From IMG/VR virus record IMGVR_UViG_3300033069_001491, positions 1 to 64,000 of that record: DNA of 64,000 bases; one strand, given 5' to 3'. The translations under genes and the position numbers were made by a program. Under the pieces are notes generated by a model. It worked only from the letters and a program-made list of their open reading frames with translations. It was not told where the DNA came from and did not search any database. Shown here piece by piece: positions 1 through 64,000 of the stretch. Origin of the DNA: a virus (Duplodnaviria > Caudoviricetes). Each line of letters opens with the position of its first letter. Positions within the stretch are counted from its first letter, which is position 1.

Positions 1-142
1 CGAGCGCCGCTAGCAGCTTGCTAGCGGCGCCCGTGACAGTGCTGATGCTGGAGTGGTCAACGAACTCTTTGACAAGCGCGTGCTCGATCTCTTCGTCAAT
101 GAGCTCGCGGAGCCGCTGCTGTGTGATGATGAGTGTCTTCAT
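1..142 (-). CDS. Partial ORF running off the window edge; hypothetical protein with N-terminal 'LRELIxEE' motif
   Basis: Manual translation from ATG at 142: MKTLIITQQRLRELIDEEIEHALVKEFVDHSSISTVTGAASKLLAAL... It is open to position 1 and has ATACCTA at 160-166 upstream. Not in the ORF track. Confidence 0.7.
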   Translation of the reverse strand, partial: MKTLIITQQRLRELIDEEIEHALVKEFVDHSSISTVTGAASKLLAAL

Positions 143-159
143 GGAGCCCTTCTCTGGGG

Positions 160-166
160 TAGGTAT
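160..166 (-). promoter_or_regulatory. Candidate phage late-promoter motif (A/C)TAN(C/T)TA (ATACCTA)
   Basis: Lies 17 nt upstream of ATG 142. The same motif class occurs at 2226, 9992, 13515, 14162, 17781, 38953, 42234, 45341 and 62345. Confidence 0.5.
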
Positions 167-179
167 TCAACCTAGCGAG

Positions 180-1826
180 TCAACGTAGCAGCCAGCTGAA
201 GTCGCTAGCATCGCGAGACATCGGGTTTCGTGGGGCGGTCTGTGATGGATCACGTGGACGATAGACGCTCTGCTGAGCGTTGATACCGCGAATGTTGGGG
301 TTGATTAGAGGTTGAGCTTCGTTGATATTGCCGGGCAATCCATTGACGTCCTTTCGAGAGACAGTAGTCGCAGCCAACATGGCATAGGCCATTGCCTTGG
401 CCTGCTCACTGATTCCCTCACCACCTTCTACAAGCCAGCAACCGATGGCCAAGCTCATGATCAAGTCATCATGGCTGTCCTTGCCCGCCATCGGCTTGTT
501 ACCGTTCCAGATGAAGGCTTGCAGCTGGTCGTAGAGGCGCCTCGAGTGTGACTTCAACGACTTATTGCGCAGCAACTCCTCGAGTTTGGTCAGAATTTGG
601 ACTCGGGTCTTCTGGTTCGTCGGGAAGCCAGGCAGCTCGTTGGAGTCAATTGGGATATAGTTGAATGGATCGCCGCTGTTCTTGTCGTAGTACAACCGCT
701 TATATCCCAACTGATCACGTAGTTTAGTGTTGACGAAGTAGCCGAAAGTGTTGTTCTCGGGCACCAACAAGGCATTGTTGTACTTCTTGCCCCAGAAGTC
801 GAGCATGTCAGCTAACTTCTCGGGTGGGACCTTTCCCATGTACTCAACGACGACCTCACAGTCCTCCACGTCAATGATGTGGAAGGCCGAAAAGTCTGCT
901 GCGTCGCCACGAGAGACGTCAGCAGAGACCACGTAAGTGTGTGCAGCCTGTGGTTGGACCCAGATCCAGACATTGCGATCGTGGCCTGCCTTCTCGATCG
1001 GATCGGCGATCTGTGACCGCATGTCTTCCAAATCGCTTGGTTGCAAGAAGGTGTCACCCGATGAGATAAAGTCGCACAGATACTCCTGCGCGACCTTTCT
1101 CTTAGACAAAGACCGGGTTTCTTTGTCGAACCAGGCCTGATCGTGTTCCGGATGGACGTCCCATGGTAGTCGGATAGTGTTGAAGTCGTTTTGACCGGCT
1201 TCAGCCTGCGACCACAGGCGGTAGTACTGGCCGCCGACGCCGTTGGGCGTCGACAGGATGATCGCATTGCCACCCGTGGAAAAGGTCGGCGCCAAACCAG
1301 TCCAGATCTCATCAAAGTCACGGATGAATGCGGCCTCGTCGATGATCAGAAGCGACAACGCCTCAGACCGTCCGGCATCGTCAGAGGTTGGGATGGCCAC
1401 GATCTGGGAACCGTTAGTGAAGGCAATCGATTGCTTTGTGGGCTCGTACTTGGTCAGCAGCAACCACGATGGCAAGCTCTGAAGCATGACCTTGCACTTC
1501 TTGATGAAGTTCATCGCAGTCGACAATTTCGTCGCAATGACCAGGATGTTCTTGTCCTTGTAGAAGATGGCGAGCCATACTGCGTAGGCTGCACACACCG
1601 TCGACAGACCCAACTGGCGTGACTTGAGGACGATATTGAGGCGGTGCTCCTGGAACTGCCTCAGACAGTCATCCTGAAACGGGTACGTTTCAAATGGAAT
1701 GGTGCCCCGCTTTGGGTGCTGGATCTTGCAGTGCTTCCGGATAAAGAACGAGGGGTCCTTACCACAGCGCAGGATCTCTTGAGCCTGTTCGACCTTGGAC
1801 ACAGGTTTGTAGATGGGTGTAGGCAT
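180..1826 (-). CDS. terL: Terminase large subunit (T4 gp17-like)
   Basis: KSRQLGLST Walker A, LLIIDEAAFI Walker B, STPNG coupling motif; C-terminal nuclease with DVSRG and HDDLIMSLAIG. Confidence 0.95.
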   Translation of the reverse strand: MPTPIYKPVSKVEQAQEILRCGKDPSFFIRKHCKIQHPKRGTIPFETYPFQDDCLRQFQEHRLNIVLKSRQLGLSTVCAAYAVWLAIFYKDKNILVIATKLSTAMNFIKKCKVMLQSLPSWLLLTKYEPTKQSIAFTNGSQIVAIPTSDDAGRSEALSLLIIDEAAFIRDFDEIWTGLAPTFSTGGNAIILSTPNGVGGQYYRLWSQAEAGQNDFNTIRLPWDVHPEHDQAWFDKETRSLSKRKVAQEYLCDFISSGDTFLQPSDLEDMRSQIADPIEKAGHDRNVWIWVQPQAAHTYVVSADVSRGDAADFSAFHIIDVEDCEVVVEYMGKVPPEKLADMLDFWGKKYNNALLVPENNTFGYFVNTKLRDQLGYKRLYYDKNSGDPFNYIPIDSNELPGFPTNQKTRVQILTKLEELLRNKSLKSHSRRLYDQLQAFIWNGNKPMAGKDSHDDLIMSLAIGCWLVEGGEGISEQAKAMAYAMLAATTVSRKDVNGLPGNINEAQPLINPNIRGINAQQSVYRPRDPSQTAPRNPMSRDASDFSWLLR

Positions 1827-2206
1827 CAGCCAATCTCGAAAATGGTCTTGCGTCGGTAGTAGGCCATCCGGCGCGCGTTGTGGACGTTGAGGTTGATCAT
1901 CTCGAGGCTGTCGGAGGCGAGCAGCTCCTTGGCCTTCAACGTCTCCCCCGACAGTTCCTTGTAGTTGGCTTTGACAACCTTAAGAACTGCCGAAGTGACC
2001 GACTTCGATTCGTCCATGTAACGACATTTCATGTCGATCATCTGTCGTTCCGTGCCGAAATTGACGACGGCCGCATATGAGGCCTCCAGTCGATCAGGGC
2101 CCAGCATCCTCAGTTTGACGGAATAAGACGCCGTCTGCGGCGTCGATGACCGGCCCCACGTGGTATCAATGGCCTGTCCGAGGGCGTTGAAGTCGATATC
2201 TGCCAT
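1826..2206 (-). CDS. Hypothetical protein (126 aa) coupled to terL
   Basis: Probable start is ATG 2206 (MADIDFNALGQAIDTTWGRSS), after GGGGAG and ATAGTTA at 2226-2232. The stop overlaps the terL start. The track's longer N-terminus overlaps the upstream gene. Confidence 0.75.
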   Translation of the reverse strand: MADIDFNALGQAIDTTWGRSSTPQTASYSVKLRMLGPDRLEASYAAVVNFGTERQMIDMKCRYMDESKSVTSAVLKVVKANYKELSGETLKAKELLASDSLEMINLNVHNARRMAYYRRKTIFEIG

Positions 2207-2246
2207 ATGTGACGGCTCCCCGCCGTAACTATGGCCTGGACACCAG

Positions 2247-2549
2247 CTAGTCGGGTTGAAAGACAAGTGCCAGTGGCACGCGATTGGCCTCTGCCTCGGT
2301 GACCTGACCCATTGTGGGTCGCCAACCGTCCGCCCAAGCCTGGCGCCGCGGAGCAGCCCACAGGCGGGCGCACCGATCACAGCACTCGAATTGCGTGTAG
2401 GCGACCTCGTCCTCCCTCGAACGCATCACGTGAGAGCAGACTGGACACGCTAACGGGACGGCAGGTTCAGCACCGACCGGTACGATGACAACGAAACCCT
2501 CAGGCCTGTCTTCAATCAGCCTGTCGCGGAGGTACGGTCTTTGGGCCAC
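2247..2549 (-). CDS. Small Cys-rich (zinc-binding-like) hypothetical protein
   Basis: CPVC...CCDRC motifs, ending WADGWRP; TACGAT 5 nt before the GTG start. Confidence 0.7.
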   Translation of the reverse strand: MAQRPYLRDRLIEDRPEGFVVIVPVGAEPAVPLACPVCSHVMRSREDEVAYTQFECCDRCARLWAAPRRQAWADGWRPTMGQVTEAEANRVPLALVFQPD

Positions 2550-5134
2550 GTGTCATCGTACATCACTCGAGCATCGTTCTCAAAGCGACCCACCTCAATG
2601 ACGTGGTCTGCGACGTCCTTGATTCCCTCGACGTGGGTGATGACGATGATGATCCTAAAGTACCGCTTCAATGACGTCAACAACCTGTTACAGGCCTCCA
2701 CGCCCGTCGGGTCGAGCGGGCCAAAGGCCTCGTCGATGATGAACATGTCGGTCTTGGGAAGAGAGGTGACGTTGATCAAGGCAACCCGAATGGCAATAGA
2801 AGCGATCGTCTTCTCCATGCCTGAAGCTAGCTCAATGATCCGACGACTGTCGCCGTAGTCGATGTAGACCTCCATCGAGTCGCTATCGTCATCCTGCTCC
2901 AATTCAACAACAAAGCCGACGATGCCGCCCAGGATCTGAGCAATTTCAGCATTGATAGCCGGCAACTGCGATGCCACGATCAGGTTGGGGATACCTCTGC
3001 GAGAGTAGGCCTGGGCAATCAGCTCGTGGACCTTCATCGCCTGCAACACATCGTGTCGATTGCGACGGTCAACCTCCATCTTGGCAAGGTCAGACCGCGT
3101 CTGACCTGTTTGGGTGGCCAGTTGCAGCTTCTCAGCGTCGAGGCGTCGAGCGACACGTTGCAGGGTGTCCAACTTGTTTCGCAAGGTAACGACCTCTGCA
3201 TTTTCTTCATTGCGAAGAGCTTCCTCGAGCTCAGACAAGCGACGTTGCCCGTCTGACAACCTTGACTCTGCTAGACCTAGGTCGTGTTCCTTGCGATCAC
3301 GGTTAATCTCCAGGCGAGCGACTTCGGTGCCCAAAGTAGAGCACAGGCTCTTCAATTGCTCTAGCTTGGCTACCCGACCTGCCAAGTCGTCAGCACGGAG
3401 GCCAACCAACGCGTCCTCTGCTTCCTGGACCTTGTCAAGTGCCTTCTGAACGCGGTCCCGTTGTGGGACGACCTTGTCCTTCTGCTTGAAGGCGTCCTTG
3501 ATGAACTTGCATCCCGGGAACGAGTCACCACACGGCACGTCGTCAAGAATCTTAAGAGACTTTTCCTGTTGCTTTAGCAAGGCAGCATCCCGCTCATGGG
3601 CTGCCTTCAAGGTTCCCAGCGACGATTCCAACGCCCGGAAGAATTCGAGGCGCTTCTTGAAGGCAGCGACATCGTTGTCAGCCAGGACGTCATTGACCTT
3701 GTGAACCTTCTGTTGCTTGTCGACGATCTGCCCGTTGATGGTCGCAATCTCATTGCGAAGACGCTCCACCTGGTGTGTAGCATCATCGACCCAACTACGT
3801 TGTTGGTCGACCTGCGTCTGGGTGACAGGCTTGAAATCCTTGAAGGCAGCCAGCTGAACCTGAACGTCGGTCAAGTCATGCGATGACTGGTGCAAAAGCT
3901 GGTCGCGTTCCCTGATCTTTACCTCATTGTCGGCCAGCGCCTTGAGGTACGAGGTCTCCAGCTTTTGCCAGTCGCGATCAGGTAGTTGCTTCAGGCTGGA
4001 CTTGTTAGTATTGACGTCGAGCTTGGCAAGCTCGTGCATCCTGTCAAAGATGTCAAGATCCAAGAACCGAGACAGGTCCTTCCGACGTTTGGTTGTCCCC
4101 TGATTGATAAACAACTTGACATCATCCTGCGCGGCGACTGAAGTCAACAGGCAGTCCTCCGCCGTTCCGATCAACCGGCGAATCACCTTCTCCGTGTCGT
4201 TCCGTTGTTCACCTGCCAGGTCATGTGCTGTCCCGTCTTCAGCGATGCGAAAGGCATTGAGCTGGGTACCCGCGTACGTCTGGCCTTTCTTTGTCTCATA
4301 CCTGACGGTCTGACGTTCCAGGGAGTGATTAGTCCCGTTTACGTTGACGACCGAACGAGCGTAACAGTACGGATGCCTGACATTGATGACGTGCAGATTC
4401 TTGACGTTTCCACGGTCTGTCGTGTTGAACAGGCCGTACAACATAGTGCCGACGACCGACGACTTGCCACGGGCATTGGGACCAAAGATGCCGACGACAC
4501 CTGACAGCTGGTCGAAGTTGATGGCATTGCCCTTGCCGTAGGCAAAAGTGTTGTCCCACGCCATGTGACGCAACGACCACTTAGTGTTGCGAACCACGTC
4601 ATCGCCATCAAGAGCCTGTTGCAGGTATGCAGCGACTTGATCCTTGACGGCCGCCCACTCGTCGTCTGTCAGGTTGGTATCCTTGTGGTATTCCCTCAAT
4701 AGGCGCATTAGGACGTCAGGATTGCGTAGGTCTTCCTTGAGAAGGGTCGTCGTGCCGGCCGAGATGACGTCTCGATTTACACGGCGCTCACTCTTGAAGG
4801 TAACCTCCATCGCCTTCATCTCATTGCGCAAGGCGAGCGTCAGTTGGGCTACTTCTTTCTGTGGAAGTACGTCGCGGCTCCTGATGCGGAATCGGGCCCC
4901 TGTAACATGGGAGCGTGCCAACGCCAGCGTGGCCTCGACAGAATTTGCCCAGTCGACAGTGACGAAAGGCCGTGGATTGGGCAGTTCGCAGAACTTGACG
5001 TCGAACGATTCGCGGCTCGCGATGTCCCACAGCAGGAACCCGTGCCGCAGCTCTTCGGCGTAGTTCTGCTGGACTGGGCTGCCCGGGTAGGCGATCCAAC
5101 CTCTTTGGGCACGAATGCGAAGCTTTTTGCTCAC
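2516..5134 (-). CDS. sbcC: C-terminal part of Mre11/SbcD nuclease fused to a full Rad50/SbcC SMC-type ATPase
   Basis: Probable start is GTG 5134, overlapping the endonuclease stop (GTGA). It begins MSKKLRIRAQRGWIAYPGSPVQQNYAEE..GFLLWDI (SbcD C-terminal motifs), then Walker A GPNARGKSS, coiled coil with VPCGDSFPGC hook, signature LASGMEK, Walker B FIIDEAFGPLD and H-loop VITHV. Confidence 0.9.
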   Translation of the reverse strand: MSKKLRIRAQRGWIAYPGSPVQQNYAEELRHGFLLWDIASRESFDVKFCELPNPRPFVTVDWANSVEATLALARSHVTGARFRIRSRDVLPQKEVAQLTLALRNEMKAMEVTFKSERRVNRDVISAGTTTLLKEDLRNPDVLMRLLREYHKDTNLTDDEWAAVKDQVAAYLQQALDGDDVVRNTKWSLRHMAWDNTFAYGKGNAINFDQLSGVVGIFGPNARGKSSVVGTMLYGLFNTTDRGNVKNLHVINVRHPYCYARSVVNVNGTNHSLERQTVRYETKKGQTYAGTQLNAFRIAEDGTAHDLAGEQRNDTEKVIRRLIGTAEDCLLTSVAAQDDVKLFINQGTTKRRKDLSRFLDLDIFDRMHELAKLDVNTNKSSLKQLPDRDWQKLETSYLKALADNEVKIRERDQLLHQSSHDLTDVQVQLAAFKDFKPVTQTQVDQQRSWVDDATHQVERLRNEIATINGQIVDKQQKVHKVNDVLADNDVAAFKKRLEFFRALESSLGTLKAAHERDAALLKQQEKSLKILDDVPCGDSFPGCKFIKDAFKQKDKVVPQRDRVQKALDKVQEAEDALVGLRADDLAGRVAKLEQLKSLCSTLGTEVARLEINRDRKEHDLGLAESRLSDGQRRLSELEEALRNEENAEVVTLRNKLDTLQRVARRLDAEKLQLATQTGQTRSDLAKMEVDRRNRHDVLQAMKVHELIAQAYSRRGIPNLIVASQLPAINAEIAQILGGIVGFVVELEQDDDSDSMEVYIDYGDSRRIIELASGMEKTIASIAIRVALINVTSLPKTDMFIIDEAFGPLDPTGVEACNRLLTSLKRYFRIIIVITHVEGIKDVADHVIEVGRFENDARVMYDDTWPKDRTSATG

Positions 5135-6051
5135 AAAGAACGTCCCATAAAGTTCACCAGATAGACGTAACCGTGCAACGGACACCAAATCCGAGCAGCA
5201 GAACACTTTGCGTCATGCTGCGCCTGATCGATGACGTAGCCCTTGACTTCCTCTATGACTTTAAGGCCATCAACGCGCTCGATCAGAAAATCCGGAACGT
5301 AGTTTTTGTCGCGGCCAGCGTGTTGATACGGGACGACAATCCCGTGTCGCTTTGACCAACGTTGGACGTCAGGATCTGCGTCGAGCTCTTTCATACGCCT
5401 GAGCTCGTACGAGCTATGATAAAACTCTTTTGCACCAGTTTTTGTCGAAAGATGCCAGCCACGCTTGAATCGTTTACCATGAGCACAGATCGCATCGATG
5501 ACATCATGAGCTTTATCGCCCTTGCTCCAGTGCGATTCCTTGATTTTGTTGGCCCATGTCACCTGCCGACCCATAAGAAGTCGGCTCATGTGCGCTCTCT
5601 GCTCCTTTGACCAGAAACCCACAGGTGTCCGCCAACCCTTGCCATCAGCGTTCACCTTTGTAATGTTTCGGCTGCCAATTTCACGCAATTTGTCCTTCAG
5701 ACCAGGTCGACGTTCGAACTTGTCAACGGCCGCCTCACGCATTAATTTCTGACATGTGGCGGTCGCCAATGGTCCACCGTGCTTGTCAACGTATTCATCA
5801 GGCGTCAATCCGTGAACCCTGACATGTGATGACAAGTTCTGCATCTGGCGGCCACACGCCATACACGTTACCGTCTCGCCAGCAATTTCATTCTTCCTTC
5901 GTTGGTGTTGCAAGTTACAGTGTCTGAGTCCGACACCGTGCCGCTTCCTGATCCTGTTGACGTCTTTACGCTTGATACCGTACTTCGTCAAGAGATCACG
6001 CTCTGGCATCCCAGCCAGATAATCTGCTAGCACTTCTGCTTCAATGCTCAT
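5131..6051 (-). mobile_element. Free-standing TnsA-like PD-(D/E)xK putative homing endonuclease inserted in the sbcD-sbcC gene
   Basis: N-terminal HTH-like segment and C2H2-like CMACG...SHVRVH; C-terminal HSSYEL..M..LD..YVPDFLIE..EEVKG nuclease domain. Confidence 0.8.
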
Positions 6052-6082
6052 GCTTCAAAGGTATATCACCCAATGACAAAAG

Positions 6083-6736
6083 TTACAGTTCTTCGATAAC
6101 TTCCGCACCAGGGTACTTAGAAAGGTCTTGAGCGTCAATGATCAGTTCTGAAGAGCGACTTCCGAGAATTTGGAGGCGATGAATATCACCAAGAAAACAG
6201 AAGTCAAACCGTTCGAAGAAGTCGACGGTCAGGCCTTCTTCGATCGACCAATCACTCTCGGTCAAGGCACCTCGCACCGGACCGTGGTAGCAGGCAATGT
6301 TGACCTTACCGGGCATCGGTTCCACAGAACGCCAACCCTCTTCGTCGAAGAGGCTGAAGATACACCAGCAGTAACCCGGGACGAACTCGTAGGTGCCACT
6401 CTTCTTGTAGAGATGCACTCGCGGATTGCGAAGGGCATTAACGATCGGAGTGACGGCATCCTGCCTCGACAAGTTCATCAGGTTGCCGTCATGGTTGCCG
6501 AGGGTGAGATGCACCTCTGCGACGTCAGCCATCACCGTCAGCCACCAATTCAACTGTTCAATGTACTCAGGAGACAGGCCTGACGTCTTGGTGTGGAAGA
6601 TATCACCGCCCACAAAGATGTGTTCGGCTCCCGACTGCTTGACTTGCTCAACGAACACCGAAAAGACCTCACGGTACTCATCGTGCCGTGAAAGTCCACG
6701 CCAGTGCACGTCTGCGATATGGGCGATCCTAATCAT
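6083..6736 (-). CDS. sbcD: N-terminal fragment of Mre11/SbcD metallophosphoesterase nuclease
   Basis: HIADVH, GGDIFH, LGNHD, HGPV and LGDIH motifs. The YPGS motif that normally follows is in the downstream ORF at 5134. Confidence 0.9.
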   Translation of the reverse strand: MIRIAHIADVHWRGLSRHDEYREVFSVFVEQVKQSGAEHIFVGGDIFHTKTSGLSPEYIEQLNWWLTVMADVAEVHLTLGNHDGNLMNLSRQDAVTPIVNALRNPRVHLYKKSGTYEFVPGYCWCIFSLFDEEGWRSVEPMPGKVNIACYHGPVRGALTESDWSIEEGLTVDFFERFDFCFLGDIHRLQILGSRSSELIIDAQDLSKYPGAEVIEEL

Positions 6737-6788
6737 GCAACACTGGCTGTGATGGTAAACTCAGATCTTCTACTGTACAGATCTAGTC

Positions 6789-7781
6789 TCAGAAACGAAC
6801 TACTGACGCATGTGTTAGCTTGTCGAAGAACGTCAGGTGCCAGTCGAACGGCCGGGCGGCCTTCAAGGCCTCTCTGATCTCCTGCTTGGTGACGTCACCT
6901 GGGTCCGTTGCCACCTCGACCAGCGTCACATCGATGTTGTAGTCCGCCAGCTTTCGAGCCACCCGAGGAGCCTTCGTCAACCTCATGTCAGCATCGAGAG
7001 CCAGCGCCACCGGCGTGCCATGAGCGACGATGGCGTTGAAAAGGGCAGACTCTTCGTTGAGGTCACTGCCCAACAGAGGCACTGCGTTATCACCACACTT
7101 CATCAGGTCGAAAGCGCCTTCACAGATCACCAACTTTCGGGACCAGTCAAGATTGATCTCGTTGAAGATGACCTGCCTGCGGTCTCCCTCCGGAGACTCA
7201 TACTTGGGCTTACGTCCCCTGTCGATCGTCCTGCCGACGAAGTGGTTCAAGGCGCCGTCCCTATCAAAGGACGGCATGATGACACGACGATGCCACGTAG
7301 CCTCGTTGCTGTATCCCAACTTGTAGTACCACAAGTCATCGTCGCTAACCCTGCGTTGTGTCAGGTAACGACGCATGGCAGCCACGTCAGGATCCCGGCT
7401 GCGTGAAGTGGCGAACAGCTTGAAGTCCTTTGGCAGTTGGACAGGTAGGGGAGGTGGCAAGTCTCCCGTGATGATGACACATCGGGAGTGCCAAGTCGAG
7501 GTGCCGGCAGGCATGAAGCGCTGCACGTACTCCTGCAGCTGTGATAGCGTGCCGTACTTTCTGATCAGTGGAGCCAGCGTCCTGCTCTTGTAACCGCAAA
7601 CCCAACAATGGCAACGGTCGTCCTCTGTGAGGATTGCTAGCTTCTTCTTGTCAGGTGGAACGGAGCCTTTTTCGAGGCACACTGGACACCGTACGTCGAA
7701 GTTCCTGCAGTTGCGAGCCATCCGACCCGAACCGAAGACCGACTCGTAGAACCTTACCTTGTCAGTGAGCGTGACAGCCAC
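6789..7781 (-). CDS. DNA primase (zinc finger + TOPRIM)
   Basis: CPVC...CHCWVC zinc finger, RVIMPSFD..G..HFVGR, ICEGAFD and ALDAD TOPRIM acidic motifs. Confidence 0.85.
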   Translation of the reverse strand: MAVTLTDKVRFYESVFGSGRMARNCRNFDVRCPVCLEKGSVPPDKKKLAILTEDDRCHCWVCGYKSRTLAPLIRKYGTLSQLQEYVQRFMPAGTSTWHSRCVIITGDLPPPLPVQLPKDFKLFATSRSRDPDVAAMRRYLTQRRVSDDDLWYYKLGYSNEATWHRRVIMPSFDRDGALNHFVGRTIDRGRKPKYESPEGDRRQVIFNEINLDWSRKLVICEGAFDLMKCGDNAVPLLGSDLNEESALFNAIVAHGTPVALALDADMRLTKAPRVARKLADYNIDVTLVEVATDPGDVTKQEIREALKAARPFDWHLTFFDKLTHASVVRF

Positions 7782-7793
7782 TATGGACTGACA

Positions 7794-8423
7794 CTACACT
7801 GTGGCAACCTTCTTGGACTGGCGACCCGACTTCTTAGCGTCTCTTGCCGGTACAACACCCTCAATGGCGGCTGCACGAGCGATGACGTATGCATCGCAAG
7901 CGTCTCTTGACCAATCGACGACCTGACCGCTCTTCTTTGTGGGCCAGGTGACGTGCTTCAGGTCGTTCGCCATCATGTGCGCAAAGACCTGTTCTTTCTG
8001 TGGACCACCCACAGCAGTCTTCTGCAATTTGATGCCGCACAGCTTGCGAGCATGCGCAGAGCTGATGTACTCGGGTCGAATTCCCATTTCACGGTGGGCG
8101 AGATAACTGACGATTCCGTTGAAGCGCATCAACTGTGTGATCGTCTGTGCGGACGACATACCGGTGCGAAATCCCATCAGGGGCTCTTCAATCACAACTC
8201 GTCGAATGCGATTGAATCCGATCCGGGCATCGCCATTACCGAGCTTACAGAAGTACTCTCTGACCTTGTCAGCCTTGTCCCACAACGTGGTGCAGCCTTT
8301 GAACTCGATCCTGTCAAGCAACAGGATGTGACTGCCTATGGCATCTGGTTGCACGTTCTTGTTGACGATCGAGACGCCAGTCACAGAAGTCGACACGTCT
8401 AGACCCATGATGATATCTTCCAC
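7794..8423 (-). CDS. ruvC: RuvC-like Holliday junction resolvase
   Basis: IMGLDVSTSVTG, VVIEEP and DACDAYVIA acidic RNase H-fold motifs. Confidence 0.8.
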   Translation of the reverse strand: MEDIIMGLDVSTSVTGVSIVNKNVQPDAIGSHILLLDRIEFKGCTTLWDKADKVREYFCKLGNGDARIGFNRIRRVVIEEPLMGFRTGMSSAQTITQLMRFNGIVSYLAHREMGIRPEYISSAHARKLCGIKLQKTAVGGPQKEQVFAHMMANDLKHVTWPTKKSGQVVDWSRDACDAYVIARAAAIEGVVPARDAKKSGRQSKKVATV

Positions 8424-8461
8424 GACTCTATAGTGTCACTCAGGGGCCCACAGTAAAATGG

Positions 8462-8854
8462 CTAAAGCAGCCCCATACCCTTCAATTCGTACTCTGTAAT
8501 GAATTTATAGGTGGCTCCGTGTTCCTCGCACCACCGTTGACCGGCCAACATCTTCTTTTTAACAATAGCTTGTTGCAACTTCTTGCTGGGCTTCACCTCG
8601 ACCAACCAGCGACTGCCGTCTGCCATATTGACCAAGAAATCTGGAAAGTAACGACGCGTCTTGCCAGAGCGCGTGTTGCTAACGTACGTGATGGCGACTG
8701 ACTCGTAGCCGTAGCTGGTGACTGACGATTCCACGTCGAACCATTGCATCAGCAAAAGTTCCCAACCCGAGCGGTACTTGCAAGGGCCACCCGACTTGGA
8801 CGACTCGTGGATGCCCGTGTGGTAGCCTCGCTTCCTACGTCTCCTAGCTGCCAA
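8462..8854 (-). CDS. Stand-alone TnsA-like nuclease, likely head-completion nuclease (T4 gp4-like)
   Basis: YRSGWEL..M.WFD..SV..Y.YE..Y..RRYFPDFLV..LVEVKP; 130 aa with no extra DNA-binding module. Confidence 0.75.
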   Translation of the reverse strand: MAARRRRKRGYHTGIHESSKSGGPCKYRSGWELLLMQWFDVESSVTSYGYESVAITYVSNTRSGKTRRYFPDFLVNMADGSRWLVEVKPSKKLQQAIVKKKMLAGQRWCEEHGATYKFITEYELKGMGLL

Positions 8855-9986
8855 GGGCCACCGCCGTTGCTGCGCTCAAGGCGCCGTCCAGGAGGCTGTC
8901 GAGCCTGTCACGATTCCAGCGATCGAAGCGTTCCAACAAAGAAGAGTACCTCTGCGCCAGTCCGGTGATGTCATCTCCTTCTAGGGAATAGGCGATACCG
9001 CGTTGGTCGTCGTGTTCGCTGTCAACAAAGATAGTCTCCACGTCAGGTTGTTGGATAAACCTGTCCCAAACCGCCTGTGCCGACGAAGACGTCAGACCGT
9101 CAGGGTCAGACGACAGGGCCGATCCTTGTTGGGTGGCGTACTGCATGGCTAGACGGTACAACAAGGGGCCGTAACCCTTCCTAGCTTTCACGCTAGTGAC
9201 ACGCCAGACGTCGTACTTCCCAATGTTGATACCACCGATGATAGCCTTGTTCAACACCGCCCGTGGCCATCCGCCTTGGCCCAATAGGACCTGTTCGACG
9301 CCTGATAGCTCGATCAAGGCCAACGTCACGTGGCCGCGACCCTCTCTAACAATGAGACCGATGTCTGTGGGCAGTTGCGTTGCTGTCACTGCTGCTTCAC
9401 GCAGGAAACATTCATCGACGAGGTCGCTGTCAACAAGTTCAACGTTTTTCTGCGGATTGACGACGGCGAGGCTAGCGCCGTGTTCGCCTTCAGCAATGAT
9501 TGAAGCCTGAAATCCTCGTGCCACAAGCCTCTCTAACAACGGACTCACGCTGCCGTAGGCGGGAAATGTGCCAGAAATGTCACTTCCAGGTGCTGCATAA
9601 ACACGCATCAATGAGGCCTTAGTGAAGGCTGGTTCATCCGCATCCGCAGCGATCTCTTGGCGGGCCATCTCCCTAAACATCGCCATGTGTTCAGGCGTTC
9701 GAGTGTCAAAAATTTGTTGGGTATCATTCAGCAGACGAACACGGTACACGATTGGCTGCTCTTTGACGCTAGCACCCTGTGGTCGACGTCCTGCCGCAAG
9801 CAACGGCCTGTGGTACTGCTCGGCAACCTTTCTTGAATCCGTCAGAAACATGATGTCTCCTTGGAAGCCAGAGATGTCACCCATATTACCCCAGCGCGAG
9901 CCGTGGTACCACACCTTAGGAAGCCCCCGATTTTCTAGAAGGGCACGATGCAGCATCTTCCGCAGCTCTGAGAGCCTCATACGCAT
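8844..9986 (-). CDS. Two-domain protein: ADP-ribosyltransferase-like N-terminal domain + GNAT-like C-terminal domain
   Basis: WYHGS...MFLTDSRKVAEQY...VYRVRL (ART-like core) and VKARKGYGPLLYRLAMQY..LSSD..TSSSAQAVW (GNAT acetyl-CoA-loop-like); N-terminus MRMRLSELRKML..LLE. Confidence 0.6.
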   Translation of the reverse strand: MRMRLSELRKMLHRALLENRGLPKVWYHGSRWGNMGDISGFQGDIMFLTDSRKVAEQYHRPLLAAGRRPQGASVKEQPIVYRVRLLNDTQQIFDTRTPEHMAMFREMARQEIAADADEPAFTKASLMRVYAAPGSDISGTFPAYGSVSPLLERLVARGFQASIIAEGEHGASLAVVNPQKNVELVDSDLVDECFLREAAVTATQLPTDIGLIVREGRGHVTLALIELSGVEQVLLGQGGWPRAVLNKAIIGGINIGKYDVWRVTSVKARKGYGPLLYRLAMQYATQQGSALSSDPDGLTSSSAQAVWDRFIQQPDVETIFVDSEHDDQRGIAYSLEGDDITGLAQRYSSLLERFDRWNRDRLDSLLDGALSAATAVALGS

Positions 9987-9991
9987 GACCG

Positions 9992-9998
9992 TAAATAG
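9992..9998 (-). promoter_or_regulatory. Candidate late-promoter motif CTATTTA
   Basis: Lies 5 nt upstream of ATG 9986. Confidence 0.5.
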
Positions 9999-10003
9999 GT
10001 GTA

Positions 10004-10834
10004 TCAGATAATCAACAACGCGCGCAGGTCATCGCCCGTCAGCGTCCGGTAACGGGTGACGTTGTTCTCAACGCACCACGCTCGTGTGGCCTCCGACTTC
10101 AGCACGTTTTTCTCGCTGCCGATGAATTCAACGGGTTTCACCTCCCACAGCTCCCGATGACCGTCGACGAAGGTGACCATGAAGTCGGGCACGTACCAGC
10201 GCTTGTGACGATCGTAGACGTACGGGATGCGGACACACTCGTAGTCCCAGTCGACAACGAAGGGTGCCATGTCGAGCCATCGCATCAGCGACAATTCCCA
10301 GCCCGACTTGTAGAAGTGTTCCCTCCCGGTCTTGTTGGACCGATGGTCGCCCTTCTTAGAGTTGCCACCGTAAGGCCGCTGCTTGCCGACCAACAGCAAC
10401 AACGAGTGTTTGTCTGACATGGCGTCTTTGGACGAGTCTCTGTGCTTCCTGCCGTACATCCCGTTGTTGGGACCCGACACGTCGGCATGATTAGCGCTCA
10501 TCTTCTGCTTGGTCTCGTCGCTGTGCTGGCGACCCTGCCACGGGTGGACGTAGCCGGGCTGTTTCATCCGCTCGACGACAGACTCACTGATCTTCTGCGC
10601 CGCCGCTGGCGTATGCATCATTGCCGTGTTGTCAGCGTACAGTTCTGGGTGCCGCGACCGGAAGCTACCGTAGCACTTTCTCGAGCAGAACTGGCCCCAC
10701 TTGTGGTCGTTCATGTACGATTGCGTGTACTGTCGCTCGAATTTTCCACCACACGAATCGCACTGTAACACCAGGATGCGCTTGGGCTTCGACGGACGAT
10801 AGGCGTTCGGGCCGTCTTTGATCTCTAGAAGCAT
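10004..10834 (-). mobile_element. TnsA-like putative homing endonuclease with zinc-ribbon and NUMOD3-like repeats
   Basis: CDSCG..FCSRKC, HSDETKQKMS / MYGRKH NUMOD3-like repeats, YKSGWEL..MRWLD..YE..YVPDFMV..WEVKP. Confidence 0.8.
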
Positions 10835-10854
10835 GATCTACTGTATCATGCTTC
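10828..10854. repeat. Perfect 10-bp inverted repeat covering the endonuclease start codon
   Basis: GAAGCATGAT (10828-10837) - 7 nt - ATCATGCTTC (10845-10854); minus-strand TACAGT at 10840-10845. Confidence 0.9.
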
Positions 10855-10874
10855 GAGCAGTTGGCATCAACAAT

Positions 10875-13502
10875 TCACCAATCATAACGCACCTTGAACA
10901 TGATGCGATCGCCGAAGCGCTTCAGGATGGGTTGGGCCAGCTGCGACTTCATGACAACATTGTAGTTGCGATCGTGGAGGTTGATGCCCGAGATGTAGAC
11001 GAATGAATCGTCAGTGTCGTTCGGAAAGCCCGTCGGGGCCACCTTCCGAAAACACGGGTTGCTCGACGAATTGAGCTGGTTATTGGGCGCCAGGACGTCG
11101 ATTCTCATGGTGTGAACGTGTTGCTCACCGCGGAAGCTGACCTCATAAGCGTCCTGACCAAAGAAGTACAGGTGCGGGCTCTTCAAGACGATGAGGCCCT
11201 CGTCGTAGTAGACGTTACCTACGCTGTTCCACGTCGACTGGCTGGTGTAACAGTCAGCTCGGTAGACGTTGCCTCTACCATCGTCGACCAGCGTCATGCT
11301 GATCGGTCCGAAGGTGGCAGAGATTGGCAGGTTAGAGCCCAACCGGCTTGACCGAATGATGTCAGGTTCCCGCAGTGACAGCGTCTTGGGCTTGATCCGG
11401 AAACCGTAGAACAGGTTGCTGACGTCAAAGACAGTGACTTGGTTCGATGACGGATCCTGTGTACGCTGATAAACCGACAGCGGCGCGCCCACCTCCACGT
11501 CGCTACCTGACACGACGTTGCGGTAGTGGTTGTATGTCGCCGGTCCAGGCATGGAGAAGGGCGTCTCAGGAGTGCTCCCCAGTTGCACCGCTGCGAAGGC
11601 ATTGACCTGTTCATCAGGTTGGGAGCCGTCATCGAACGTGCCACCGCCGAACATCAACGTCGATGTCAGCACCATGTTGTCAAGGTGGATGAAGCTTAGC
11701 TCCTCGATCCCCAGGTCGTCGACGGCCCGTGATAGAGACTCTGACGCTAGCAACTGGAAGCTAGGCACGAAGAGACCATCGTCACACGGCAGGATGGTCA
11801 AGTTACGTTTAGCAACAAATGGCTGCGACTGCAGGTACTCGTTACACGTGTCAGCATCAGGCGTCGTGGTGGTGATTGCCACGCCAGACAGGTGGTGCAG
11901 CAATGGGTGATTGTTGGACGCAAAGTCGCGGACAAAGTTTTCAAGGTTGATGTAGTGGCCACCGACTCCGAACGACAAGGCCACACTGAACGGCATCGAC
12001 GATGCTCCGTCAGCTTCCTGGAAAGGCGACACCAGCAGTCCTCCACGGTCGTTGACGAACTGTCGGTAAGGCGACTGCTCGATGAAGAAAGGCGGCACGT
12101 AGAAGGCAAACGTGTTATCAAGGAAGACAGGCCCCACGCTGGCCGACGTCGAGATGTCATAGTCCGACAGGTAGCGCCGGCGGATCGCCACGTCGTGCAG
12201 TTCGGCGTTGAGCGGGTGGTCGAATGAGTAGGACGTGGGCGTCTCGATCCCCGTATCGGCCAACATCACATTGAGTCCCTCCCGGGTGGCTGGGTCGAAA
12301 GCAAAGAACGCAGCCTGTGGGTTAACGCTGTGATTGGGACCTTCGTAGAAGTTACCTAGGCACAGGACATCGGGTGGTAGCTGTTGGATCCCGGGCACCG
12401 GTGGGTTGTGCCCGCCCATGACAACGATGTCAGCCAGCGAAGGAGTGATCGATGATGACGGGACGTCGAAAGTTCCCTTGTCGACGCCGTCGATGTTGAA
12501 CGTCCCGCGGCCTGAATTGACGTCCCGAGTGCCCCACCTGACGACGACGTGGTGCCAGCGGTTGTGCCACAAGGCGTTGTTGTCAGAGAAGAAGACTAGC
12601 TCACGTGAAGGCAATAGGCTCTGACTGACGTGGTCGTACGAGCCCGACGGGCCCGACACGTTGATGGTCCCAGTCGCATCAGTCGCGATCCAAGAAGGTG
12701 GGATGTCTGCTGAACTCGACAACTGCAGCAACAGGCGAAAGCCAACTGGCCGGCCGTTAACGTCCTTGCTAGAGCCCGTGACCAGCGACAAGGCAAAGGT
12801 CGACGACAGGTGGAGGATCGTACCTGCCTTAAATGTGCCGTCTGACGCGTCGGAGGTGTAGCGGGGGTTAATGTAGAAGTCGAAGCTGAACGATCCACTA
12901 GGCGTGTATGTCCCGCTGCAGTAACCTTCGTGAAAGACCATGCCACCCCGATCGTCCGCAATGTTCGGGTATAGCAACACGGATGACGTCGGAAAGCCGG
13001 ACGATGTGAAGAAATTGAGCGTGTTGTAATTGGTGTACGCCCAGTGCGCCGTCGGGTAGACAGTCCTGTAATAAGGCTGCAACACGTCCTTGATGAACAA
13101 CTTACGCAAGGTGTTGCTGTTGAAGGTGGGCGGAGGAAAGAATCTGACGATGTCAAGCTTCTGCTGCAGGCGACGTTGTCGCCCGGCGGAATTCACAGCG
13201 TCCATGTACTGTTCCATCATGTTGGCGAACGACCCCGTCAATGATGAACTGACGCTGTGAACGCGAGCAATGCGTCCCCACTGTTGAGCGCTCCGAAGGG
13301 CGTTCGGGTATTTCCCGTCGTCGTGCCTTGAGTCGATGAATGCAGAGTCGGGGCGAGCATCCTTCATGGTGGACGATCGCCGGGCGAAGACGTGGACCGA
13401 ACCAGTGGAGCCCGCCGTCGAGCTGGATACGAATGTCCGGAATGGGTTGGTGACGACGCTGAACGTCTCTACGTCGGTCGGATCAATCCTATAGATCGAC
13501 AT
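10875..13502 (-). CDS. Virion structural protein with LamG/concanavalin-like domain and C-terminal tail-collar-like segment
   Basis: FSFDFYINP, RWHHVVVRWG and LHDVAI LamG-like motifs; ends YISGINLHD..NVVMKSQLAQPILKR..MFKVRYDW; ATAGTTA at 13515-13521 and GGAGG upstream. Confidence 0.65.
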   Translation of the reverse strand: MSIYRIDPTDVETFSVVTNPFRTFVSSSTAGSTGSVHVFARRSSTMKDARPDSAFIDSRHDDGKYPNALRSAQQWGRIARVHSVSSSLTGSFANMMEQYMDAVNSAGRQRRLQQKLDIVRFFPPPTFNSNTLRKLFIKDVLQPYYRTVYPTAHWAYTNYNTLNFFTSSGFPTSSVLLYPNIADDRGGMVFHEGYCSGTYTPSGSFSFDFYINPRYTSDASDGTFKAGTILHLSSTFALSLVTGSSKDVNGRPVGFRLLLQLSSSADIPPSWIATDATGTINVSGPSGSYDHVSQSLLPSRELVFFSDNNALWHNRWHHVVVRWGTRDVNSGRGTFNIDGVDKGTFDVPSSSITPSLADIVVMGGHNPPVPGIQQLPPDVLCLGNFYEGPNHSVNPQAAFFAFDPATREGLNVMLADTGIETPTSYSFDHPLNAELHDVAIRRRYLSDYDISTSASVGPVFLDNTFAFYVPPFFIEQSPYRQFVNDRGGLLVSPFQEADGASSMPFSVALSFGVGGHYINLENFVRDFASNNHPLLHHLSGVAITTTTPDADTCNEYLQSQPFVAKRNLTILPCDDGLFVPSFQLLASESLSRAVDDLGIEELSFIHLDNMVLTSTLMFGGGTFDDGSQPDEQVNAFAAVQLGSTPETPFSMPGPATYNHYRNVVSGSDVEVGAPLSVYQRTQDPSSNQVTVFDVSNLFYGFRIKPKTLSLREPDIIRSSRLGSNLPISATFGPISMTLVDDGRGNVYRADCYTSQSTWNSVGNVYYDEGLIVLKSPHLYFFGQDAYEVSFRGEQHVHTMRIDVLAPNNQLNSSSNPCFRKVAPTGFPNDTDDSFVYISGINLHDRNYNVVMKSQLAQPILKRFGDRIMFKVRYDW

Positions 13503-13547
13503 CTGCCTCCGGCGTAACTATACCTCGCTACGCTAGCGTCGACAGCA

Positions 13548-14156
13548 TCACTCTGGGTCGATGATCACGTACTGATCACCACGTTTCATCACGTTTCTGA
13601 CGTCATGATCTAGGCGCAGTGACATATAACGTTTCAAAAAAGCGCCCAAGCGCGGATTGTCAACCTCTTCAGGCCTCAACTCGTGTTGGATGACAACTTG
13701 GATGGCCTCTTCATCTTCTGTTGAGAGGGGTTCCAAACGCTCCATTAACGCATAGACCAATGCTGTGTACGTGTCTCCGCTGCTTGTGTCGATAGCGTTG
13801 ACCTCGCCAACATCAAAGATTTTGACGTACAAACCGCCGCTGGGTGCATTGTTCAATCGTTCAATGACAGCGTTGGCTGAGCCTGGGACTGCATTGTACG
13901 TTGGGATCAACTTGACGACTTTGTCGCTTCCTGATGAACAGACGACGCCTTCAAACCCATTGCCAATCACGGCACCCACGTCAAACGGAAAAGCGCCTTG
14001 ATCCTTCAGGGGCGACACCACGTTCAATATGAACTCATCAAAATCGTACTGATCATCGTTATCAGGCGGACGAGAAAGCTCAATACGTCGACTTCCTTTT
14101 TGAGGAGAAAAAGAGTTCACCAAAAGACGTCGTAGTTCACCCAGCCTGATGCGCAT
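13548..14156 (-). CDS. Protein-kinase-like (PKc/APH fold) small protein
   Basis: Gly loop IGNGFEGVV, VVK lysine, YALMERL, catalytic-loop-like DHDVRNVM and IIDP; N-terminus MRIRLGELRRLL; ATAGTTA 5 nt upstream. Confidence 0.65.
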   Translation of the reverse strand: MRIRLGELRRLLVNSFSPQKGSRRIELSRPPDNDDQYDFDEFILNVVSPLKDQGAFPFDVGAVIGNGFEGVVCSSGSDKVVKLIPTYNAVPGSANAVIERLNNAPSGGLYVKIFDVGEVNAIDTSSGDTYTALVYALMERLEPLSTEDEEAIQVVIQHELRPEEVDNPRLGAFLKRYMSLRLDHDVRNVMKRGDQYVIIDPE

Positions 14157-14164
14157 GGTCGTAA

Positions 14165-14509
14165 CTATGATGCTACGTCGTCAAGCAAGTTGACAAGTTC
14201 TTGATCAAGCAGCTGAATGAGTCGAGGTGCAAGCACCTTGACGAAGGTTTCTGCTTCAGGTAGCTGTTCTGCCACGCCAGAATCTTCCAAGCATGCGTGG
14301 ATCAGCTCATGCAGCACAAGCTCTCGCTTATGATCATATGTCAATCTATTTCTGACGATGATCACATCGTCATCATAACTGATGACGCTTTTCACTGACG
14401 ACGGATCATCGCAACCCTTGGCCACAACGCTATCGAATGACTCATCATCAACAGCGACCACACAGTACGTCCTAGATCCGACCTTGATGGTGTTTGACTG
14501 CTGTGTCAA
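14165..14509 (-). CDS. Small HExxH metallopeptidase-like protein
   Basis: ELVLHELIHACLE motif; probable TTG start at 14509 after GGAG (track start 14527). Confidence 0.65.
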   Translation of the reverse strand: MTQQSNTIKVGSRTYCVVAVDDESFDSVVAKGCDDPSSVKSVISYDDDVIIVRNRLTYDHKRELVLHELIHACLEDSGVAEQLPEAETFVKVLAPRLIQLLDQELVNLLDDVAS

Positions 14510-15377
14510 AGTCTTCTCCGATCTCACGTTTCATTGCGTCAATTTCAACGTTGCCTAGTACGACATATTTGGCACCGGCCGCGGCGAGGGCCTGCTTTGT
14601 CAGATCCAACTTCTTGCTCACCTCGGGCAATGCCTGAATAGCAGTCGGTTTGATCTCGACAATGACTTCTTGGCCATCAACGTACCTGACGAGGAAGTCT
14701 GGAATCGTCCGTCGCCCATCGGATAGGACGATGACATTAGGTTCGTATTCGTATGACAATACATCATTGCTCCTGTCCCAGTGCATCATTGCCACCAATT
14801 CCCATGATGACTTGAACTTGACAGGCAACGTTGCCTTCGGACTGCAATGCGTTCCTGTCACGTGGCCGGTCTTGTACCCAGACACGCCATCGAGCACACG
14901 TTTGACAGCGGCACGTGAGTAGTTGTCACGTTGCTCTTTCGTCAATGTATCAGACGTGTGTCCAAAGTTAGGATTGTTGGCACCACGGTGCGTGCTGGCT
15001 CCTGCCTGAAAGCGTTCTTTCAGACTTTCTGAAACCTTTGCACCCAATCCAGCCAGGCGCTCATCTGTCTTTGCTGTCAACCCGCGGTTCCACGCTGTCC
15101 TACCAAGCATGGACCCTGGCTTGCCGAACATCCCGTTGTTAGGGCCACTGTTTGAACAGCGCTTGCCGCAAAAGCGCTGTTCCTTCCTGACGAACGAAAC
15201 GGTAAATTCGCAACCGCAGAACTCACACGTCTTGGTGACGTCTGGCTGCCGCGTCTTACGGGTGCTCAAAAAACACGGATCGTAGCTGCAGTACCTCGCC
15301 GAGGACACGCGAGATGCAATGACCTCAAATTCCTTGCAGCACACCTCACACAGTTTCTTGATCCGCTCCTTGGCCAC
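14472..15377 (-). mobile_element. TnsA-like putative homing endonuclease with zinc-ribbon and NUMOD3-like modules
   Basis: CEVC..YCS, CEFCG..FCGKRC, NPNFG repeats, FKSSWEL..M.WD..YEYE..TIPDFLV..VEIKP; TATAAT 6 nt before the GTG start. Confidence 0.8.
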
Positions 15378-15383
15378 GGATCA

Positions 15384-15389
15384 ATTATA
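15384..15389 (-). promoter_or_regulatory. Consensus -10 box TATAAT, leaderless spacing, inside a GATCAA/TTGATC inverted repeat
   Basis: Minus strand reads AGATCAAGC-TATAAT-TGATCC-GTG. Confidence 0.65.
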
Positions 15390-15397
15390 GCTTGATC

Positions 15398-16654
15398 TCA
15401 CTTTCTGTATACGATGGAACGCTTCTTGGCGAAGTCAAGTCTAATGCGAAAGGTTAGGTCCTTCTCTGGGTTCTTCTGGACAGGCCTGGACAGCTTAGCC
15501 ACCGCGAGCAGGTTGTCGTTGGCGTCATACAGTCCGACCGAGGTCACGTAGGTGAATGACTGCTGTGTGTCCTCCTGACCCACGTCGATGACGACGATCC
15601 TGTCAGTCGTGTCCGTGAAAGTCGGGTTGGCCGAGTAGTTGAACTCATCAGCCTCAACCCGACAGAAGATCAACGAGCTGTTGATGTTGGTGACGTTCTG
15701 GAAGGTCAGGGCTGACTGGCTGCCCGATCCCAACCTGCAGGAGGCAACGTGGTCGATGATGTTGTCGATCGAGGCACTGACCACGAAGTCGGGGATGAAC
15801 GTCGACAGGAACTGTGTCTGGCTGCCTGAAGCGCCGAGGACCTGTTGCCCAAGGGGCGCCATCGCGTCGATGGTACCTGACATGTACTGGCTGGCGCTGG
15901 TCACCTTCTTCAGGTCCAGGACCAGGACGCCGCGGTCGTAGAACATCAGGCCGACATTGCGCGTGGTGTCAGCGCTGTCGACGACGTTGCCGACCTGGCC
16001 TCCGAATGTCGACAGCTTGTTGGTGGCCGCGCCGATGTCGGTGTAAATCGCGCTGCCTGACAGCGAGGTGACGTAGAGGTTGGGCGGCGACGGAAAGCTC
16101 TCTGCAGGCGTGGAGTCGTTGGGCCCATTGATCGATGCGGTTTGGTAGAACCGCATTGCAAACGTCTCCCGCTTGATGCTGTCGCGGGCGAAGAGGCGCT
16201 TGAAGGCGATGAACAGCGCGACGTCGATCTCGTCCTCAGAATCACTTGAACCCAGAGGGGAGACGAATGCTGTCGACGCGTCGCCCAGCAGCGTCTGTGA
16301 AAACTGCCGGTAGATGTCCATCTTCTCTCGCATCATCAGCGATGAACTCGGGAACAGCTCCTTACCGGCTGCATCAACACCCGTTTGGCTAGACAACACC
16401 GTCGCACCGTCCGGAAGTAGCCCAACCGTCATGTCGAAGATGGAGTTGGCTGTCTGCAGGGTGAAGTCCTGATCATATACCGTCTGATAGAGCGATGACG
16501 TGATACCCGGACCCACGCCACCGGTGACGAAGCTCTGGTACTTTCGTCTCGAGACTGACCCGCTGATGTCCTCTTGGATGACGTCAATCAGCTGGTTCAG
16601 GAACGAGCGTGACGTCTTGATGTCACTGGGAAGAATCTCTTTGAAAACGGCCAC
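15398..16654 (-). CDS. Virion structural protein (baseplate/tail-associated) with C-terminal tail-collar-like segment
   Basis: Contains FTYVTSVGLYDANDNLLAVAKLSRPVQK..TFRIRLDF, similar to the C-terminus of 10875..13502; GAGGTG RBS. Confidence 0.65.
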   Translation of the reverse strand: MAVFKEILPSDIKTSRSFLNQLIDVIQEDISGSVSRRKYQSFVTGGVGPGITSSLYQTVYDQDFTLQTANSIFDMTVGLLPDGATVLSSQTGVDAAGKELFPSSSLMMREKMDIYRQFSQTLLGDASTAFVSPLGSSDSEDEIDVALFIAFKRLFARDSIKRETFAMRFYQTASINGPNDSTPAESFPSPPNLYVTSLSGSAIYTDIGAATNKLSTFGGQVGNVVDSADTTRNVGLMFYDRGVLVLDLKKVTSASQYMSGTIDAMAPLGQQVLGASGSQTQFLSTFIPDFVVSASIDNIIDHVASCRLGSGSQSALTFQNVTNINSSLIFCRVEADEFNYSANPTFTDTTDRIVVIDVGQEDTQQSFTYVTSVGLYDANDNLLAVAKLSRPVQKNPEKDLTFRIRLDFAKKRSIVYRK

Positions 16655-16758
16655 GTATTCACCTCTGAATTTCCGCCGGTTGACGTTGATTGCTCAGATT
16701 GTAACCTGAATCGCGCTCAAAGTACGTGACCGGTTTATGCGCACTAAACACCTGAGTA

Positions 16759-16920
16759 CTACTTCTTTGAAAGCTCTGCTACTTTTCGTGCAGGTTCAGT
16801 GAAGGCGTACTGTCGCGCCTTGCGGCGACCTTCAATCGATGGATCACGTTCGATCATCATCCTGACATCATCGAGCGTCGCATCCAACAGCTCCTTCAAC
16901 TTGGCGTCATCGTCACTCAT
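16759..16920 (-). CDS. Small hypothetical protein (53 aa), below the track threshold
   Basis: Manual translation MSDDDAKLKELLDATLDDVRMMIERDPSIEGRRKARQYAFTEPARKVAELSKK; starts 10 nt after the upstream stop and fills the gap. Confidence 0.5.
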   Translation of the reverse strand: MSDDDAKLKELLDATLDDVRMMIERDPSIEGRRKARQYAFTEPARKVAELSKK

Positions 16921-16930
16921 GTTTCACTCT

Positions 16931-17647
16931 CTATAGGTTCTTGTCGATGATGATGCCGATGTCCTGAACGGCGCCGGACTGAATGCCAGTCACCTTCATG
17001 TAGACCTTGATCTTGGTCTTGTCAGCGGTGGTCCCGTAGACTGCGAACAGAGCGTCAGTCAGCGACTTAACGCTGATAGTGAACTGCACGCTGGACCCGC
17101 CGAAGGCGTTCTCGGCAGGCGACCGCGTCAGGATGTAGCTGGCACGCTGGTTACCGTCGATGTTCTCAGGCGTGTTGCTGACAATCTGCACAAAGAGATT
17201 TGGGACCTCGACCATGAACGTCTGATCGCGAAGTTCCACATCGATCGTCGTCTCATTTTGGATCGTCTGCTGGACGGTGACGTTCGATGTCTTTTGGGTG
17301 TTTCTGCCCAGGGTGATCAGGTTGCCGAGGGCGTTGACGTTGGCATCGCCCGACAGTGCCATCGACGGCAATCGCAGCAAGTTCGGGTTCGACACGCTGA
17401 CAAGTTTGTACTTCTGGGCCGTCGCTTGGTTGGTCAGGGCCTCGAGGATGGGAGTGTTCTTCTCCACCTTCTCGGATCCGACAGTACGACCGTACTTGCC
17501 GATGACCCCATAGTTGACCTCGTCGTCGCCTAGGGCGAACTTATGGATGCTGAAGCTACCGTCGTTGCGTGCCAAGAACTGACGTCCGACGTCAGTCAGG
17601 ACAGCGTCAAGAATCAAGTTGTTCGTCGAATTATCAAGGAAGCCCAT
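16931..17647 (-). CDS. Virion structural protein with N-terminal tail-collar-like segment
   Basis: MGFLDN..LILDAVLTDVGRQFLARNDGSFSIHKFALGDDEVNY; paralogous N-terminus to 26649..27671. Confidence 0.65.
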   Translation of the reverse strand: MGFLDNSTNNLILDAVLTDVGRQFLARNDGSFSIHKFALGDDEVNYGVIGKYGRTVGSEKVEKNTPILEALTNQATAQKYKLVSVSNPNLLRLPSMALSGDANVNALGNLITLGRNTQKTSNVTVQQTIQNETTIDVELRDQTFMVEVPNLFVQIVSNTPENIDGNQRASYILTRSPAENAFGGSSVQFTISVKSLTDALFAVYGTTADKTKIKVYMKVTGIQSGAVQDIGIIIDKNL

Positions 17648-17804
17648 GTGTCACCGTGACCATTTTCTTCTGTGTAGCGTCAGTGGAAATTACGATACGT
17701 GTCTTGTTGGCCTTCGCAACATGCCATGATGCGTGATCCCCCAACCGTCAACCACCTTCGCTGCCTCCGACGTCGATCGGTAAGTAGCTACTACGCTACC
17801 TTGA

Positions 17805-18053
17805 CTATACGGTTGTTGAGGGCGCTCCTTCCAGGAAGTTGCGTAGTCGCTCCTCACCCCGTTCAACAGACTCCTTGTCAAAGTAGACACCCCCTTCATT
17901 GCGGTAATCAAGCAGCTCCTGCGACATTGTGAATGTCCCGTCAACGTGTTGATCAATCGCCAAGGCCAATCCCAAAGGATGCAAGACGTCACGGTTGATC
18001 TTAAAAAGCAATCCGCTCTCTCTAAGAAACTTACCCGCTGACAACTTCTTCAC
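17805..18053 (-). CDS. Small hypothetical protein with its own TAGGAT box
   Basis: Contains FLRESGLLFKINRDVLHPLGLALA; TAGGAT-6 nt-GTG places the start at 18053 (track 18059). Confidence 0.6.
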   Translation of the reverse strand: MKKLSAGKFLRESGLLFKINRDVLHPLGLALAIDQHVDGTFTMSQELLDYRNEGGVYFDKESVERGEERLRNFLEGAPSTTV

Positions 18054-18067
18054 AATCACATCCTACA

Positions 18068-20020
18068 TCACCGTCCGCGGGCCGGCTGAGCCTTGCGCTT
18101 GGGTCCGACCTGAATGATCGGGTGGGCCGGGCGGCGACCTGCCTTGGTCGTCCGATCGTCGATCGTGATGTTGATGTCATCTGACTTCATGTTGTCGAGG
18201 TTGATAAACTGCAGCTTGTAACCTCCACCCGTCTGCCGGGTCTGAAGCACCTGTGTGGTCCTCCCGCGGTCGTCAGTGTAGTAGTAGAATTCCGGGTTGA
18301 AGAACAGCCTCATTCGCTTGCTAGATGGGCCTGCCACGTTGATGGTATTCTCGAAGAGCTCCTCGGCCAAGTACATGTTCGGGTACGGCTTCGGTGAACC
18401 TGCATGCGACACCAGTTCCTTCTGCAGGCGGTTTTTGTACCTGTCGAACCAGACGCGGAATTGAGCCGAGTAACCACTGCCTTGACCGTGGGCGTCGATG
18501 CTGGTCACTGCGTAGATCAACCCGGTGTCTCGACCTGTGTGAACATCCCAGTTGAACTCATCGTCGATCCAGAACGTGGCTGGCGAGTTGAGGTGCTCAA
18601 CGAGTCGCGGGTCTGGGCGTTCGTTGTACGGAAACTTGACGACAGAGTCATCAAAGTTGTATTGTTTCTGAAGCTCAAAGCATTCGTCGACGCTGTCACG
18701 CCGAAAGACCTGGAACTGCTTGATGTCGCGCTCGCGAGTGACCGGAAAGGCCCAGGTCACCATCAACTTGTTGGTCTGATAGTTCCAGGTGAAGTTGACG
18801 TCACCTGGCGGCTCAGGGGCTGAATCCTTTTGGGTCGTTACGTAGACCTTGTTCGACGGCTTACTGCTGACGAGGACCTGAATCGTTGCCACTTCTCCCG
18901 TCACGTCCTCGATGGCAGGCAACGTTAGCAAGGCGACTGTTCTGATCACGTAGCAATATTTGGCATTGAACTTGACGCGGTAATCTGCTGTCAGATGAAC
19001 GTGTGGGCTGTCAATGACGATAGGCGGATGCTTGATGAGGCCACCACGGGTGCTGACCTCGAACTTGTCAATGATGTATCCGACCAACTCAGCACCGTAC
19101 TTCTGCACGTGTGGGCTCGAACCATGGCGTCGAACGCGGAAGTACCGTACATACGTGCGATAGTCTCTTTCAGCGACAGACCCACGGCCGGCGGCCTGTT
19201 TCGCTTGTTTACTGGTAGGGTGCATGTTGACCAAATCGTTAGCATTGGTCGACAACGGATCGCGCATTGCCCTGTTGACCAGGTCGTGCATGAACTTGAC
19301 GTTCATCTGTGTATTGGTTGACACACGTTTGATATTGCGAAACGACTGGTTGTTGTACTTGACACCACGGCCTGGGCGAGCCAATGCCTTGCTTGTCGAG
19401 CGACCGACGAGCGCGTTGGCCGCCAGATGAAACGTCGCGCCACCAGTTACCTTGGGCATCGTCATGGCAGTGAAGATGAAGCCAGGTTTGATCCGCTCTG
19501 GTAAGGCCTTCGTCAGGCGCTGTGCAGCCTTGTGAGGACTGAGGTTAGGATCCGCAGGGTCATACAGCATCTGGGCAGTGACCGAACCCGAGACCAAGTG
19601 ATGTACCTTAGTGTCCAATTCGCCGTCGTGGAAGTGAACAGAATTGAACGTCTTAGACGCAAAGTCGTCCTCAGAGACAACTTTGTCGATGTGATCGAGG
19701 ATGAGGGAACCATTCTGCTGACCCGTCGTCCTGAACGAATTGTCGCGCATGGCCTGCTCACTCAACAGGTTGCCGACGTCGGCCAACTTAGGTTTGGTCC
19801 ACTGAAACACCACCACTCGCGGAGCTCGAGACGTCGAATACTGGATGAAATTTGAGTCGATCTCTGCCCCTGAGCGTGTCAGAAACGCCGCGGGTACTCC
19901 ACCTGAGCCGTTGACGCTCTCGTCAGGAGTGAAGAAGTTATAGCGGAATGTCCCCTTGAACTTCCTCACCTCAGGAACATCAATGACGTAGATCGGGTGG
20001 GAGGGGTGGGAAATGCTCAT
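18068..20020 (-). CDS. Putative virion structural protein with FN3/Ig-like segments
   Basis: 650 aa in a coupled structural operon; KYCYVIRTV, PEPPGDVNFTW..LMVTW and LIYAVTSID beta-sandwich-like motifs. Confidence 0.55.
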   Translation of the reverse strand: MSISHPSHPIYVIDVPEVRKFKGTFRYNFFTPDESVNGSGGVPAAFLTRSGAEIDSNFIQYSTSRAPRVVVFQWTKPKLADVGNLLSEQAMRDNSFRTTGQQNGSLILDHIDKVVSEDDFASKTFNSVHFHDGELDTKVHHLVSGSVTAQMLYDPADPNLSPHKAAQRLTKALPERIKPGFIFTAMTMPKVTGGATFHLAANALVGRSTSKALARPGRGVKYNNQSFRNIKRVSTNTQMNVKFMHDLVNRAMRDPLSTNANDLVNMHPTSKQAKQAAGRGSVAERDYRTYVRYFRVRRHGSSPHVQKYGAELVGYIIDKFEVSTRGGLIKHPPIVIDSPHVHLTADYRVKFNAKYCYVIRTVALLTLPAIEDVTGEVATIQVLVSSKPSNKVYVTTQKDSAPEPPGDVNFTWNYQTNKLMVTWAFPVTRERDIKQFQVFRRDSVDECFELQKQYNFDDSVVKFPYNERPDPRLVEHLNSPATFWIDDEFNWDVHTGRDTGLIYAVTSIDAHGQGSGYSAQFRVWFDRYKNRLQKELVSHAGSPKPYPNMYLAEELFENTINVAGPSSKRMRLFFNPEFYYYTDDRGRTTQVLQTRQTGGGYKLQFINLDNMKSDDINITIDDRTTKAGRRPAHPIIQVGPKRKAQPARGR

Positions 20021-23000
20021 TCGTCGTTCTCCTCCAGCGTCTCGACGGTGATGAAGTATTTATCAGTCACCAAGTCGCCTCGTGTCTGGTCACGTTCACG
20101 CAACTTAAAATTGTTGACATTGTGAAAGAACCGCCCTCGTGGCGGCCGCCGGCCCATGTCAACTGTTTCAGGCGTCAGGGCTTGTAGGTTCTTGGAGCGC
20201 TGAGTCATCGGGTCAACTGACACTACCTCACCGTGTCTGATTAGAAGCTCAAGAGCCTGTCGCCCGTATGGAGTTGCCAGCGTCTTCTTGACGTCGATCT
20301 CGAAGTCATTAGCATCAATGATGATGTTGAAGACGCGGTCGAACAACCTCGGCGACAGCACGCGCGCTCGTGTTGCCTCAGTACGGGTGTACTGGGTGAA
20401 GGAGCTAGCTAGTTGCGAGCAGGTGCGAAGCGTCGCCGCTGCTGCACGAGCGTGCTTGGGTCCCAGCAACTCCAAGTTCTCTTTGAGCGAACCTACGCTC
20501 GACTGCTGGTCCCTGTTCCTAACGGGGGCGCCTTGTTGCCGGGTCGAACCGAATTGGGCCTCACCCTGCATGTCACCTGCGGTACCCGCAGGGTTACTCA
20601 TCGCTGGTCGAGTCTGACCGCGGTCACCCCTCTTCGGTGGAGGATTAGCGGTGCGCGCCCCGGTCGATGAGAACAGCACTCCTCCTGTCGGCGGGGCGTC
20701 CTCCGAAGGGACAGCGACTCCCGACCTTGCAACCATGTTTGAGATTGCGTACGTGGCCAGTGAACCTACCAGTCCCCTGTCGCTCACTGAAGGCAGTTCA
20801 TCGACGTAATACGAGTGCTCAGCGACATTGATGCCCGTTAGCATCCGAACGTAAACCTCCAGCATGTGACTGAGGGTGTGATTGTGAAGGATCTGTGTTT
20901 TCTGTGCCGGTGTCAGGAACGAGTATGATTCACCATTGAAGGCAGAACGCAGGTGTTGGGCGCCCTGTTGACCTGCGATGGCGGCGGCCGCGTATTCGAC
21001 GTTGATCGTCACCTGCGTTCCGTCAAAGTTGAAATTTTGAGTCGGCACAGCATTGATGATGTCGGCGACGGTTGGCTTGTCGCGCAGGGGCAGCCAGTGG
21101 TCTGTCGAGAACCTGATCGGAAACCGCGACAGTTCAAACAAAAACCTGACAGGCTTGTAGATGATATCAGTGTTCTGCATGTCAACACGATAGACCACGA
21201 CCTGTACGATGTCCCCTTCCTTTTCCTGCTGGCTAGCGTTTTTCTTGTTCGGTTCACCCTGTTGCTTCAGGTACTGCGTGAAGCCATGTGGAATCCCCAC
21301 CGTCATGATTCTCTTGTTCAGGCCTTGTGCGGCAGCATAGTCACCTTCTGAAAAAAAGCTAAGGATGGCGTGTTCCATCTCCTCAGCTACGTCAGACTCG
21401 TCAAAGACAGCAAGGTCGTCCTCTACCGTGGGCAAAGAACCGCGCCGGCGAGTACGTGGTTTGGGTTCATCCTCATTGTTCTCACGTCGTCGAGACTTAA
21501 ATGCTGACGAGATGCTCAACAACGTAGACGACAACAGCATGATTTGCTGTTCGGTCAGCAACGAGCGCAAATCCCGAGTGCTGCCGCCCAAGCTGCCTAC
21601 AAGCTCTGTCAACTTGCTACGCGCGAGGTCGCTATTGAAGTAATTGCTAGTTTGGCTGGCCATACGCGAGGTCGCCATCAAAGCACTAGTGAAGGTGATG
21701 ATCAGCTGACGCACCAGGTCACCTTCCTTGTTGTGACGCTGAATGATGTCGTTGAATGATGACGCGTGGTTGGTCGTCGAACGTGACACTGCAAATGTCA
21801 ACTGTCCATGTGATGAACCCGACAACCCCCGGTAAACACCCACAATCTGTTGGCCGCTGTACCGGGCGACTACTGCGATGGCAAGATCAAATGCGATCAT
21901 CATGATGACGGTGTCAAGATAACCGCCATAACGGGTGTAACTGTCATTGATCGCTGTCGTGCGGTTTTTGAACCAGTTGATGACGGCGCTCATGAACTGC
22001 TCGACTAGGCGCGTCAGCACGGTCCCAGACTTGAAGGCATGTTTGATGCTGTCTGGCGTCAGAGACGTGGTGTTCAGTCCCCGATTGAGACCAGGTTGCG
22101 TCACCAATTGCACGGTTGACCTCGTCGTCGGCACTGTAGCCTCTAGCGAGGCTACCAACCGGTCGATAAGGTTGTCGACCAACGGGGTGTTGTCCTGTGA
22201 CTGGTTAGAATTCAGGAACTGAACGTTGTTCCCGTAAGCACGTGAGATCTTGCTCATCGTGTACATGAACAGAATCGTCTTAACCTTGTTGTCGGTCTTG
22301 GCCAACGCATAGACAGAACCCAGCTCATCGTTGGCAACGTTGTTCAGAACCTTACCATTGTTAGTGTCGATGAGCCGTGACGCTAGCTCAAATACTGTGT
22401 CACTGGGGTGCTTCAGGAAGCTGGCATTCGCATCGCGCGTTGACTCGCCTCGACGAACGTCGAACCTTGATGGAATCATCAGCAAATTGAGACCGTCGAC
22501 GATGATCAACAACTGGTTGAGCTGTTCTTCTGTAAGCTTCAGCAGCTCTTCGCACCCAGAAGTGTCGAAGCCCTTGGAGGTGGCATGCTCCATAATCTTG
22601 TCAAAGAAGTACTCGCCACCTGGCGCCAGCGTCCCAGTGCCTCCCTCGATCGGTCGAGGTTCGAACGTCAACACGCCAACGCTCGCAGAAGGAGTCACTT
22701 GTGCGACGCCGGCCATCGACCGGTCGTTTCCGGGTGACAGGTCGTCGATGTTGTTGCCGAATGAACCTAGCACCGACTCGAACAGAGTCGAGTTCCCGCG
22801 GTCGGCGACCTGATAACCGTACGACTTTTGCAAGGCCTGCTTGACAGCTGACAACGACAGGCCCACCGAGTACCGGTATTCACGGGAGATGATGTGCGAA
22901 AGGGCAGCGATACGTGCTTCATCGCTCTTGAAATACGCATTCTGATAGATGCTACCGAACGCCGACTGCAACGTATTGACAGTCTGCGGGATTGCCGCGA

Positions 23001-24171
23001 CCTGCAAGTTGATGAGTTCGGAGATGGGCGGCAGCTCGTGACCAATCGCCGCAATTCCGAAGTGTTTGACCTGAGGCCTCAAGATGTTTGACGGGCTGTT
23101 GTCGCGTCGCTGGTGTGTTGGGGCAATGTCGAGCAGCTGGAATGAGTGGTTCTCGAGGATCTGCCTCAACTCGAACAGGGTCTGCAACCAGATTTTCGAC
23201 GAACAGAAAACACTAACGTTTGCAGACGTATAGCCAAGGTCCTTCATGCAGTCACTGAAGTCAAAAGCGTGTCGGTTGCCCAATGACACCAGCATCTCGA
23301 CAAGATCGATGTGCGGGTTGACAGATGTTGAGAGCTGATGCTGACGGAAGTTCTTCGCGATGAATTGAGCGATGATGGTCGGATCTTTGACCTGGTACGC
23401 GCCGTGACGCAGGTCGAGACGCTTCTTGTTGTTCTCGATGACGCGAACGGCGTTCAATAGGAACATCGAGTCCTCACGCAGGCGTTGAACGTCGTTTCTA
23501 AACGTAGCCTCACGTTCGTCCAGGATGCGATCCAGGTGTGGGTAGCGTTGGCGGAGGACGCCCAACATGCGTGTCATCTGATCGGTCTGCAGGCTACGCA
23601 TCTGGAACTGTGTCTCCACGTACCTACCGGCGGCCGTCATTGATCGGTCGAACCCACTGCGAGCATTGCGCTCTGAATGTTCTGAGTGTACCTCACCCGA
23701 GCCCTTGTTGAACAACGGGTGAAAGTTGGTCAGCATGATGACCTCGGGACGCTCCTTCACGACACCAGTACGCAGCTCCAGATTGCTAAGCCGAGCCACC
23801 GTCCCCCTGGCATCAGAGTCCACGTCAGGTTGAAATGTTGGGCCAGAGTCGAGTGTCAGATTGTAGGTGGGTACGATCTGGTTAGTCTGTGACTCGAGAG
23901 GGAAGAGGAACGTCGGGTCTGTGACCATCATCTCAGCAATGTCATTGAGCGTCGTGTTCTGGATGTGGGTCACAGAACCCGACCCATGCAACATCACCGG
24001 GACAGGAATCGACGCATCGCCCACAGGAAGGGCACCACCCGAGTCACTATCCTGTGTGGAAGACGTTTGCTGAACAACCTGGTACTCTACGGAGTCAACG
24101 GGTGAAGGTTGGATCTGGATATTGCCCATGCCAGCGAAGCTTCCGTTGTTGGCGCGCAGTGATCGAATCAT
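20017..24171 (-). CDS. Large hypothetical protein (1384 aa), probably virion structural
   Basis: Long ORF with ATGA overlaps at both ends within the structural operon; no recognisable enzyme motif. Confidence 0.6.
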   Translation of the reverse strand: MIRSLRANNGSFAGMGNIQIQPSPVDSVEYQVVQQTSSTQDSDSGGALPVGDASIPVPVMLHGSGSVTHIQNTTLNDIAEMMVTDPTFLFPLESQTNQIVPTYNLTLDSGPTFQPDVDSDARGTVARLSNLELRTGVVKERPEVIMLTNFHPLFNKGSGEVHSEHSERNARSGFDRSMTAAGRYVETQFQMRSLQTDQMTRMLGVLRQRYPHLDRILDEREATFRNDVQRLREDSMFLLNAVRVIENNKKRLDLRHGAYQVKDPTIIAQFIAKNFRQHQLSTSVNPHIDLVEMLVSLGNRHAFDFSDCMKDLGYTSANVSVFCSSKIWLQTLFELRQILENHSFQLLDIAPTHQRRDNSPSNILRPQVKHFGIAAIGHELPPISELINLQVAAIPQTVNTLQSAFGSIYQNAYFKSDEARIAALSHIISREYRYSVGLSLSAVKQALQKSYGYQVADRGNSTLFESVLGSFGNNIDDLSPGNDRSMAGVAQVTPSASVGVLTFEPRPIEGGTGTLAPGGEYFFDKIMEHATSKGFDTSGCEELLKLTEEQLNQLLIIVDGLNLLMIPSRFDVRRGESTRDANASFLKHPSDTVFELASRLIDTNNGKVLNNVANDELGSVYALAKTDNKVKTILFMYTMSKISRAYGNNVQFLNSNQSQDNTPLVDNLIDRLVASLEATVPTTRSTVQLVTQPGLNRGLNTTSLTPDSIKHAFKSGTVLTRLVEQFMSAVINWFKNRTTAINDSYTRYGGYLDTVIMMIAFDLAIAVVARYSGQQIVGVYRGLSGSSHGQLTFAVSRSTTNHASSFNDIIQRHNKEGDLVRQLIITFTSALMATSRMASQTSNYFNSDLARSKLTELVGSLGGSTRDLRSLLTEQQIMLLSSTLLSISSAFKSRRRENNEDEPKPRTRRRGSLPTVEDDLAVFDESDVAEEMEHAILSFFSEGDYAAAQGLNKRIMTVGIPHGFTQYLKQQGEPNKKNASQQEKEGDIVQVVVYRVDMQNTDIIYKPVRFLFELSRFPIRFSTDHWLPLRDKPTVADIINAVPTQNFNFDGTQVTINVEYAAAAIAGQQGAQHLRSAFNGESYSFLTPAQKTQILHNHTLSHMLEVYVRMLTGINVAEHSYYVDELPSVSDRGLVGSLATYAISNMVARSGVAVPSEDAPPTGGVLFSSTGARTANPPPKRGDRGQTRPAMSNPAGTAGDMQGEAQFGSTRQQGAPVRNRDQQSSVGSLKENLELLGPKHARAAAATLRTCSQLASSFTQYTRTEATRARVLSPRLFDRVFNIIIDANDFEIDVKKTLATPYGRQALELLIRHGEVVSVDPMTQRSKNLQALTPETVDMGRRPPRGRFFHNVNNFKLRERDQTRGDLVTDKYFITVETLEENDE

Positions 24172-26642
24172 CGTGCCTCTACAATCAGTGAGTTTGTCAC
24201 GCCTTCGGGACCCAGCTTGTAATCGTTATAGATCGGCATGATGACATATTGGATGACGCCCACGTCATGACGCCGTAAGCAGTGGATGTACTGGCAGCTA
24301 CCATTTGGGAAAGACGTGTGTGCCTTGCCCAAGACAGTCCGAATCCCATGGACCTGCTTCATGATGAGAAAGTGGTCGATCTGATCAATGTCACCCAAGA
24401 TACCCCAGGTGATCAGGTTGGTGAATCTGTCGAACGTCGAGGCCGTCGGATCAAGCACTTTCGCAGTGTCAGTGTCAAACGACACCTCGGTTGTCACGAT
24501 CGATCCAATCACGCCATACGACATCGGATCCTTCGCATGACGCATGCGGGCACCCGAGGTCGACACCATGACACCACGGCGCAGGGTGAACGGATGACGA
24601 AACTTGGCTGGCTTATAGGCGTACGACTTCTTCGTCACCACGTCTGTGGCGGTCTTCACAAAGTCGTCGAACAACGTTTCAGGGGCCCTCAGAAGCGGAT
24701 AGACCTCATACCGATACCGATGTCCATACTCCAGTTGCTTCACTGCTTGCTTTTTTCTGAGGGCACCATCGTCAAACTGAGTGGCTGTCAGGATGCCGAA
24801 GTCCTCGCGCCGGCCGGTCGTCAGGTCAACCCGTTGCACATTGTGAGCGATCAGGCTCTCTAGTTGATCTCGTTGGTTCTCAATGTCACCAGTGAAGTAA
24901 CCCGCCAGGCCTTGCTTTTCAAGCATCTGCTTGATGAGGTCAAGGTCGCTGGCCACCGTCCTCGTGGTGATATTGAACGTGACGTTGGGAGCCTCGTCGT
25001 GGCTGACCAACAGATCCTCAACTCGCGTGTCGACCTGCCCAGGTGCAGGACGCAAGAAGTCAACGATGGCATCACCGCATTCAGCTGTCAACCCATCACG
25101 GTAGATCAACCTAACGCGGTACCGGTAGACGTTATCAGGTGAGATGGTCGTGTCAATCGTCGTCAGCAGGTCTGCCTGCCTGATAGAATCATCGATGAAA
25201 CCCACGTCCGTGCCAACTGACGTTGGGACCGTCTCATGGTTTGTTGTGTTCCACCTCAGGAACTGCACGGCGACAACATTGGTGGGGATCCTACGAATAT
25301 CCAATCGTGCTCCCGTGTCAACCTGCATCGCGGTCAAAGACACTGACTTCACCGGCTTGTAGCGCATGGGTCGCACTGCCACGTTAGTGTACTCAAATCC
25401 CTGAATTGACTGTTGTCCAACAGTGACGACGCGGTACAATGCCGGTGAAGAGTGTGGCATGTCGACCTGTACTAGCAGCGACTGGTCACGTGATGACAAC
25501 AGATAGGTGCCGATGAGCGTGTAGCTGTCAACCTCAGTCGACGAGATCCAAAACGACTTCTTGTAGATGTGGACCTCAGTCGCCCCCTTGTCGACCTGCT
25601 TGATCTCGAGGTTGACCCGTCCCGACTGCCCCGACGGGGCAAACCTGACTTTGGGTGGGACTTTGGGCGTATTGAAGATGCGTAGGTGACGTGCCACGTC
25701 CAACACCTTGGTCACCGTGTCAATGGGTAGATTAGACGCGCTATCGATCAATTCAAATGTGACGTACAGTTGGGTGACGGGCGAACCTTCTGACCACCGG
25801 CGTTGGGCCGGGATCACAATCGGCAAGGTGATCGTCACCTCGTCACTGCTCACCGACTGAATGACCTGTACCAGATCATTATCGACAATTTCGTCAGTTG
25901 TGGTTGGAATTGACCCGTGGACCGGCGGAAAGAGGTAGTGATTGAGCAATCGGGATGAAGGATCCGTTGACCTCTCTTCGGCCCGCTTAGTATTCGACAG
26001 GCCTCCTCTCGTTGTCACCTCGGAAGACGCACGCGGCGTCAGGTTCAACACGTGGGTAGGATCCAAGCCTTGACGCGTGATCATGTCATGAATCAGGGCT
26101 TGAGGAGAGACGCCTGCAGACGACGTCATGGCCTGTTGCAGGTCGGGAACAAGCGCGCTAAAGGCGACCCTGTGTAACACAGGTTGTGGATTGTTTCCCT
26201 GCTTAATGCTGCCCGCGCTAGCGAGCACCAACCTGGATTTTGTCAAGCTTGGGATTCGTGTGATCGGGACCTGCGACCTGAGCTGCGGAATGATCTCATT
26301 GTTAATTCCGACAGTGATGTCACTGTCTCGCTGAGCGACGACATGCTTCAGCTGTTGTTCTGCAGCGGTCTTCGCATCAATCATCGTCGAACGCAAATTA
26401 TTGATGAGCGCACGAACGTCGACGCGACCGCGCTGTGTCTGGCCCATCGTGTGCTTCTTAGAGATTGAACGCGACTCGACAGTCACCCTCACCAACGTGG
26501 ACGCACGTTGGACGACCTTGCTCTGCGAGACAGAGTAGGCAAACTGGAATCCAAGGCTGCCGTCGTCATGGACCGAAGCGAGGTGAGCGAAATCGTCTTC
26601 CACCTGCAAAATCTGTGCCTGTCGATCGATCCGAAAATACAT
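24168..26642 (-). CDS. Putative virion structural protein with FN3/Ig-like segments (824 aa)
   Basis: ALYRVVTV, NVYRYRVRLIY and HRYRYEVYPL motifs; operon context. Confidence 0.6.
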   Translation of the reverse strand: MYFRIDRQAQILQVEDDFAHLASVHDDGSLGFQFAYSVSQSKVVQRASTLVRVTVESRSISKKHTMGQTQRGRVDVRALINNLRSTMIDAKTAAEQQLKHVVAQRDSDITVGINNEIIPQLRSQVPITRIPSLTKSRLVLASAGSIKQGNNPQPVLHRVAFSALVPDLQQAMTSSAGVSPQALIHDMITRQGLDPTHVLNLTPRASSEVTTRGGLSNTKRAEERSTDPSSRLLNHYLFPPVHGSIPTTTDEIVDNDLVQVIQSVSSDEVTITLPIVIPAQRRWSEGSPVTQLYVTFELIDSASNLPIDTVTKVLDVARHLRIFNTPKVPPKVRFAPSGQSGRVNLEIKQVDKGATEVHIYKKSFWISSTEVDSYTLIGTYLLSSRDQSLLVQVDMPHSSPALYRVVTVGQQSIQGFEYTNVAVRPMRYKPVKSVSLTAMQVDTGARLDIRRIPTNVVAVQFLRWNTTNHETVPTSVGTDVGFIDDSIRQADLLTTIDTTISPDNVYRYRVRLIYRDGLTAECGDAIVDFLRPAPGQVDTRVEDLLVSHDEAPNVTFNITTRTVASDLDLIKQMLEKQGLAGYFTGDIENQRDQLESLIAHNVQRVDLTTGRREDFGILTATQFDDGALRKKQAVKQLEYGHRYRYEVYPLLRAPETLFDDFVKTATDVVTKKSYAYKPAKFRHPFTLRRGVMVSTSGARMRHAKDPMSYGVIGSIVTTEVSFDTDTAKVLDPTASTFDRFTNLITWGILGDIDQIDHFLIMKQVHGIRTVLGKAHTSFPNGSCQYIHCLRRHDVGVIQYVIMPIYNDYKLGPEGVTNSLIVEAR

Positions 26643-26648
26643 GCCGCC

Positions 26649-27671
26649 TCACTCAAAGACTAGCGTGAACAGGTGAATAAACGTGTCAGTTCCTTTTTCG
26701 TCCACCTCGACCTTACCGACGAAAAAGATGTGTGCAGTGGGTGATGCAGGGTTTCCAGTATTGTGAATGCCATAGTCAATGACGTCGAGCTTTCTCAACG
26801 TGTTCCCTGAACGTTCGAAGAACTGTCCGACTAGCTTGTTGTTGGCTGATGTCGGGTCAAAATTGATGGTGCTCGAGTAACCTTGCATCTGGAAGTGTCG
26901 CAGCTCGAACATGATCTGATCGTACTTGAGGCGAATGATCTGTACCCTTCCCAACGACGGGAAGTGTGCCAAATAGAGGTGCTTCAGGGTCCTGTGATCA
27001 GTGCGAGATGCACGTTGACTAGCGAGGGTACCCTCGCTGTTCTTGTTGACAGGAGGAAGGTACTTGAAGTTCTGCTTGTGGCTGAGGCGCGGGTCAGTGT
27101 TCAGGCTGTCGTGCGAGGTGATGTGTGTCGTGTGCTCACTGGTGCCTGCAAGTGGGCGATCATCATGAATGACGTACGTAATGTCACGTGAGCCGATCGC
27201 AAACTTGTCGTCATCAAACACCTTGTCATGTGTTGCGAGCAGGTACAACCGTTTGAAGTTGTCGGCAGAGGAGGCCAGCAACGCCTCAGACTGGCTAGAA
27301 AAGTTGACACCTCTAAGCAGGGAAACGTTCTGAGATGGGACACTTCCCCTGTTCTGCGTCATCGGAGTAAACGCATATGACATGATACGGCCGTTGGCCG
27401 TGCTAATTCCAGCAGCGTTCTTGAACGACAACAGACTACCGTCTTCGTCGGCCTGAAAGGTGATCTCATCCTGTGGCAACTGACACGCTTCCAAGTAGAT
27501 GCGTTGTGTAGCGTCCTGGCTGCCACTCAACACGTCGGGGCTGTAAAACGTTGTCCCATCCGTGAACGTCACGTGTTGGATGTCGATGCCGCCACGTGCG
27601 AGTTGTCGCCGACCTTCTGCTGTGATCACGGTGTCGATGACGCGTGTCTTGTTGTCGAGGATGCCTGACAT
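26649..27671 (-). CDS. Virion structural protein, paralog of 16931..17647
   Basis: MSGILDNKTRVIDTVITAEGRRQLARGGIDIQHVTFTDG N-terminus. Confidence 0.65.
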   Translation of the reverse strand: MSGILDNKTRVIDTVITAEGRRQLARGGIDIQHVTFTDGTTFYSPDVLSGSQDATQRIYLEACQLPQDEITFQADEDGSLLSFKNAAGISTANGRIMSYAFTPMTQNRGSVPSQNVSLLRGVNFSSQSEALLASSADNFKRLYLLATHDKVFDDDKFAIGSRDITYVIHDDRPLAGTSEHTTHITSHDSLNTDPRLSHKQNFKYLPPVNKNSEGTLASQRASRTDHRTLKHLYLAHFPSLGRVQIIRLKYDQIMFELRHFQMQGYSSTINFDPTSANNKLVGQFFERSGNTLRKLDVIDYGIHNTGNPASPTAHIFFVGKVEVDEKGTDTFIHLFTLVFE

Positions 27672-27710
27672 CTACGACAAGTATAATCCAAGGCGCGCTC
27701 GCGGACCACC

Positions 27711-28145
27711 TCAGCCGCGGCGGACGCGGATGGAACGCGGCTGCATACGTTGCGAAGAGTACGATTTCCGGAAGCGGGTGACATCCCTGACTGGCAGTGG
27801 CGCTTCCGCAGGTGTTTCAGGGATCGGAAATGGATCCCAAGCCCCCGGCCCGATGCCTTGATCAACGTTAGGTGAACCCGGACCGGTGACTGTGAAGCGA
27901 TCGTGGTTTTCGTTCACGGTCGTTGTCACGCCCCACGAGTAAGCATTACCCTGCCACGAACCCGTGGAAGTGGACAAAGATGAGGTGACCACGTTGCCTC
28001 CCCACGTGTTAGCGAGACCGCTCCACGAACCTGTCATCGTTGACGGAACGGTGACATTAGCTGTAGCGCCCGCCGTGTTAGCGTAGGGATACCACGAACC
28101 AGTGTAGAATGAAGTCGCTGACGAAATTTCAATGATGTTGCCCAT
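27711..28145 (-). CDS. Ser/Thr/Gly-rich hypothetical protein sharing a C-terminal motif with 33884..35470
   Basis: Ends DVTRFRKSYSSQRMQPRSIRVRRG; starts 6 nt after the 28152 stop. Confidence 0.65.
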   Translation of the reverse strand: MGNIIEISSATSFYTGSWYPYANTAGATANVTVPSTMTGSWSGLANTWGGNVVTSSLSTSTGSWQGNAYSWGVTTTVNENHDRFTVTGPGSPNVDQGIGPGAWDPFPIPETPAEAPLPVRDVTRFRKSYSSQRMQPRSIRVRRG

Positions 28146-28151
28146 ATCGCC

Positions 28152-29759
28152 TCACGACAAGGAACCAATGCCTCCCCACGGCAGGTAGAACCCATTGGTG
28201 GTGTGGAGCCACTGTTGAGAAGTGTCGGCCGTCGACCATCGCGACTGACCGGTCGATCTGCCAAATCGAGCAATCGGGAACCTGCCCATCGGCCTGGGTT
28301 CCATCTGAAAGATGGAAGGATTGCCAGCGGCACGGAGATTGTCCCATGCACCTGCCACCAGCTCAGAATCGATCAACTCTGTCGCTCCCAAAAAAGGCGT
28401 GTCAGCGGCAACCGCATCATACCTGATGCTACCCGAATCGTTGCTCTGATCAGAAACGTAGCTGTAGGAGCTGATCGTACACGCCAAAGGACCAAACCTT
28501 GAATCGGTGCAGAAGCTCAACCCCGTGATCCCATCTGCCGAGTGGGTGCCGTTGGCCCAAGTAAGCCCGACGTTTGTCCGTGACTGACCGACAACAAAGA
28601 GGCGCGATGCTGCAGACTGTCCTGGATACAGGACCTCAGCTTCTGGTTGACCAAAAGCCAAAAAAGCATCACACGATCCAGAGGACGTAGTGCCACGTAC
28701 GGCAACTAGACACGTGCCTGTCGAGTCATCGCCCCAGGCGTAGAACCGATATCCAAGCTTTGTACCTGGTGCTAAAGGAGTACTGCCCGTAGTCGCGGCC
28801 ACGGCTGCATCAAGTCCAGGTAGACACCCAACGTAGTCTGATGCTGACGTAAATGGCACGTTGAGCCACTGCAGCGCATGCAGGTGTTGTGAGCCGGGCA
28901 TGCCCATAGTACCAGTCAGAAAATCTCCCATCGATCCACTGAAACCCGGGAATGCCGTCAAGGCGGGACCGCCAGCACTGAGCACGTTGCCGAACCTGAC
29001 GTCTGTCGTCGACTCCACACAAAGGCGTAGCTGCCATCCCAACGTGCCGGGCGACATCAACAACAACCGGGGGACCGTAGCTGAACCTTGGCCTTGGTAG
29101 CCCGAGGTGTTACCGTTACCTGCCATCGCTGCAAAAGCGGCCCAAGCTGCGCCTGTTCGATTCTGCCCACGGTTGGATGCAGTACTGATGTCAGAACTGG
29201 GCGGAGGCAACCACACAGACGCCGACAAGTAGCTACTTGTCTCCAACAACGTAGCAGACGATGTCCGGTAATCGATCTCAACAGCATTACCACTGAGCCA
29301 GTTGGTCGAATCGATGACAGCAAAGATGCCAGAGTTGGCCAACGGATACGCCTCGCTTCGCAATGCGATCCAATCACTTAACAACGGATCACCCTGGGGC
29401 CATGGTCCAGAACCGGAAGGCCAGCCGATCGGGTATGCCGCCTTCTGCAGATCGAAAGCGTCGGTTGAAAACTTCAATAGTGTGTGATCGCCTGAGGCGC
29501 TGACAAGACATGACGGGTTCTGAATGCTGACAAACGACGAACTAACCTGCGTCAGTGAGAATGGTGAAATGGAGGCACTGTAGTAGGCCACCGAAAAGTC
29601 AGCGTACCCGGGTGGTTGTGGCGCGCCAGCTGACGACAAGGTGACGTACCCAAGGACACCTTGCAAGAAAGCCGTAAGGGCCCACATCGAATCGGTCGCG
29701 CCCGAAGCCCAACACTTGGTCCCACCGACCACCAAGTCCCGACAGACGTGAATAGTCAT
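28152..29759 (-). CDS. Cassette protein A, copy 3 (putative virion surface/fibre protein)
   Basis: MTIHVCRD.., NSGIF.V, IDYR, WQLRLCVE, WLHTTNGFYLPWGG; TAATG overlap with 29759..31201. Confidence 0.75.
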   Translation of the reverse strand: MTIHVCRDLVVGGTKCWASGATDSMWALTAFLQGVLGYVTLSSAGAPQPPGYADFSVAYYSASISPFSLTQVSSSFVSIQNPSCLVSASGDHTLLKFSTDAFDLQKAAYPIGWPSGSGPWPQGDPLLSDWIALRSEAYPLANSGIFAVIDSTNWLSGNAVEIDYRTSSATLLETSSYLSASVWLPPPSSDISTASNRGQNRTGAAWAAFAAMAGNGNTSGYQGQGSATVPRLLLMSPGTLGWQLRLCVESTTDVRFGNVLSAGGPALTAFPGFSGSMGDFLTGTMGMPGSQHLHALQWLNVPFTSASDYVGCLPGLDAAVAATTGSTPLAPGTKLGYRFYAWGDDSTGTCLVAVRGTTSSGSCDAFLAFGQPEAEVLYPGQSAASRLFVVGQSRTNVGLTWANGTHSADGITGLSFCTDSRFGPLACTISSYSYVSDQSNDSGSIRYDAVAADTPFLGATELIDSELVAGAWDNLRAAGNPSIFQMEPRPMGRFPIARFGRSTGQSRWSTADTSQQWLHTTNGFYLPWGGIGSLS

Positions 29760-31201
29760 TAGAAGCTCCTGAAAAGTGGGCGGTTAGCGACGTAGGCGTG
29801 GTCCCAAGGCCACATGACGCCTCCGCCAGCGTGGATCCAACGATCAGCACCATCGCCAACCCGGATGCAAAGCGGGTACGTACCAGCCGTAAACCGCACG
29901 CTGCGCAGCCTAGCTCGAGCTAGGCTGAACTGTCCGGCGGCCGATGCCTGACCCGGGACAGACGACATCCCCAAGACCGCTTCAGCCGTCACGAACTTAC
30001 CAAGGCGCGGGTTCTGAAAGAGACTCCAACGAGACGTCACACCGCGTCCCAATGTGGCACCAGACGATGGTGAATTTGATAGGAACGTGGTGCCATTCCA
30101 ACCCGAACCAGTGATCGATCTGACTAGACACGGCCACCTTCGCAGAGTGGCGTCATGTGGACTCGGGAAGAAGCGGTGAGCGGCACCGTACCCTACATTC
30201 GAGATCAATGAGGCCTGTGTGGAACCCACGTTAATAGCGCAGATCGGATTCGGGTCATTGGCCTGAGGGTACAACCGGGTCGGCACCTCAATGTGGAAGA
30301 ACGAACCCTTAGATCCAGGAGAACCACCGTCATAGAGCCACGGACCGCCCACCTGACACATCAAGAATCCGGTACCACCAATCAGAGTGATGAAGCCCGG
30401 CCCTGTAGCACTGCCATGGAACCAATCAGCGCTCACCCAGCCGCCGTACGATGGACCAAGGTTCAATTCAGGAGTGATCTCACTGTAGCTCTCACTAATA
30501 AAATGCGTCCCATCCCACGAACCTGAAGGTGACAGCTGGATGCGAGGCTCCGAAAAAGTGCTTAGACCTTCGTACGTGACGATCTTGGCCTGTGAATTTG
30601 CTTGCCCGACATTAACTTGTGATGCATCGTTAAACTGCAGGACAAAGTACTGGCCAGATGCGTACGGCAGGCCAGAAGCAGAATAGTAATCGATGACTCG
30701 GTAGTTAACACCGCTACGTGTTGTCAACGAAGGAACGGACCCCGAGGTTGAGCCTGCATCGACGGTGCCTCCCACCTGTGGATCGATGATGATTGATGAT
30801 GAATTGATCCATCCAACAATCGGATAAATGCTGTCGTCTGTCGACGTAGACCCAGATTGCCATAACGTCAACCACTTTCCAACGTACGAAGCGCTAAAGG
30901 GAGACGATCCCGTGACAATGAAATAAGGCATGCCAGCCGCTGTCGACCCATCGCTGCCTGATGCCAGCAACACGTTGCTGCCCGACTCAAAGTCTGTCGG
31001 CATGCTGATGTAGCTACCTGTCAACTGTGATGTTGCCATCCACCCAGGAACACGTAGGTCGTTGGTACCGTGCAGACAGAAGCCCCAGAACTCATAGAGC
31101 AGACGCAGGATCCAACCCATGCTGCCCGCGGGCGCGTTTTGCGCGACAGGAGGCACCACATGCGCACGAACGAACTTAGCATTGAGGGGAGGAGCAGCCA
31201 T
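29759..31201 (-). CDS. Cassette protein B, copy 3
   Basis: AKFVRAH, LYEFWGFC, ASGSDG, STDDSIY, FHIEVPTRLYPQ..DPNP, ARARLRSVRF, WIHAGGGVMWPW. Confidence 0.75.
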   Translation of the reverse strand: MAAPPLNAKFVRAHVVPPVAQNAPAGSMGWILRLLYEFWGFCLHGTNDLRVPGWMATSQLTGSYISMPTDFESGSNVLLASGSDGSTAAGMPYFIVTGSSPFSASYVGKWLTLWQSGSTSTDDSIYPIVGWINSSSIIIDPQVGGTVDAGSTSGSVPSLTTRSGVNYRVIDYYSASGLPYASGQYFVLQFNDASQVNVGQANSQAKIVTYEGLSTFSEPRIQLSPSGSWDGTHFISESYSEITPELNLGPSYGGWVSADWFHGSATGPGFITLIGGTGFLMCQVGGPWLYDGGSPGSKGSFFHIEVPTRLYPQANDPNPICAINVGSTQASLISNVGYGAAHRFFPSPHDATLRRWPCLVRSITGSGWNGTTFLSNSPSSGATLGRGVTSRWSLFQNPRLGKFVTAEAVLGMSSVPGQASAAGQFSLARARLRSVRFTAGTYPLCIRVGDGADRWIHAGGGVMWPWDHAYVANRPLFRSF

Positions 31202-31210
31202 TCGACGACC

Positions 31211-32560
31211 TCAGGGCAAAATGGTGCCCTGCCAGGGCAGGTAGACGCCATCGTTAAGATGAAGCCACAGTTGCTGTCCCGCTGTAGCGATCTGGAAGTA
31301 CCCATAGTTGGACCTTCCTAGACGAACCATGGGTGCTTGTCCCAATCGCCGTCCCTCAAGTTGCAACACCATTGCATTGGGACCAGCGGCGTTCGCGGCG
31401 TTGAGGATAGTGCCGGCGAGCAGGTCGACGGGGACCAATTCAGTTGCCGACAAATACGGGCAGTCGCCTGCCGTGGTCTGCGAACGTGCGGAAACGTTTG
31501 AGTAGGCGTTGGCAACCAACCTGTTGTAGAGGCTGTAGGTGCAACTGATAGGTTGGTTGCAGAAACCATACGACATGCCACCGCGACCGCTGGCAGCTGA
31601 TGTTCCGGAAGAAGCTCCCGTCGACCAACCGATCCCAGTAGTGGTCGACGGGATGTTTGCTCCCATTACGAAGAGCCGTTGCACAGTCTTGGGCGGCAGC
31701 GGCTGCTCTTCGTTCTCCGGAAGACCAAAATGAACCATGCCGTCGGCACCACCGATCACAGCACGGGTCGCCATGTAGACGGAACCCGTATTATCGTCAC
31801 CCCAGATGTAGACACGCACCTGAGTTCCACCCGCGGGTTCGATGCCAATCGAGGTGCCATAGTAGGTTGAGTCATGGACGTTAAAGTATAACGGTCCATG
31901 CAAGTGTTGTCCCGCCACCGCAAAATCGCCTGCCGCGTTGCCTGCCACACCCGGTGCAATTGTTGCGACTTGCGGCGTGGTACCCGCACCCAAGTCATAG
32001 CTGTTCTCAAAGCAGATCCTCACCTGCCAAGCCAGAACTGATGGGCTCTGTAGGATGATCCGACTCTGCGTTGCCGAACCTTGACCTTGGTAAGTGCTCA
32101 GGGTTCCATTGCCACTGAAATTGAGCAAGCCGTTGAAGACCGTCTCAGATGCATACAAGGCCCAAGTCAGCCCTGACTCTACGGGCGGGAAATCACCCGA
32201 TCTGTAATTGACAAAGAGCCAGTTGTTGCCAGTGTCAATTCCTGTCACTCGAAACAAGCCCGAGTTAACCATCGGATTGTTAACGCTGCGAATTGCCAGG
32301 ATGCGCCCAATGTCAGAGCCTGACACGACGTAGCCATTGGGTGAGAAGGCATACTCATTTGTTGAGCCTTGGTTGATGCTGCCTGCCGCGCCCGAACCAA
32401 CCTTCAAAGTAACACTATCAATGTTGAAGTTAGTCTGGCCAACTACCGCGTAGCCCAGGACGGTCCGAAGGAAGATGGCCAGGTAATACTGGGCCAGCCT
32501 GGAACAGTTGAGGTTGATCGGATTTCCGATCGATAGAAAATCGCGGCAAACGTGAAGCAT
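31211..32560 (-). CDS. Cassette protein A, copy 2
   Basis: MLHVCRD.., RILAIRSV.NP.VNSGLFRVTG, WQVRICFE, WLHLNDGVYLPWQG; TGATG overlap with 32560..33846. Confidence 0.75.
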   Translation of the reverse strand: MLHVCRDFLSIGNPINLNCSRLAQYYLAIFLRTVLGYAVVGQTNFNIDSVTLKVGSGAAGSINQGSTNEYAFSPNGYVVSGSDIGRILAIRSVNNPMVNSGLFRVTGIDTGNNWLFVNYRSGDFPPVESGLTWALYASETVFNGLLNFSGNGTLSTYQGQGSATQSRIILQSPSVLAWQVRICFENSYDLGAGTTPQVATIAPGVAGNAAGDFAVAGQHLHGPLYFNVHDSTYYGTSIGIEPAGGTQVRVYIWGDDNTGSVYMATRAVIGGADGMVHFGLPENEEQPLPPKTVQRLFVMGANIPSTTTGIGWSTGASSGTSAASGRGGMSYGFCNQPISCTYSLYNRLVANAYSNVSARSQTTAGDCPYLSATELVPVDLLAGTILNAANAAGPNAMVLQLEGRRLGQAPMVRLGRSNYGYFQIATAGQQLWLHLNDGVYLPWQGTILP

Positions 32561-33846
32561 CAGTTGCCCCCGAGGAAGAGGTTGTAGGGTAGGATCGAGT
32601 TATCCCAAGGCCACATCACGCCATTGACGACGTGCAGCCATTCGCCGCTGTTACCGACCCGCTCGAACTGCGGGACAATGGGAGGCAACACCCTGACACG
32701 ACGCAATCGAACGCGTGCGAGCTGATACTGGCTTTGGATCATCGGGTTCTGCAACACCACGTCCGACATCAGGAACTTATTCTGATAAGTGTTGTAGTAG
32801 GCACCGTTGACCGGACCGTTAGTCGCATTCGCCATCGTATTGATGTCGATGCCGTCAAACCGCCGGGCCGCACCAAAGTACTGCATCGTAGTGTTGTCGG
32901 GCGGGTTGTGCATGTAGAAGCCACCACCGTAGTGGTTCGACGCATCAAGCAAAGACGGGACGACGGCCGCGTATACCATCGCAGCCACTGGATTGGGATC
33001 CGTCCCCTGTGGATACAACCGTTGAGGTACTTCGACGTGGAAACCAGAGCTCTGTCCAGTCGTTGAGGCCTTATAGTGCGTAATGATGAAGTCACCCGCA
33101 GCGAAGACGCTGACGTAGGCCGGGCTGTCGTTGGCGGTGAACCAACCACCCGGTTGCAATTCTGTTGCTGGGTCGGAGAAGCCATAGCTGCCACTGTAAA
33201 GTCCCCATGAACCCGAGGGCGACAGAGTGATGCCCACTGCCAAGCTGGGAGACATCACTCTACGAAGCCGAACGTGTGGGCTGGGTTGGTTGGGATTGAC
33301 GAGGCCAGCGTCACACAGTTGCAGGACCAGCGAGCTCGTCGTTGCATAGGTCAGGCCAGCAGGGGCCTGAAAGTCGACCAGACGCCAATTGATGCTGCTG
33401 CGTGTCGTGAAGGATGGGTGCAGCGAACCGGAGTACGGGGTACCACCTTGCAGTACGTTGACTCGAATGGATGACGAGTTGATCCACTGCGTGATTTGGT
33501 AAACACTGTCATCCGTAGATGAGGATCCTGACTTCCAGATAACCAAGTGCTTGTTGACATACGACGAACTGAAGGCCGTAGTGCTCAAAGAACCGAAGAA
33601 AGGCATGCCATCTGTCGTGAAGCCATCACTGCCAGACGCTAGGGTTCCCGTAGTCGCAAATGAGGTCGGCATGCCAAAAACGCCAGACGCAGGAGCGAAG
33701 GAAGCAGAACCGGGCGTCACCAGGTCTGTGTCACCATTGACACAGAAGCCCCAGAACTCGTAGAGCAGCCTAAAGAACCACGCAAATCCCTGGCCCGACG
33801 ACATCGTCGGGATGGAATGGGCTCGGATGAACTTCGCGGTCAACAT
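32560..33846 (-). CDS. Cassette protein B, copy 2
   Basis: AKFIRAH, LYEFWGFCVNG, STDDSVY, FHVEVPQRLYPQ..DPNP, ARVRLRRVR, WLHVVNGVMWPW. Confidence 0.75.
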   Translation of the reverse strand: MLTAKFIRAHSIPTMSSGQGFAWFFRLLYEFWGFCVNGDTDLVTPGSASFAPASGVFGMPTSFATTGTLASGSDGFTTDGMPFFGSLSTTAFSSSYVNKHLVIWKSGSSSTDDSVYQITQWINSSSIRVNVLQGGTPYSGSLHPSFTTRSSINWRLVDFQAPAGLTYATTSSLVLQLCDAGLVNPNQPSPHVRLRRVMSPSLAVGITLSPSGSWGLYSGSYGFSDPATELQPGGWFTANDSPAYVSVFAAGDFIITHYKASTTGQSSGFHVEVPQRLYPQGTDPNPVAAMVYAAVVPSLLDASNHYGGGFYMHNPPDNTTMQYFGAARRFDGIDINTMANATNGPVNGAYYNTYQNKFLMSDVVLQNPMIQSQYQLARVRLRRVRVLPPIVPQFERVGNSGEWLHVVNGVMWPWDNSILPYNLFLGGN

Positions 33847-33883
33847 TGAACTGCTCCTATAGTATCATCGTTAGAACACGATG

Positions 33884-35470
33884 CTAACCACCTTTGACAA
33901 CCCGGGTATTGACGGGTACCTGGCGGTAGTAAGAGTACGTCTTGCGGTATCGGGTCGCATCGATCAGATCGACCCTAGGTGACATCTCAGGAAGAACTGG
34001 GTCGCTGCCCGGAGAAGACGCCGCGTGCGTGGCCAACCCTTCCTGCAACAGCGTGGAACCTGACGTCACCTGTGCTGCCAACACGTTAGCGCCGGCCGGA
34101 GTGGGCCCGCCCCACGACAGGTAAACACCGTCGATAGTGTGGTAGTGGTCGCCGTAAATAGACCACTGGGACGCATTGGCACGGCCCTGCAACAGCATCG
34201 GCAACCTGCCCAAGCGGGCAGGTTGCAGCGGAAAGATCGCAGCGGCAGACGCAGACACTGTCTGGTCGACGGTGCCGATCAGGACTTCTACGTCAAAGAG
34301 CTCTGTCGTGCCAGTCCAGGCAGAAGCTACTGACGATGTCAAATAACGCACGTGCGACCTGTCAGGATTCGAGATGTCACTGTAACAGCTTAGGACACCT
34401 GGGACTGGGTACCCACGCCGGCCGAAGCCTACCACTTGGATGTTGTTGTCAGCGTGAAACTGACTGGTCCATGTCAGACTGGACGCACGGTTGCTAGACC
34501 CGGCCACGAACAAACGCCTGACGTTGAGCGACGGATCACTCAAGTTATTGGGGGAAGGAACGGCTCGGTCATCTTCGCACAGGCCAAAGGCTGCCCAACC
34601 TGAACCACTGGTCGCCGTAGCAGGCAGTGACACATTTCGATTGACGACGACGCATGATCCGGTCAGATCATCGACCATCATTGAGATACGCCAAGAGCCC
34701 GTGGACTCCAAGGCGGGCGATAGGCCAACGACCATTCCACGGTATTGTGGATCAGACGAATTGTAGAACAACGCAGTGTGAAGATGAAGCTTTTGCCCAC
34801 CCCAGGAGGACCGATCAGGCGGCACCTCAAAAAAGTCGCCATTGCCATTGCCACCGAACCCAGGCGCAATCGAGAAGCCTGACGGGCAACAACCTGAAAC
34901 GTCGTGGTTAGACTCCAGGCACATCCTGACCTGCCAACTGGAAGGATCAGGAGACCTAAGGATGACTCGGCTCGCGTTTGACACCACGTCAGGGGCCGGC
35001 GAGAAGGAACCGTACCCAGTCGTGGCATTGGACCCAGAGCGCCACGACCAGGACGCTGTCACTTCATCGACATAAAGTCGCCAGGATAGGTTTGACTCTG
35101 CGATGCTGCCCGTTGTCGACCGATAGTCAACGGTGAGCGTGTTGTTGATAGCGGCGTAACCGGTCACCCTGAACAGGCCAGAGTTGAAGAGTGGGTTTGC
35201 CACTGATCGCAAGGCCAAGATCCGATTGAGATCAGCCGCAGACACTACATGTGATGCAGTGGGCAACTGAACCAACACGGGCGATGTGCCAACAATAGAG
35301 GCATCGGCCCCGCCGGCAACCTGAAGGCTGCCCGACTGTACGTCAAAGTTGGTCTGGCCCACGAATGAGTACCCTCCGCAGCCCACCAGAAAAATCGTGA
35401 GTGCGTACATATTGGTACCAGGGCAGCTCGCTGAGCTAATTGTCAGGAAGTCACGAGTCAGATGTCTCAT
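33884..35470 (-). CDS. Cassette protein A, copy 1, with a C-terminal extension
   Basis: Probable start is ATG 35470 (MRHLTRDFL; ATGA overlap). Contains RILALRSV.NP.FNSGLFRVTG, WQVRMCLE, YHTIDGVYLSWGG and the tail DATRYRKTYSYYRQVP..RVVKGG. Confidence 0.75.
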   Translation of the reverse strand: MRHLTRDFLTISSASCPGTNMYALTIFLVGCGGYSFVGQTNFDVQSGSLQVAGGADASIVGTSPVLVQLPTASHVVSAADLNRILALRSVANPLFNSGLFRVTGYAAINNTLTVDYRSTTGSIAESNLSWRLYVDEVTASWSWRSGSNATTGYGSFSPAPDVVSNASRVILRSPDPSSWQVRMCLESNHDVSGCCPSGFSIAPGFGGNGNGDFFEVPPDRSSWGGQKLHLHTALFYNSSDPQYRGMVVGLSPALESTGSWRISMMVDDLTGSCVVVNRNVSLPATATSGSGWAAFGLCEDDRAVPSPNNLSDPSLNVRRLFVAGSSNRASSLTWTSQFHADNNIQVVGFGRRGYPVPGVLSCYSDISNPDRSHVRYLTSSVASAWTGTTELFDVEVLIGTVDQTVSASAAAIFPLQPARLGRLPMLLQGRANASQWSIYGDHYHTIDGVYLSWGGPTPAGANVLAAQVTSGSTLLQEGLATHAASSPGSDPVLPEMSPRVDLIDATRYRKTYSYYRQVPVNTRVVKGG

Positions 35471-36840
35471 ACTCCGAACCTCCAGGGCCCCTGCGGCAAG
35501 ATTGATCCGTCCCAAGGCCACAGGACGCCATTCGACACGTGAACCCACCCTGGCGTATCGCCCAGTCGAGTGCCTACTCTCATGTCAGCAGTGGTGAACC
35601 GAACCCTTCTTAGCCTCGCGCGACCCGCGCTGAACTGAGACGCCAATGACAGACTGAGGATTCCGTCAGTCGTCAAGTACTCCATGTTCTCGATGTCAAG
35701 GTTGATCGTCGCGAAACGGAATGCCGGCAGAGCGAACTGTTGCCATTGACCTGTGCCGTATGCGTTTCCCGTGTAGTCAGAACGTACGTGAGTGCCCATC
35801 GGCGATCTGACAAGCGTGGTCCACTGTCTGACCACATTCGCGCGATCCAACATGGAAAAGCCGTTGTAATAGGTGCTGGCAACTTGATTGGGTGTTGCGT
35901 TCTGCCAGACGAGCCAAGCGACCGGATTCGGATCAAGTGCTTGCTGGTACAGCCTCTGTGGCACCTCCACATGAAATCCTGATCCTGACGTGAAGGTGCC
36001 TTGTGGGCCGGGCGTGTGTCCTCGTACCTCAGCAATCAGAAAGTCGCCAGCTCCGATCAGGGTGTAAGCAGCACGACCAGTCGTCGCCCCTGATCCATTG
36101 AACCAAGTGTTGATCACTTCGGTTGCTGCATCTGTGAACAGTTGGGTGCTTGCGTTCCACGAGCCGCTAGGCGACACCTGAATCCCAATGTTTCCCTCCA
36201 ACCCGACGCTAGGTCCTACTGTCTGGGTGTGATGTGTCACCTTGACTTGCGTCACCAACTGACCAGGATTAACGGTAGGCGCCGCGGGAAGGTTAAGCAC
36301 CATGTATTTGCCTTCGCCCCACCCAGACAACTGGGTGGCTGCCGCAACATCGACTAGGCGCCAGTTGATCCCATGCCTGTCCCAGAAACACGGGTGGTTG
36401 CCCAACCTTCGTGTCCCTCCACTGTGTACATCTACCTGTAAGTGTGTGGCATCCAAGACGGCGGTAACGCGATAGATGCTGTCGTCAGTAGAGTCACCAC
36501 CTGGCACCCACGTCACCAGGTACTTGTCGATCAGAGAGCCACTATTGACACTGGTGAAATTGACGCTGCTGGCCTGGAAGATGTCAGTACCAAAGCTAGT
36601 AGAACCGTCCGCCCCTCGGGCCAACAACACGGTACTGCCTGACTGAAAGCCGGGTGGAAACGATAGGTCAGCGATCCCACCCGGCTGCGTCAGGCTCGAG
36701 CCTCCGTTAACGCAGAACCCCCAGAACTCGTAGATCAATTTGCTAACAAATCGAACTGCCGTCGTCGGTGTCAGGCTGTTCGACCCTGTCGACGACAGGG
36801 ACTTGACGTACTTGACTGGGATCTGTTGGGCAGTCGGCAT
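35467..36840 (-). CDS. Cassette protein B, copy 1
   Basis: VKYVKS, IYEFWGFCVNG, STDDSIY, FHVEVPQRLYQQ..DPNP, GRARLRRVRF, WVHVSNGVLWPW. Confidence 0.75.
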   Translation of the reverse strand: MPTAQQIPVKYVKSLSSTGSNSLTPTTAVRFVSKLIYEFWGFCVNGGSSLTQPGGIADLSFPPGFQSGSTVLLARGADGSTSFGTDIFQASSVNFTSVNSGSLIDKYLVTWVPGGDSTDDSIYRVTAVLDATHLQVDVHSGGTRRLGNHPCFWDRHGINWRLVDVAAATQLSGWGEGKYMVLNLPAAPTVNPGQLVTQVKVTHHTQTVGPSVGLEGNIGIQVSPSGSWNASTQLFTDAATEVINTWFNGSGATTGRAAYTLIGAGDFLIAEVRGHTPGPQGTFTSGSGFHVEVPQRLYQQALDPNPVAWLVWQNATPNQVASTYYNGFSMLDRANVVRQWTTLVRSPMGTHVRSDYTGNAYGTGQWQQFALPAFRFATINLDIENMEYLTTDGILSLSLASQFSAGRARLRRVRFTTADMRVGTRLGDTPGWVHVSNGVLWPWDGSILPQGPWRFGV

Positions 36841-36859
36841 CAACCACTACATACCCCAG

Positions 36860-38278
36860 TCACAGGATCTGGGAGGCCAACGTCGCCAAGGCGCTACGCT
36901 CGCCCTTCAGCAGAGTGACGTGACCTGCGATCGGGTAGTCCTTGAACCTCTCAACGGCGTATGTCAGGCCGTTGGTGTACGTATCGACATGGACATTGTC
37001 GATCTGTTCGATGTCGCCCGTCAGCACGATTTTAGTACCGTCACCCACTCGGGTGACGATGGTCTTCAACTCGTGCATTGACAGGTTCTGCGCTTCGTCA
37101 ATGACGATGAAGGCGTTCGGAATCGACCTCCCACGAATGAAGGTGATGGCCTCAATCTCGATGACACCCCTCTCCTGCAACAAGGAGAGGTACGAACCAT
37201 CGTCCCGTTGCGGGCGCTCGCCGCGACCATCATTGTTCTTGCGGGGGCGGGTTCGTTTGCTGCCCATCAAGAATCCCAAGTTGTCGCGGATCGGAGCGAT
37301 CCACGGCTCCATCTTTTCCTCCATAGTACCCGGCAGAAAACCGATGTCCTTGCCGACAGGCTGGACAGGACGGGTAACGACAAACTTGTCGTAGCGACAT
37401 TGTTCTTCCGGGTTGCCCAAACCCTTCATTTGGGCCAGGCCCGCGGCCAAGGCGAGCAATGTCTTGCCAGTCCCGGAGGGACCGACCAAAGTCAACAGCT
37501 TGATGTCAGGATCGAACAACAAGTCAAGTGAAAAGCTCTGTTCCTTGTTACGAGGCTTCAACTTGAATGCCTGCTCGATCTTGGCGATCGGAACCAGCGG
37601 CTTTGCGGGATCCGGACACTTGGTGATCGCAGACTTGGTAGTCTTCCCGTCACGGACATTCTTGATGATGACGATCTGGTTCGGGTGCAGTCGACGCCCC
37701 ATCAGACACTGTGGCGGCAGCACAACCTCACCTTTCTGGTAGAAGGCATCGACCAGCGCCTCATCGACCTCGATGACATCTACACCTGTGTAGAACTTCT
37801 TGGGGTCATCGGCCACCCGCATCCGCAAGTAGTCCTCACACTTGATACCGAGGCTGTCGCACTTGACGCGAACGTTGATATCCTTGGAAACCAGGACCGC
37901 GCCCTTACACGACTGGGCGAACTCGATGATCAGGTTGTCAGGTTTGGTGGGATCGAGGCCCGGTTCGTCGATCTTGACCTTAGAACGTCCAACCCGGAGG
38001 GTGCCGCCTTCTTTCAATTCGACGCCGCTCTCAAGGCTACCACGCTCGCGAAGGCTGTCAAGGCTACGTGTCACCTGCCTGACGTTGCGACCGACCTCGT
38101 CGGGACGGCTCTTGTGGCGGTCGAGCTCCTCGAGGACGACCATCGGAATGATGACCTCATTGTCCTCGAATGAGAAGATGGAGTTGGGATCACTCATCAG
38201 GACGTTGGTGTCCAGGACGTACGTCTTTTTTGCACCCATCTGTTCCTCCGGTTGACCCTTCTGCTTGTTTCGTGTCAT
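36860..38278 (-). CDS. phoH: PIN-PhoH (PhoH2-type) ATPase
   Basis: N-terminal PIN YVLDTNVL..ELD..SKD.N; GPSGTGKT Walker A, FIRGRS, IDEAQN, LTGD..Q.D, ERSALA. Confidence 0.92.
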   Translation of the reverse strand: MTRNKQKGQPEEQMGAKKTYVLDTNVLMSDPNSIFSFEDNEVIIPMVVLEELDRHKSRPDEVGRNVRQVTRSLDSLRERGSLESGVELKEGGTLRVGRSKVKIDEPGLDPTKPDNLIIEFAQSCKGAVLVSKDINVRVKCDSLGIKCEDYLRMRVADDPKKFYTGVDVIEVDEALVDAFYQKGEVVLPPQCLMGRRLHPNQIVIIKNVRDGKTTKSAITKCPDPAKPLVPIAKIEQAFKLKPRNKEQSFSLDLLFDPDIKLLTLVGPSGTGKTLLALAAGLAQMKGLGNPEEQCRYDKFVVTRPVQPVGKDIGFLPGTMEEKMEPWIAPIRDNLGFLMGSKRTRPRKNNDGRGERPQRDDGSYLSLLQERGVIEIEAITFIRGRSIPNAFIVIDEAQNLSMHELKTIVTRVGDGTKIVLTGDIEQIDNVHVDTYTNGLTYAVERFKDYPIAGHVTLLKGERSALATLASQIL

Positions 38279-38357
38279 GAACTGTTTTGATTCCTCTTCA
38301 GATTCTTGTACACCGAACGTCCCCTAGAGGACAGTATACTCCACAGGCAGGAATTAC

Positions 38358-38651
38358 ATGCAAGACAGCAAGAAGAAACACCTGAACATTGTCAAGGAAG
38401 TCTCCTCACGGGTTGTTGAAGGGACCACCTGTTTCGACGTTCAGGCCCGTCACAAGGTCGATTGCCAGCGTTCACGGTGTTCACACTGGATTGAGTATGC
38501 CGAAGGCCACAACTGTGTTATGATCGCAGCCCTTTCTGGGCCTCATACTCTACAGACCATCGGTCAGATCTACGGACTGACCCGGATGCGGATCTGTCAG
38601 ATCGAGAAGGAGATCCTTGGAAAGATCAGACAGGCGACAGAAGTTTCCTAG
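38358..38651 (+). CDS. Stand-alone sigma-70 region 4-like HTH protein with Cys-rich N-terminus
   Basis: HTLQTIGQIYGLTRMRICQIEKEILGKIR; C..C..HNC residues; TATACT (38335-38340) and AGGA upstream. Confidence 0.7.
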   Translation: MQDSKKKHLNIVKEVSSRVVEGTTCFDVQARHKVDCQRSRCSHWIEYAEGHNCVMIAALSGPHTLQTIGQIYGLTRMRICQIEKEILGKIRQATEVS

Positions 38652-38938
38652 TACGACTCGACAAGCGGCTTCTTACCGCGTGGCTTCTTGACAGGCGAGG
38701 CCTGTTCCACTCCGACCTTCTCATTCACGACTTCAGCTACAGACGCCTCCTCGAGGTGCTCCTCAGCTGCCGATCTTGTTTCATTCTCATCATGAGATGT
38801 CAAAAGAGGTACGTTCTCATGATTCACTTGGACTGGCGAATGTGCCAGTCGACCATCAGAACCAATGCGACCGTAGGCCTTGTTCGGATCGAGGCCGCGA
38901 TCTGCAATGTCACGAAGGACTGCGATGGGTGCGGGCAT
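38648..38938 (-). CDS. Hypothetical protein with acidic/basic low-complexity tail
   Basis: ATG 38938 after AAGGAG and ATACTTA (38953-38959); MPAPIAVLRDIADRGLDPNKAYG. Confidence 0.65.
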   Translation of the reverse strand: MPAPIAVLRDIADRGLDPNKAYGRIGSDGRLAHSPVQVNHENVPLLTSHDENETRSAAEEHLEEASVAEVVNEKVGVEQASPVKKPRGKKPLVESY

Positions 38939-38977
38939 AGTGTCTCCTTGGGTAAGTATCATCCACCAGAGACGACA

Positions 38978-38999
38978 ATGCCCCGGGATCCCGGGGCAT
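38978..38999. repeat. Perfect 22-bp palindrome (candidate terminator or binding site)
   Basis: ATGCCCCGGGATCCCGGGGCAT in the intergenic gap after the Hc1-like gene. Confidence 0.85.
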
Positions 39000-39036
39000 C
39001 TCAGCGCACGTGGCGCCGTCGGACGAGTCGCGTGGT

Positions 39037-39276
39037 TCAGGCCTTGGGTGCCTTCTTTTCACGCGGAGGTCGGGTCGCCCGCTTGGCCTTGTCAAGGTCC
39101 ACAGTCGTCTTGACGAGCGTGGACGCGATCGTCTTCAGACTACGTAGCCCCTTACGGACTCGGACGCCTGCCGCTGCCACACCCTTGGCATTCTTGACGA
39201 TGTCAAGCTCCAGGGTCTCCATGACGGACTTCAGCTCGTTCCACTTCGCGATGACAGGATTCTCGGTCTCAGACAT
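39037..39276 (-). CDS. Histone H1-like (Hc1-family-like) small basic DNA-binding protein
   Basis: KNAKGVAAAGVRVRKGLRSLK resembles the Hc1-type N/K-A-A-G-x-R-x-R-K core; basic tail; GAGGTG RBS. Confidence 0.65.
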   Translation of the reverse strand: MSETENPVIAKWNELKSVMETLELDIVKNAKGVAAAGVRVRKGLRSLKTIASTLVKTTVDLDKAKRATRPPREKKAPKA

Positions 39277-39295
39277 GTTCGTTCACCTCGAGCAG

Positions 39296-39324
39296 AGTGT
39301 ATTCTGCTCTCGAGCTGTCGTAAA
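39296..39324 (-). promoter_or_regulatory. Sigma70-like promoter TTTACG-N17-TACACT overlapped by an inverted repeat
   Basis: -35 at 39319-39324 and -10 at 39296-39301. The arms CTCGAG(AG)CAGA / TCTGCTCGAG span 39287-39314 and include the start of the RBS. Confidence 0.55.
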
Positions 39325-39363
39325 ACATTAAGTGCCCTGAGCATGCGCTGCCCGGTCCAAGCC

Positions 39364-41025
39364 TCAACCCTGAAGGGCTGCGATGAACTCAGGAGGAAAC
39401 ATCGAAGCGTTAGTCCGGAAGAACCGCTGCCAGTCCGAGTCCAGGATATAGGAAGCCGCGTAATCGTTTTCGTTACGAATTGACCTACCAAAAGCCTGGA
39501 TCACGGTCCTGGCCGTGGCACAGGCATACCAAGTGGGGTGCAGCTGCCTCCGCATCTGAATGACTTTGTCGCCCAGGTATGGAAACGGGACCTTGCACAG
39601 GATCTGAAATCGACTGGAATCGTCGGCTAGGTCGACACCTTCCGTCATCGACGGACTGATAAGTACCGTCGGATCTGGGCTGTTGATGTGAACGTCGATC
39701 ATCTGATCACGGTTGTCACTGTCATGTAGTAGTAGTCTGGGAGACTTGACGGTGGCGACGATGAACTGAGCGACCTTATAGTTGACGCAATGAATGATGC
39801 CCTTCTCGTCCTTGTGCAGTTCCAAGAGCTCCTTGACGACCTGCGCCACCTTAGGCAAGGTCTGGTCAATGTTCGCTTTTGACATGCTGCCGACGCCCAA
39901 ATAGTGGATCGGACGATTCTCTGATTGGAAAGGCGAAGGAATGTGGATGAACGCTGCGTCGTTGGGGTCAATGCCAACAGATTCGCAGAACGTGTCCTTA
40001 TCGACAATAGTAGCCGACATCAAGAGGACTCGGCTACCAAAGCGGTACAGGTACTCATATCCATACGGTGAAACGTCGACAGGCTTGAACTCAAACTTGC
40101 GACCTCCCTTGGCGTCTCCCTTCACTGAGTTCATGACCCAGTTCTTCGGGTCATGAGCGGTGATGAAACGATTGACCTTGCAGATGTGCTTGTCCAACAT
40201 CTCATACCGCTTGCTGGTCTCTGACAATCCCGTCGCACCGTTCTTGCCAAATTGGGTCGCCATCTGCTTTTCGAGGCCGGCCATCACCTGTTGAACGGCC
40301 TTCTTGTAGGGCCCCTTGATCCAAGTAAAGACAGCATCAGAGGTCGCATTCTCGGCAGGAATGTTGCGGCATCCCAGCAACCGCGCAAACTTCTCCGAAA
40401 AAGAGACCTCGACGAACTTGCCCAGCTCGCTCTCCACGTTGTGACACTCATCAATCACAAGGAACGCGCGCGGTTGCAGCTGCTTGGCGTACATTGTCTC
40501 CGCCAGAAAGTAGCTGAAATTTGTGATCCCAATCGGGAACTTGATGAATTCATCCTTGTCAAGCTTGTATGGGCACGTGACCGAACAGCACTTGTGGAAG
40601 TCTGTCCCGAAGACCTGCGTGCCCAGTTGCTTCAACAAGCGCCGAGAGTCGGAACATCGCATGTCGGTGTAATACCGGCAGCCGTAGTTGCTGGCAGATT
40701 TCAGTGACCTCATCATGTCCTTGCCTGATGTAGGGCCAAAATCGTCCATGTACTGAGCCTGTAGGATCTTCTGCGTGGTCAACACGTACGCCCCGGTCGT
40801 CGGGACCGTTGTGTCATCAAGCTGAAACGTATGGCCGCCGTGGGTGGCCAGATACCGGGCAATGGCGATGGCGATGCCACTCTTACCTACACCCGTCCCG
40901 GCCTCCAGGATGACGAAGCGCTTCTTCTGGACAAGAAAGGCATTCAGAGCGAAATCAATGGCTTGACGTTGCTCAGGCCTGACGGTCTGAAACGGAAAGT
41001 ACGCGGCATAGTCCGGCGTGGTCAT
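39364..41025 (-). CDS. DinG/XPD-family SF2 helicase with Fe-S-type cysteines
   Basis: AGTGVGKS, Cys cluster (C..CSD..CCS..CPY), IDECH, GIIHC, SPSMTEGVD, QAFGRSIR. Confidence 0.88.
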   Translation of the reverse strand: MTTPDYAAYFPFQTVRPEQRQAIDFALNAFLVQKKRFVILEAGTGVGKSGIAIAIARYLATHGGHTFQLDDTTVPTTGAYVLTTQKILQAQYMDDFGPTSGKDMMRSLKSASNYGCRYYTDMRCSDSRRLLKQLGTQVFGTDFHKCCSVTCPYKLDKDEFIKFPIGITNFSYFLAETMYAKQLQPRAFLVIDECHNVESELGKFVEVSFSEKFARLLGCRNIPAENATSDAVFTWIKGPYKKAVQQVMAGLEKQMATQFGKNGATGLSETSKRYEMLDKHICKVNRFITAHDPKNWVMNSVKGDAKGGRKFEFKPVDVSPYGYEYLYRFGSRVLLMSATIVDKDTFCESVGIDPNDAAFIHIPSPFQSENRPIHYLGVGSMSKANIDQTLPKVAQVVKELLELHKDEKGIIHCVNYKVAQFIVATVKSPRLLLHDSDNRDQMIDVHINSPDPTVLISPSMTEGVDLADDSSRFQILCKVPFPYLGDKVIQMRRQLHPTWYACATARTVIQAFGRSIRNENDYAASYILDSDWQRFFRTNASMFPPEFIAALQG

Positions 41026-41130
41026 TTTGCCACATTGTACATCGGCCAGAGGTGGAACTACACTTGTTCAAGTACAGTGCCGATGATCCTCAATTCGAGG
41101 GCACCTTCTGGTAGAAGGTGCCGATCGACC

Positions 41131-41421
41131 TTAGGGTAGAACGGTACCAGCTGAAAGCATGTCATCTTTACCTCCTGCGACTTCACGGTCAGGTTCCTTG
41201 TCGCCGCTCAAGAACGCATCGCTCCCTAGGTCCCGAACCAGTGAAGTGATTGCCTTCATGTGCTCAACGTTCTCCAGCTCTGTCCCCAACAAGTAGATGA
41301 GAAAGAGCTGTTGACGCTGGGTGATGCCAAAGTTGCCGATCTCTTTTAAGATCTGGCGGCAGACAAGGTTCTCTTCGGCCTGCTTCTCGCTGGTCGACTG
41401 TCCGTAAAGTGTCGCACTCAT
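41131..41421 (-). CDS. Hypothetical protein
   Basis: Coupled (ATGA) to the upstream gene; GGAG RBS. Confidence 0.65.
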   Translation of the reverse strand: MSATLYGQSTSEKQAEENLVCRQILKEIGNFGITQRQQLFLIYLLGTELENVEHMKAITSLVRDLGSDAFLSGDKEPDREVAGGKDDMLSAGTVLP

Positions 41422-41885
41422 TTGCTGGTGGTCTCCTCTCTCGTGAAGGTCTCGACCTTCAGCAAGTTCTCTCCGATGATCCGAACGTACTTTCCTTGGC
41501 GCAAGCCATCTTCCTCGTCAGTCGACAGGACGACAAAGTCACCCCAACGCTTGTTCTCTACAATGAACTGTGCCGCTTCCCAGGTAGGCAAGTCTGCATC
41601 GTTCATTTCCAAGACGTCAACGAGGCGCGGCGGCAGAGAGGCCTTGATGTCATCGATAGTAGGAATGGCCCGCATCGCCTCCCGAGGGACAACATCCGAC
41701 TTATTGATCTCGGTCACCCGATGGATGATGCCACAGTTGTTGCACTGCGCGTACCTCACCCGAACAGAACCATCGTCTTCAATTGCAGAGAAAACGGCAA
41801 ACTGGTGACTGGGTGAATTGGCAACCCGCTTTAACTGCGGCAACACGCAGCGGCAGGTGATCAGGTGTTTTAGACCCGTTGCCAC
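41418..41885 (-). CDS. Hypothetical zinc-ribbon protein
   Basis: HLITCRC and QCNNCGIIH; GAGG RBS. Confidence 0.7.
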   Translation of the reverse strand: MATGLKHLITCRCVLPQLKRVANSPSHQFAVFSAIEDDGSVRVRYAQCNNCGIIHRVTEINKSDVVPREAMRAIPTIDDIKASLPPRLVDVLEMNDADLPTWEAAQFIVENKRWGDFVVLSTDEEDGLRQGKYVRIIGENLLKVETFTREETTSK

Positions 41886-41925
41886 TCAAACCTCACCATT
41901 GCCCAGAAGACCGTCAACGCTCGAG

Positions 41926-42204
41926 TCAACCAGCTGACTTTTTTTTCGTCGGAGCCTGTAGGGATGGCATCTCTGCCTGTACGATGACGTCGTCAACGAC
42001 ACGGCCAAAGACCTTGCTTCCTTTGTGGTAGCCTTCTTCGATCGACGCAGCAACGATCGCCAGCAACTTCGGCATGTCGGCAGGCTTGATGCTCACCTCA
42101 CCCGTCCTCACCGCAGTGGTGATGTTGGCTGCCGTCGCGTCCTTGATGCCTTCAACTAGCGTCCATACAGCCTTGTTGACGCGAGTGTTCGAGTTCTTGC
42201 TCAT
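41926..42204 (-). CDS. Hypothetical protein
   Basis: 92 aa ORF filling the gap; TACAGT at 42222-42227 upstream. Confidence 0.65.
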   Translation of the reverse strand: MSKNSNTRVNKAVWTLVEGIKDATAANITTAVRTGEVSIKPADMPKLLAIVAASIEEGYHKGSKVFGRVVDDVIVQAEMPSLQAPTKKKSAG

Positions 42205-42269
42205 GTGGTTACCTTCATGATACTGTACACCGCCTACTTAGGCATGGTAAACGGCGAGGGACATCCAGC

Positions 42270-43502
42270 ATGGCACGATCACTCAAGGAACAGTTCGAGG
42301 CCAAGCGCCTGAACCAGGTAACGGAGCGCGCTCGGCGAGCAGATGCTCAGATCATCAACGAAGTGCGAGTAGCGCAATTGTTGGTCGAAGCAATGGACGA
42401 GGATGACCTTAACAAGGTCACCCAGATCATCCAGAAGCTGAGCACCCTTAAAACGCCCGACCTGCCAAAGTTGAAGGCCGCAATCGAGCAGGCTGAGGCT
42501 GAAATCAACAAGTACACGGCTGGCGGCCCGTTGACTAAGGCCTGGTCCAAGATGAAGGGGCTCGTCGGCATCGACAATCCGATCGTCAAGGTGACAACCT
42601 TTGCAGACGCACTCGAGAGGGGGTTTGCCCAAATCCCACAGATCCTGAAGAACAATGGCGTCGATTTGAAGGGTGCCGACCTCAACAAGAGCCTCGCTCA
42701 GGCGTTGGGCCGGCTACCGACGGCCACCAAGTCGAACGTCAAGAAGCCCAATGCTGACAAAGACTGGAAGAACCAGAGACACTCTGGCAAGAACGTCCCG
42801 AACCGGGACACGGCGCCTATCCCACGACCGATCGCTGACAAGTCAGAAGGAGTCATCAAGGAGGATGACGGTGAGCTCGCCTCTGACAATGACATCCGCG
42901 CCTTGAAGGGCGGGCTGCCCACGGGAAACGACGACGGCGGTTCACCAACAATCAGCGTCGACAACAAGGAAGCTCCTGCGCGAGGCAAGGCCGTCGATGA
43001 GAAGGTGAAATCAATCGCGGCGCAACTGCAGAAGGCCCTGTCACCGGGTGGCATCTTCGGCGCATTCAAGAAGGTGCCGTACGTGGACAGCGCCACGCTT
43101 GCACAGGAACTGGTGCGGGCCCCCCTACGTGCATTCTCGCAGGTTGCCAAGCGTGTCCAACAGGGGACCAAAGCAGCAGAGATCGCACCTGACATCAAGG
43201 ACCAGGCTCAAGCACAAGGAGGGGCAGAAACAAAGGGAACTGACGCTGAAGAACCGGCCCAAGCAGCCACTCAGGCGCAACCATCACAACCCGCCAAAGC
43301 ACCCGTCACGTCAACAGACTCGACGGAGACTGGCCAGCAGACTGCTAAACCACAAGGTGGTGGTGCAGCCCTGAACCTCGCCAAGGCCGCCCAGAAGGTC
43401 AAACAGGCGATTGCTGCAGCACGTGCCAAGAGTGGCGGGCTCGACATCGAAGCCTTCACCAAGAAGCTCGTCGATGCCGGCATGGATCCCGAAAAACTCT
43501 AG
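42270..43502 (+). CDS. Hypothetical Ala/Lys/Gln-rich protein, candidate internal head protein
   Basis: Isolated plus-strand gene behind CTACTTA (42234-42240); N-terminal SLKEQFE...LLVEAM; low-complexity linkers. Confidence 0.7.
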   Translation: MARSLKEQFEAKRLNQVTERARRADAQIINEVRVAQLLVEAMDEDDLNKVTQIIQKLSTLKTPDLPKLKAAIEQAEAEINKYTAGGPLTKAWSKMKGLVGIDNPIVKVTTFADALERGFAQIPQILKNNGVDLKGADLNKSLAQALGRLPTATKSNVKKPNADKDWKNQRHSGKNVPNRDTAPIPRPIADKSEGVIKEDDGELASDNDIRALKGGLPTGNDDGGSPTISVDNKEAPARGKAVDEKVKSIAAQLQKALSPGGIFGAFKKVPYVDSATLAQELVRAPLRAFSQVAKRVQQGTKAAEIAPDIKDQAQAQGGAETKGTDAEEPAQAATQAQPSQPAKAPVTSTDSTETGQQTAKPQGGGAALNLAKAAQKVKQAIAAARAKSGGLDIEAFTKKLVDAGMDPEKL

Positions 43503-44701
43503 ACCAAACAGGCCCCCACTGAAGACAAGCTGGCAGCGCAGCGAGATGCGTAGTACCTCGCTGCCAGTTCAGTGACAGCAGGTGAACCCGATGCGTCAAC
43601 GCCTCTGTCGATAGCAGAACGGACAGCACGAAGAGCGTAGTCCATTGCTTGTGAATTGACAACGTAATCCTTGTCAGCAGGTAACCTGACGACCACGTGA
43701 TTGGGAGACAAGGACCTGATACGTTTGTCGAGCAAGGCGCCCTTCTCGTCTGACAATTCGTCAGCGCGCCGACGCTTCAGGTCTGTGACCAGTGCCGTGA
43801 TCTCTGGTCTGGCCTTGCTTGTCATGACGACTACACGACCTTTGAACATGGTGACCTGTTCCACACGTGGCAAGGTCGTGTAGTCAATGTTGCTGATCAG
43901 GTCACCTTTCAAGCTTGACACCAAATCACAACCGGTCACAGTCGCCAGGTCGACCAACGTGTTCATCCCCTCCAGGTCAAACCGTGCTCCGATTGGTACC
44001 ACCCGCAATGAGCCGCGATCATAGTTGATGCGAAGAGTGTGCTTGACGTCATCTGACACGCCCCGCAAGAATAGGATTACGGGCTCGTGAGCGGACGCTG
44101 CTTGCTCGAGTAGATGATGCAATTCTGACACACTCTCGACGTGACCGTCGATGCATGCCACTCGAACTCCCGTGAAGCAAAAATCAACAGGCAACAATTG
44201 TTGTAGATCGAACCCGTAGCCTCGTACCAGTTCGACAGAAGGAACAGCTGAGGTCGTCTTCTCAACGATGACGCGACCTCCAAAGCCTGCTAGTCGCACC
44301 GCCTCCTTCAACATTGCGCTTGTCCTAGCGCTTGCTTGAGCGTCGTACCTGTCGATCAAACTTTGCACGTCGACCAACGTCGCGTGCCTGGGAGAGACCT
44401 CGCCAGATGGCACCAATTGGCCCTCCAACATCTGGTGTAGAAGCCATAGGAACCTCTCAAATCCACCGGGCCCGAATTTTTCTGCGGCCACTCCGTGGGT
44501 CACAATCACCTCATGGAGGACCCGCGTCGGTCCTTCCGGATAACGCAGGTTAAAGACGGCCTGCATCTGAGTGTGAGCGACAGGTCGACCGTCAGACAGG
44601 GCAACAAAGCGCCTCATGTCACCGGACGTGATCTGGTGCAGCTGCCTGTCGACCAAACGCAAGGCAGCCTTGACGTCTTTACTAGTGTATGCCTCTGTCA
44701 C
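43499..44701 (-). CDS. Divergent, shortened GroEL/Cpn60-like chaperonin protein
   Basis: Apical-domain matches ELVRGYGFD, IDGHVESVSEL..LLE, LVDLATVTG, LLDKRIRSL and DYALRAVRSAIDRGV; the GDGTT loop is replaced by GPGGFER. Confidence 0.7.
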   Translation of the reverse strand: MTEAYTSKDVKAALRLVDRQLHQITSGDMRRFVALSDGRPVAHTQMQAVFNLRYPEGPTRVLHEVIVTHGVAAEKFGPGGFERFLWLLHQMLEGQLVPSGEVSPRHATLVDVQSLIDRYDAQASARTSAMLKEAVRLAGFGGRVIVEKTTSAVPSVELVRGYGFDLQQLLPVDFCFTGVRVACIDGHVESVSELHHLLEQAASAHEPVILFLRGVSDDVKHTLRINYDRGSLRVVPIGARFDLEGMNTLVDLATVTGCDLVSSLKGDLISNIDYTTLPRVEQVTMFKGRVVVMTSKARPEITALVTDLKRRRADELSDEKGALLDKRIRSLSPNHVVVRLPADKDYVVNSQAMDYALRAVRSAIDRGVDASGSPAVTELAARYYASRCAASLSSVGACLV

Positions 44702-44709
44702 AGAGGCAT
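44689..44709. repeat. 10-bp inverted repeat centred on the chaperonin-like start codon
   Basis: ATGCCTCTGT-C-ACAGAGGCAT; the GTG start occupies 44699-44701 and TACGAT lies at 44708-44713. Confidence 0.9.
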
Positions 44710-44714
44710 CGTAC

Positions 44715-45179
44715 TCAAGGAGTGAAGTGGATGTGTCCCGACATGAAGTCGTACAGTAGCTTACCGATGCCGCCCAACATACCCGCGATCAGGATACCAA
44801 TGAACCAAGACAGACCCTTACCTGTCTTGGTGATGACAGCGGTGTGTTCCTTGACACGACCGTAGAGGCCAGTGTCAGGATCATAGATGGCAACGTGAAT
44901 GGCGTCCACCTTTTTGGATGATGCCGCCTGGTCGGCACGCATCTGTTCGGTGACCGACTCAATCTTGTCAACCTTCTTGACAAGGCTGTCGAAGCCACCG
45001 TTCAAGATGGGCGACCCGAGTTTTTCTTCCACTCTACCCAGCAACCGATCCTGGGCTTCGAGAGTAGTGAGAACGTGCTCTTCAAACGACGAATGGATGC
45101 TGGGGAGAGACCGTCGACCGACACGAGAAGGACGGTCGACCGGTTGCGTTGCAGTAACGGTCGATCGCTTTACGGGCAT
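44715..45179 (-). CDS. Coiled-coil protein with a C-terminal transmembrane helix (holin/membrane-anchor-like)
   Basis: KGLSWFIGILIAGMLGGIGKLLYDF hydrophobic segment; GGAGG RBS. Confidence 0.65.
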   Translation of the reverse strand: MPVKRSTVTATQPVDRPSRVGRRSLPSIHSSFEEHVLTTLEAQDRLLGRVEEKLGSPILNGGFDSLVKKVDKIESVTEQMRADQAASSKKVDAIHVAIYDPDTGLYGRVKEHTAVITKTGKGLSWFIGILIAGMLGGIGKLLYDFMSGHIHFTP

Positions 45180-45214
45180 TGTTCCTCCACACTCTCACTC
45201 GCCCGCGCTCGTCG

Positions 45215-45300
45215 ATTTGATCTCCTTGATCCCTCTTAGACTAGATCCCTCAAAAGACTGAGAGAACTAGAAGATCTAGATCTGATCTAAGACAGATTTG
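45215..45300. other. GATC/CTAG-rich non-coding segment at the strand-switch point (candidate origin or structured leader)
   Basis: Six GATC between 45219 and 45287, GATCCCTC twice (45228, 45244), three CTAG; gene orientation flips across 45180-45421. Confidence 0.45.
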
Positions 45301-45421
45301 AGGAAATGTACAACTAGTGCGGGTCGCTTTGCTGTTTCTCTAAGTAGCGTTTGAAAGTAAAATTTATCGTCTGATCGCGGGAAGGTGAACACCGAAACCG
45401 CTTACCACCTACAATCTGTGG

Positions 45422-47425
45422 GTGCAGACCTTCGACTTCTCACAGAGCGTTTTTTCGCCTAAAGTGACCCTGCCGCCTACAACTCAGCTGATCTTCGTGT
45501 CAGACATGTTCATCGAGGACTACGTCGGCGGAGCGGAGCTGACGTCAGAGGCCCTGATCACTTCGAGCCCGGGACTTAAAGTCTTCAAACTACACTCAAA
45601 GGATGTGACCTCCGACCTGATCAAAGAAGGCGCGGATCGCTTTTGGGTGTTCGGGAATTTCTCTCTGCTAGCTCCGCAGCTAATCCCCAGCATCATTGCA
45701 AACCTTCGGTACTCTATCTTGGAGTACGACTACAAGTACTGCCGCGCACGGTCTCCAGAGAAGCACTTCAACGAAACAGGAACTCCATGCGACTGTGCTG
45801 GACAAACCAACGGACGAATGATCAGTGCCTTCTATTACGGATCAATGGGTTTGTGGTGGATGAGCGAGGCACAGCGTGATCGTTACTTGACGGCCTTCCC
45901 ATACCTGTCAGAAAGGGACAACGTAGTCCTGTCCAGCGTCTTTGATAGGTCCACGCTGGACAGGATGGCAAACTTGCGTGCTGCAGCACCACTTGATCGG
46001 AAGGGTTGGATTGTCCTGGGTTCAGACTCCTGGGTCAAGGGCGCACAAGACGCTGAAGACTGGTGCAAGGCGACTGGCAAGCAGTACGAGGTTGTCTGGA
46101 ATGTGCCTTATCAACAGTTGTTGGAACGAATGTCGCGTGCCGAAGGCTTCGTCTACTTGCCTCGAGGAGGCGACACCTGTCCCAGAATGGTGATTGAGGC
46201 AAAATTGCTCGGGTGCAAGCTTCACCTCAACGACAACGTCCAGCACCGCAATGAGTCATGGTTTGCCACTGACGAGTTGCGGGACATCCAGGATTACTTG
46301 TCGGCCAGACCTGTCAAGTTCTGGGCAGGCATCAAGAAGATGATGGATTATCGACCCACCATCAGTGGATACACCACCACGTACAACTGCGTCAAGCAGG
46401 CCTATCCGTTCGAGCAGTGCATTGAGTCAATGTTACAGTTCTGCGACGAAGTATGTGTGGTCGACGGTGGCTCGACGGATCATACGTGGAAGACCCTTCG
46501 CAAAATCCAAGAAGGACTCGTCTCACCGGCCAAGAGCCTCAGGTTGTTCGATTGTGACGAGTCGCGACTGGCGTACTTCAATCATGAATCGCCGCTCAAG
46601 CTCAAACAGGTCGCCCGCGACTGGTCGGCCAAACACCACCCGGTCTTCGACGGCATGCAGAAGGCTGAAGCACGGTCGATGTGCACTCAGGAGTTCTGCT
46701 GGCAGACAGACTGCGACGAAGTCGTCCACGAAGATGACGGCAGAAAGGTCCGCGACCTATGCCGCATCTTGCCTAAAAGCGCTGACATTATGGCCTTGCC
46801 CGTCATTGAGTATTGGGGAGGTCCTGACAAGGTGCGAATGGACATTCAACCGTGGAAGTGGCGCTTGAGCCGCAACTTGCCTCATATCACTCACGGTATC
46901 CCCCGCGAGCTGCGGCGGATGACGCCTGATGGGCGGCCATACGCAGTCCCGGGCACCGATGGCTGTGACATGATCGACCGTGAGACAGGTAACGTGCTGC
47001 CTCACATTTCATTTTACCCTTCTGAAGCAGAACAGCTACGTCGCTCTGCTATGTCCGGCCACGAGCCTTCGAGACTACAGTACGAGCAATGGTTCAATCA
47101 GGTCGTCAACGGGTTGCCTTGCGTCTTTCACTATAGCTGGTACGACCTGGAGCGCAAGATTCGCCTATACCGTGACTATTGGCAGAATCATTGGAATGCC
47201 CTGTGGGACCGTGACACGGCAGACGACGCCCGGAACAACCTGATGTTTGGCATCCCGTGGAAGGACGTCACCGATGCCATGATCAAGGAACGTGCGGCGA
47301 CGATGCACCAGAGGTTGGGCGGTTGGGTGTGGCACCGCCCATGGGATGGCAGGACGACCACGCCTCACATTAAGTGCAATCGCACCCAACCGATGGTGAT
47401 GAAGTCAGAGCGTCGGACGGTGTAG
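45422..47425 (+). CDS. Two-domain glycosyltransferase (GT-B-like N-terminal + GT2/GT-A C-terminal)
   Basis: FVYLPRGGDTCPRMVIEAKLLG (GT4-like); TTTYN..EVCVVDGGSTD and QTDCDE (GT2 DxD); TACAAT-6 nt-GTG. Confidence 0.8.
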   Translation: MQTFDFSQSVFSPKVTLPPTTQLIFVSDMFIEDYVGGAELTSEALITSSPGLKVFKLHSKDVTSDLIKEGADRFWVFGNFSLLAPQLIPSIIANLRYSILEYDYKYCRARSPEKHFNETGTPCDCAGQTNGRMISAFYYGSMGLWWMSEAQRDRYLTAFPYLSERDNVVLSSVFDRSTLDRMANLRAAAPLDRKGWIVLGSDSWVKGAQDAEDWCKATGKQYEVVWNVPYQQLLERMSRAEGFVYLPRGGDTCPRMVIEAKLLGCKLHLNDNVQHRNESWFATDELRDIQDYLSARPVKFWAGIKKMMDYRPTISGYTTTYNCVKQAYPFEQCIESMLQFCDEVCVVDGGSTDHTWKTLRKIQEGLVSPAKSLRLFDCDESRLAYFNHESPLKLKQVARDWSAKHHPVFDGMQKAEARSMCTQEFCWQTDCDEVVHEDDGRKVRDLCRILPKSADIMALPVIEYWGGPDKVRMDIQPWKWRLSRNLPHITHGIPRELRRMTPDGRPYAVPGTDGCDMIDRETGNVLPHISFYPSEAEQLRRSAMSGHEPSRLQYEQWFNQVVNGLPCVFHYSWYDLERKIRLYRDYWQNHWNALWDRDTADDARNNLMFGIPWKDVTDAMIKERAATMHQRLGGWVWHRPWDGRTTTPHIKCNRTQPMVMKSERRTV

Positions 47426-47434
47426 GATGATCAC

Positions 47435-47695
47435 ATGTTGACCCAAGAAGGTGAGTTGGCCCAAAACGCCACCTATCGTACGCTCATCTGGAACTTTCTG
47501 CGTTGGAAGCCAGGCAGCGATGGTAAGACAGCGACCGAGCTATTCCGCTGGATGCAGAGTTGTGGTTGGACGGTGAGAATGAGTAGCCTGTCGAGCCAAC
47601 TCACTCGGATGGTGAAGTCAAAGGAACTCACCGTCCTCGCTGAGAGAAAAGGCCCACGGGGTGGCAATGTTTACATCTTGGGAAAGGATGGATGA
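47435..47695 (+). CDS. Small winged-helix-like DNA-binding protein
   Basis: TATELF...SSLSSQLTRMVK..GPRGGNVY; TAGGAT-6 nt-ATG. Confidence 0.55.
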   Translation: MLTQEGELAQNATYRTLIWNFLRWKPGSDGKTATELFRWMQSCGWTVRMSSLSSQLTRMVKSKELTVLAERKGPRGGNVYILGKDG

Positions 47696-48420
47696 TGAGA
47701 CACGTCGGCATCAAGCAGAAACTCGAGGAGATGGGAGTCTCCACTGACTCGATCGTCATGGGAGACTTCGATTTCATCGGTGAGTTTACGGCAAAGCGTG
47801 ACCGCCATCCGAACGACCCCAACTACAAACGCTTCGGAGCCTTCTATCGTTCCAACTACGAACGAGGCATCCTGATCTACTACCTGATTCGACAGCACAA
47901 CTTGTCGTCAATGCTAGAGATTGGGTTTGGACGAGGGTACGCTACATTCTGTGCCGCTCGAGCGTTCCATGACGCTGGGATCGCCGGCAAGATCCTGACG
48001 ATCGATCCTGCCCTCGACGAGAACTACCTACAGGCTCTATCAAAGGTCTTTCCGCAGGACTGGTTCAAGTACGTCCAGTTCGGCAAGGCCACATCACAAC
48101 AGGCCCTGCCCACGCTGCTCGAGCGCTATGACCTGGTCTATATCGATGGTGATCACTCCTATACCGGTACCAAGCACGACTGGGAACACACCAAGGACAA
48201 ATGGGACAAGTTCCTGTTGTTCGACGACTACCACATGCCCACCAAGGGCGACCCGGGCATTCAGTGCAGTCAGTTGATCGATGAGGTCGATGACCCCTCG
48301 AAGGAGCTGATCATCATGGACCGCCGGTTGTTCTTCGATGACCGCCTGTTGCCCGATGACAAGGTTGACTATGGACAAGTCTTGTTGTCCAAGTCCGGAG
48401 CAACCCGTGATGACTGGTGA
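47692..48420 (+). CDS. Class I SAM-dependent methyltransferase (Methyltransf_24-like, possibly sugar O-methylation)
   Basis: LEIGFGRGYAT motif I, YDLVYIDGDHSY, LLFDDY. Confidence 0.8.
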   Translation: MMRHVGIKQKLEEMGVSTDSIVMGDFDFIGEFTAKRDRHPNDPNYKRFGAFYRSNYERGILIYYLIRQHNLSSMLEIGFGRGYATFCAARAFHDAGIAGKILTIDPALDENYLQALSKVFPQDWFKYVQFGKATSQQALPTLLERYDLVYIDGDHSYTGTKHDWEHTKDKWDKFLLFDDYHMPTKGDPGIQCSQLIDEVDDPSKELIIMDRRLFFDDRLLPDDKVDYGQVLLSKSGATRDDW

Positions 48421-49183
48421 GAACAGATTTGTCTTCGTTGCTCCGATGTACAACGCTTCGGAAACCCTGGAACGAATGCTGCACTCGCTCTATGGGCAGT
48501 CCTACGGCAACTGGAGGCTCTTTCTCATTGACGACGTCTCTGACCGTGGTGAGACTCGACGTTGTGAAGAGATCCTGTACACGTTCAATGTGTTAAACAG
48601 TCTGCGTGTCCGCGTCATCTGGAATGATGAGAAGAAGTGGGAGGTCGCCAATGTCCTTCACGGTATCTCTTTATGCGAACCTGACGACATCATCTGTCGT
48701 ATTGACGCAGACGACTGGCTGACGGACCTAGATGCGTTGGCGATCATTGACCACGCATATCGACAATATGAGCTCGACTGCCTGTGGACGGCACACCGGT
48801 GGGGCCTGTCAGACAAGAACATCAGTGGACCCATGCCCAACGGAGCCGATCCGTACAAGCACCCATGGGTTTCCAGTCACCTGAAGACGTTCCGCAAGAG
48901 GCTCCTCGATGGGGTGCCTTACGAAAACTTTCTCAACATGAATGGTGACTTGGTCAGACGAGCTGGCGACCAATGCCTATATCTACCTGTACTACGCAAT
49001 GCCAAGTCGCGAGCCTACCTGCCTCGAGTCATGTACCACTACCACATTGATGAACGTGGTGGGGCCGTGTACCAAACCGACGACGCCCGATTCCAGAAAG
49101 CAGAAGCAGACTTCATCAGGGCACGAGGGTACATTGAGTCAGGAATGCCTTGGGAAAAAACGACGAAGGCGTATCGTTCATAA
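48410..49183 (+). CDS. Glycosyltransferase family 2-like
   Basis: FVAPMYNA, LIDDVSD, RIDADDW, HLKTFR, GDQ..YLP; probable start ATG 48410. Confidence 0.85.
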   Translation: MTGENRFVFVAPMYNASETLERMLHSLYGQSYGNWRLFLIDDVSDRGETRRCEEILYTFNVLNSLRVRVIWNDEKKWEVANVLHGISLCEPDDIICRIDADDWLTDLDALAIIDHAYRQYELDCLWTAHRWGLSDKNISGPMPNGADPYKHPWVSSHLKTFRKRLLDGVPYENFLNMNGDLVRRAGDQCLYLPVLRNAKSRAYLPRVMYHYHIDERGGAVYQTDDARFQKAEADFIRARGYIESGMPWEKTTKAYRS

Positions 49184-49193
49184 GCACCCTGAA

Positions 49194-49721
49194 TTGCAGG
49201 CTAGAATTGCACGTCTTTACACATCAGAATCGATGTCATCGACTTCGATTTATTCGATGTTGTGCGTTGAAGGCATCGACATCAGCTATTCAGGTGTGCT
49301 TACGTGCATCCGCTTGAGCGGAGTAACGAGAACTCGAAGTGAGGCATCAAGACGTGCGTCATTTGTCGAGCGACGGCTTTGCAAACATTGTAAGGAACAA
49401 TTCCAAATCACAAATTCTGCACAGGTGTATTGCTCAACATGTTGTCCGACGAAACGAGCATACCAGCGACTGAAATACTACAATCTGTCGCAGCCAGAAT
49501 TTGAGGCTCTGCTTCGAGCTCAACAAGACTCTTGTGTCATCTGCAAGGGTGTCCTAGTAGAAGGCGGCGCCACAAATCTCAATGTAGATCATTGTCACCT
49601 CACTGGCAAGGTAAGAGGCCTACTGTGTCATCGATGCAACATGATCGTCGGCTTCCTTGATAAGGGCGACTGGCGTTCGAACATTCAAATCTTGATTTCA
49701 TACATCGAAAGAAACACATGA
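49194..49721 (+). mobile_element. Endonuclease VII-family (His-Me finger) putative homing endonuclease; start uncertain
   Basis: CVICKG..NVDHCHLTGKVRGLLCHRCNMIVG and YNLSQPEFEALL..Q; candidate starts are TTG 49194 or ATG 49233. Confidence 0.75.
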
Positions 49722-50026
49722 GACGTTTCTACCTGCAACGAAACCAGGACGCATCCGGCGTATCTGGTCTGGGGAGGGTGGCCGAAGGCTGCCAGTTTGA
49801 CAACGGTTGGTGTGCGCTAGTATGGTTGACGAGCGCAGATCCAGACGATGAGGTGCATGCCTTCTATCACAGCGTCCAACGTGTCGAGGAGATTCATGGC
49901 CATGGTGGCATGACCAGCGTCGTTTGGATTGACGACGAATCGTCCAACGTCATCATCAAGAAGGACTCGACGCCCGGCGTACCGACGTGCAAGAACTGCT
50001 GGGATCCGGAGCAGTGGGCCAAGTGA
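49718..50026 (+). CDS. Hypothetical phage protein
   Basis: RRFYLQRNQDASGVSGLGRVAEGCQF..IHGHGG; ATGA overlap. Confidence 0.7.
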   Translation: MRRFYLQRNQDASGVSGLGRVAEGCQFDNGWCALVWLTSADPDDEVHAFYHSVQRVEEIHGHGGMTSVVWIDDESSNVIIKKDSTPGVPTCKNCWDPEQWAK

Positions 50027-50058
50027 AGTAGCCCGGCTCGGAGTGGTACAATCGTGCC

Positions 50059-51012
50059 ATGAAGGTCTACATCAATCGTCAGGTCGTCCGCGGTCCTTGG
50101 GGCGGCGGGAACATGTTTGTTAATGCCTACCGCAAACTGGGCACCGCTGGCAACGTCGAGGTCATGGAGGGCTACACCGCTCAACTGGCCCCGGACGTCG
50201 CCTTGTTGGTAGGTCTCGATCGCGAGGGCGATGACGTGGGCGTCGAGCAGGCGATCAGCTACAAGATGTACATGAATCCGGCGTGCAAGCTGGTGCTACG
50301 TGTCAACGAGAACGATGCACGCAAGGGTACTGACTACATGGACAATGCACTGGTGCAGGTCTCACAGTTCCTCGACGGCACTGTCTTCGTCAGCAAGTGG
50401 CTGCAGGACTATTTCGTTGCGAAGGGATGGGCCTGTGACAACCAAGCCGTCATCGTCAACGGCATTGATCGTGACGTCTTCAAGTCTGGGCCGAAGTTCA
50501 ACGACGGCAAACTCCATATCGTCGCCCACCACTGGAGCGACAACCGCCTGAAGGGTGCCGACATCTACGAAGAAATCGACAGGCTTGTGGGCGAGCACCC
50601 CGACAAGTTTGCCTTCACCTACATTGGGCGTCATAAGTGCGATTTCAAACACACCCGCGTCGTTAGGCCACTGCATGGTGTTGCCTTGGGCGAGGAACTG
50701 GGCAAACACGACGTTTACGTCTCGGCCTCACGGTGGGACCCAGGACCCAATCACGTGTTGGAGGCCCTGGCCTGTGGTCTGCCCACCTTCGTCCACAAGG
50801 ACGGTGGGGGCTGCGTAGAGTTCGCTGGCCACGCGCAGGCATATCAAGACTGGGACGAATTGCGTGACTTCCTGACGACTGTCGAGCGCGGTCGAGTGAT
50901 GAAAAACGTCGGTCACATTCCCATCTGTGACTGGCAAACGTGCGTCCAGGAGTACAATGCGTACCTGGAGGCCACGTGGCAAGCAACCAACTCAGATTCG
51001 TCGAGTTCCTGA
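50059..51012 (+). CDS. Glycosyltransferase family 4 (GT-B)-like
   Basis: GPWGGG, VFVSKWL, IVNGID, DVYVSASRWDPGPNHVLEALACGLP; TACAAT-6 nt-ATG. Confidence 0.85.
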   Translation: MKVYINRQVVRGPWGGGNMFVNAYRKLGTAGNVEVMEGYTAQLAPDVALLVGLDREGDDVGVEQAISYKMYMNPACKLVLRVNENDARKGTDYMDNALVQVSQFLDGTVFVSKWLQDYFVAKGWACDNQAVIVNGIDRDVFKSGPKFNDGKLHIVAHHWSDNRLKGADIYEEIDRLVGEHPDKFAFTYIGRHKCDFKHTRVVRPLHGVALGEELGKHDVYVSASRWDPGPNHVLEALACGLPTFVHKDGGGCVEFAGHAQAYQDWDELRDFLTTVERGRVMKNVGHIPICDWQTCVQEYNAYLEATWQATNSDSSSS

Positions 51013-51356
51013 ACCGGTACATCGTCGACACCATCCAACGCAAGTTCGAGCAACAGCAGCTCAACCCCGCTACCATGCGCGAGATCAGGTCCACCATCCG
51101 GACCGTGATTGACGGCGTCTTCACCAAGAGTGATAACTGCAAGCTGACTGAGACGGCTCGGGCCTGGTTGACTAACCAGTACTTCAGGCGCTTGCAGGTC
51201 AACGACAGCCAGACTATGGACGACCTGATCGTCATCAATGAATACAAGCTGGCACAGTTGTCGTACAGTGACATCGTGTTGCTGCGCGACCTCTACGACC
51301 AGACCGATTTAGCCGATGAGCTCAACGCGGAGCACAGCTCGAGGAGCGCATCATGA
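50976..51356 (+). CDS. Hypothetical protein, paralog of 51353..51721
   Basis: Probable GTG start after GGAG (MASNQLRFVEF); aligns by eye with the next ORF. Confidence 0.7.
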   Translation: MASNQLRFVEFLNRYIVDTIQRKFEQQQLNPATMREIRSTIRTVIDGVFTKSDNCKLTETARAWLTNQYFRRLQVNDSQTMDDLIVINEYKLAQLSYSDIVLLRDLYDQTDLADELNAEHSSRSAS

Positions 51357-51721
51357 AGCCAGGAGAGTTCAATGAGGCCATCAGCCGGCTGCTAGAGGTC
51401 AAGCTCAAGCCATTTGTCACCGAACAACGGGATCTCAACCTGTTGACGTGCACAGAGATCTATACCACCATCTTCGATGTGCTGGCTGAGGTCGTCACCC
51501 AATCTAAGGCCCCTGTCTCCAACGAGGCCTTGAACTACTTGGCGCAGCAGTACTACGATGGCATCCTGATCAACAGCTCTCAGGAGCTGGATCCCAACAT
51601 CTTCACCCAACGTGCCAAGTTGGAGAACATCGAGACACGCGAATTGGCATTGCTGGCAGTGATGCTGTGGGGCACCGACTTCGCCAAACCCATCCTGGCC
51701 CAGATCAAGCAGAGATCCTGA
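51353..51721 (+). CDS. Hypothetical protein, paralog of 50976..51356
   Basis: ATGA-coupled; shares the pattern LN..T..EI..TI..V...V.T.S...A..L..QY..N.SQ..D..I..KL..LL..TD.A. Confidence 0.7.
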   Translation: MKPGEFNEAISRLLEVKLKPFVTEQRDLNLLTCTEIYTTIFDVLAEVVTQSKAPVSNEALNYLAQQYYDGILINSSQELDPNIFTQRAKLENIETRELALLAVMLWGTDFAKPILAQIKQRS

Positions 51722-51722
51722 C

Positions 51723-52703
51723 GTGCGCGTCCACTTCGATAACGTCTTGCGGCCTGGGACCGGCCCGGGCACCTTCGCTCATCGACTTGCGCGTTGTTTG
51801 TTCAAAGCTGGACACCAGGTGCAGTTCCACGGGTCGGACGCCGACGTGTCGTTGGTGTTCATCGAGCCGTCCGGAGCCCCCCTCGCTCCTAAGGTCGTCC
51901 AACGCCTTGACGGTATCTGGTTCAAACCAGAAGAGTATGAGTCTAAAAATAGGCATATTAAAGCCCTATATGAGAAGGCGGATGCAGTTATCTGGCAGTC
52001 GCTTTTCGATAAAAAGATGTCGGTATTCCACTGGGGTGATCCTGGTGTCAAGCGAACGCCTTTTCAAGGGTGTGTTCTACCGGAGCCAGTGGATCTAGTC
52101 ATCGGCAATGGCATTGAGCTCGAACCAATCAAGGAAATCACCATTCCAGCGCTGGCCTCAATGCGGCAGGAGTACGAACGCATCTTCGTCTGCAGCAGCA
52201 ACTGGCACGCTCAAAAACGTCTGAGTTCCAACGTGGCGCTGTTCCAGCGCCTGCGTATCATGTACCCTCGCAGCTGCTTGATCATCATGGGTGATCGACC
52301 GGACGTCATGATCGCTGATCCCCACGTCTTCTACACCGGCGTGGTCGAACCCGAGATCTACATGCAGGTCTATTCAGTCGCTGACTGGATGCTACACCTA
52401 GCTTGGGCTGATCACTGCCCGAACGTGGTGGTCGAAGCACTGTCGCAGGGAACGCCTGTCATCTGCAGTGAGGTCGGCGGTACCAAAGAACTGGTCGGGA
52501 ACGGCGCCTACGGGATGGTCCTTAAGGAAGAACCTTACGGATTCCAGCTGTACGACTATGACAACCCGCCTGTCATCGACGTGTCGCAGGTGGCCTTCCT
52601 TCCCTCTCGACATGATCTTGACTACAAGGGAATTCCATCCATCGACATCAGAGACGTGGCAGACCGGTACGTTCAGTTGTTCGAACGCCTCTGTGGGCAA
52701 TAG
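51723..52703 (+). CDS. Glycosyltransferase family 4 (GT-B)-like
   Basis: GPGTF, IWQSLF, IGNGI, HLAWADHCPNVVVEALSQGTPVICSEVGGTKE. Confidence 0.85.
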   Translation: MRVHFDNVLRPGTGPGTFAHRLARCLFKAGHQVQFHGSDADVSLVFIEPSGAPLAPKVVQRLDGIWFKPEEYESKNRHIKALYEKADAVIWQSLFDKKMSVFHWGDPGVKRTPFQGCVLPEPVDLVIGNGIELEPIKEITIPALASMRQEYERIFVCSSNWHAQKRLSSNVALFQRLRIMYPRSCLIIMGDRPDVMIADPHVFYTGVVEPEIYMQVYSVADWMLHLAWADHCPNVVVEALSQGTPVICSEVGGTKELVGNGAYGMVLKEEPYGFQLYDYDNPPVIDVSQVAFLPSRHDLDYKGIPSIDIRDVADRYVQLFERLCGQ

Positions 52704-52713
52704 AATGGTCATC

Positions 52714-53697
52714 ATGAAGCGCGCCTTCATCACCGGCCCGACCGGACAAGACGGTTCCTATCTGTGTGAATTGTTGCAGAGCAAAGGATACGAGGTCCAT
52801 GCCTTGGTTCGACAGTCAACACAGTTTACACCTGATCGTTGGGGTCACCTGCGTGTTGCCATGCAAAACGGTCTCACTGTGCATCACGGTGACCTGACCG
52901 ACGCATCATTGATTCGAAACCTGATCGAGAAGATTCAACCTGATGAAGTCTACAACCTGGCGGCACAGTCACACGTTGGACAGTCGTTCGAGCAACCTGT
53001 CAACACTGTAGACGTGACAGCGATGGGTCCACTTCATCTGTTGGAGGCCATTCGGCGTAGCTGTCCCACGGCGCGATTCTATCAGGCGAGTTCCAGCGAG
53101 ATGTTCGGCAAGGTGGCTGAGACCCCGCAAAAGGAGACGACGCCATTTCATCCTCGTAGTCCGTATGGCTGTGCTAAGGCTTTCGGGCATTATATCACCC
53201 AAAACTACCGTGAGGCGTACGGGATTTATGCCGTCAACGGCATCATGTTCAATCATGAGAGCGAGCGACGAGGTGAAACATTCGTGACTCGTAAGATCAC
53301 TCGAGCCGTTGGCCGCATCCGCGCCGGGCTGCAGGACGAATTGGTCCTTGGAGACACCAGCGTCAAACGTGACTGGGGATATGCCCCTGACTACGTTGAA
53401 GTGATGTGGAAGATGCTACAGGCGACGGACCCAGTTGATCTGGTCATTGGGACAGGAGAACACCACACAGTCCAGGAGTTCGTTGATTTGGCGTTTTACC
53501 AGGCGGGCCTAGATCCAAAGAAGTACGTTCAACAAGATCCACAGTTCATGCGACCCGCTGAAGTCGACATCTTGCGCGCTGATCGAACGCGCGCCTTCCA
53601 AGTCCTGGGTTGGGAACCTCGAGTCGACTTTCACGGTCTTGTCAGGCGAATGGTCTTGCACGACATGTCGTTGGCTGACAATGAGAGGCAGAAGTAA
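52714..53697 (+). CDS. gmd: GDP-mannose 4,6-dehydratase
   Basis: ITGPTGQDGSYL, YNLAAQSHV, FYQASSSEMFG, PRSPYGCAK, GIMFNHES, FVTRKIT, RDWGYA. Confidence 0.95.
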   Translation: MKRAFITGPTGQDGSYLCELLQSKGYEVHALVRQSTQFTPDRWGHLRVAMQNGLTVHHGDLTDASLIRNLIEKIQPDEVYNLAAQSHVGQSFEQPVNTVDVTAMGPLHLLEAIRRSCPTARFYQASSSEMFGKVAETPQKETTPFHPRSPYGCAKAFGHYITQNYREAYGIYAVNGIMFNHESERRGETFVTRKITRAVGRIRAGLQDELVLGDTSVKRDWGYAPDYVEVMWKMLQATDPVDLVIGTGEHHTVQEFVDLAFYQAGLDPKKYVQQDPQFMRPAEVDILRADRTRAFQVLGWEPRVDFHGLVRRMVLHDMSLADNERQK

Positions 53698-53698
53698 C

Positions 53699-54601
53699 GT
53701 GCCTAAACGCGTTTTCATGCTCGCTCCTAACGAAGACTGGATCTGTGATCGAATCGTGAAGGAGTGGTACGAGGACAATGCAGACATCAGCGTCAAGCAA
53801 CCTAAAAACGCAGACGTCATCTGGCTCTACAGCGACTGGTGTTGGACTCAGGTAGGTCTTGGCTTCTTGGCTACCAAGAAGGTGCTGGTGACGATTCACC
53901 ACTTGGTACCTGACAAGTTCGGCTACCGCGAGCGCCAAGACTTCATGCTGCGCGATCGGTACGCTCACGCCTACCACGTCCCCAACGAACACACGGCAAC
54001 TTTCGTCAGGAGTCTGACAGAGAGACCGATCCACGTCATTCCTTATTGGGCAAACCAGCACATCTGGAGGCCTACCGGGACGAAAGAAGCCCTCAGAAAA
54101 AAATACGGGTTGCCAGAGGATGGCTTCCTAGTCGGCTCGTTCCAAAGGGACACAGAAGGCAAGGACTTGTCATCGCCCAAGCTGGAGAAGGGACCTGACC
54201 TGTTGGCTGACAACCTGATCAAGCTGGCGGGTGTCGCGCGAGGCGTTCACGTTGTCCTGGCTGGTTGGCGTCGTCAGTACCTGATCGGTCGCCTGCAACA
54301 GGCTGATGTTCCGTACAGTTACTTTGAGCTACCGTCACAGGAGGTCGTCAATGAACTTTATCAGACGCTCAGCATGTACATGGTGTCGGCTCGCCACGAG
54401 GGTGGGCCTCAAGCCTTGATCGAATGTGGCTTGTTGAACGTCCCCTGCATCTCCCGCGACGTAGGAATGGCAAGAATGGTCCTGCCTGAGCGTGCAGTCA
54501 ATGATGACCTGTGGTTGGCACGACCTGCCGTTCCCGACGTGGAGCGGTTGAAGTTGCCTGCTGGATACAAGCCGTACCGTGACCTGATCGAGGCCATGTG
54601 A
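53699..54601 (+). CDS. Glycosyltransferase (GT-B)-like
   Basis: Probable GTG start 53699; GSFQRDTEG, KGPD, YMVSARHEGGPQALIECG..ISRDVG. Confidence 0.75.
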   Translation: MPKRVFMLAPNEDWICDRIVKEWYEDNADISVKQPKNADVIWLYSDWCWTQVGLGFLATKKVLVTIHHLVPDKFGYRERQDFMLRDRYAHAYHVPNEHTATFVRSLTERPIHVIPYWANQHIWRPTGTKEALRKKYGLPEDGFLVGSFQRDTEGKDLSSPKLEKGPDLLADNLIKLAGVARGVHVVLAGWRRQYLIGRLQQADVPYSYFELPSQEVVNELYQTLSMYMVSARHEGGPQALIECGLLNVPCISRDVGMARMVLPERAVNDDLWLARPAVPDVERLKLPAGYKPYRDLIEAM

Positions 54602-55416
54602 GAGAAGAACCCGCAATTCTATTGGTCACCTGTTGTCTCGAAGAGACGCGGTACAAGATTGTCCGTCAGGTCATCGACAACATCGTAGACGACTGTCCGT
54701 ATTCCTGGCGCCGGCGGCTGACCGTCTTTGACAACGCTTCGACGTACCTGGGCCTAGGGGAGCTGTGCACTGCCTTCTCGAATGTGGTCCGGACCGATCA
54801 CAATGTGGGTTACTGGACGGCTATCGACTGGTGGCTCGATTCGTTGAAGGCCGACCCGCCGAAGTACACCTACATCATCGAGTCCGACATGATCCACTAC
54901 GGTGCTCACGACATGGGCAAGTGTGTCAGTTTCCTGGATGAACACCCAGAGTTGGGCTCGGTGAGGCTGCACGAGTACTATGTCGCTCAACGGCACCTCT
55001 ACGACAAGGACAATCCTCGGCCCGATTCTCGGCGAAACCTGTGGCAATCACACACCAACAGGGCCACCGGTCAACCCATCGTCCACGAACAGGTCGATCG
55101 TGATCTGTATCGGACCAACTTCCTGACGCAGTTGCCTGCCCTCAACCGATATTCGACCATGGTAGAGTGCTTCGACGACCTACGGCAGCGCCCCCAGTTC
55201 ACTGAACCTGACTTTCAGGCCTTGTATCATGCTCGTTACCCAGAGATTGCGATCTTGGATGGCGGCATGTTCAACTGTGACCTCAATCCGTACGGCACCG
55301 ATGTAGTCACCGGCTCATGGACCGACGCTGAGGCCCTGAAGCGGTTAGGTTACCAGAGTACCCGACATGCCTCCATCGTGTCTCGTGATCAGTACACCGT
55401 GACCCGAGTGCGGTAG
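54598..55416 (+). CDS. Glycosyltransferase (GT-A/GT2)-like
   Basis: VFDNAS, NVGYW and YIIESD (DxD-like) motifs; locus context. Confidence 0.6.
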   Translation: MREEPAILLVTCCLEETRYKIVRQVIDNIVDDCPYSWRRRLTVFDNASTYLGLGELCTAFSNVVRTDHNVGYWTAIDWWLDSLKADPPKYTYIIESDMIHYGAHDMGKCVSFLDEHPELGSVRLHEYYVAQRHLYDKDNPRPDSRRNLWQSHTNRATGQPIVHEQVDRDLYRTNFLTQLPALNRYSTMVECFDDLRQRPQFTEPDFQALYHARYPEIAILDGGMFNCDLNPYGTDVVTGSWTDAEALKRLGYQSTRHASIVSRDQYTVTRVR

Positions 55417-55427
55417 ATTGGAACTAC

Positions 55428-56486
55428 ATGTCACGCACACTCATTATTGGAGGCACCGGTTCGTTGGGTCGCAAGTTGATCGAACGTCTGTTGCCACTTG
55501 GCGACGTTGCCGTCTATTCACGTGACGAGGCGAAACACTGGACGATCCGAAACGAACTACAGACTAATTCGTTGTCTGACCGCCGCGGTGCCCTAGAGTT
55601 CTACGTAGGTGACGTCCGCGATCCTCGGCGGGTGACCGACGTCATCAGACAGTACCGACCTGAGACCATCATCGTGGCGGCTGCTTTGAAGCAGGTTGAC
55701 ACCTGTGAGCTAAGTCCGTCAGAAAGCGTGTTGACCAACCTGATCGGCACTCAGAACGTCACGGATGCTGTCAATACACTGCCAATGGCGCATGGGATCA
55801 CCGTCCTGTTCGTCAGCACCGATAAGGCGTGCGCGCCTGTCAACGTTTACGGCATGTGCAAGGCCATCTCTGAACGGATCGTCACCAGTCAGGCTCGCAC
55901 CGAGCCCGGCACGGCTCGGTTCATGGCTGTCCGCTACGGCAATGTCCTGGAGTCGAGAGGCAGCATCATCCCGCTCTTCAAATACCAGGCAGAACACGCT
56001 GACTTCATCACAGTCACCGATCCTGACATGACACGGTTTGTCATGACGCTTTCGGGCGCCGTGGATCTGATCCAACTGGCGCTGAAACACGGTAATTCTG
56101 GTGAAACGTGGATCCCGGTGCTGCCCTCGATGCGTATCGGCGACCTAGCCGAGATTTTTTCGGAGAGCTCAGGTAAGCCAATCAAGATCATCGGCCTGCG
56201 CCCCGGTGAGAAGCTGCACGAAGACTTGATCAATGAATCAGAATCACACCGTGTTGATCGTTGGTCGTCTCCTGAGTACGCTGGTGTTGGGTTTGTCACC
56301 AACTTTATCATCAAACCAGCCTACCTCGCCGGGACAGCAAAGAAGTTCACTTATGCCAGCAGCGACTCCGTCCTGCCGAAGGACGTATTGAATGACCATT
56401 TGACAAAGTTGGGGATTCTTGCCAGGCCTCTCGAGCAGTTTAAGGGTCTGACCATCGAAGAGATCATTACTAGCAGGAAGTCATGA
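55428..56486 (+). CDS. UDP-N-acetylglucosamine 4,6-dehydratase (PseB/CapD family)
   Basis: IIGGTGSLG, YSRDEAK, GDVRD, AAALKQV, STDKAC.PVNVYGMCK, RYGNV..SRGS, GLRPGEKLHE. Confidence 0.9.
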   Translation: MSRTLIIGGTGSLGRKLIERLLPLGDVAVYSRDEAKHWTIRNELQTNSLSDRRGALEFYVGDVRDPRRVTDVIRQYRPETIIVAAALKQVDTCELSPSESVLTNLIGTQNVTDAVNTLPMAHGITVLFVSTDKACAPVNVYGMCKAISERIVTSQARTEPGTARFMAVRYGNVLESRGSIIPLFKYQAEHADFITVTDPDMTRFVMTLSGAVDLIQLALKHGNSGETWIPVLPSMRIGDLAEIFSESSGKPIKIIGLRPGEKLHEDLINESESHRVDRWSSPEYAGVGFVTNFIIKPAYLAGTAKKFTYASSDSVLPKDVLNDHLTKLGILARPLEQFKGLTIEEIITSRKS

Positions 56487-57634
56487 CGAAGACGTATCCT
56501 CTGTTTAAGGTCCATGCTCCTGTTGAAGATGCATTGCATCAACTGGAACTAGTGCTGCGCTCTGGTTTCATCAATGAAGGTGCCCAGGTCGTTGAATTGA
56601 CTGCGGCCCTGCAGAAGAAACTCGATGCCGAAAGGTTGCTACTGACCAACAGCGGTACTAGCGCCCTTACGTTGGCCTTGAAAATGTCGGGCGTGGGCCC
56701 TGGAGACGAAGTCATCAGCACACCGATGACCTGCGTGGCGACCAATACGCCCATCGTCAGCTTGGGTGCAAATGTCGTCTGGGCTGACGTCGACCCCGAC
56801 AACGGCATGGTGGCGATTGACAGCGTCGTTCGGTTGCTCAACGCTCGGCCTAATGTGAAGGCTGTGATGGCGGTCGCCTGGGCTGGCACCCCGCCCGACC
56901 TGGAACGTCTATCGTTCGTCCGTCGCTCGGGCCGCAAGTTGATCCTCGATGCCGCCCACGCGTTCGACGCGTGGTACCGGGGAATGCCGATCCACAGGTG
57001 GGCAGACTACACCTGCTACAGCTTCCAGGCCATCAAACACTTCACCACGGGTGACGGCGGCGCGTTGGTCTGCGACAGCCACGCCGACTTCCAGCGCGCT
57101 AAGGCCTTGAAGTGGTTCGGACTCGACCGTGACCGGGCCAAGGACGCCGACGGCAACTGGAAGGGCCAACAGTGGGATGTCGACATCGTGGAGGCCGGTT
57201 ATAAGTTCAACATGAACAACGTGGCTGCCGCAATCGGTCTGTCCCAGTTGAAGCACATCGACAAGGTGATGGCTCTCCACCGGCGTAATGCTGCTCTCTA
57301 TGATGAAATGTTGCGTGACTACGTGGCATTTCACCCGGCGAAGCGCCCAGAAGGGGCGGAGTCTAGCTTCTGGGTCTACACTGTGAGGCTTGACCCGCAG
57401 AATTGTCAGATGCAGCGAGATGACCTACTGAAGGCGCTCAACGCTGAAGGTATCATGGCCGGTGTCGTTCACGTGCCCAATGATGACTATACGTGCTTTG
57501 CGGGATCTCGTGACCTCAACCTGCCCGGGCTTCGCAGCTTCGCTGACAATCAGTTGTCACTGCCATGTGGTTGGTGGATGACCGAGGACGATGTCCGCTA
57601 CGTAGCCCGCCGATTCATCGAGGTCGCCCGATGA
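56483..57634 (+). CDS. DegT/DnrJ/EryC1/StrS-family PLP-dependent sugar aminotransferase
   Basis: NSGTSAL, TCVAT, DAAHA, SFQAIKHFTTGDGG (PLP lysine), GYKFNMNNVAAAIG, LSLP. Confidence 0.93.
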   Translation: MTKTYPLFKVHAPVEDALHQLELVLRSGFINEGAQVVELTAALQKKLDAERLLLTNSGTSALTLALKMSGVGPGDEVISTPMTCVATNTPIVSLGANVVWADVDPDNGMVAIDSVVRLLNARPNVKAVMAVAWAGTPPDLERLSFVRRSGRKLILDAAHAFDAWYRGMPIHRWADYTCYSFQAIKHFTTGDGGALVCDSHADFQRAKALKWFGLDRDRAKDADGNWKGQQWDVDIVEAGYKFNMNNVAAAIGLSQLKHIDKVMALHRRNAALYDEMLRDYVAFHPAKRPEGAESSFWVYTVRLDPQNCQMQRDDLLKALNAEGIMAGVVHVPNDDYTCFAGSRDLNLPGLRSFADNQLSLPCGWWMTEDDVRYVARRFIEVAR

Positions 57635-58173
57635 CACGTGCGGCTCTCACGCCTGGTATGCAACTGAGGCCTGTCCACGATGACGATCATCCTTGGTTGG
57701 TTGATCTGCACAATGACCCGGTCGTCCTACACAACATGACGGACCCGCGTCCGATCACCATGGCAAGCCACCTCGACTGGTTTCGAGCTGTGATGGCAGA
57801 CAGCAACCAGATGCGCTTGATCTTTGAGGTCGATGGAACACGCGTGGGCTTTGCCAAGTTCTACGCCTACGACAGGCCCAACCGATGCCGAGCACTTGGT
57901 GCAGACATTCACAAGGATTTTCGTGGCAAGGGTCTGGCCAAACCCATGTGGACCATGATGCTTGATGCTTGTTTCGATCCGATCGTTGGGAATGGCTTGC
58001 ATAGGGCAAGCCTGACGACGGCCGAATACAACAACGTCGCACGTAAGGTCTATCGGGACCTGGGCTTTGTGACTGAAGGACGACTGATCCAGTCGCTTTG
58101 CCGAGACGGCAAGTTCTACGATCAGATCAACATGTACATGTTGAAGAGCGATTGGGAATCTAGAAAGTCATGA
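57631..58173 (+). CDS. GNAT N-acetyltransferase (PseH/RimJ-like)
   Basis: DIHKDFRGKGLA, NNVARKVYRDLGF..EG; ATGA-coupled to the aminotransferase. Confidence 0.85.
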   Translation: MTRAALTPGMQLRPVHDDDHPWLVDLHNDPVVLHNMTDPRPITMASHLDWFRAVMADSNQMRLIFEVDGTRVGFAKFYAYDRPNRCRALGADIHKDFRGKGLAKPMWTMMLDACFDPIVGNGLHRASLTTAEYNNVARKVYRDLGFVTEGRLIQSLCRDGKFYDQINMYMLKSDWESRKS

Positions 58174-58295
58174 GAAGCCTGTTCGTCATTCATGCCAGCC
58201 TTTGGGACGTAGTTGTCCTGGTGTTGGTGGCTGGCTTCGGTCTCCTATACTTCATTATCTGGTCCCCTGGTGCTTTGTTCCGAGGTAAGAAGTGA
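58170..58295 (+). CDS. 41-aa single-pass membrane peptide (not in the track)
   Basis: MRSLFVIHASLWDVVVLVLVAGFGLLYFIIWSPGALFRGKK; ATGA and GTGA overlaps fill the gap exactly. Confidence 0.7.
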   Translation: MRSLFVIHASLWDVVVLVLVAGFGLLYFIIWSPGALFRGKK

Positions 58296-59008
58296 CGCCT
58301 AAGATTTTTGTCGGCACGATGTATTGCGGGGAGGGCGACCTACCCGAGTGCCTAGAGGCAGTTCTATCGCAGAAGGACGTCAGCGTCAAGCAGATCATCA
58401 TCCGCGACATGCAGGAGAAGGCCGCACACAATGCGCTGTGGGCCGCCTGGCGTGAGGCAAAGTGCTCACACGACTTGTTCGTCAAGGTTGACGCTGACAC
58501 GGTCCTGGCACACGATGGCGTGTTGCGCTCTTTCTGGGACTTGTTCCAGTCCAATCCGCGGATCACAGGGGCGCAAGCGCCCCTCAATGACTATTTCACG
58601 GCCGGTCGCATCAACGGCCTTAACTGCTTCAGTCCGAAGGTCACTTTTCGCGATACCACAGACGAACTGTTCTGCGATCGACAGGTCGACGTTGACCATG
58701 ATGTGGTGATCCGTTCGGACCAGGTGGGTGACGCCCTGCAACCCGCAGGCTATCACTGTTATCGAGCGAATGACGCTCAGGCGTTCCACTTTGGGCTACA
58801 CCGAGCCTTGAAGCGACAGGTCAACACAATCGCACAGGTTCGGCAAGCGTACAAACGAGAAGGTGGCAGGCCGCGTGCACTTGCGTTGATTGGGGCCCAA
58901 ATGTCTCCCAATTTCGCCGCAGGTGGTTTCAACTACTCCGACGAGCGTTTCAAGGTTGCTTTGGATGGGGTCGTGAGAAGATTCGAAGAGTTGGTGAAGG
59001 ACCTGTGA
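58292..59008 (+). CDS. Glycosyltransferase (GT-A)-like
   Basis: VGTMYCGE and FVKVDADTVL DxD motif. Confidence 0.7.
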   Translation: MTPKIFVGTMYCGEGDLPECLEAVLSQKDVSVKQIIIRDMQEKAAHNALWAAWREAKCSHDLFVKVDADTVLAHDGVLRSFWDLFQSNPRITGAQAPLNDYFTAGRINGLNCFSPKVTFRDTTDELFCDRQVDVDHDVVIRSDQVGDALQPAGYHCYRANDAQAFHFGLHRALKRQVNTIAQVRQAYKREGGRPRALALIGAQMSPNFAAGGFNYSDERFKVALDGVVRRFEELVKDL

Positions 59009-59922
59009 CGAAACGTGTGATCGACCTGGTCGATAGCATCGAGTATACGACGACCAACTGTTTCGCCCATCAGTTGCACGCAACAATTCATGAGGTGAAT
59101 CCGACCACCCAAACGGTCGCACTCAATGACATTGAGAACTATCCTCGTCCCGATCGCGTCATCTGTCGTCTGAAGCAGCGAACGTTGTGTCGTTGTACAG
59201 ATCGTCTTCAGCGGTGGATGGGCGACACACCCATCGTAATTTTCGACCAGGACCCATGGGAAGCGTTCCGCGACGGTAGCCCGTTCAAAGGAACATACGA
59301 ACGTGCCGTCGAAAAACTCAACGTGCTGACGTTCGCTGTCACTACCAAACGGTGGGCCGACCTGATCGCTGATCGCGGGCTGCCTTCTACCTTCGTCAGG
59401 ATGTGGGTGCAACAGCGCTACGTCGCTCGCGGCCCAGCGTACCTGGATCGTCCGATTGAAGTTGGCTTCGTGGGGGCACTCCACCCGTACCGTCAACGGC
59501 TCTTCGAGCGACTTGAGCAGATGGGGACAAAGGTCACCGTCTTCACTGGTAGGGCGCTGCCCTATCCACAGTACGTAGAGGCCTTGTCCAGGATCCGCGT
59601 CTTCATCCACTGCGAGGACGCCCCTGTCGTCGTCGACGGCAAGGAGGAGAACCTGAGGGATGGCCTGTGGATCAAGGACGTAGAGGCCGGCGCACGTGGC
59701 TGCTTCTCCGTCCGAAACGCCGGTGCTGGACGTGACACATATTGCGCTGACATCGATACGATTCTCACCTACGACACCCCTCGTGAGGTGCCAGAGCTCC
59801 TGCATGCCATCTCGAATATGGACCCATACGAGAGACAGGCTACCATTGACCGGTCCGTCGAATATATCGAGCGGACCAACAAGTGGCACGAAACGGCCCT
59901 CACATTGCTCATGGACACTTGA
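59005..59922 (+). CDS. CgeB/YkvP-like glycosyltransferase
   Basis: IEVGFVGALHPYRQRLFERL, Y.EAL...., EAGARGCF; locus context. Confidence 0.6.
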   Translation: MTKRVIDLVDSIEYTTTNCFAHQLHATIHEVNPTTQTVALNDIENYPRPDRVICRLKQRTLCRCTDRLQRWMGDTPIVIFDQDPWEAFRDGSPFKGTYERAVEKLNVLTFAVTTKRWADLIADRGLPSTFVRMWVQQRYVARGPAYLDRPIEVGFVGALHPYRQRLFERLEQMGTKVTVFTGRALPYPQYVEALSRIRVFIHCEDAPVVVDGKEENLRDGLWIKDVEAGARGCFSVRNAGAGRDTYCADIDTILTYDTPREVPELLHAISNMDPYERQATIDRSVEYIERTNKWHETALTLLMDT

Positions 59923-59976
59923 AACAGGCCACCCAACACGTGATTTACTGTCATTGGACAGGAATTATGATTTTAC

Positions 59977-60714
59977 GTGTTTCTCCGACAGTGTCCTAAT
60001 TGTGATGCAGATATCGTCTATGCGTCTCACAAAACCTACACGGTGGCATGTAGACGACGTACGTCGTGTATTTCGTGCAGATCAAAACAACGTAGAGCGA
60101 AATACTCTCATCACAGTGATGAGACTCGAGTAAAGATGTCAGTTTCTCACTCGGGTGAAAAGAATCACTTCTTCGGTAAAACCCACTCTGAACTCACTCG
60201 TCAAATCATCGGTGTAAAGACAAGGGAGCGAGATCAAAGCGGAAAACGCAATCCGTTTTTTGGACGTCAACATTCTTCTGAGACACGCACGCGAATGTCA
60301 AAAACACGTGCAGACGGTCTCGCGTCAGGTCGCATCATTAACACCAACGAGTATGGTAACAAGTCATGGTACGTCTCCAGTAAGACGAATGAAAGGGTGC
60401 GATGTGACTCTACGCTTGAAAAATTCCGAATGATTCAGCTCGATCGAGATGTCACCGTAAGTGATTGGTCGAAGCGACACGGAATCAAAATCGCCTATCT
60501 GTTTAATGGTGAGGTGAAACACTACGTGCCGGATTTCCTGATCACTACAATTACAGGTGAGAAGATCCTAGAAGAAGTGAAGGGTTATGATGTTAAAGCA
60601 TCTCAAAAGTACCAAGCACTTCAGAAGTACTGCGAAGAGAATTGTCTGACCGCTCGATGGATCACGCAAACAGAACTCGAACGGCAAGGTTATCGTAACT
60701 TCAAGGAAAACTGA
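59977..60714 (+). mobile_element. TnsA-like putative homing endonuclease with NUMOD3 repeats
   Basis: HSDETRVKMS, NHFFGKTHS, NPFFGRQHSSETRTRMS; CDSTLE..M..LD..YVPDFLI..EEVKG; TATGAT-5 nt-GTG. Confidence 0.82.
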
Positions 60715-61724
60715 TGAAATCGATTGCATGCATTGGTCAAGGATTCGTAGGCGGGTCTCTGACGACCGTCTTCTCTGAACGTGGGTTTACTGTCTATGTC
60801 TATGACAAGGCGGGAAAGGTTGCCCCGGGTGGCAACCCGATCCTAGAGGTAGTTCCGGGTCTTGGTGATGCTCGCCGCGCGGCGGAGCTTGCCGGTTTGA
60901 AACCGATCCGTGAAGCGGCGGAGCCAACTGCCATTCAGGCGTTCGTCACTCTTTGTGAGGCAGAGGCTGGCTTCTCTAACGTCTATTTCGTCTGCCTACC
61001 CACCCCGATGTACGAGGATGGGTCAGCCGACTTGTCGATCGTGGAAGGGGTGCTCAACGAACTGGCCTCCGTCGACGGGAAGCGAGTCGCCGTCGTCAAG
61101 TCGACGGTGCCACCTGGCACCACTGAGCGTTGGAACGAGCTATTCAAGACGACGGGCCTCCGTGTCGTCTTCAACCCGGAATTCTTGACGGAGGCCAACG
61201 CCCTCGACGACATGCGGAACCAGGACCGCATCATCCTGGGAGGTCCACGGCCTTGGATCAATGACGTCAAGCTGGTTTTCGGGACGGCCTTCCCGAAGGT
61301 TCCTATCATCAAGACGTCATCGACGACCGCGGAGATGGTCAAGTACACCATCAATTGCTTCCTCAGCGTCAAGGTTGCCTTCGCCAACGAGGTGGCCCAG
61401 GTGTGCGAGGGCCTTGATGCCAAGGGCCTCAATATTGACTATGACAAGGTGGTTGAGTACGCCAAACTCGACAAGCGCCTTGGCGGCTCTCACTGGGCGG
61501 TGCCAGGTCCAGTGCCCACTCATGACGGTCGCTACGTTAGGGGCTTTGGTGGGCACTGCTTCCCGAAGGACCTCAATGCGTTGGTTGCTGTTGCTGAGGA
61601 GTTGAAGGTTGATATGAAGGTACTGAAGGCTTCCTGGGCCAAGAACCTCGAGGTACGCCCACCCGCTGACCGTGATTGGGAACACATGGTCGGGCGTGCC
61701 GTCAGCAGGAAGAAGCAAGGATGA
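60714..61724 (+). CDS. ugd: UDP-glucose/GDP-mannose 6-dehydrogenase family (short form)
   Basis: IGQGFVG, VCLPTP, KSTVPPGTT, FNPEFLTE, AEMVKY..N, GFGGHCFPKD. Confidence 0.9.
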   Translation: MKSIACIGQGFVGGSLTTVFSERGFTVYVYDKAGKVAPGGNPILEVVPGLGDARRAAELAGLKPIREAAEPTAIQAFVTLCEAEAGFSNVYFVCLPTPMYEDGSADLSIVEGVLNELASVDGKRVAVVKSTVPPGTTERWNELFKTTGLRVVFNPEFLTEANALDDMRNQDRIILGGPRPWINDVKLVFGTAFPKVPIIKTSSTTAEMVKYTINCFLSVKVAFANEVAQVCEGLDAKGLNIDYDKVVEYAKLDKRLGGSHWAVPGPVPTHDGRYVRGFGGHCFPKDLNALVAVAEELKVDMKVLKASWAKNLEVRPPADRDWEHMVGRAVSRKKQG

Positions 61725-61924
61725 GTCGAGTGCGCATCCAGATGTCGCGAGAATTCCTGTTGGGTGCTCTCGACCGCCTGTCGAGGCATGCTAGTGTGCC
61801 CGTCGCCTTCATTGCCGAAGTTGACGGGCGCAATGCCAACGTGCAAGGACACGTGGCGTCCAATCCGGAAGACGACACGTTGACATTTACCCTCGAAGTG
61901 CCATCCGTGAGGCCTGCTCAGTAG
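61721..61924 (+). CDS. Small hypothetical protein
   Basis: ATGA-coupled to ugd; AAGG RBS. Confidence 0.55.
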   Translation: MSRVRIQMSREFLLGALDRLSRHASVPVAFIAEVDGRNANVQGHVASNPEDDTLTFTLEVPSVRPAQ

Positions 61925-62337
61925 GTCTTCTCGGCCTCGGCATCATAGATGACGTTCAGTTCATCGTCAGTCAAGTCACCCAAGTACTGTTTGAGCCTCA
62001 CCGCATCATCACGTTCCAGTTTGGCACCGTTGAGCGCATAAGGCAGCCAATTGCTGACACGCCCACCCGAAGCGTCGTAGTCAATCAACACTTCGTGCTC
62101 GACGTTGCAAGTGCCGTCAGGCTCCATTTCGTTGTCGGTGATGTTCATCGCCTGGCGGATCCACGGCGTCACCACCATCGGGAATTCCCGATAGATCCCG
62201 ACCATCAAGGCAGCCTCTGCGGGAGGAGCCTTTCGAGCGGGGTGTTGCAGTTCGAACGGTTCTCTTCCACCGATAGTGTTTGCAGGAGATTCAGACACCA
62301 AGCGAACATACTCTCGAAGCAACATCACAGGATCCAT
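61918..62337 (-). CDS. Hypothetical protein with N-terminal LLREYVRLVxE motif
   Basis: Probable ATG 62337, 7 nt after CTACCTA (62345-62351). Confidence 0.65.
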   Translation of the reverse strand: MDPVMLLREYVRLVSESPANTIGGREPFELQHPARKAPPAEAALMVGIYREFPMVVTPWIRQAMNITDNEMEPDGTCNVEHEVLIDYDASGGRVSNWLPYALNGAKLERDDAVRLKQYLGDLTDDELNVIYDAEAEKTY

Positions 62338-62469
62338 CGTACCATAGGTAGGCATTCTTGTGAACAAGAAGCTTCTAGTAGTATAGGCTAGTGATGAGTG
62401 GTGGGCCTATTACCCAGGTCCAATGACATCAGAAAAGAGGTCATTGGGCGTCAATGCCGAAAGTGAGAC

Positions 62470-63915
62470 ATGAAATTGCCCTTTGATCGTAAGCCTGACG
62501 TCAACCTCAACAACGTCAACGACACCGACTCATACAAGTCGAGTCACTTTCTGCTCTACGGCAAGGGACTCGACTACATGGAGTCGTACCTCGAGGCACG
62601 TGGAGGGGAGTACGACGTCTGCACCCTGGCAGGCCTGCAGGTGTTGCTGCATCGCTACTTGGCCAAGCCCATCACGCTGACCGACGTCGACGAGATGGAG
62701 GTGGACATGCTCGCACACGGCGAGCCCTTCAACCGCGAAGGATGGCTTCATATTCTTCGCCAGTACGGCGGCATGTTGCCCGTCACCATTCGGGCGATCC
62801 CGGAGGGCACCATCGTTCCGGTCAGGAACGCTATCATGGTGGTCCACGGTCCACGCGATCCGAAGTGTGCCTGGATCACCAACTGGTTGGAGACCATGCT
62901 GTCCCGTGTCTGGTACCCGTCGACGGTCGCCATCGCCTCGCGCGAGATCAAGAAAGTCTGGATGCAGTACCTCGAGCTGTCGAGCGACAATCCGGCAGCG
63001 GAGGTCGGTTTCAAGCACCATGACTTCGGCAGTCGTGGCGTCACCAGCCGCGAGCAGGCATCGATGGGCGGCTTTGCCCACCTGCTCAGCTTCCTGGGCA
63101 GCGACACCATCGTAGGCGTCAAGCTGGCCAACCACTACTACGACGAGCCGATGGCAGGCTTCAGCATTCCGGCCACCGAGCACTCGACGATGACGATCTG
63201 GGGGCGCGAAGGTGAGCACGACGCCATCGTCCGCTGGGTCAAGCAGACGTTGGTCGAGCGTCAGCTGCCCCCGGGGGTGCCGAAGCTGTCGGCCTGCGTC
63301 GGTGACAGCTACGACATCTACAACTTCGTTCGCATGGTCTGTGCCGACGACATTCGCGAGCTGATCAAAGGCTCTGGCGGCACCCTGGTCGTCCGCCCCG
63401 ACAGTGGCGAGCCCACCGAGGTGTTGAAGAACATCATCAGCATCTTCAATGAGTGCCTGCCCACGGGCGAGATCACCGTCAATGCCAAGGGCTTCAAGGT
63501 CCTGCCGGGCTACCTCCGGTTGATCTGGGGCGATGGCATCAACCGTCGCTCGATGCGTGCCATCCTTCGCTTCGTCACCTCGATGGGTTGGAGCGCGTCG
63601 AACCTGGCCTTCGGCTCGGGCGGTGGCCTGCTGATGGACTTCAACCGTGACACGCAGAAGTTCGCCTTCAAGTGCTCCTACGCGATCCTCAATGGCAAGC
63701 CGGTCAGCGTCAGCAAGGACCCGAGCACCGATAGGGGGAAGAAGTCGAAGGAAGGCCGGCTCGACCTCATCAAGGTCGACGGTGTCTACAAGACGGTCGT
63801 TCTCGACGAGGGCGTGAACGAGCACCCGGACTCGGCTCTGGTCACCGTCTTCGACAAGGGTGACATCACCTACCACAACACGCTCGCTGATGTTCGTGCC
63901 CGGATGGCGATCTGA
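62470..63915 (+). CDS. nadV: Nicotinamide phosphoribosyltransferase (NAMPT)
   Basis: TDSYKSSH, LETML..WYPSTVA, HDFGSRG, SIPATEHS, DSYD, VRPDSG, IWGDG, FGSGG, FAFKC, KKSKEG. Confidence 0.95.
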   Translation: MKLPFDRKPDVNLNNVNDTDSYKSSHFLLYGKGLDYMESYLEARGGEYDVCTLAGLQVLLHRYLAKPITLTDVDEMEVDMLAHGEPFNREGWLHILRQYGGMLPVTIRAIPEGTIVPVRNAIMVVHGPRDPKCAWITNWLETMLSRVWYPSTVAIASREIKKVWMQYLELSSDNPAAEVGFKHHDFGSRGVTSREQASMGGFAHLLSFLGSDTIVGVKLANHYYDEPMAGFSIPATEHSTMTIWGREGEHDAIVRWVKQTLVERQLPPGVPKLSACVGDSYDIYNFVRMVCADDIRELIKGSGGTLVVRPDSGEPTEVLKNIISIFNECLPTGEITVNAKGFKVLPGYLRLIWGDGINRRSMRAILRFVTSMGWSASNLAFGSGGGLLMDFNRDTQKFAFKCSYAILNGKPVSVSKDPSTDRGKKSKEGRLDLIKVDGVYKTVVLDEGVNEHPDSALVTVFDKGDITYHNTLADVRARMAI

Positions 63916-63939
63916 ACTAGCCTGGTGTAAAGTGGTCGG

Positions 63940-64000
63940 GTGACAGAATCATACAAGGCCCACAAGCTCGCTGACCGCCTTTACCAAGGCGGATTCCCTC
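63940..64000 (+). CDS. Partial ORF at the window end (MTESYKAHKLADRLYQGGFP...), possibly dual-specificity-phosphatase-like
   Basis: TAAAGT-6 nt-GTG; the LYQGG motif is suggestive only and just 20 codons are visible. Confidence 0.45.
   Translation, partial: MTESYKAHKLADRLYQGGFP

Follow-up and report, generated by a model that had tools for sequence, protein, structure and literature searches.

The sbcDC gene in the viral DNA that we analyzed (64,000 nt in length, hereafter the window) is divided into two pieces. The split predates the endonuclease copy that now resides there, which was inserted exactly between the stop codon of the N-terminal (N) piece and the start codon of the C-terminal (C) piece. 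We favor, with a probability of roughly 0.7, a history in which the window inherited a working two-gene SbcD-SbcC, and in which the lineage of this endonuclease made and spread the fracture and was then mostly lost, with some re-fusion of the pieces.

A two-piece SbcD-SbcC locus

All features named in a preliminary description of this DNA were present on the minus strand, and their coordinates were correct (Table 1). The N piece, a 217-aa ORF, terminates in ..LGDIHRLQILGSRSSELIIDAQDLSKYPGAEVIEEL followed by TAA. It matched Pfam Metallophos (E 6.5e-11) and phrog_100, SbcD-like (E 1.2e-16), and in structure prediction it takes the fold of the N-terminal portion of E. coli SbcD. All five phosphoesterase motifs (I-V; DVH, GGD, GNHD, YHG, and GDIH) are in this piece, in invariant columns. 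The frame of the C piece is open from GTG 5134 to 2516 and begins MSKKLRIRAQRGWIAYPGSPVQQNYAEE; the start in relatives corresponds to 5134, not to the upstream GTG at 5206. In addition to the Pfam matches in Table 1, this piece matched phrog_77, SbcC-like (E 8e-42, residues 188-873 of an 896-aa ORF), in keeping with a Rad50/SbcC ATPase, a class defined by Walker A and B motifs on either side of a long coiled coil. Together, the motifs and the predicted structure comprise motifs I-V, the capping domain, and the Rad50-binding helices of an Mre11/SbcD protein. The C piece is predicted to contribute the last core strands together with the capping domain and all of Rad50, with the metal ligands all in the N piece. 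The preliminary description had proposed an active site rebuilt from two proteins, and the location of all five metal-binding motifs in the N piece contradicts this.

Table 1. Features of the divided sbcDC locus in the window.
Feature	Position	Strand	Remarks
sbcD-N piece	6083..6736	(-)	217 aa, motifs I-V, TAA stop
Acidic tail closing the N piece, 22 aa (residues 196-217; net charge -5)	6086..6151	(-)	
Endonuclease gene leader, 31 nt	6052..6082	(-)	
Insertion, 952 nt (leader plus endonuclease ORF)	5133..6084	(-)	Missing from split alleles that lack the endonuclease
Free-standing homing-type endonuclease, 306 aa	5131..6051	(-)	Pfam, PHROG, AF2, and TnsA structural matches
Ros/MucR-type zinc finger, residues 52-97; C63 and C66 invariant	5761..5898	(-)	PF05443
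TnsA-like PD-(D/E)xK nuclease domain, residues about 193-300	5152..5475	(-)	E216, P253-D254, E268, K270
sbcD-C plus sbcC piece, 872 aa	2516..5134	(-)	GTG 5134 start overlaps the endonuclease stop
Basic head opening the C piece (MSKKLRIRAQRG), 12 aa (net charge +5)	5099..5134	(-)	
Rest of Mre11/SbcD: last core strands (WIAYPGSPVQQNYAEE), capping domain, helices	4535..5098	(-)	
Rad50/SbcC ATPase with coiled coil	2519..4534	(-)	AAA_23, SMC_N, SbcC_Walker_B, phrog_77

A single SbcD-SbcC chain is the norm. It is encoded by one CDS of 1066 aa in the Microcystis phage Mel-JY01 and by one of 1202 aa in LR756501; metagenomic proteins of the fused form, about 1045 aa long, number at least 1177, and 85 of the loci retrieved were fused. 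The N and C ORFs of the window were colinear with the single chain when aligned to Mel-JY01, LR756501, and the fused loci L013-L029. Alignment to unbroken homologues placed the break between ..GDIHxxQxLxYRD and (G)KPWIxYPGS, just after motif V. The single-chain ancestor and the break inside the nuclease fold, both put forward in the preliminary description, are therefore borne out.

Phosphoesterase motif V is followed by a beta-hairpin, and the break is at the tip of that hairpin. Both the tail and the head are extra sequence relative to ordinary uninterrupted homologues, apart from a few single-chain relatives that carry the two in frame. The 22-aa tail was kept in 119 of 120 N-piece homologues and is absent from fused homologues with a short hairpin; among relatives, the mean charge is -6.1 for the tail and +4.4 for the head. 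We modeled the covalently joined read-through of a split relative (locus L006) using AF2. The overall pLDDT was 85 and the tail and head were predicted as strands (pLDDT 87-92), in a model in which the joining favors proximity of tail and head. According to the secondary-structure string and pLDDT, the tail forms a strand, a helix, and a strand, and a long head strand follows; in this model, the head strand is the expected pairing partner of the tail strands. The modeled N piece plus C residues 1-200 matched the whole of E. coli SbcD with E about 5e-14 (entries 6s6v, 7yzo, and 4lu9). The claim that two polypeptides must reassemble is likewise supported, and we infer that the two chains would do so without any splicing, the oppositely charged tail and head probably pairing as a beta-ribbon. 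The tails of Aeh1 NrdA play a comparable role.

Insertions into an enzyme fold are usually inactivating, and the locus might accordingly be read as a functionless, decaying pseudogene disrupted by a selfish element. We regard this as scarcely credible, because dN/dS between the window and the closely related locus L004 was 0.064, 0.089, and 0.103 in three regions (0.06-0.10 in both pieces, with dS above 1), the catalytic motifs are all intact, and hundreds of homologues are split alike. Substitution patterns thus suggest that both pieces are functional and under purifying selection.

The endonuclease and its insertion into a split gene

The endonuclease ORF (6051..5131) has its own start and lies in a different frame from the flanking pieces; its TGA (5133..5131) and the GTG of the C piece overlap as GTGA. 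Promoter and terminator scans of the 31-nt leader gave no matches, and a local hairpin spanning the stop codon of the N piece was no better than shuffled sequences (z -0.54). Further, blastn of the DNA of this region against 50,697 phage records gave no matches.

The N-terminal part of the protein matched Pfam ROS_MUCR (residues 52-97, E 1.8e-7) and the Ros structure 2jsp in PDB (E 0.013 and 0.008). Pfam TnsA-like_N was matched by residues 226-297 (E 3.8e-5), and phrog_15427, an endonuclease family, was matched with E 2.5e-15. The PF08722 score of 24.6 bits is just under the 26.5-bit cut-off, which homologues and a paralogue in the window pass (60.4 bits). The AF2 model (pLDDT 86) had a restriction-endonuclease-like fold with TnsA as the best structural matches (Foldseek, E 1e-4 to 7e-4; for 1f1z and 1t0f, E 5e-4 to 7e-4; for 1f1z, E 7e-4 and rmsd 3.5 A over 129 columns). 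In alignments A1 and A5, E216, D254, and E268 were invariant and K270 was nearly invariant (at least 90%), corresponding to the E, D, and (E/Q)xK catalytic residues of TnsA-like nucleases. The predicted catalytic residues (E216, D254, E268, and K270) are intact. We rejected an EDxHD (Vsr-like, prototype I-Bth0305I) identity, as the invariant set is E...PD...ExK instead. Pfam searches of the endonuclease gave no match to Vsr or DUF559, a PDB sequence search gave none to I-Bth0305I, and the fold-search list, in which TnsA ranked first, contained no Vsr entry. No relative emerged when viral contigs were scanned with the endonuclease sequence alone; relatives were recovered by a scan with alignment A1. 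We found no published description of a TnsA-like, zinc-finger, homing-type endonuclease family, and to judge from its distribution the family appears to behave like a homing endonuclease.

When the 952 nt from 5133 to 6084 were removed, the sequence read ..EVIEEL-stop with a CT-GTGA-GC overlap, as in endonuclease-free relatives. The insertion has TGT on each flank, and its limits were set by direct inspection of the junctions rather than by MAFFT alignment. All ten close relatives sampled (L004-L012 and L026; N-piece identity 71-85%, with L004 and L007 the closest at 84%) had the same break codon, tail, and head, and lacked the endonuclease. Thus, the endonuclease is present or absent at one site, being in the window and missing from the junction of L004 and L007. 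An unrelated 111-aa ORF occupies the same junction in L009.

An unbroken gene in the closest endonuclease-free relatives is expected if the resident endonuclease had cut its homing target, whereas L004, L007, and the eight others were split. This is the observation that the preliminary description had named as refuting its proposal, endonuclease-free homologues split at the same place, and the claim that the resident endonuclease cut the gene consequently falls. In a search for a co-conversion tract around the endonuclease, it was right at the junction that L004 and L007 diverged from the window, and other relatives shared the tail of the window. Because of this sharing, the odd junction tract is probably that of L004 and L007.

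The form of the junction varied among relatives. Stop and start codons overlapped as GTGA in L004, L005, and L007, as ATGA in L010, and as TTGA in L011 and L012; a lone in-frame TGA separated the pieces of L006, and in L136 a 67-nt spacer carried its own ribosome-binding site. These forms bear on whether the pieces are brought back into one chain, either by splicing (a group I or II intron or a split intein) or by recoding (translational bypass or frameshifting). The shared frame of the N and C pieces in the window and the single TGA of L006 would favor such restoration; however, we consider it very improbable. The only non-coding sequence available for a ribozyme is 31 nt, and a permissive Rfam scan of positions 4500-7000 returned no intron family (best E 2.5 and 7.9, to unrelated families), in agreement with the preliminary description, which saw no room for an intron. 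Endonuclease-free junctions are 0-4 nt, apart from that of L136. A group I intron was rejected on the absence of a ribozyme core and on the persistence of the split in endonuclease-free relatives. The N half of a split intein spans about 80-100 aa from a Cys or Ser, and the C half about 35-40 aa to His-Asn, with Cys, Ser, or Thr next. At 22 and 12 aa, the tail and head fall well short of such halves; the tail begins S-E-L-I and the head ends R-G-W, with no first-position Cys or Ser and no terminal His-Asn. Ends of this size without splicing residues are therefore not expected to be ligated. Frames and stop/start types vary, and there is therefore no conserved recoding signal; we rejected frameshifting and bypass on this ground. 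In sum, the preliminary interpretation stands for the single-chain ancestor, the break in the fold, and the absence of an intron, and fails for cutting by the resident endonuclease and for the divided active site.

Origin and spread of the fracture

Related endonucleases were found at the same junction in L002, L032, L033, and L111, and a 70-aa remnant was found in L082. The tails of L082 (17.6 bits) and L002 (13.6 bits) matched the tail profile of the clade containing the window, and none of 500 shuffled sequences reached these scores. Split alleles were polyphyletic on the host-gene tree, and an AU test rejected a single origin (p-AU 5.6e-49). The junction endonucleases grouped together with moderate support (SH-aLRT 89). 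There were at least 410 proteins of N-piece size, compared with 15 endonuclease homologues.

Since this junction hosts the endonuclease lineage in several distant groups, the lineage may have both created and spread the fracture, which is the likelier history on these sequence comparisons. The lineage would specialize on the sbcDC gene; it probably fractured the ancestral gene and then spread the fracture to other lineages. Its later loss from most descendants would have left translationally coupled pieces, and some pieces would have re-fused afterwards, with the tail and head left behind in frame as a scar. A point against spread by homing is that the 25-35% protein identity between the genes would require illegitimate recombination.

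Alternatively, the hairpin may have come first: a 30-aa in-frame extension arose in a single-chain protein, small indels broke its tip and left stop and start codons that overlap, and endonucleases and other small ORFs settled later between the two genes, where they did no harm, so that the endonuclease lineage never split the gene. Single-chain proteins with 49-50 residues from GDIH to YPGS (P0137, P0179, P0186, and P0241), as well as intermediates with 31 and 35, are consistent with this order of events. So is the basal or near-basal branching of the fused-long P0241, P0148, and P0186 relative to the split clade, because of which the long hairpin may precede any split. The endonuclease of the window is demonstrably a secondary insertion, and the unrelated ORF in the junction of L009 also fits an extension that was colonized later. 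However, all 68 fused loci that we sampled in the Mel-JY01-like clade lacked the long hairpin, yet scattered split alleles in this clade have homologous tails, and five of these seven have the endonuclease or its remnant. Further, fused forms with tail and head were nested inside the split clade in the tree, and P0137, P0179, and P0138 lay among split alleles, which favors re-fusion; P0138 looks to have lost the stop, the start, and the YPGAEV segment through a deletion. We thus consider an origin by hairpin extension unlikely.

A further suggestion is that the fracture is itself a mobile trait, in which a TnsA-like endonuclease cassette carries or generates matched, oppositely charged beta-strand ends that keep the broken Mre11 fold together, and thereby splits distant sbcDC genes. 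We offer this tentatively, as a possibility with somewhat less than even chances. If true, a mobile fracture would allow the invasion of sbcDC in distantly related phages at no cost. The relatives would then present a full life cycle, from invasion and fracture through decay of the endonuclease (L082) to its loss with coupled pieces (most of the clade of the window), followed by re-fusion with an in-frame scar (P0137 and P0179) and erosion of the scar (P0138 and P0148).

Comparison with known systems

The domain fold and the E...PD...ExK catalytic layout of the endonuclease resemble those of Tn7 TnsA. In contrast to TnsA, it occurs without TnsB, TnsC, or a transposon context, has an N-terminal Ros/MucR-type zinc finger, and is encoded by a gene that, in the manner of a homing endonuclease, is inserted at one site in some relatives and missing from it in others.

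The principle is not new: a fractured SbcD-like gene whose tails match these in size was described in 2009 in GOS data from Lake Gatun (Dassa et al., 2009; PMC2677866). According to that report, one ORF matches the N half and another the C half of an SbcD-like nuclease, with a free-standing endonuclease and no intein between them; the 3' end of the endonuclease gene overlaps the downstream gene. There are 25 extra C-terminal residues upstream and nine extra N-terminal residues downstream, which other SbcD-like proteins lack (PMC2677866). The sizes of 25 and 9 residues, compared with 22 and 12 aa here, suggest the same break point. In that report, the endonuclease was assigned to the Vsr-like (EDxHD) family, unlike the TnsA-like enzyme with a Ros zinc finger found here, and a single locus is described, whereas here the host gene is an SbcD-SbcC fusion whose split is clade-wide, mostly without an endonuclease, and recurs in distant lineages. 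The split-intein fractured genes treated in the same report have the same order of N half, endonuclease, and C half, and the ends of split inteins are, as described there, oppositely charged (N negative and C positive), as are the tail and head (Dassa et al., 2009; PMC2677866).

In Aeromonas phage Aeh1, the nrdA-a/mobE/nrdA-b genes-in-pieces (Crona et al., 2011, PMC3045599; first reported in its reference 8) have an endonuclease gene between the halves of an essential enzyme, at a point between adjacent beta-strands and overlapping the downstream gene. The tails at the Aeh1 break are unique, are thought to have arisen with the insertion, and are essential for activity (PMC3045599). The present locus shares the free-standing endonuclease between halves, the downstream overlap, and unique tails at the break. 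It differs in that mobE is an HNH endonuclease and the active-site residues of NrdA are divided between the pieces, whereas here the metal ligands are all in the N piece. Further, Aeh1 is a single case with function established by experiment, while hundreds of tails in several lineages are available here, with function predicted. Crona et al. (PMC3045599) proposed that tails arising together with the insertion of a mobile element may be a general means of making breaks in essential genes harmless. Aeh1 is the one phage behind that proposal, and this locus and its relatives form a much larger natural data set, with hundreds of splits bearing an acidic tail and a basic head, recurrence in distant lineages with or without the endonuclease, and apparent re-fusions that retain a scar. 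They also provide an Mre11 fold that occurs naturally in two pieces, with the break behind motif V, and the assembly of these pieces is amenable to testing.

Organization of the locus and the unbroken form

In the window, the gene for the SbcD-SbcC fusion occupied the minus strand as three successive ORFs, namely an N piece (sbcD-N), an endonuclease and a C piece (sbcD-C and sbcC). The N piece stopped 31 residues past the GDIH motif. The endonuclease combined a zinc finger of the Ros/MucR type (PF05443) with a nuclease domain resembling that of TnsA (PF08722), and its TGA was overlapped by the GTG at 5134 that starts the C piece. A permissive Rfam scan detected no intron in 4500-7000. Thus, the ORF, domain and Rfam checks confirmed every element of the locus in the preliminary description. 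CheckV estimated the source record, a 73,013-nt IMG/VR fragment, to be ~20% complete, and the source is therefore a very large phage.

Features of the split locus, further TnsA-like ORFs of the record, and endonucleases upstream of sbcDC in fetched loci (L-numbers)
Feature	Coordinates	Strand	Description
N piece	6736..6083	-	217 aa; Metallophos E 6.5e-11; SbcD-like phrog_100 E 1.2e-16
Spacer between N piece and endonuclease ORF			31 nt
Endonuclease	6051..5131	-	306 aa; PF05443 E 1.8e-7; PF08722 E 3.8e-5; phrog_15427 E 2.5e-15
C piece	GTG 5134 to 2516	-	872 aa; SbcC-like phrog_77 E 8e-42; Pfam AAA_23, SMC_N, SbcC Walker B
TnsA-like ORF	8462-8854	-	130 aa; PD-(D/E)xK domain
TnsA-like ORF	10004-10834	-	PD-(D/E)xK domain
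TnsA-like ORF	14472-15377	-	PD-(D/E)xK domain
TnsA-like ORF	59977-60714	+	PD-(D/E)xK domain
Endonuclease between primase gene and sbcDC start	L031:5097-5882		in junction subgroup; sbcDC unbroken
Endonuclease between primase gene and sbcDC start	L110:543-1352		in junction subgroup; L110 ends before hairpin
Endonuclease between primase gene and sbcDC start	L113:611-1408		outside junction subgroup; sbcDC unbroken

When phage records were searched using tblastn, the unbroken form was found as one 1066-aa CDS in Microcystis phage Mel-JY01, with primase directly upstream and the same neighbour order as in the window, and as one 1202-aa ORF in the uncultured phage LR756501. Alignment placed the break in the window between ..GDIHxxQxLxxRD and (G)KPWIxYPGS..QQNxxE. 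Further, a protein search detected at least 1177 longer relatives of the N piece, nearly all of ~1045 aa, and single-chain SbcD-SbcC is therefore the normal form in this group, as had been expected of uninterrupted homologues.

Contrary to what had been proposed, the nuclease active site is not shared between two proteins: all five phosphoesterase motifs lie within the N piece (as invariant alignment columns) and the ligands are undivided. We modelled the N piece of L006, a relative in which only an in-frame TGA separates the pieces, joined to residues 1-200 of the C piece. The joined model (mean pLDDT 85.4) matched the whole E. coli SbcD in Foldseek (E ~5e-14), indicating that the C piece completes the nuclease fold and adds the capping domain.

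The invariant residues of the endonuclease were S213, E216, P253, D254, E268 and K282, and K270 was nearly invariant. The best structural matches of its AF2 model (pLDDT 86) were Tn7 TnsA structures (9bw1, 1t0f and 1f1z; E 1e-4 to 7e-4; rmsd 3.5 A over ~128 columns), and the zinc finger matched the Ros structure 2jsp. Membership in the EDxHD family, reportedly described by Taylor et al. as well as by Dassa et al., was rejected because the fold search with this model returned TnsA-type matches and none of Vsr type. Four further ORFs in the record possess the same TnsA-like PD-(D/E)xK domain; the 130-aa ORF is syntenic in all close relatives, ~2 kb upstream of sbcD-N, and is therefore probably a resident gene that is not mobile.

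Relative age of the split and the resident endonuclease

In ten close relatives (IMG/VR loci L004-L012 and L026; 71-85% identity in the N piece), the gene was split at the same place (10/10) and no endonuclease was present between the pieces. Since endonuclease-free homologues are split there, the simple claim that insertion of the resident endonuclease cut the gene does not stand. The window and these relatives share an acidic C-terminal tail on the N piece (..RDVELVIDExDLxKYPGAEVIEE; 22 aa in the window) and a basic N-terminal head on the C piece (MSKvRIKxxxPW; 12 aa in the window). The N stop and C start of the endonuclease-free relatives overlap as GTGA, ATGA or TTGA; they abut in L006, and a single base lies between them in L026. 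Removing 952 nt (5133-6084) from the window yields ..EVIEEL-stop with CT-GTGA-GC, the same architecture as in these relatives.

At least 410 proteins of ~215-219 aa matched the N piece at 66-85% identity, and there were 15 endonuclease homologues. Trees were quick searches with SH-aLRT support only. When 36 host genes were placed on a tree, the window belonged to a monophyletic split clade (SH-aLRT 98) nested among fused forms, was its sole endonuclease-bearing member, and was sister to endonuclease-free L004 and L007 (84% identity). By these comparisons, the split is older than the endonuclease copy of the window.

Comparison of the window (5099-6190) with L004:6540-6680 and L007:2230-2370 showed 44-48% identity in the last ~35 aa of N and ~72% in the first 12 aa of C (first 25-aa segment); the remainder of the pieces was 84-100% identical, giving a mosaic tract near the junction. 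At the N/C junction of L009 (6630-6965), an unrelated 111-aa ORF with no assigned function takes the place of the endonuclease.

Comparing the window with L004 gave dN/dS values of 0.064 (N body), 0.089 (C residues 13-200) and 0.103 (remainder) at dS above 1, and both pieces apparently work. The tail was found in 119/120 N-piece homologues (conservation: E 83%, I 91%, D 84%, L 90%, Y 92%, P 96%, A 97%). Across all lineages examined, net charge ranged from -3 to -10 in the tail (mean -6.1) and from +1 to +6 in the head (mean +4.4). For the tail, the L006 model predicted a long strand over residues 188-201, then a short helix and another strand; the head was predicted as a long strand (222-235), with pLDDT 87-92 for all of these elements. 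In this covalently joined model the two chains may thus contribute to one extended beta-ribbon, paralleling Aeh1 NrdA, whose activity requires the tails acquired with the mobE insertion (PMC3045599).

Possible spread and healing of the fracture

Related endonucleases were located between an acidic-tailed N piece and a basic-headed C piece in L002, L032, L033 and L111; L002 (LR756508) is only 33% identical to the window in N, with the endonuclease at the same junction. A 70-aa ORF at L082:4977-5189, flanked by an N piece with a tail and a C piece with a head, matched only the last 60 endonuclease residues and appears to be a C-terminal remnant of a copy decaying in place. L136 and L175 are also split and have a similar tail, but no endonuclease. 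In the second, Mel-JY01-like clade, to which these loci belong, 68/80 sampled loci were fused with the short hairpin, which has neither tail nor head. A tail profile derived from 118 window-clade sequences scored 17.6 bits in L082 and 13.6 bits in L002 (0/500 shuffles as high) and weakly in L136 and L175 (1/500 shuffles each); the L032 tail had no score with this profile.

Forcing all split alleles into one clade, a group named after the tree was seen, cost 681 log-likelihood units (p-AU 5.6e-49), and split alleles are polyphyletic on the host-gene tree. In the endonuclease tree, all junction copies fell into one group of 16 (SH-aLRT 89), separate from the other paralogues of the window. This group also held two copies between primase and the sbcDC start (L031 and L110), a boundary that looks like a second preferred endonuclease site beside the same gene. 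Together, the junction loci, tail profile, AU test and endonuclease tree suggest that an endonuclease lineage associated with sbcDC has moved the fracture, along with its tail and head, from one lineage to another. We assign such a cassette origin a probability of about 0.5-0.6.

In L032:3800-8990 and L033:3800-8730, sbcDC is broken into three parts, with the order N piece, endonuclease, 83-103 aa ORF, 74-77 aa middle piece, 180-aa ORF with EKIVEK-type repeats, and the remaining 793-797 aa. L062 (7707-8600) is split at the same hairpin, with a tail of just ..YREFEE and a spacer of ~170 nt before the C piece.

Four proteins from the search for longer N-piece relatives (P0137, P0179, P0186 and P0241) were single chains of 1076-1077 aa with tail, short linker and head in frame, and their GDIH-to-YPGS distance was 49-50 residues, whereas 19 or 24 is usual; distances of 35 and 31 residues were found as intermediates. 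P0138 and P0148, with shorter in-frame tail-head versions, resemble successive stages of a fracture being healed. Because P0137, P0179 and P0138 were nested among split alleles (support 98, 100 and 92), re-fusion after endonuclease loss, followed by erosion of the scar, is favoured. The same nesting weighs against a history in which the hairpin came first, which is rather unlikely even though P0241 and P0148 were basal in the split clade and P0186 fell just outside, as that history would have it.

Comparison with known fractured genes

A fractured SbcD-like gene is already known from the Lake Gatun locus of Dassa et al. (2009), in which a free-standing endonuclease, without an intein, interrupts the gene and overlaps the downstream gene. 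There the upstream ORF is 25 residues longer than expected and the downstream ORF 9 residues longer; these authors also modelled endonuclease loss and re-creation of the contiguous gene (PMC2677866). In contrast to that Vsr-like enzyme, the endonuclease of the window is TnsA-like. New here are the identification of the host as an SbcD-SbcC fusion, the involvement of this different endonuclease family, a split that is fixed throughout a clade mostly lacking the endonuclease, and its polyphyly with apparent re-fusions. The experimental precedent for a fracture of this type is Aeh1 nrdA/mobE.

Follow-up and report, generated by a model that had tools for sequence, protein, structure and literature searches.

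Three translationally coupled gene pairs of a giant phage may encode the subunits of one JBD30-like host-attachment arm

The tail fibres of Pseudomonas phage JBD30 are bent arms that bind the type IV pilus; there are three arms, each formed by three heterodimers of gp47 and gp48, two proteins with similar folds (PMC11445458). The authors also classed gp47 in the nitrilase superfamily of hydrolases (PMC11445458). The gp47 and gp48 genes are neighbours, encoding proteins of 318 aa and 307 aa, respectively. Two-protein fibres of the same kind have been predicted for Pseudomonas phage Lydia (Mesyanzhinovviridae), where the resemblance of gp67/gp68 to the JBD30 proteins came from structure prediction (PMC11946847). 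Among chimalliviruses, the DUF7941 paralogs PhiKZ gp126-gp127 and Goslar gp22/gp23 form filaments at the periphery of the baseplate (bioRxiv 10.64898/2026.04.21.720040). Most giant phages recovered from metagenomes are unannotated, and their host-recognition machinery is nearly unknown.

Here we examined a cassette of six orphan genes in a 64,000-nucleotide stretch of viral DNA (the window), a fragment from IMG/VR; the phage has a T4-type terminase, measures ~350 kb and is probably a giant contractile-tailed myovirus. The original prediction described six minus-strand ORFs in the order B1-A1-B2-A2-B3-A3, and all of them were present. Pair 1 comprises B1 (35467..36840, 457 aa; identified as an ORF with its translation) and A1 (33884..35470, 528 aa), for which the ATG at 35470 is preferred over a longer ORF starting with GTG. 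Pair 2 comprises B2 (32560..33846, 428 aa) and A2 (31211..32560, 449 aa), and pair 3 comprises B3 (29759..31201, 480 aa) and A3 (28152..29759, 535 aa). Within each pair the stop and start codons overlap, at ATGA (B1/A1), TGATG (B2/A2) and TAATG (B3/A3), whilst the A-to-B spacers are 37 nt (A1/B2) and 9 nt (A2/B3). The same asymmetry was seen across 14 related cassettes: of 34 B-to-A gaps, 24 were ≤3 nt, whereas no A-to-B gap was shorter than 6 nt. The proteins had been called rich in Gly, Ser and Thr; we measured a combined content of 28-32.5%, with only 10-13% charged residues, a composition that, judged from sequence, is typical of fibre proteins.

As anticipated, the six proteins could not be recognised by sequence: Pfam returned sub-threshold noise or nothing, with no family match, and PHROG gave no match at E up to 0.1. 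A megablast search with the cassette and a tblastn search with B3 against 50,697 phage records also gave no match, and no cultured relative was found. BLASTP divided the six into two families of three, with 30-37% identity within a family: B against B, 33-37% (E 1e-56 to 4e-83), including B1 at 33-36% to B2 and B3; and A against A, 30-35% (E 2e-31 to 1e-61). Between A and B only the C-terminal motif was detected (E ~1e-3); it is common to all six proteins, A1 having the version YxH...SW. A direct profile comparison of A with B gave 93% over the N-terminal 140 residues. A third family, C, was matched by hhalign to both A (97.7%, E 2e-12, 356 columns) and B (97.0%, E 1e-10). Because C bridges the two in profile comparison, A and B share an ancestor, as had been suspected, and the fold described below supports this; they are two very distantly related, ancient branches. 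Two scans for family C in viral contigs gave nothing, and a metagenome scan produced one 3.9-kb contig.

A1 carries a C-terminal tail of ~75 aa, conserved in the family consensus, that A2 and A3 do not have. The C-terminus of a 144-aa ORF (27711..28145, minus strand) resembles this tail, with 34% identity over 82 aa (BLASTP, E 8e-6), and every close relative (L004, L005, L006, L008, L009, L010 and L012) has the ORF immediately after its final A gene. In the window it shares the reading frame of A3, with one intervening TGA. We considered programmed UGA read-through from A3, and rejected it: the ORF is in frame in two of the seven relatives, roughly the rate expected by chance, so the arrangement is not conserved.

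To compare folds, we used AlphaFold2 models of A2 (pLDDT 88.1, pTM 0.93) and B2 (pLDDT 91.4, pTM 0.92). Against JBD30 gp47 (PDB 8RK3, chain 8rk3_c in the B2 comparison; PHROG 687, 'structural protein'; Valentova et al. 2024, PMC11445458) the models gave Z 16.8 (A2) and Z 17.4 (B2), each with an rmsd of 4.1 and 258 of 317 residues aligned; the next-best entries had Z 7.4 and 7.8, and all others were below 8. Foldseek matched the two models to chains G and K at probabilities of 0.85-0.99 (A2, 0.98-0.99), and chain G is gp48. On these models, A and B share the fold of gp47 over most of the chain. Matches in BFVD included proteins annotated as virion structural proteins (Burkholderia phage KL1, Achromobacter phage AchV4) and proteins of large myoviruses, namely Bacillus phage G gp371 and one protein of Agrobacterium phage Atu_ph07. 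Other candidates were set aside. Endosialidases, the top Foldseek rows, were spurious over the whole chain (TM 0.15, rmsd ~20), with the beta-barrel domain alone aligning (Z 6-7). For the BFVD matches A7KUT2, A7KUT3 and A7KUT4, the lengths do not fit an assignment as curly-fibre genes of Bacillus phage 0305phi8-36, and we make no claim for them. The original prediction had held that mapping to a well-characterised family would count against it, and half of this was found: the fold maps to a solved fibre protein, but none of the six belongs to PHROG 687 by sequence. Profiles of A and B gave hhalign probabilities below 1% against both gp48 and gp47, whilst gp47 and gp48 themselves match phrog_687 at 1e-101 and 5e-97.

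On balance we favour a model in which the B-A pairs are heterodimers, three differing ones filling the three positions of one JBD30-like baseplate arm on a giant, probably contractile-tailed phage. A role in host contact at the virion surface, as predicted originally, is the best reading since A and B fold like gp47/gp48, which act as heterodimers; and a host-attachment arm is its most likely form, given that the predicted folds of both families resemble those of the JBD30 side-fibre proteins. The six proteins would then be structural subunits of a single host-attachment appendage, A and B having branched long ago within the fold family of the 'tail-fibre-forming' gp47 and gp48. Each B would form a 1:1 heterodimer with its translationally coupled A, as suggested by the example of JBD30, by the coupling and by the joint duplication described below. 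B1A1, B2A2 and B3A3 would follow one another in a bent-arm side fibre, joined end to end, each position having its own pair, and the arm would be joined to the periphery of the baseplate; the JBD30 attachment site is not directly transferable, JBD30 being a siphophage with a threefold baseplate. More speculatively, docking or joining could fall to the A1 tail and its relative, the 144-aa protein. Contact with the host surface would be made by the surface rich in Gly, Ser and Thr, together with the loops that tolerate very large insertions in relatives.

Among 12 distinct complete cassettes, on contigs of 23-480 kb, seven have the order B-A-B-A-B-A, two have B-A-A-B-B-A and three have three A with two B genes, so that all 12 hold three A genes, and nine of them three B genes. 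A JBD30 arm likewise has three heterodimers. The three cassettes with two B genes count against an arm of three pairs, as does L005, truncated by the end of its contig, where two genes are of the A2 type and there may be four pairs. Relatives have position-specific orthologs at 50-63% identity at each position (53-63% for B1 in L004, L006 and L010). In the trees A1, A3 and B3 each fall into a clade of their own orthologs, and the B representatives divide 22:22:24 among B1, B2 and B3. The contigs behind the protein matches are of 320-357 kb. For the L008/L009 lineage, the A tree (SH-aLRT 94) and the B tree (97) agree in making the second pair sister to the pair-1 clade, so A and B were duplicated there as a unit. 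Long B proteins had been considered as possible B-A fusions that would support pairing, but inspection of proteins of 580-1328 aa showed B with internal insertions and no fusion; the search covered 1.84 billion representatives with no length limit on B, yielding proteins of 950 and 1328 aa, and covered A forms up to 937 aa.

These data also address the alternative that each B-A heterodimer is an independent adhesin, the three being kept for three receptors or hosts. Such a role overlaps in part with the single arm and is not fully exclusive of it. Fold relatives do bind a host pilus (PMC11445458), the surface loops of B relatives accept large, variable and repeat-rich insertions (up to ~880 aa, at two loop positions), and in distant lineages two or three lectin-like Laminin_G_3 proteins precede the cassette. 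However, the copies are old orthologs and not recent amplifications. Each position keeps its own ortholog, diverged to an extent similar to that of neighbours of no assigned function (~50-55%), and we saw neither mosaic copies nor recent duplicates. Every complete cassette has three A genes, and the B types are evenly represented. The even split, the age of the orthologs and the recurrence of three across deep lineages favour position-specialised subunits over interchangeable receptor modules, and here we depart from the original prediction, which saw alternative units amplified for multi-receptor recognition. We regard independent adhesins as unlikely, though they are the alternative that survives best.

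Somewhat less probable again is that the fold serves elsewhere in the virion (neck or collar whiskers, or decoration of the tail sheath or capsid), or that three A-B pairs close into a ring or the proteins assemble as the hetero-trimers A1A2A3 and B1B2B3. Upstream of the cassette is a PhoH-like/PIN protein, and downstream (18068..27671, minus strand) are proteins of 340, 824, 1384 and 650 aa that are syntenic in relatives, lie outside the family and have no assigned function; as predicted, no recombinase or reverse transcriptase adjoins. The downstream proteins had no Pfam, PHROG or PDB sequence match apart from one weak PHROG 'tail protein' match of the 824-aa protein (E 0.005), and a relaxed PHROG scan of the neighbours gave nothing further. 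A protein-atlas search gave FN3/Ig_J-like leads for the 824-aa protein, all below 0.9, and nothing for the 1384-aa protein. In favour of another place in the virion, and against a baseplate arm, the cassette lies apart from the recognisable baseplate genes in a 99%-complete relative (G001): gp25-like and Baseplate_J-like genes, whose matches are all below Pfam cut-offs, are ~40 kb away. The tandem paralogs gp371-373 of Bacillus phage G (30-36% identical) hint at trimer-like sets, and 'three' suits threefold symmetry as well as it suits three positions. Against this, the sole solved relative is a baseplate-attached heterodimer arm, and one member of family C is encoded immediately upstream of a protein whose Tail_P2_I baseplate domain scored 23.4 bits (cut-off 20.6); the L017 Tail_P2_I protein has no relative in the window. 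Moreover, the B-to-A coupling and the joint duplication of A and B argue for A-B pairs over A-A-A sets.

That A and/or B are virion-borne hydrolases that degrade the cell envelope seems very improbable. The idea follows from the nitrilase-superfamily classing of gp47 (PMC11445458), and B has strongly conserved acidic/polar motifs, STDDS and FH(V/I)E(V/I)P.RLY.Q..DPNP. However, Pfam searches at E up to 1 found no nitrilase (CN hydrolase) or other enzyme family for A, B or gp47; the alignment of 56 B sequences has no nearly invariant Cys, as a Glu-Lys-Cys triad would require; there was no nitrilase chain among the structural matches listed, which by itself says little; and enzyme folds all had Z < 8. 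Equally remote is a non-virion role, such as an intracellular assembly or host-takeover factor with merely an old beta-rich fold in common. The cassette does share its strand-long block with genes for helicase, PhoH, primase and SbcCD, but the protein whose fold matches over the full length is a virion protein, other fold relatives carry virion structural annotation, and the fibre-like composition and repeat-rich loop insertions are likewise against it.

With the position-specific arm, six conserved orphan genes and a related third family would gain a structural role that can be tested. All of these turn up repeatedly in uncultured phages (contigs of 23-480 kb), and the A, B and C profiles can be used to annotate such a fibre in other metagenomic phages. 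If three pairs do fill three fixed positions, a repeated assembly has diversified via gene duplication, and the insertion-tolerant loops become candidate sites of host specificity. More tentatively, and with less than even confidence, we suggest that a fibre of JBD30-type siphophages, made of one heterodimer used three times, has been turned into six position-specific genes throughout a clade of 200-480 kb phages. This would be a clear natural case of repeated homo-assembly giving way to ordered hetero-assembly, and an arm-type fibre would be placed for the first time on a giant contractile-tailed phage; the A1 tail and the 144-aa protein would serve as its end-specific connectors.

Compared with known systems, the chimallivirus filaments are alike in being built from giant-phage paralogs that assemble as pairs or head-to-tail chains on the outer baseplate (bioRxiv 10.64898/2026.04.21.720040). 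They belong to a separate family, as judged by sequence profile alone: DUF7941 gave no Pfam match in A or B at E up to 1. Bacillus phage G is also a giant myovirus with tandem paralogs, gp371-gp372-gp373, on which we found no paper, and the predicted structure of gp371 resembles the B model (Foldseek probability 1.00, TM 0.54 on target); however, it has three genes of one ~285-aa family, and the cassette has two families of three. Lydia gp67/gp68, which we compare by description only, are likewise a pair of similar fold with three heterodimers proposed per fibre (PMC11946847), but the pair is single and the phage a siphophage.

The closest likeness is to JBD30, which links the cassette to the sole solved two-protein arm fibre. 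In both, two proteins of similar fold are encoded side by side, the overlapping B-A codons corresponding to JBD30 genes that are 1 nt apart; the proteins begin with an N-terminal strand followed by a long helix; and the three heterodimers of a JBD30 arm find a counterpart in the three gene pairs. There are also differences. Sequence similarity is not detectable, and A and B are 110-220 aa longer; the family recognisable by sequence as gp47 comprised, among the matches listed, 411 records of 37-86 kb. The cassette genes do not lie between tape-measure and distal-tail genes, and they belong to a probable myovirus of far larger genome, not to a siphophage. Finally, JBD30 uses two genes and the same heterodimer three times per arm, whereas the cassette provides six distinct genes.

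On the minus strand of the window, six ORFs lie in the transcription order B1 (35467-36840), A1 (33884-35470), B2 (32560-33846), A2 (31211-32560), B3 (29759-31201) and A3 (28152-29759). By BLASTP, the window copies share 33-37% identity within family B (E down to 4e-83) and 30-35% within family A (E down to 1e-61); between A and B, the common part is limited to the C-terminal W/Y-x-H...W motif. Each A gene overlaps the B gene before it, at ATGA, TGATG and TAATG in turn; between an A gene and the next B gene lie spacers of 37 and 9 nt. Gly, Ser and Thr together make up 28-32.5% of the six proteins and charged residues just 10-13%, a composition from which the neighbours differ. Since ORF coordinates, paralogy, junctions and composition all agree, the six-gene B-A cassette of the original prediction was right in all details checked.

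Pfam and PHROG searches placed none of the six proteins in a family, in keeping with the earlier failure to recognise one, and no relatives were found among 50,697 phage records. A profile of A recovered 52 proteins, none with a name, and the metagenomic contigs that carry them reach 357 kb; a profile of B recovered 105 (1.84 billion representatives, any length), with the B1, B2 and B3 types at 22:22:24 among the full-length representatives. Compared directly, the A and B profiles matched along the N-terminal 140 residues (probability 93%). A third, small family of ~425 aa proteins (family C; P0163-P0169) matched both in profile comparisons: A with 97.7% probability (E 2e-12, 356 columns) and B with 97.0% (E 1e-10). 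A and B are homologous, with family C bridging them; the direct match and the bridge both uphold the common ancestor that had been proposed. On the one contig read, the family C gene is immediately followed downstream by one for a protein of ≥804 aa, in which a Tail_P2_I baseplate domain scored above the Pfam cut-off.

We used family alignments to model A2 and B2 with AlphaFold2, both with high confidence (pLDDT 88.1 and pTM 0.93 for A2; pLDDT 91.4 and pTM 0.92 for B2). Both models open with a short strand and a long helix and continue as beta-rich domains. Among 48,161 representative PDB chains, a single match stood out for each model, 8rk3_c, from the baseplate of Pseudomonas phage JBD30 (Z 16.8 for A2 and 17.4 for B2; in each case rmsd 4.1 Å, with 258 of 317 residues aligned). 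The runner-up PDB entries reached Z 7.4 (A2) and 7.8 (B2) and covered one common beta-barrel domain, no more. Foldseek, a comparison suggested with the original prediction, concurred in matching the models to the JBD30 fibre proteins (8rk3 chains G and K, probability 0.85-0.99). Chain length assigns those of 317 residues to gp47 and the one of 305 residues to gp48. There was no sequence link: hhalign of the A and B profiles against gp47 and gp48 gave probabilities of <1%. Both JBD30 proteins belong to phrog_687, and their sequence-recognisable relatives occur in 411 phage records, mostly with Pseudomonadota hosts and, among the records listed, of 37-86 kb. In JBD30, three heterodimers of gp47 with gp48 make up each fibre arm. 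These partners are alike in fold and fixed to distal tail and upper baseplate proteins, and together they embrace the type IV pilus (PMC11445458). The predicted folds of A and B thus match, over their full length, a solved fibre-arm protein that forms a heterodimer with a partner of similar fold, which supports the earlier placing of B-A pairs on the virion surface.

In close relatives, the gene order is helicase, PhoH, B1-A1-B2-A2-B3-A3, a 144-aa ORF and then proteins of 340, 824, 1384 and 650 aa. In trees rooted on family C, A1, A2 and A3 form separate clades, as do B1, B2 and B3; the trees thus indicate that the triplication is older than these phages. In one lineage (L008/L009) the genes run B-A-A-B-B-A, and in the A tree as in the B tree the second pair, formed by A at position 3 and B at position 4, groups as sister to the pair-1 clade (SH-aLRT 94 and 97), so that, on the branching order, A and B were duplicated, or retained, as a unit. 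Deeper lineages (contigs of 36-480 kb) also carry cassettes, either as B-A-B-A-(190-aa ORF)-B-A (L027, L028/L029, L033) or as B-A-(190-aa ORF)-A-B-A (L031, L032/L034, L035). The ~190-aa ORF, which ends in ...IVGRWIQ, is kept inside these distant cassettes (L027:9422-9991, L031:12763-13335, L035:12741-13259) and occupies the place of a B gene in those with three A and two B genes; it had no Pfam match and no clear likeness to the 144-aa ORF. All 12 distinct complete cassettes have three A genes, and nine have three B genes. Across 14 cassettes, B-to-A gaps were ≤3 nt in 24 of 34 junctions; no A-to-B gap was <6 nt. There are, then, two homologous families of three ancient paralogs each, with conserved B-to-A coupling and co-duplication of A and B.

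At two loop positions, Thr/Gly/Ser-rich repeats of up to ~880 aa are inserted in some B relatives, a pattern expected of outward-facing parts. In distant lineages, the cassette comes directly after two or three Laminin_G_3 (ConA-like lectin) proteins in tandem (L032:4610-7246, L027:1-2482); in the window, an 875-aa protein (10875-13502, minus strand) gave a weak Laminin_G_3 match (E 0.012). The 144-aa ORF (27711-28145, minus strand) is similar at its C-terminus to the A1 tail (E 8e-6). The stop codon of A3 is TGA (region 27711-28154), and this ORF begins two codons on in the same frame. Conserved read-through was rejected: the frame is kept in just two of seven relatives, and TAG is the stop in one, so the 144-aa ORF looks like a gene of its own.

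The window's record is a 73-kb IMG/VR virus with a CheckV completeness of 20%, so that the whole phage would measure some 350 kb. The large terminase is of the T4 type, with best cultured matches in Microcystis phage Mel-JY01 and the Flavobacterium 'immuto' phages (~43% identity). A 340-kb relative (G001, 99% complete) has the cassette at ~9-18 kb and weak, below-cut-off matches to a sheath (292.9 kb), gp25 (59.4 kb) and Baseplate_J (61.1 kb). From these matches a contractile tail is likely; the recognisable wedge genes of this relative do not adjoin the cassette. Elsewhere in the window, three endonuclease-like ORFs with HNH/homing-type PHROG matches (5131-6051, 10004-10834 and 14472-15377) are dispersed in the minus-strand block, one of them breaking the SbcCD region. 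On the plus strand, glycosyltransferase, nucleotide-sugar epimerase/dehydratase, aminotransferase and UDP-glucose dehydrogenase genes form a run (45422-61724), followed by a nicotinamide phosphoribosyltransferase gene (62470-63915). The putative fibre proteins are [ST]GS-rich (2-8 sites each), which, with the sugar genes, raises the question of virion glycosylation.

We suggest that each B-A pair is a putative heterodimer, and that three different heterodimers in fixed positions would build one arm, attached at the baseplate periphery. The variable loops would be candidate host-binding parts and, more speculatively, the A1 tail and the related 144-aa protein might serve as connectors. Against a three-heterodimer arm stand the three cassettes that have two B genes instead of three and the L005 cassette (IMGVR_UViG_3300047160_010523, 200-7387), where two A2-type genes at positions 1 and 3 precede B3-A3; cut at the contig end, this may hold four pairs or have its first pair replaced. 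The cassette neighbours are uninformative on the point. Amplification for several receptors, as originally predicted, is not supported, given the age of the copies, their orthology and their constant number.

The fold extends further. BFVD matches included proteins annotated 'virion structural protein' from Burkholderia phage KL1 and Achromobacter phage AchV4, an uncharacterised protein of Acidovorax phage ACP17, a protein of Agrobacterium phage Atu_ph07 and gp371 of Bacillus phage G, whose BFVD model matches the B fold. Three tandem paralogs of phage G, gp371, gp372 and gp373 (L018 29965-32568), share 30-36% identity, so this clade is not alone among giant phages in its tandem expansion of the fold; we found no paper on gp371-gp373. 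Nor was a six-gene JBD30-like form in giant phages described in the literature searched, a limited library. This form and the likely position-specific use of three heterodimers are, on our analysis, new. A JBD30-like pair has been reported in phage Lydia (PMC11946847). In chimalliviruses, DUF7941 paralogs assemble head-to-tail at the outer baseplate (bioRxiv 10.64898/2026.04.21.720040), a parallel in function from a different family, which A and B do not match in Pfam. The two-protein arm fibre of JBD30 is a known kind, whereas the giant-phage version has six genes and is unrecognisable by sequence.
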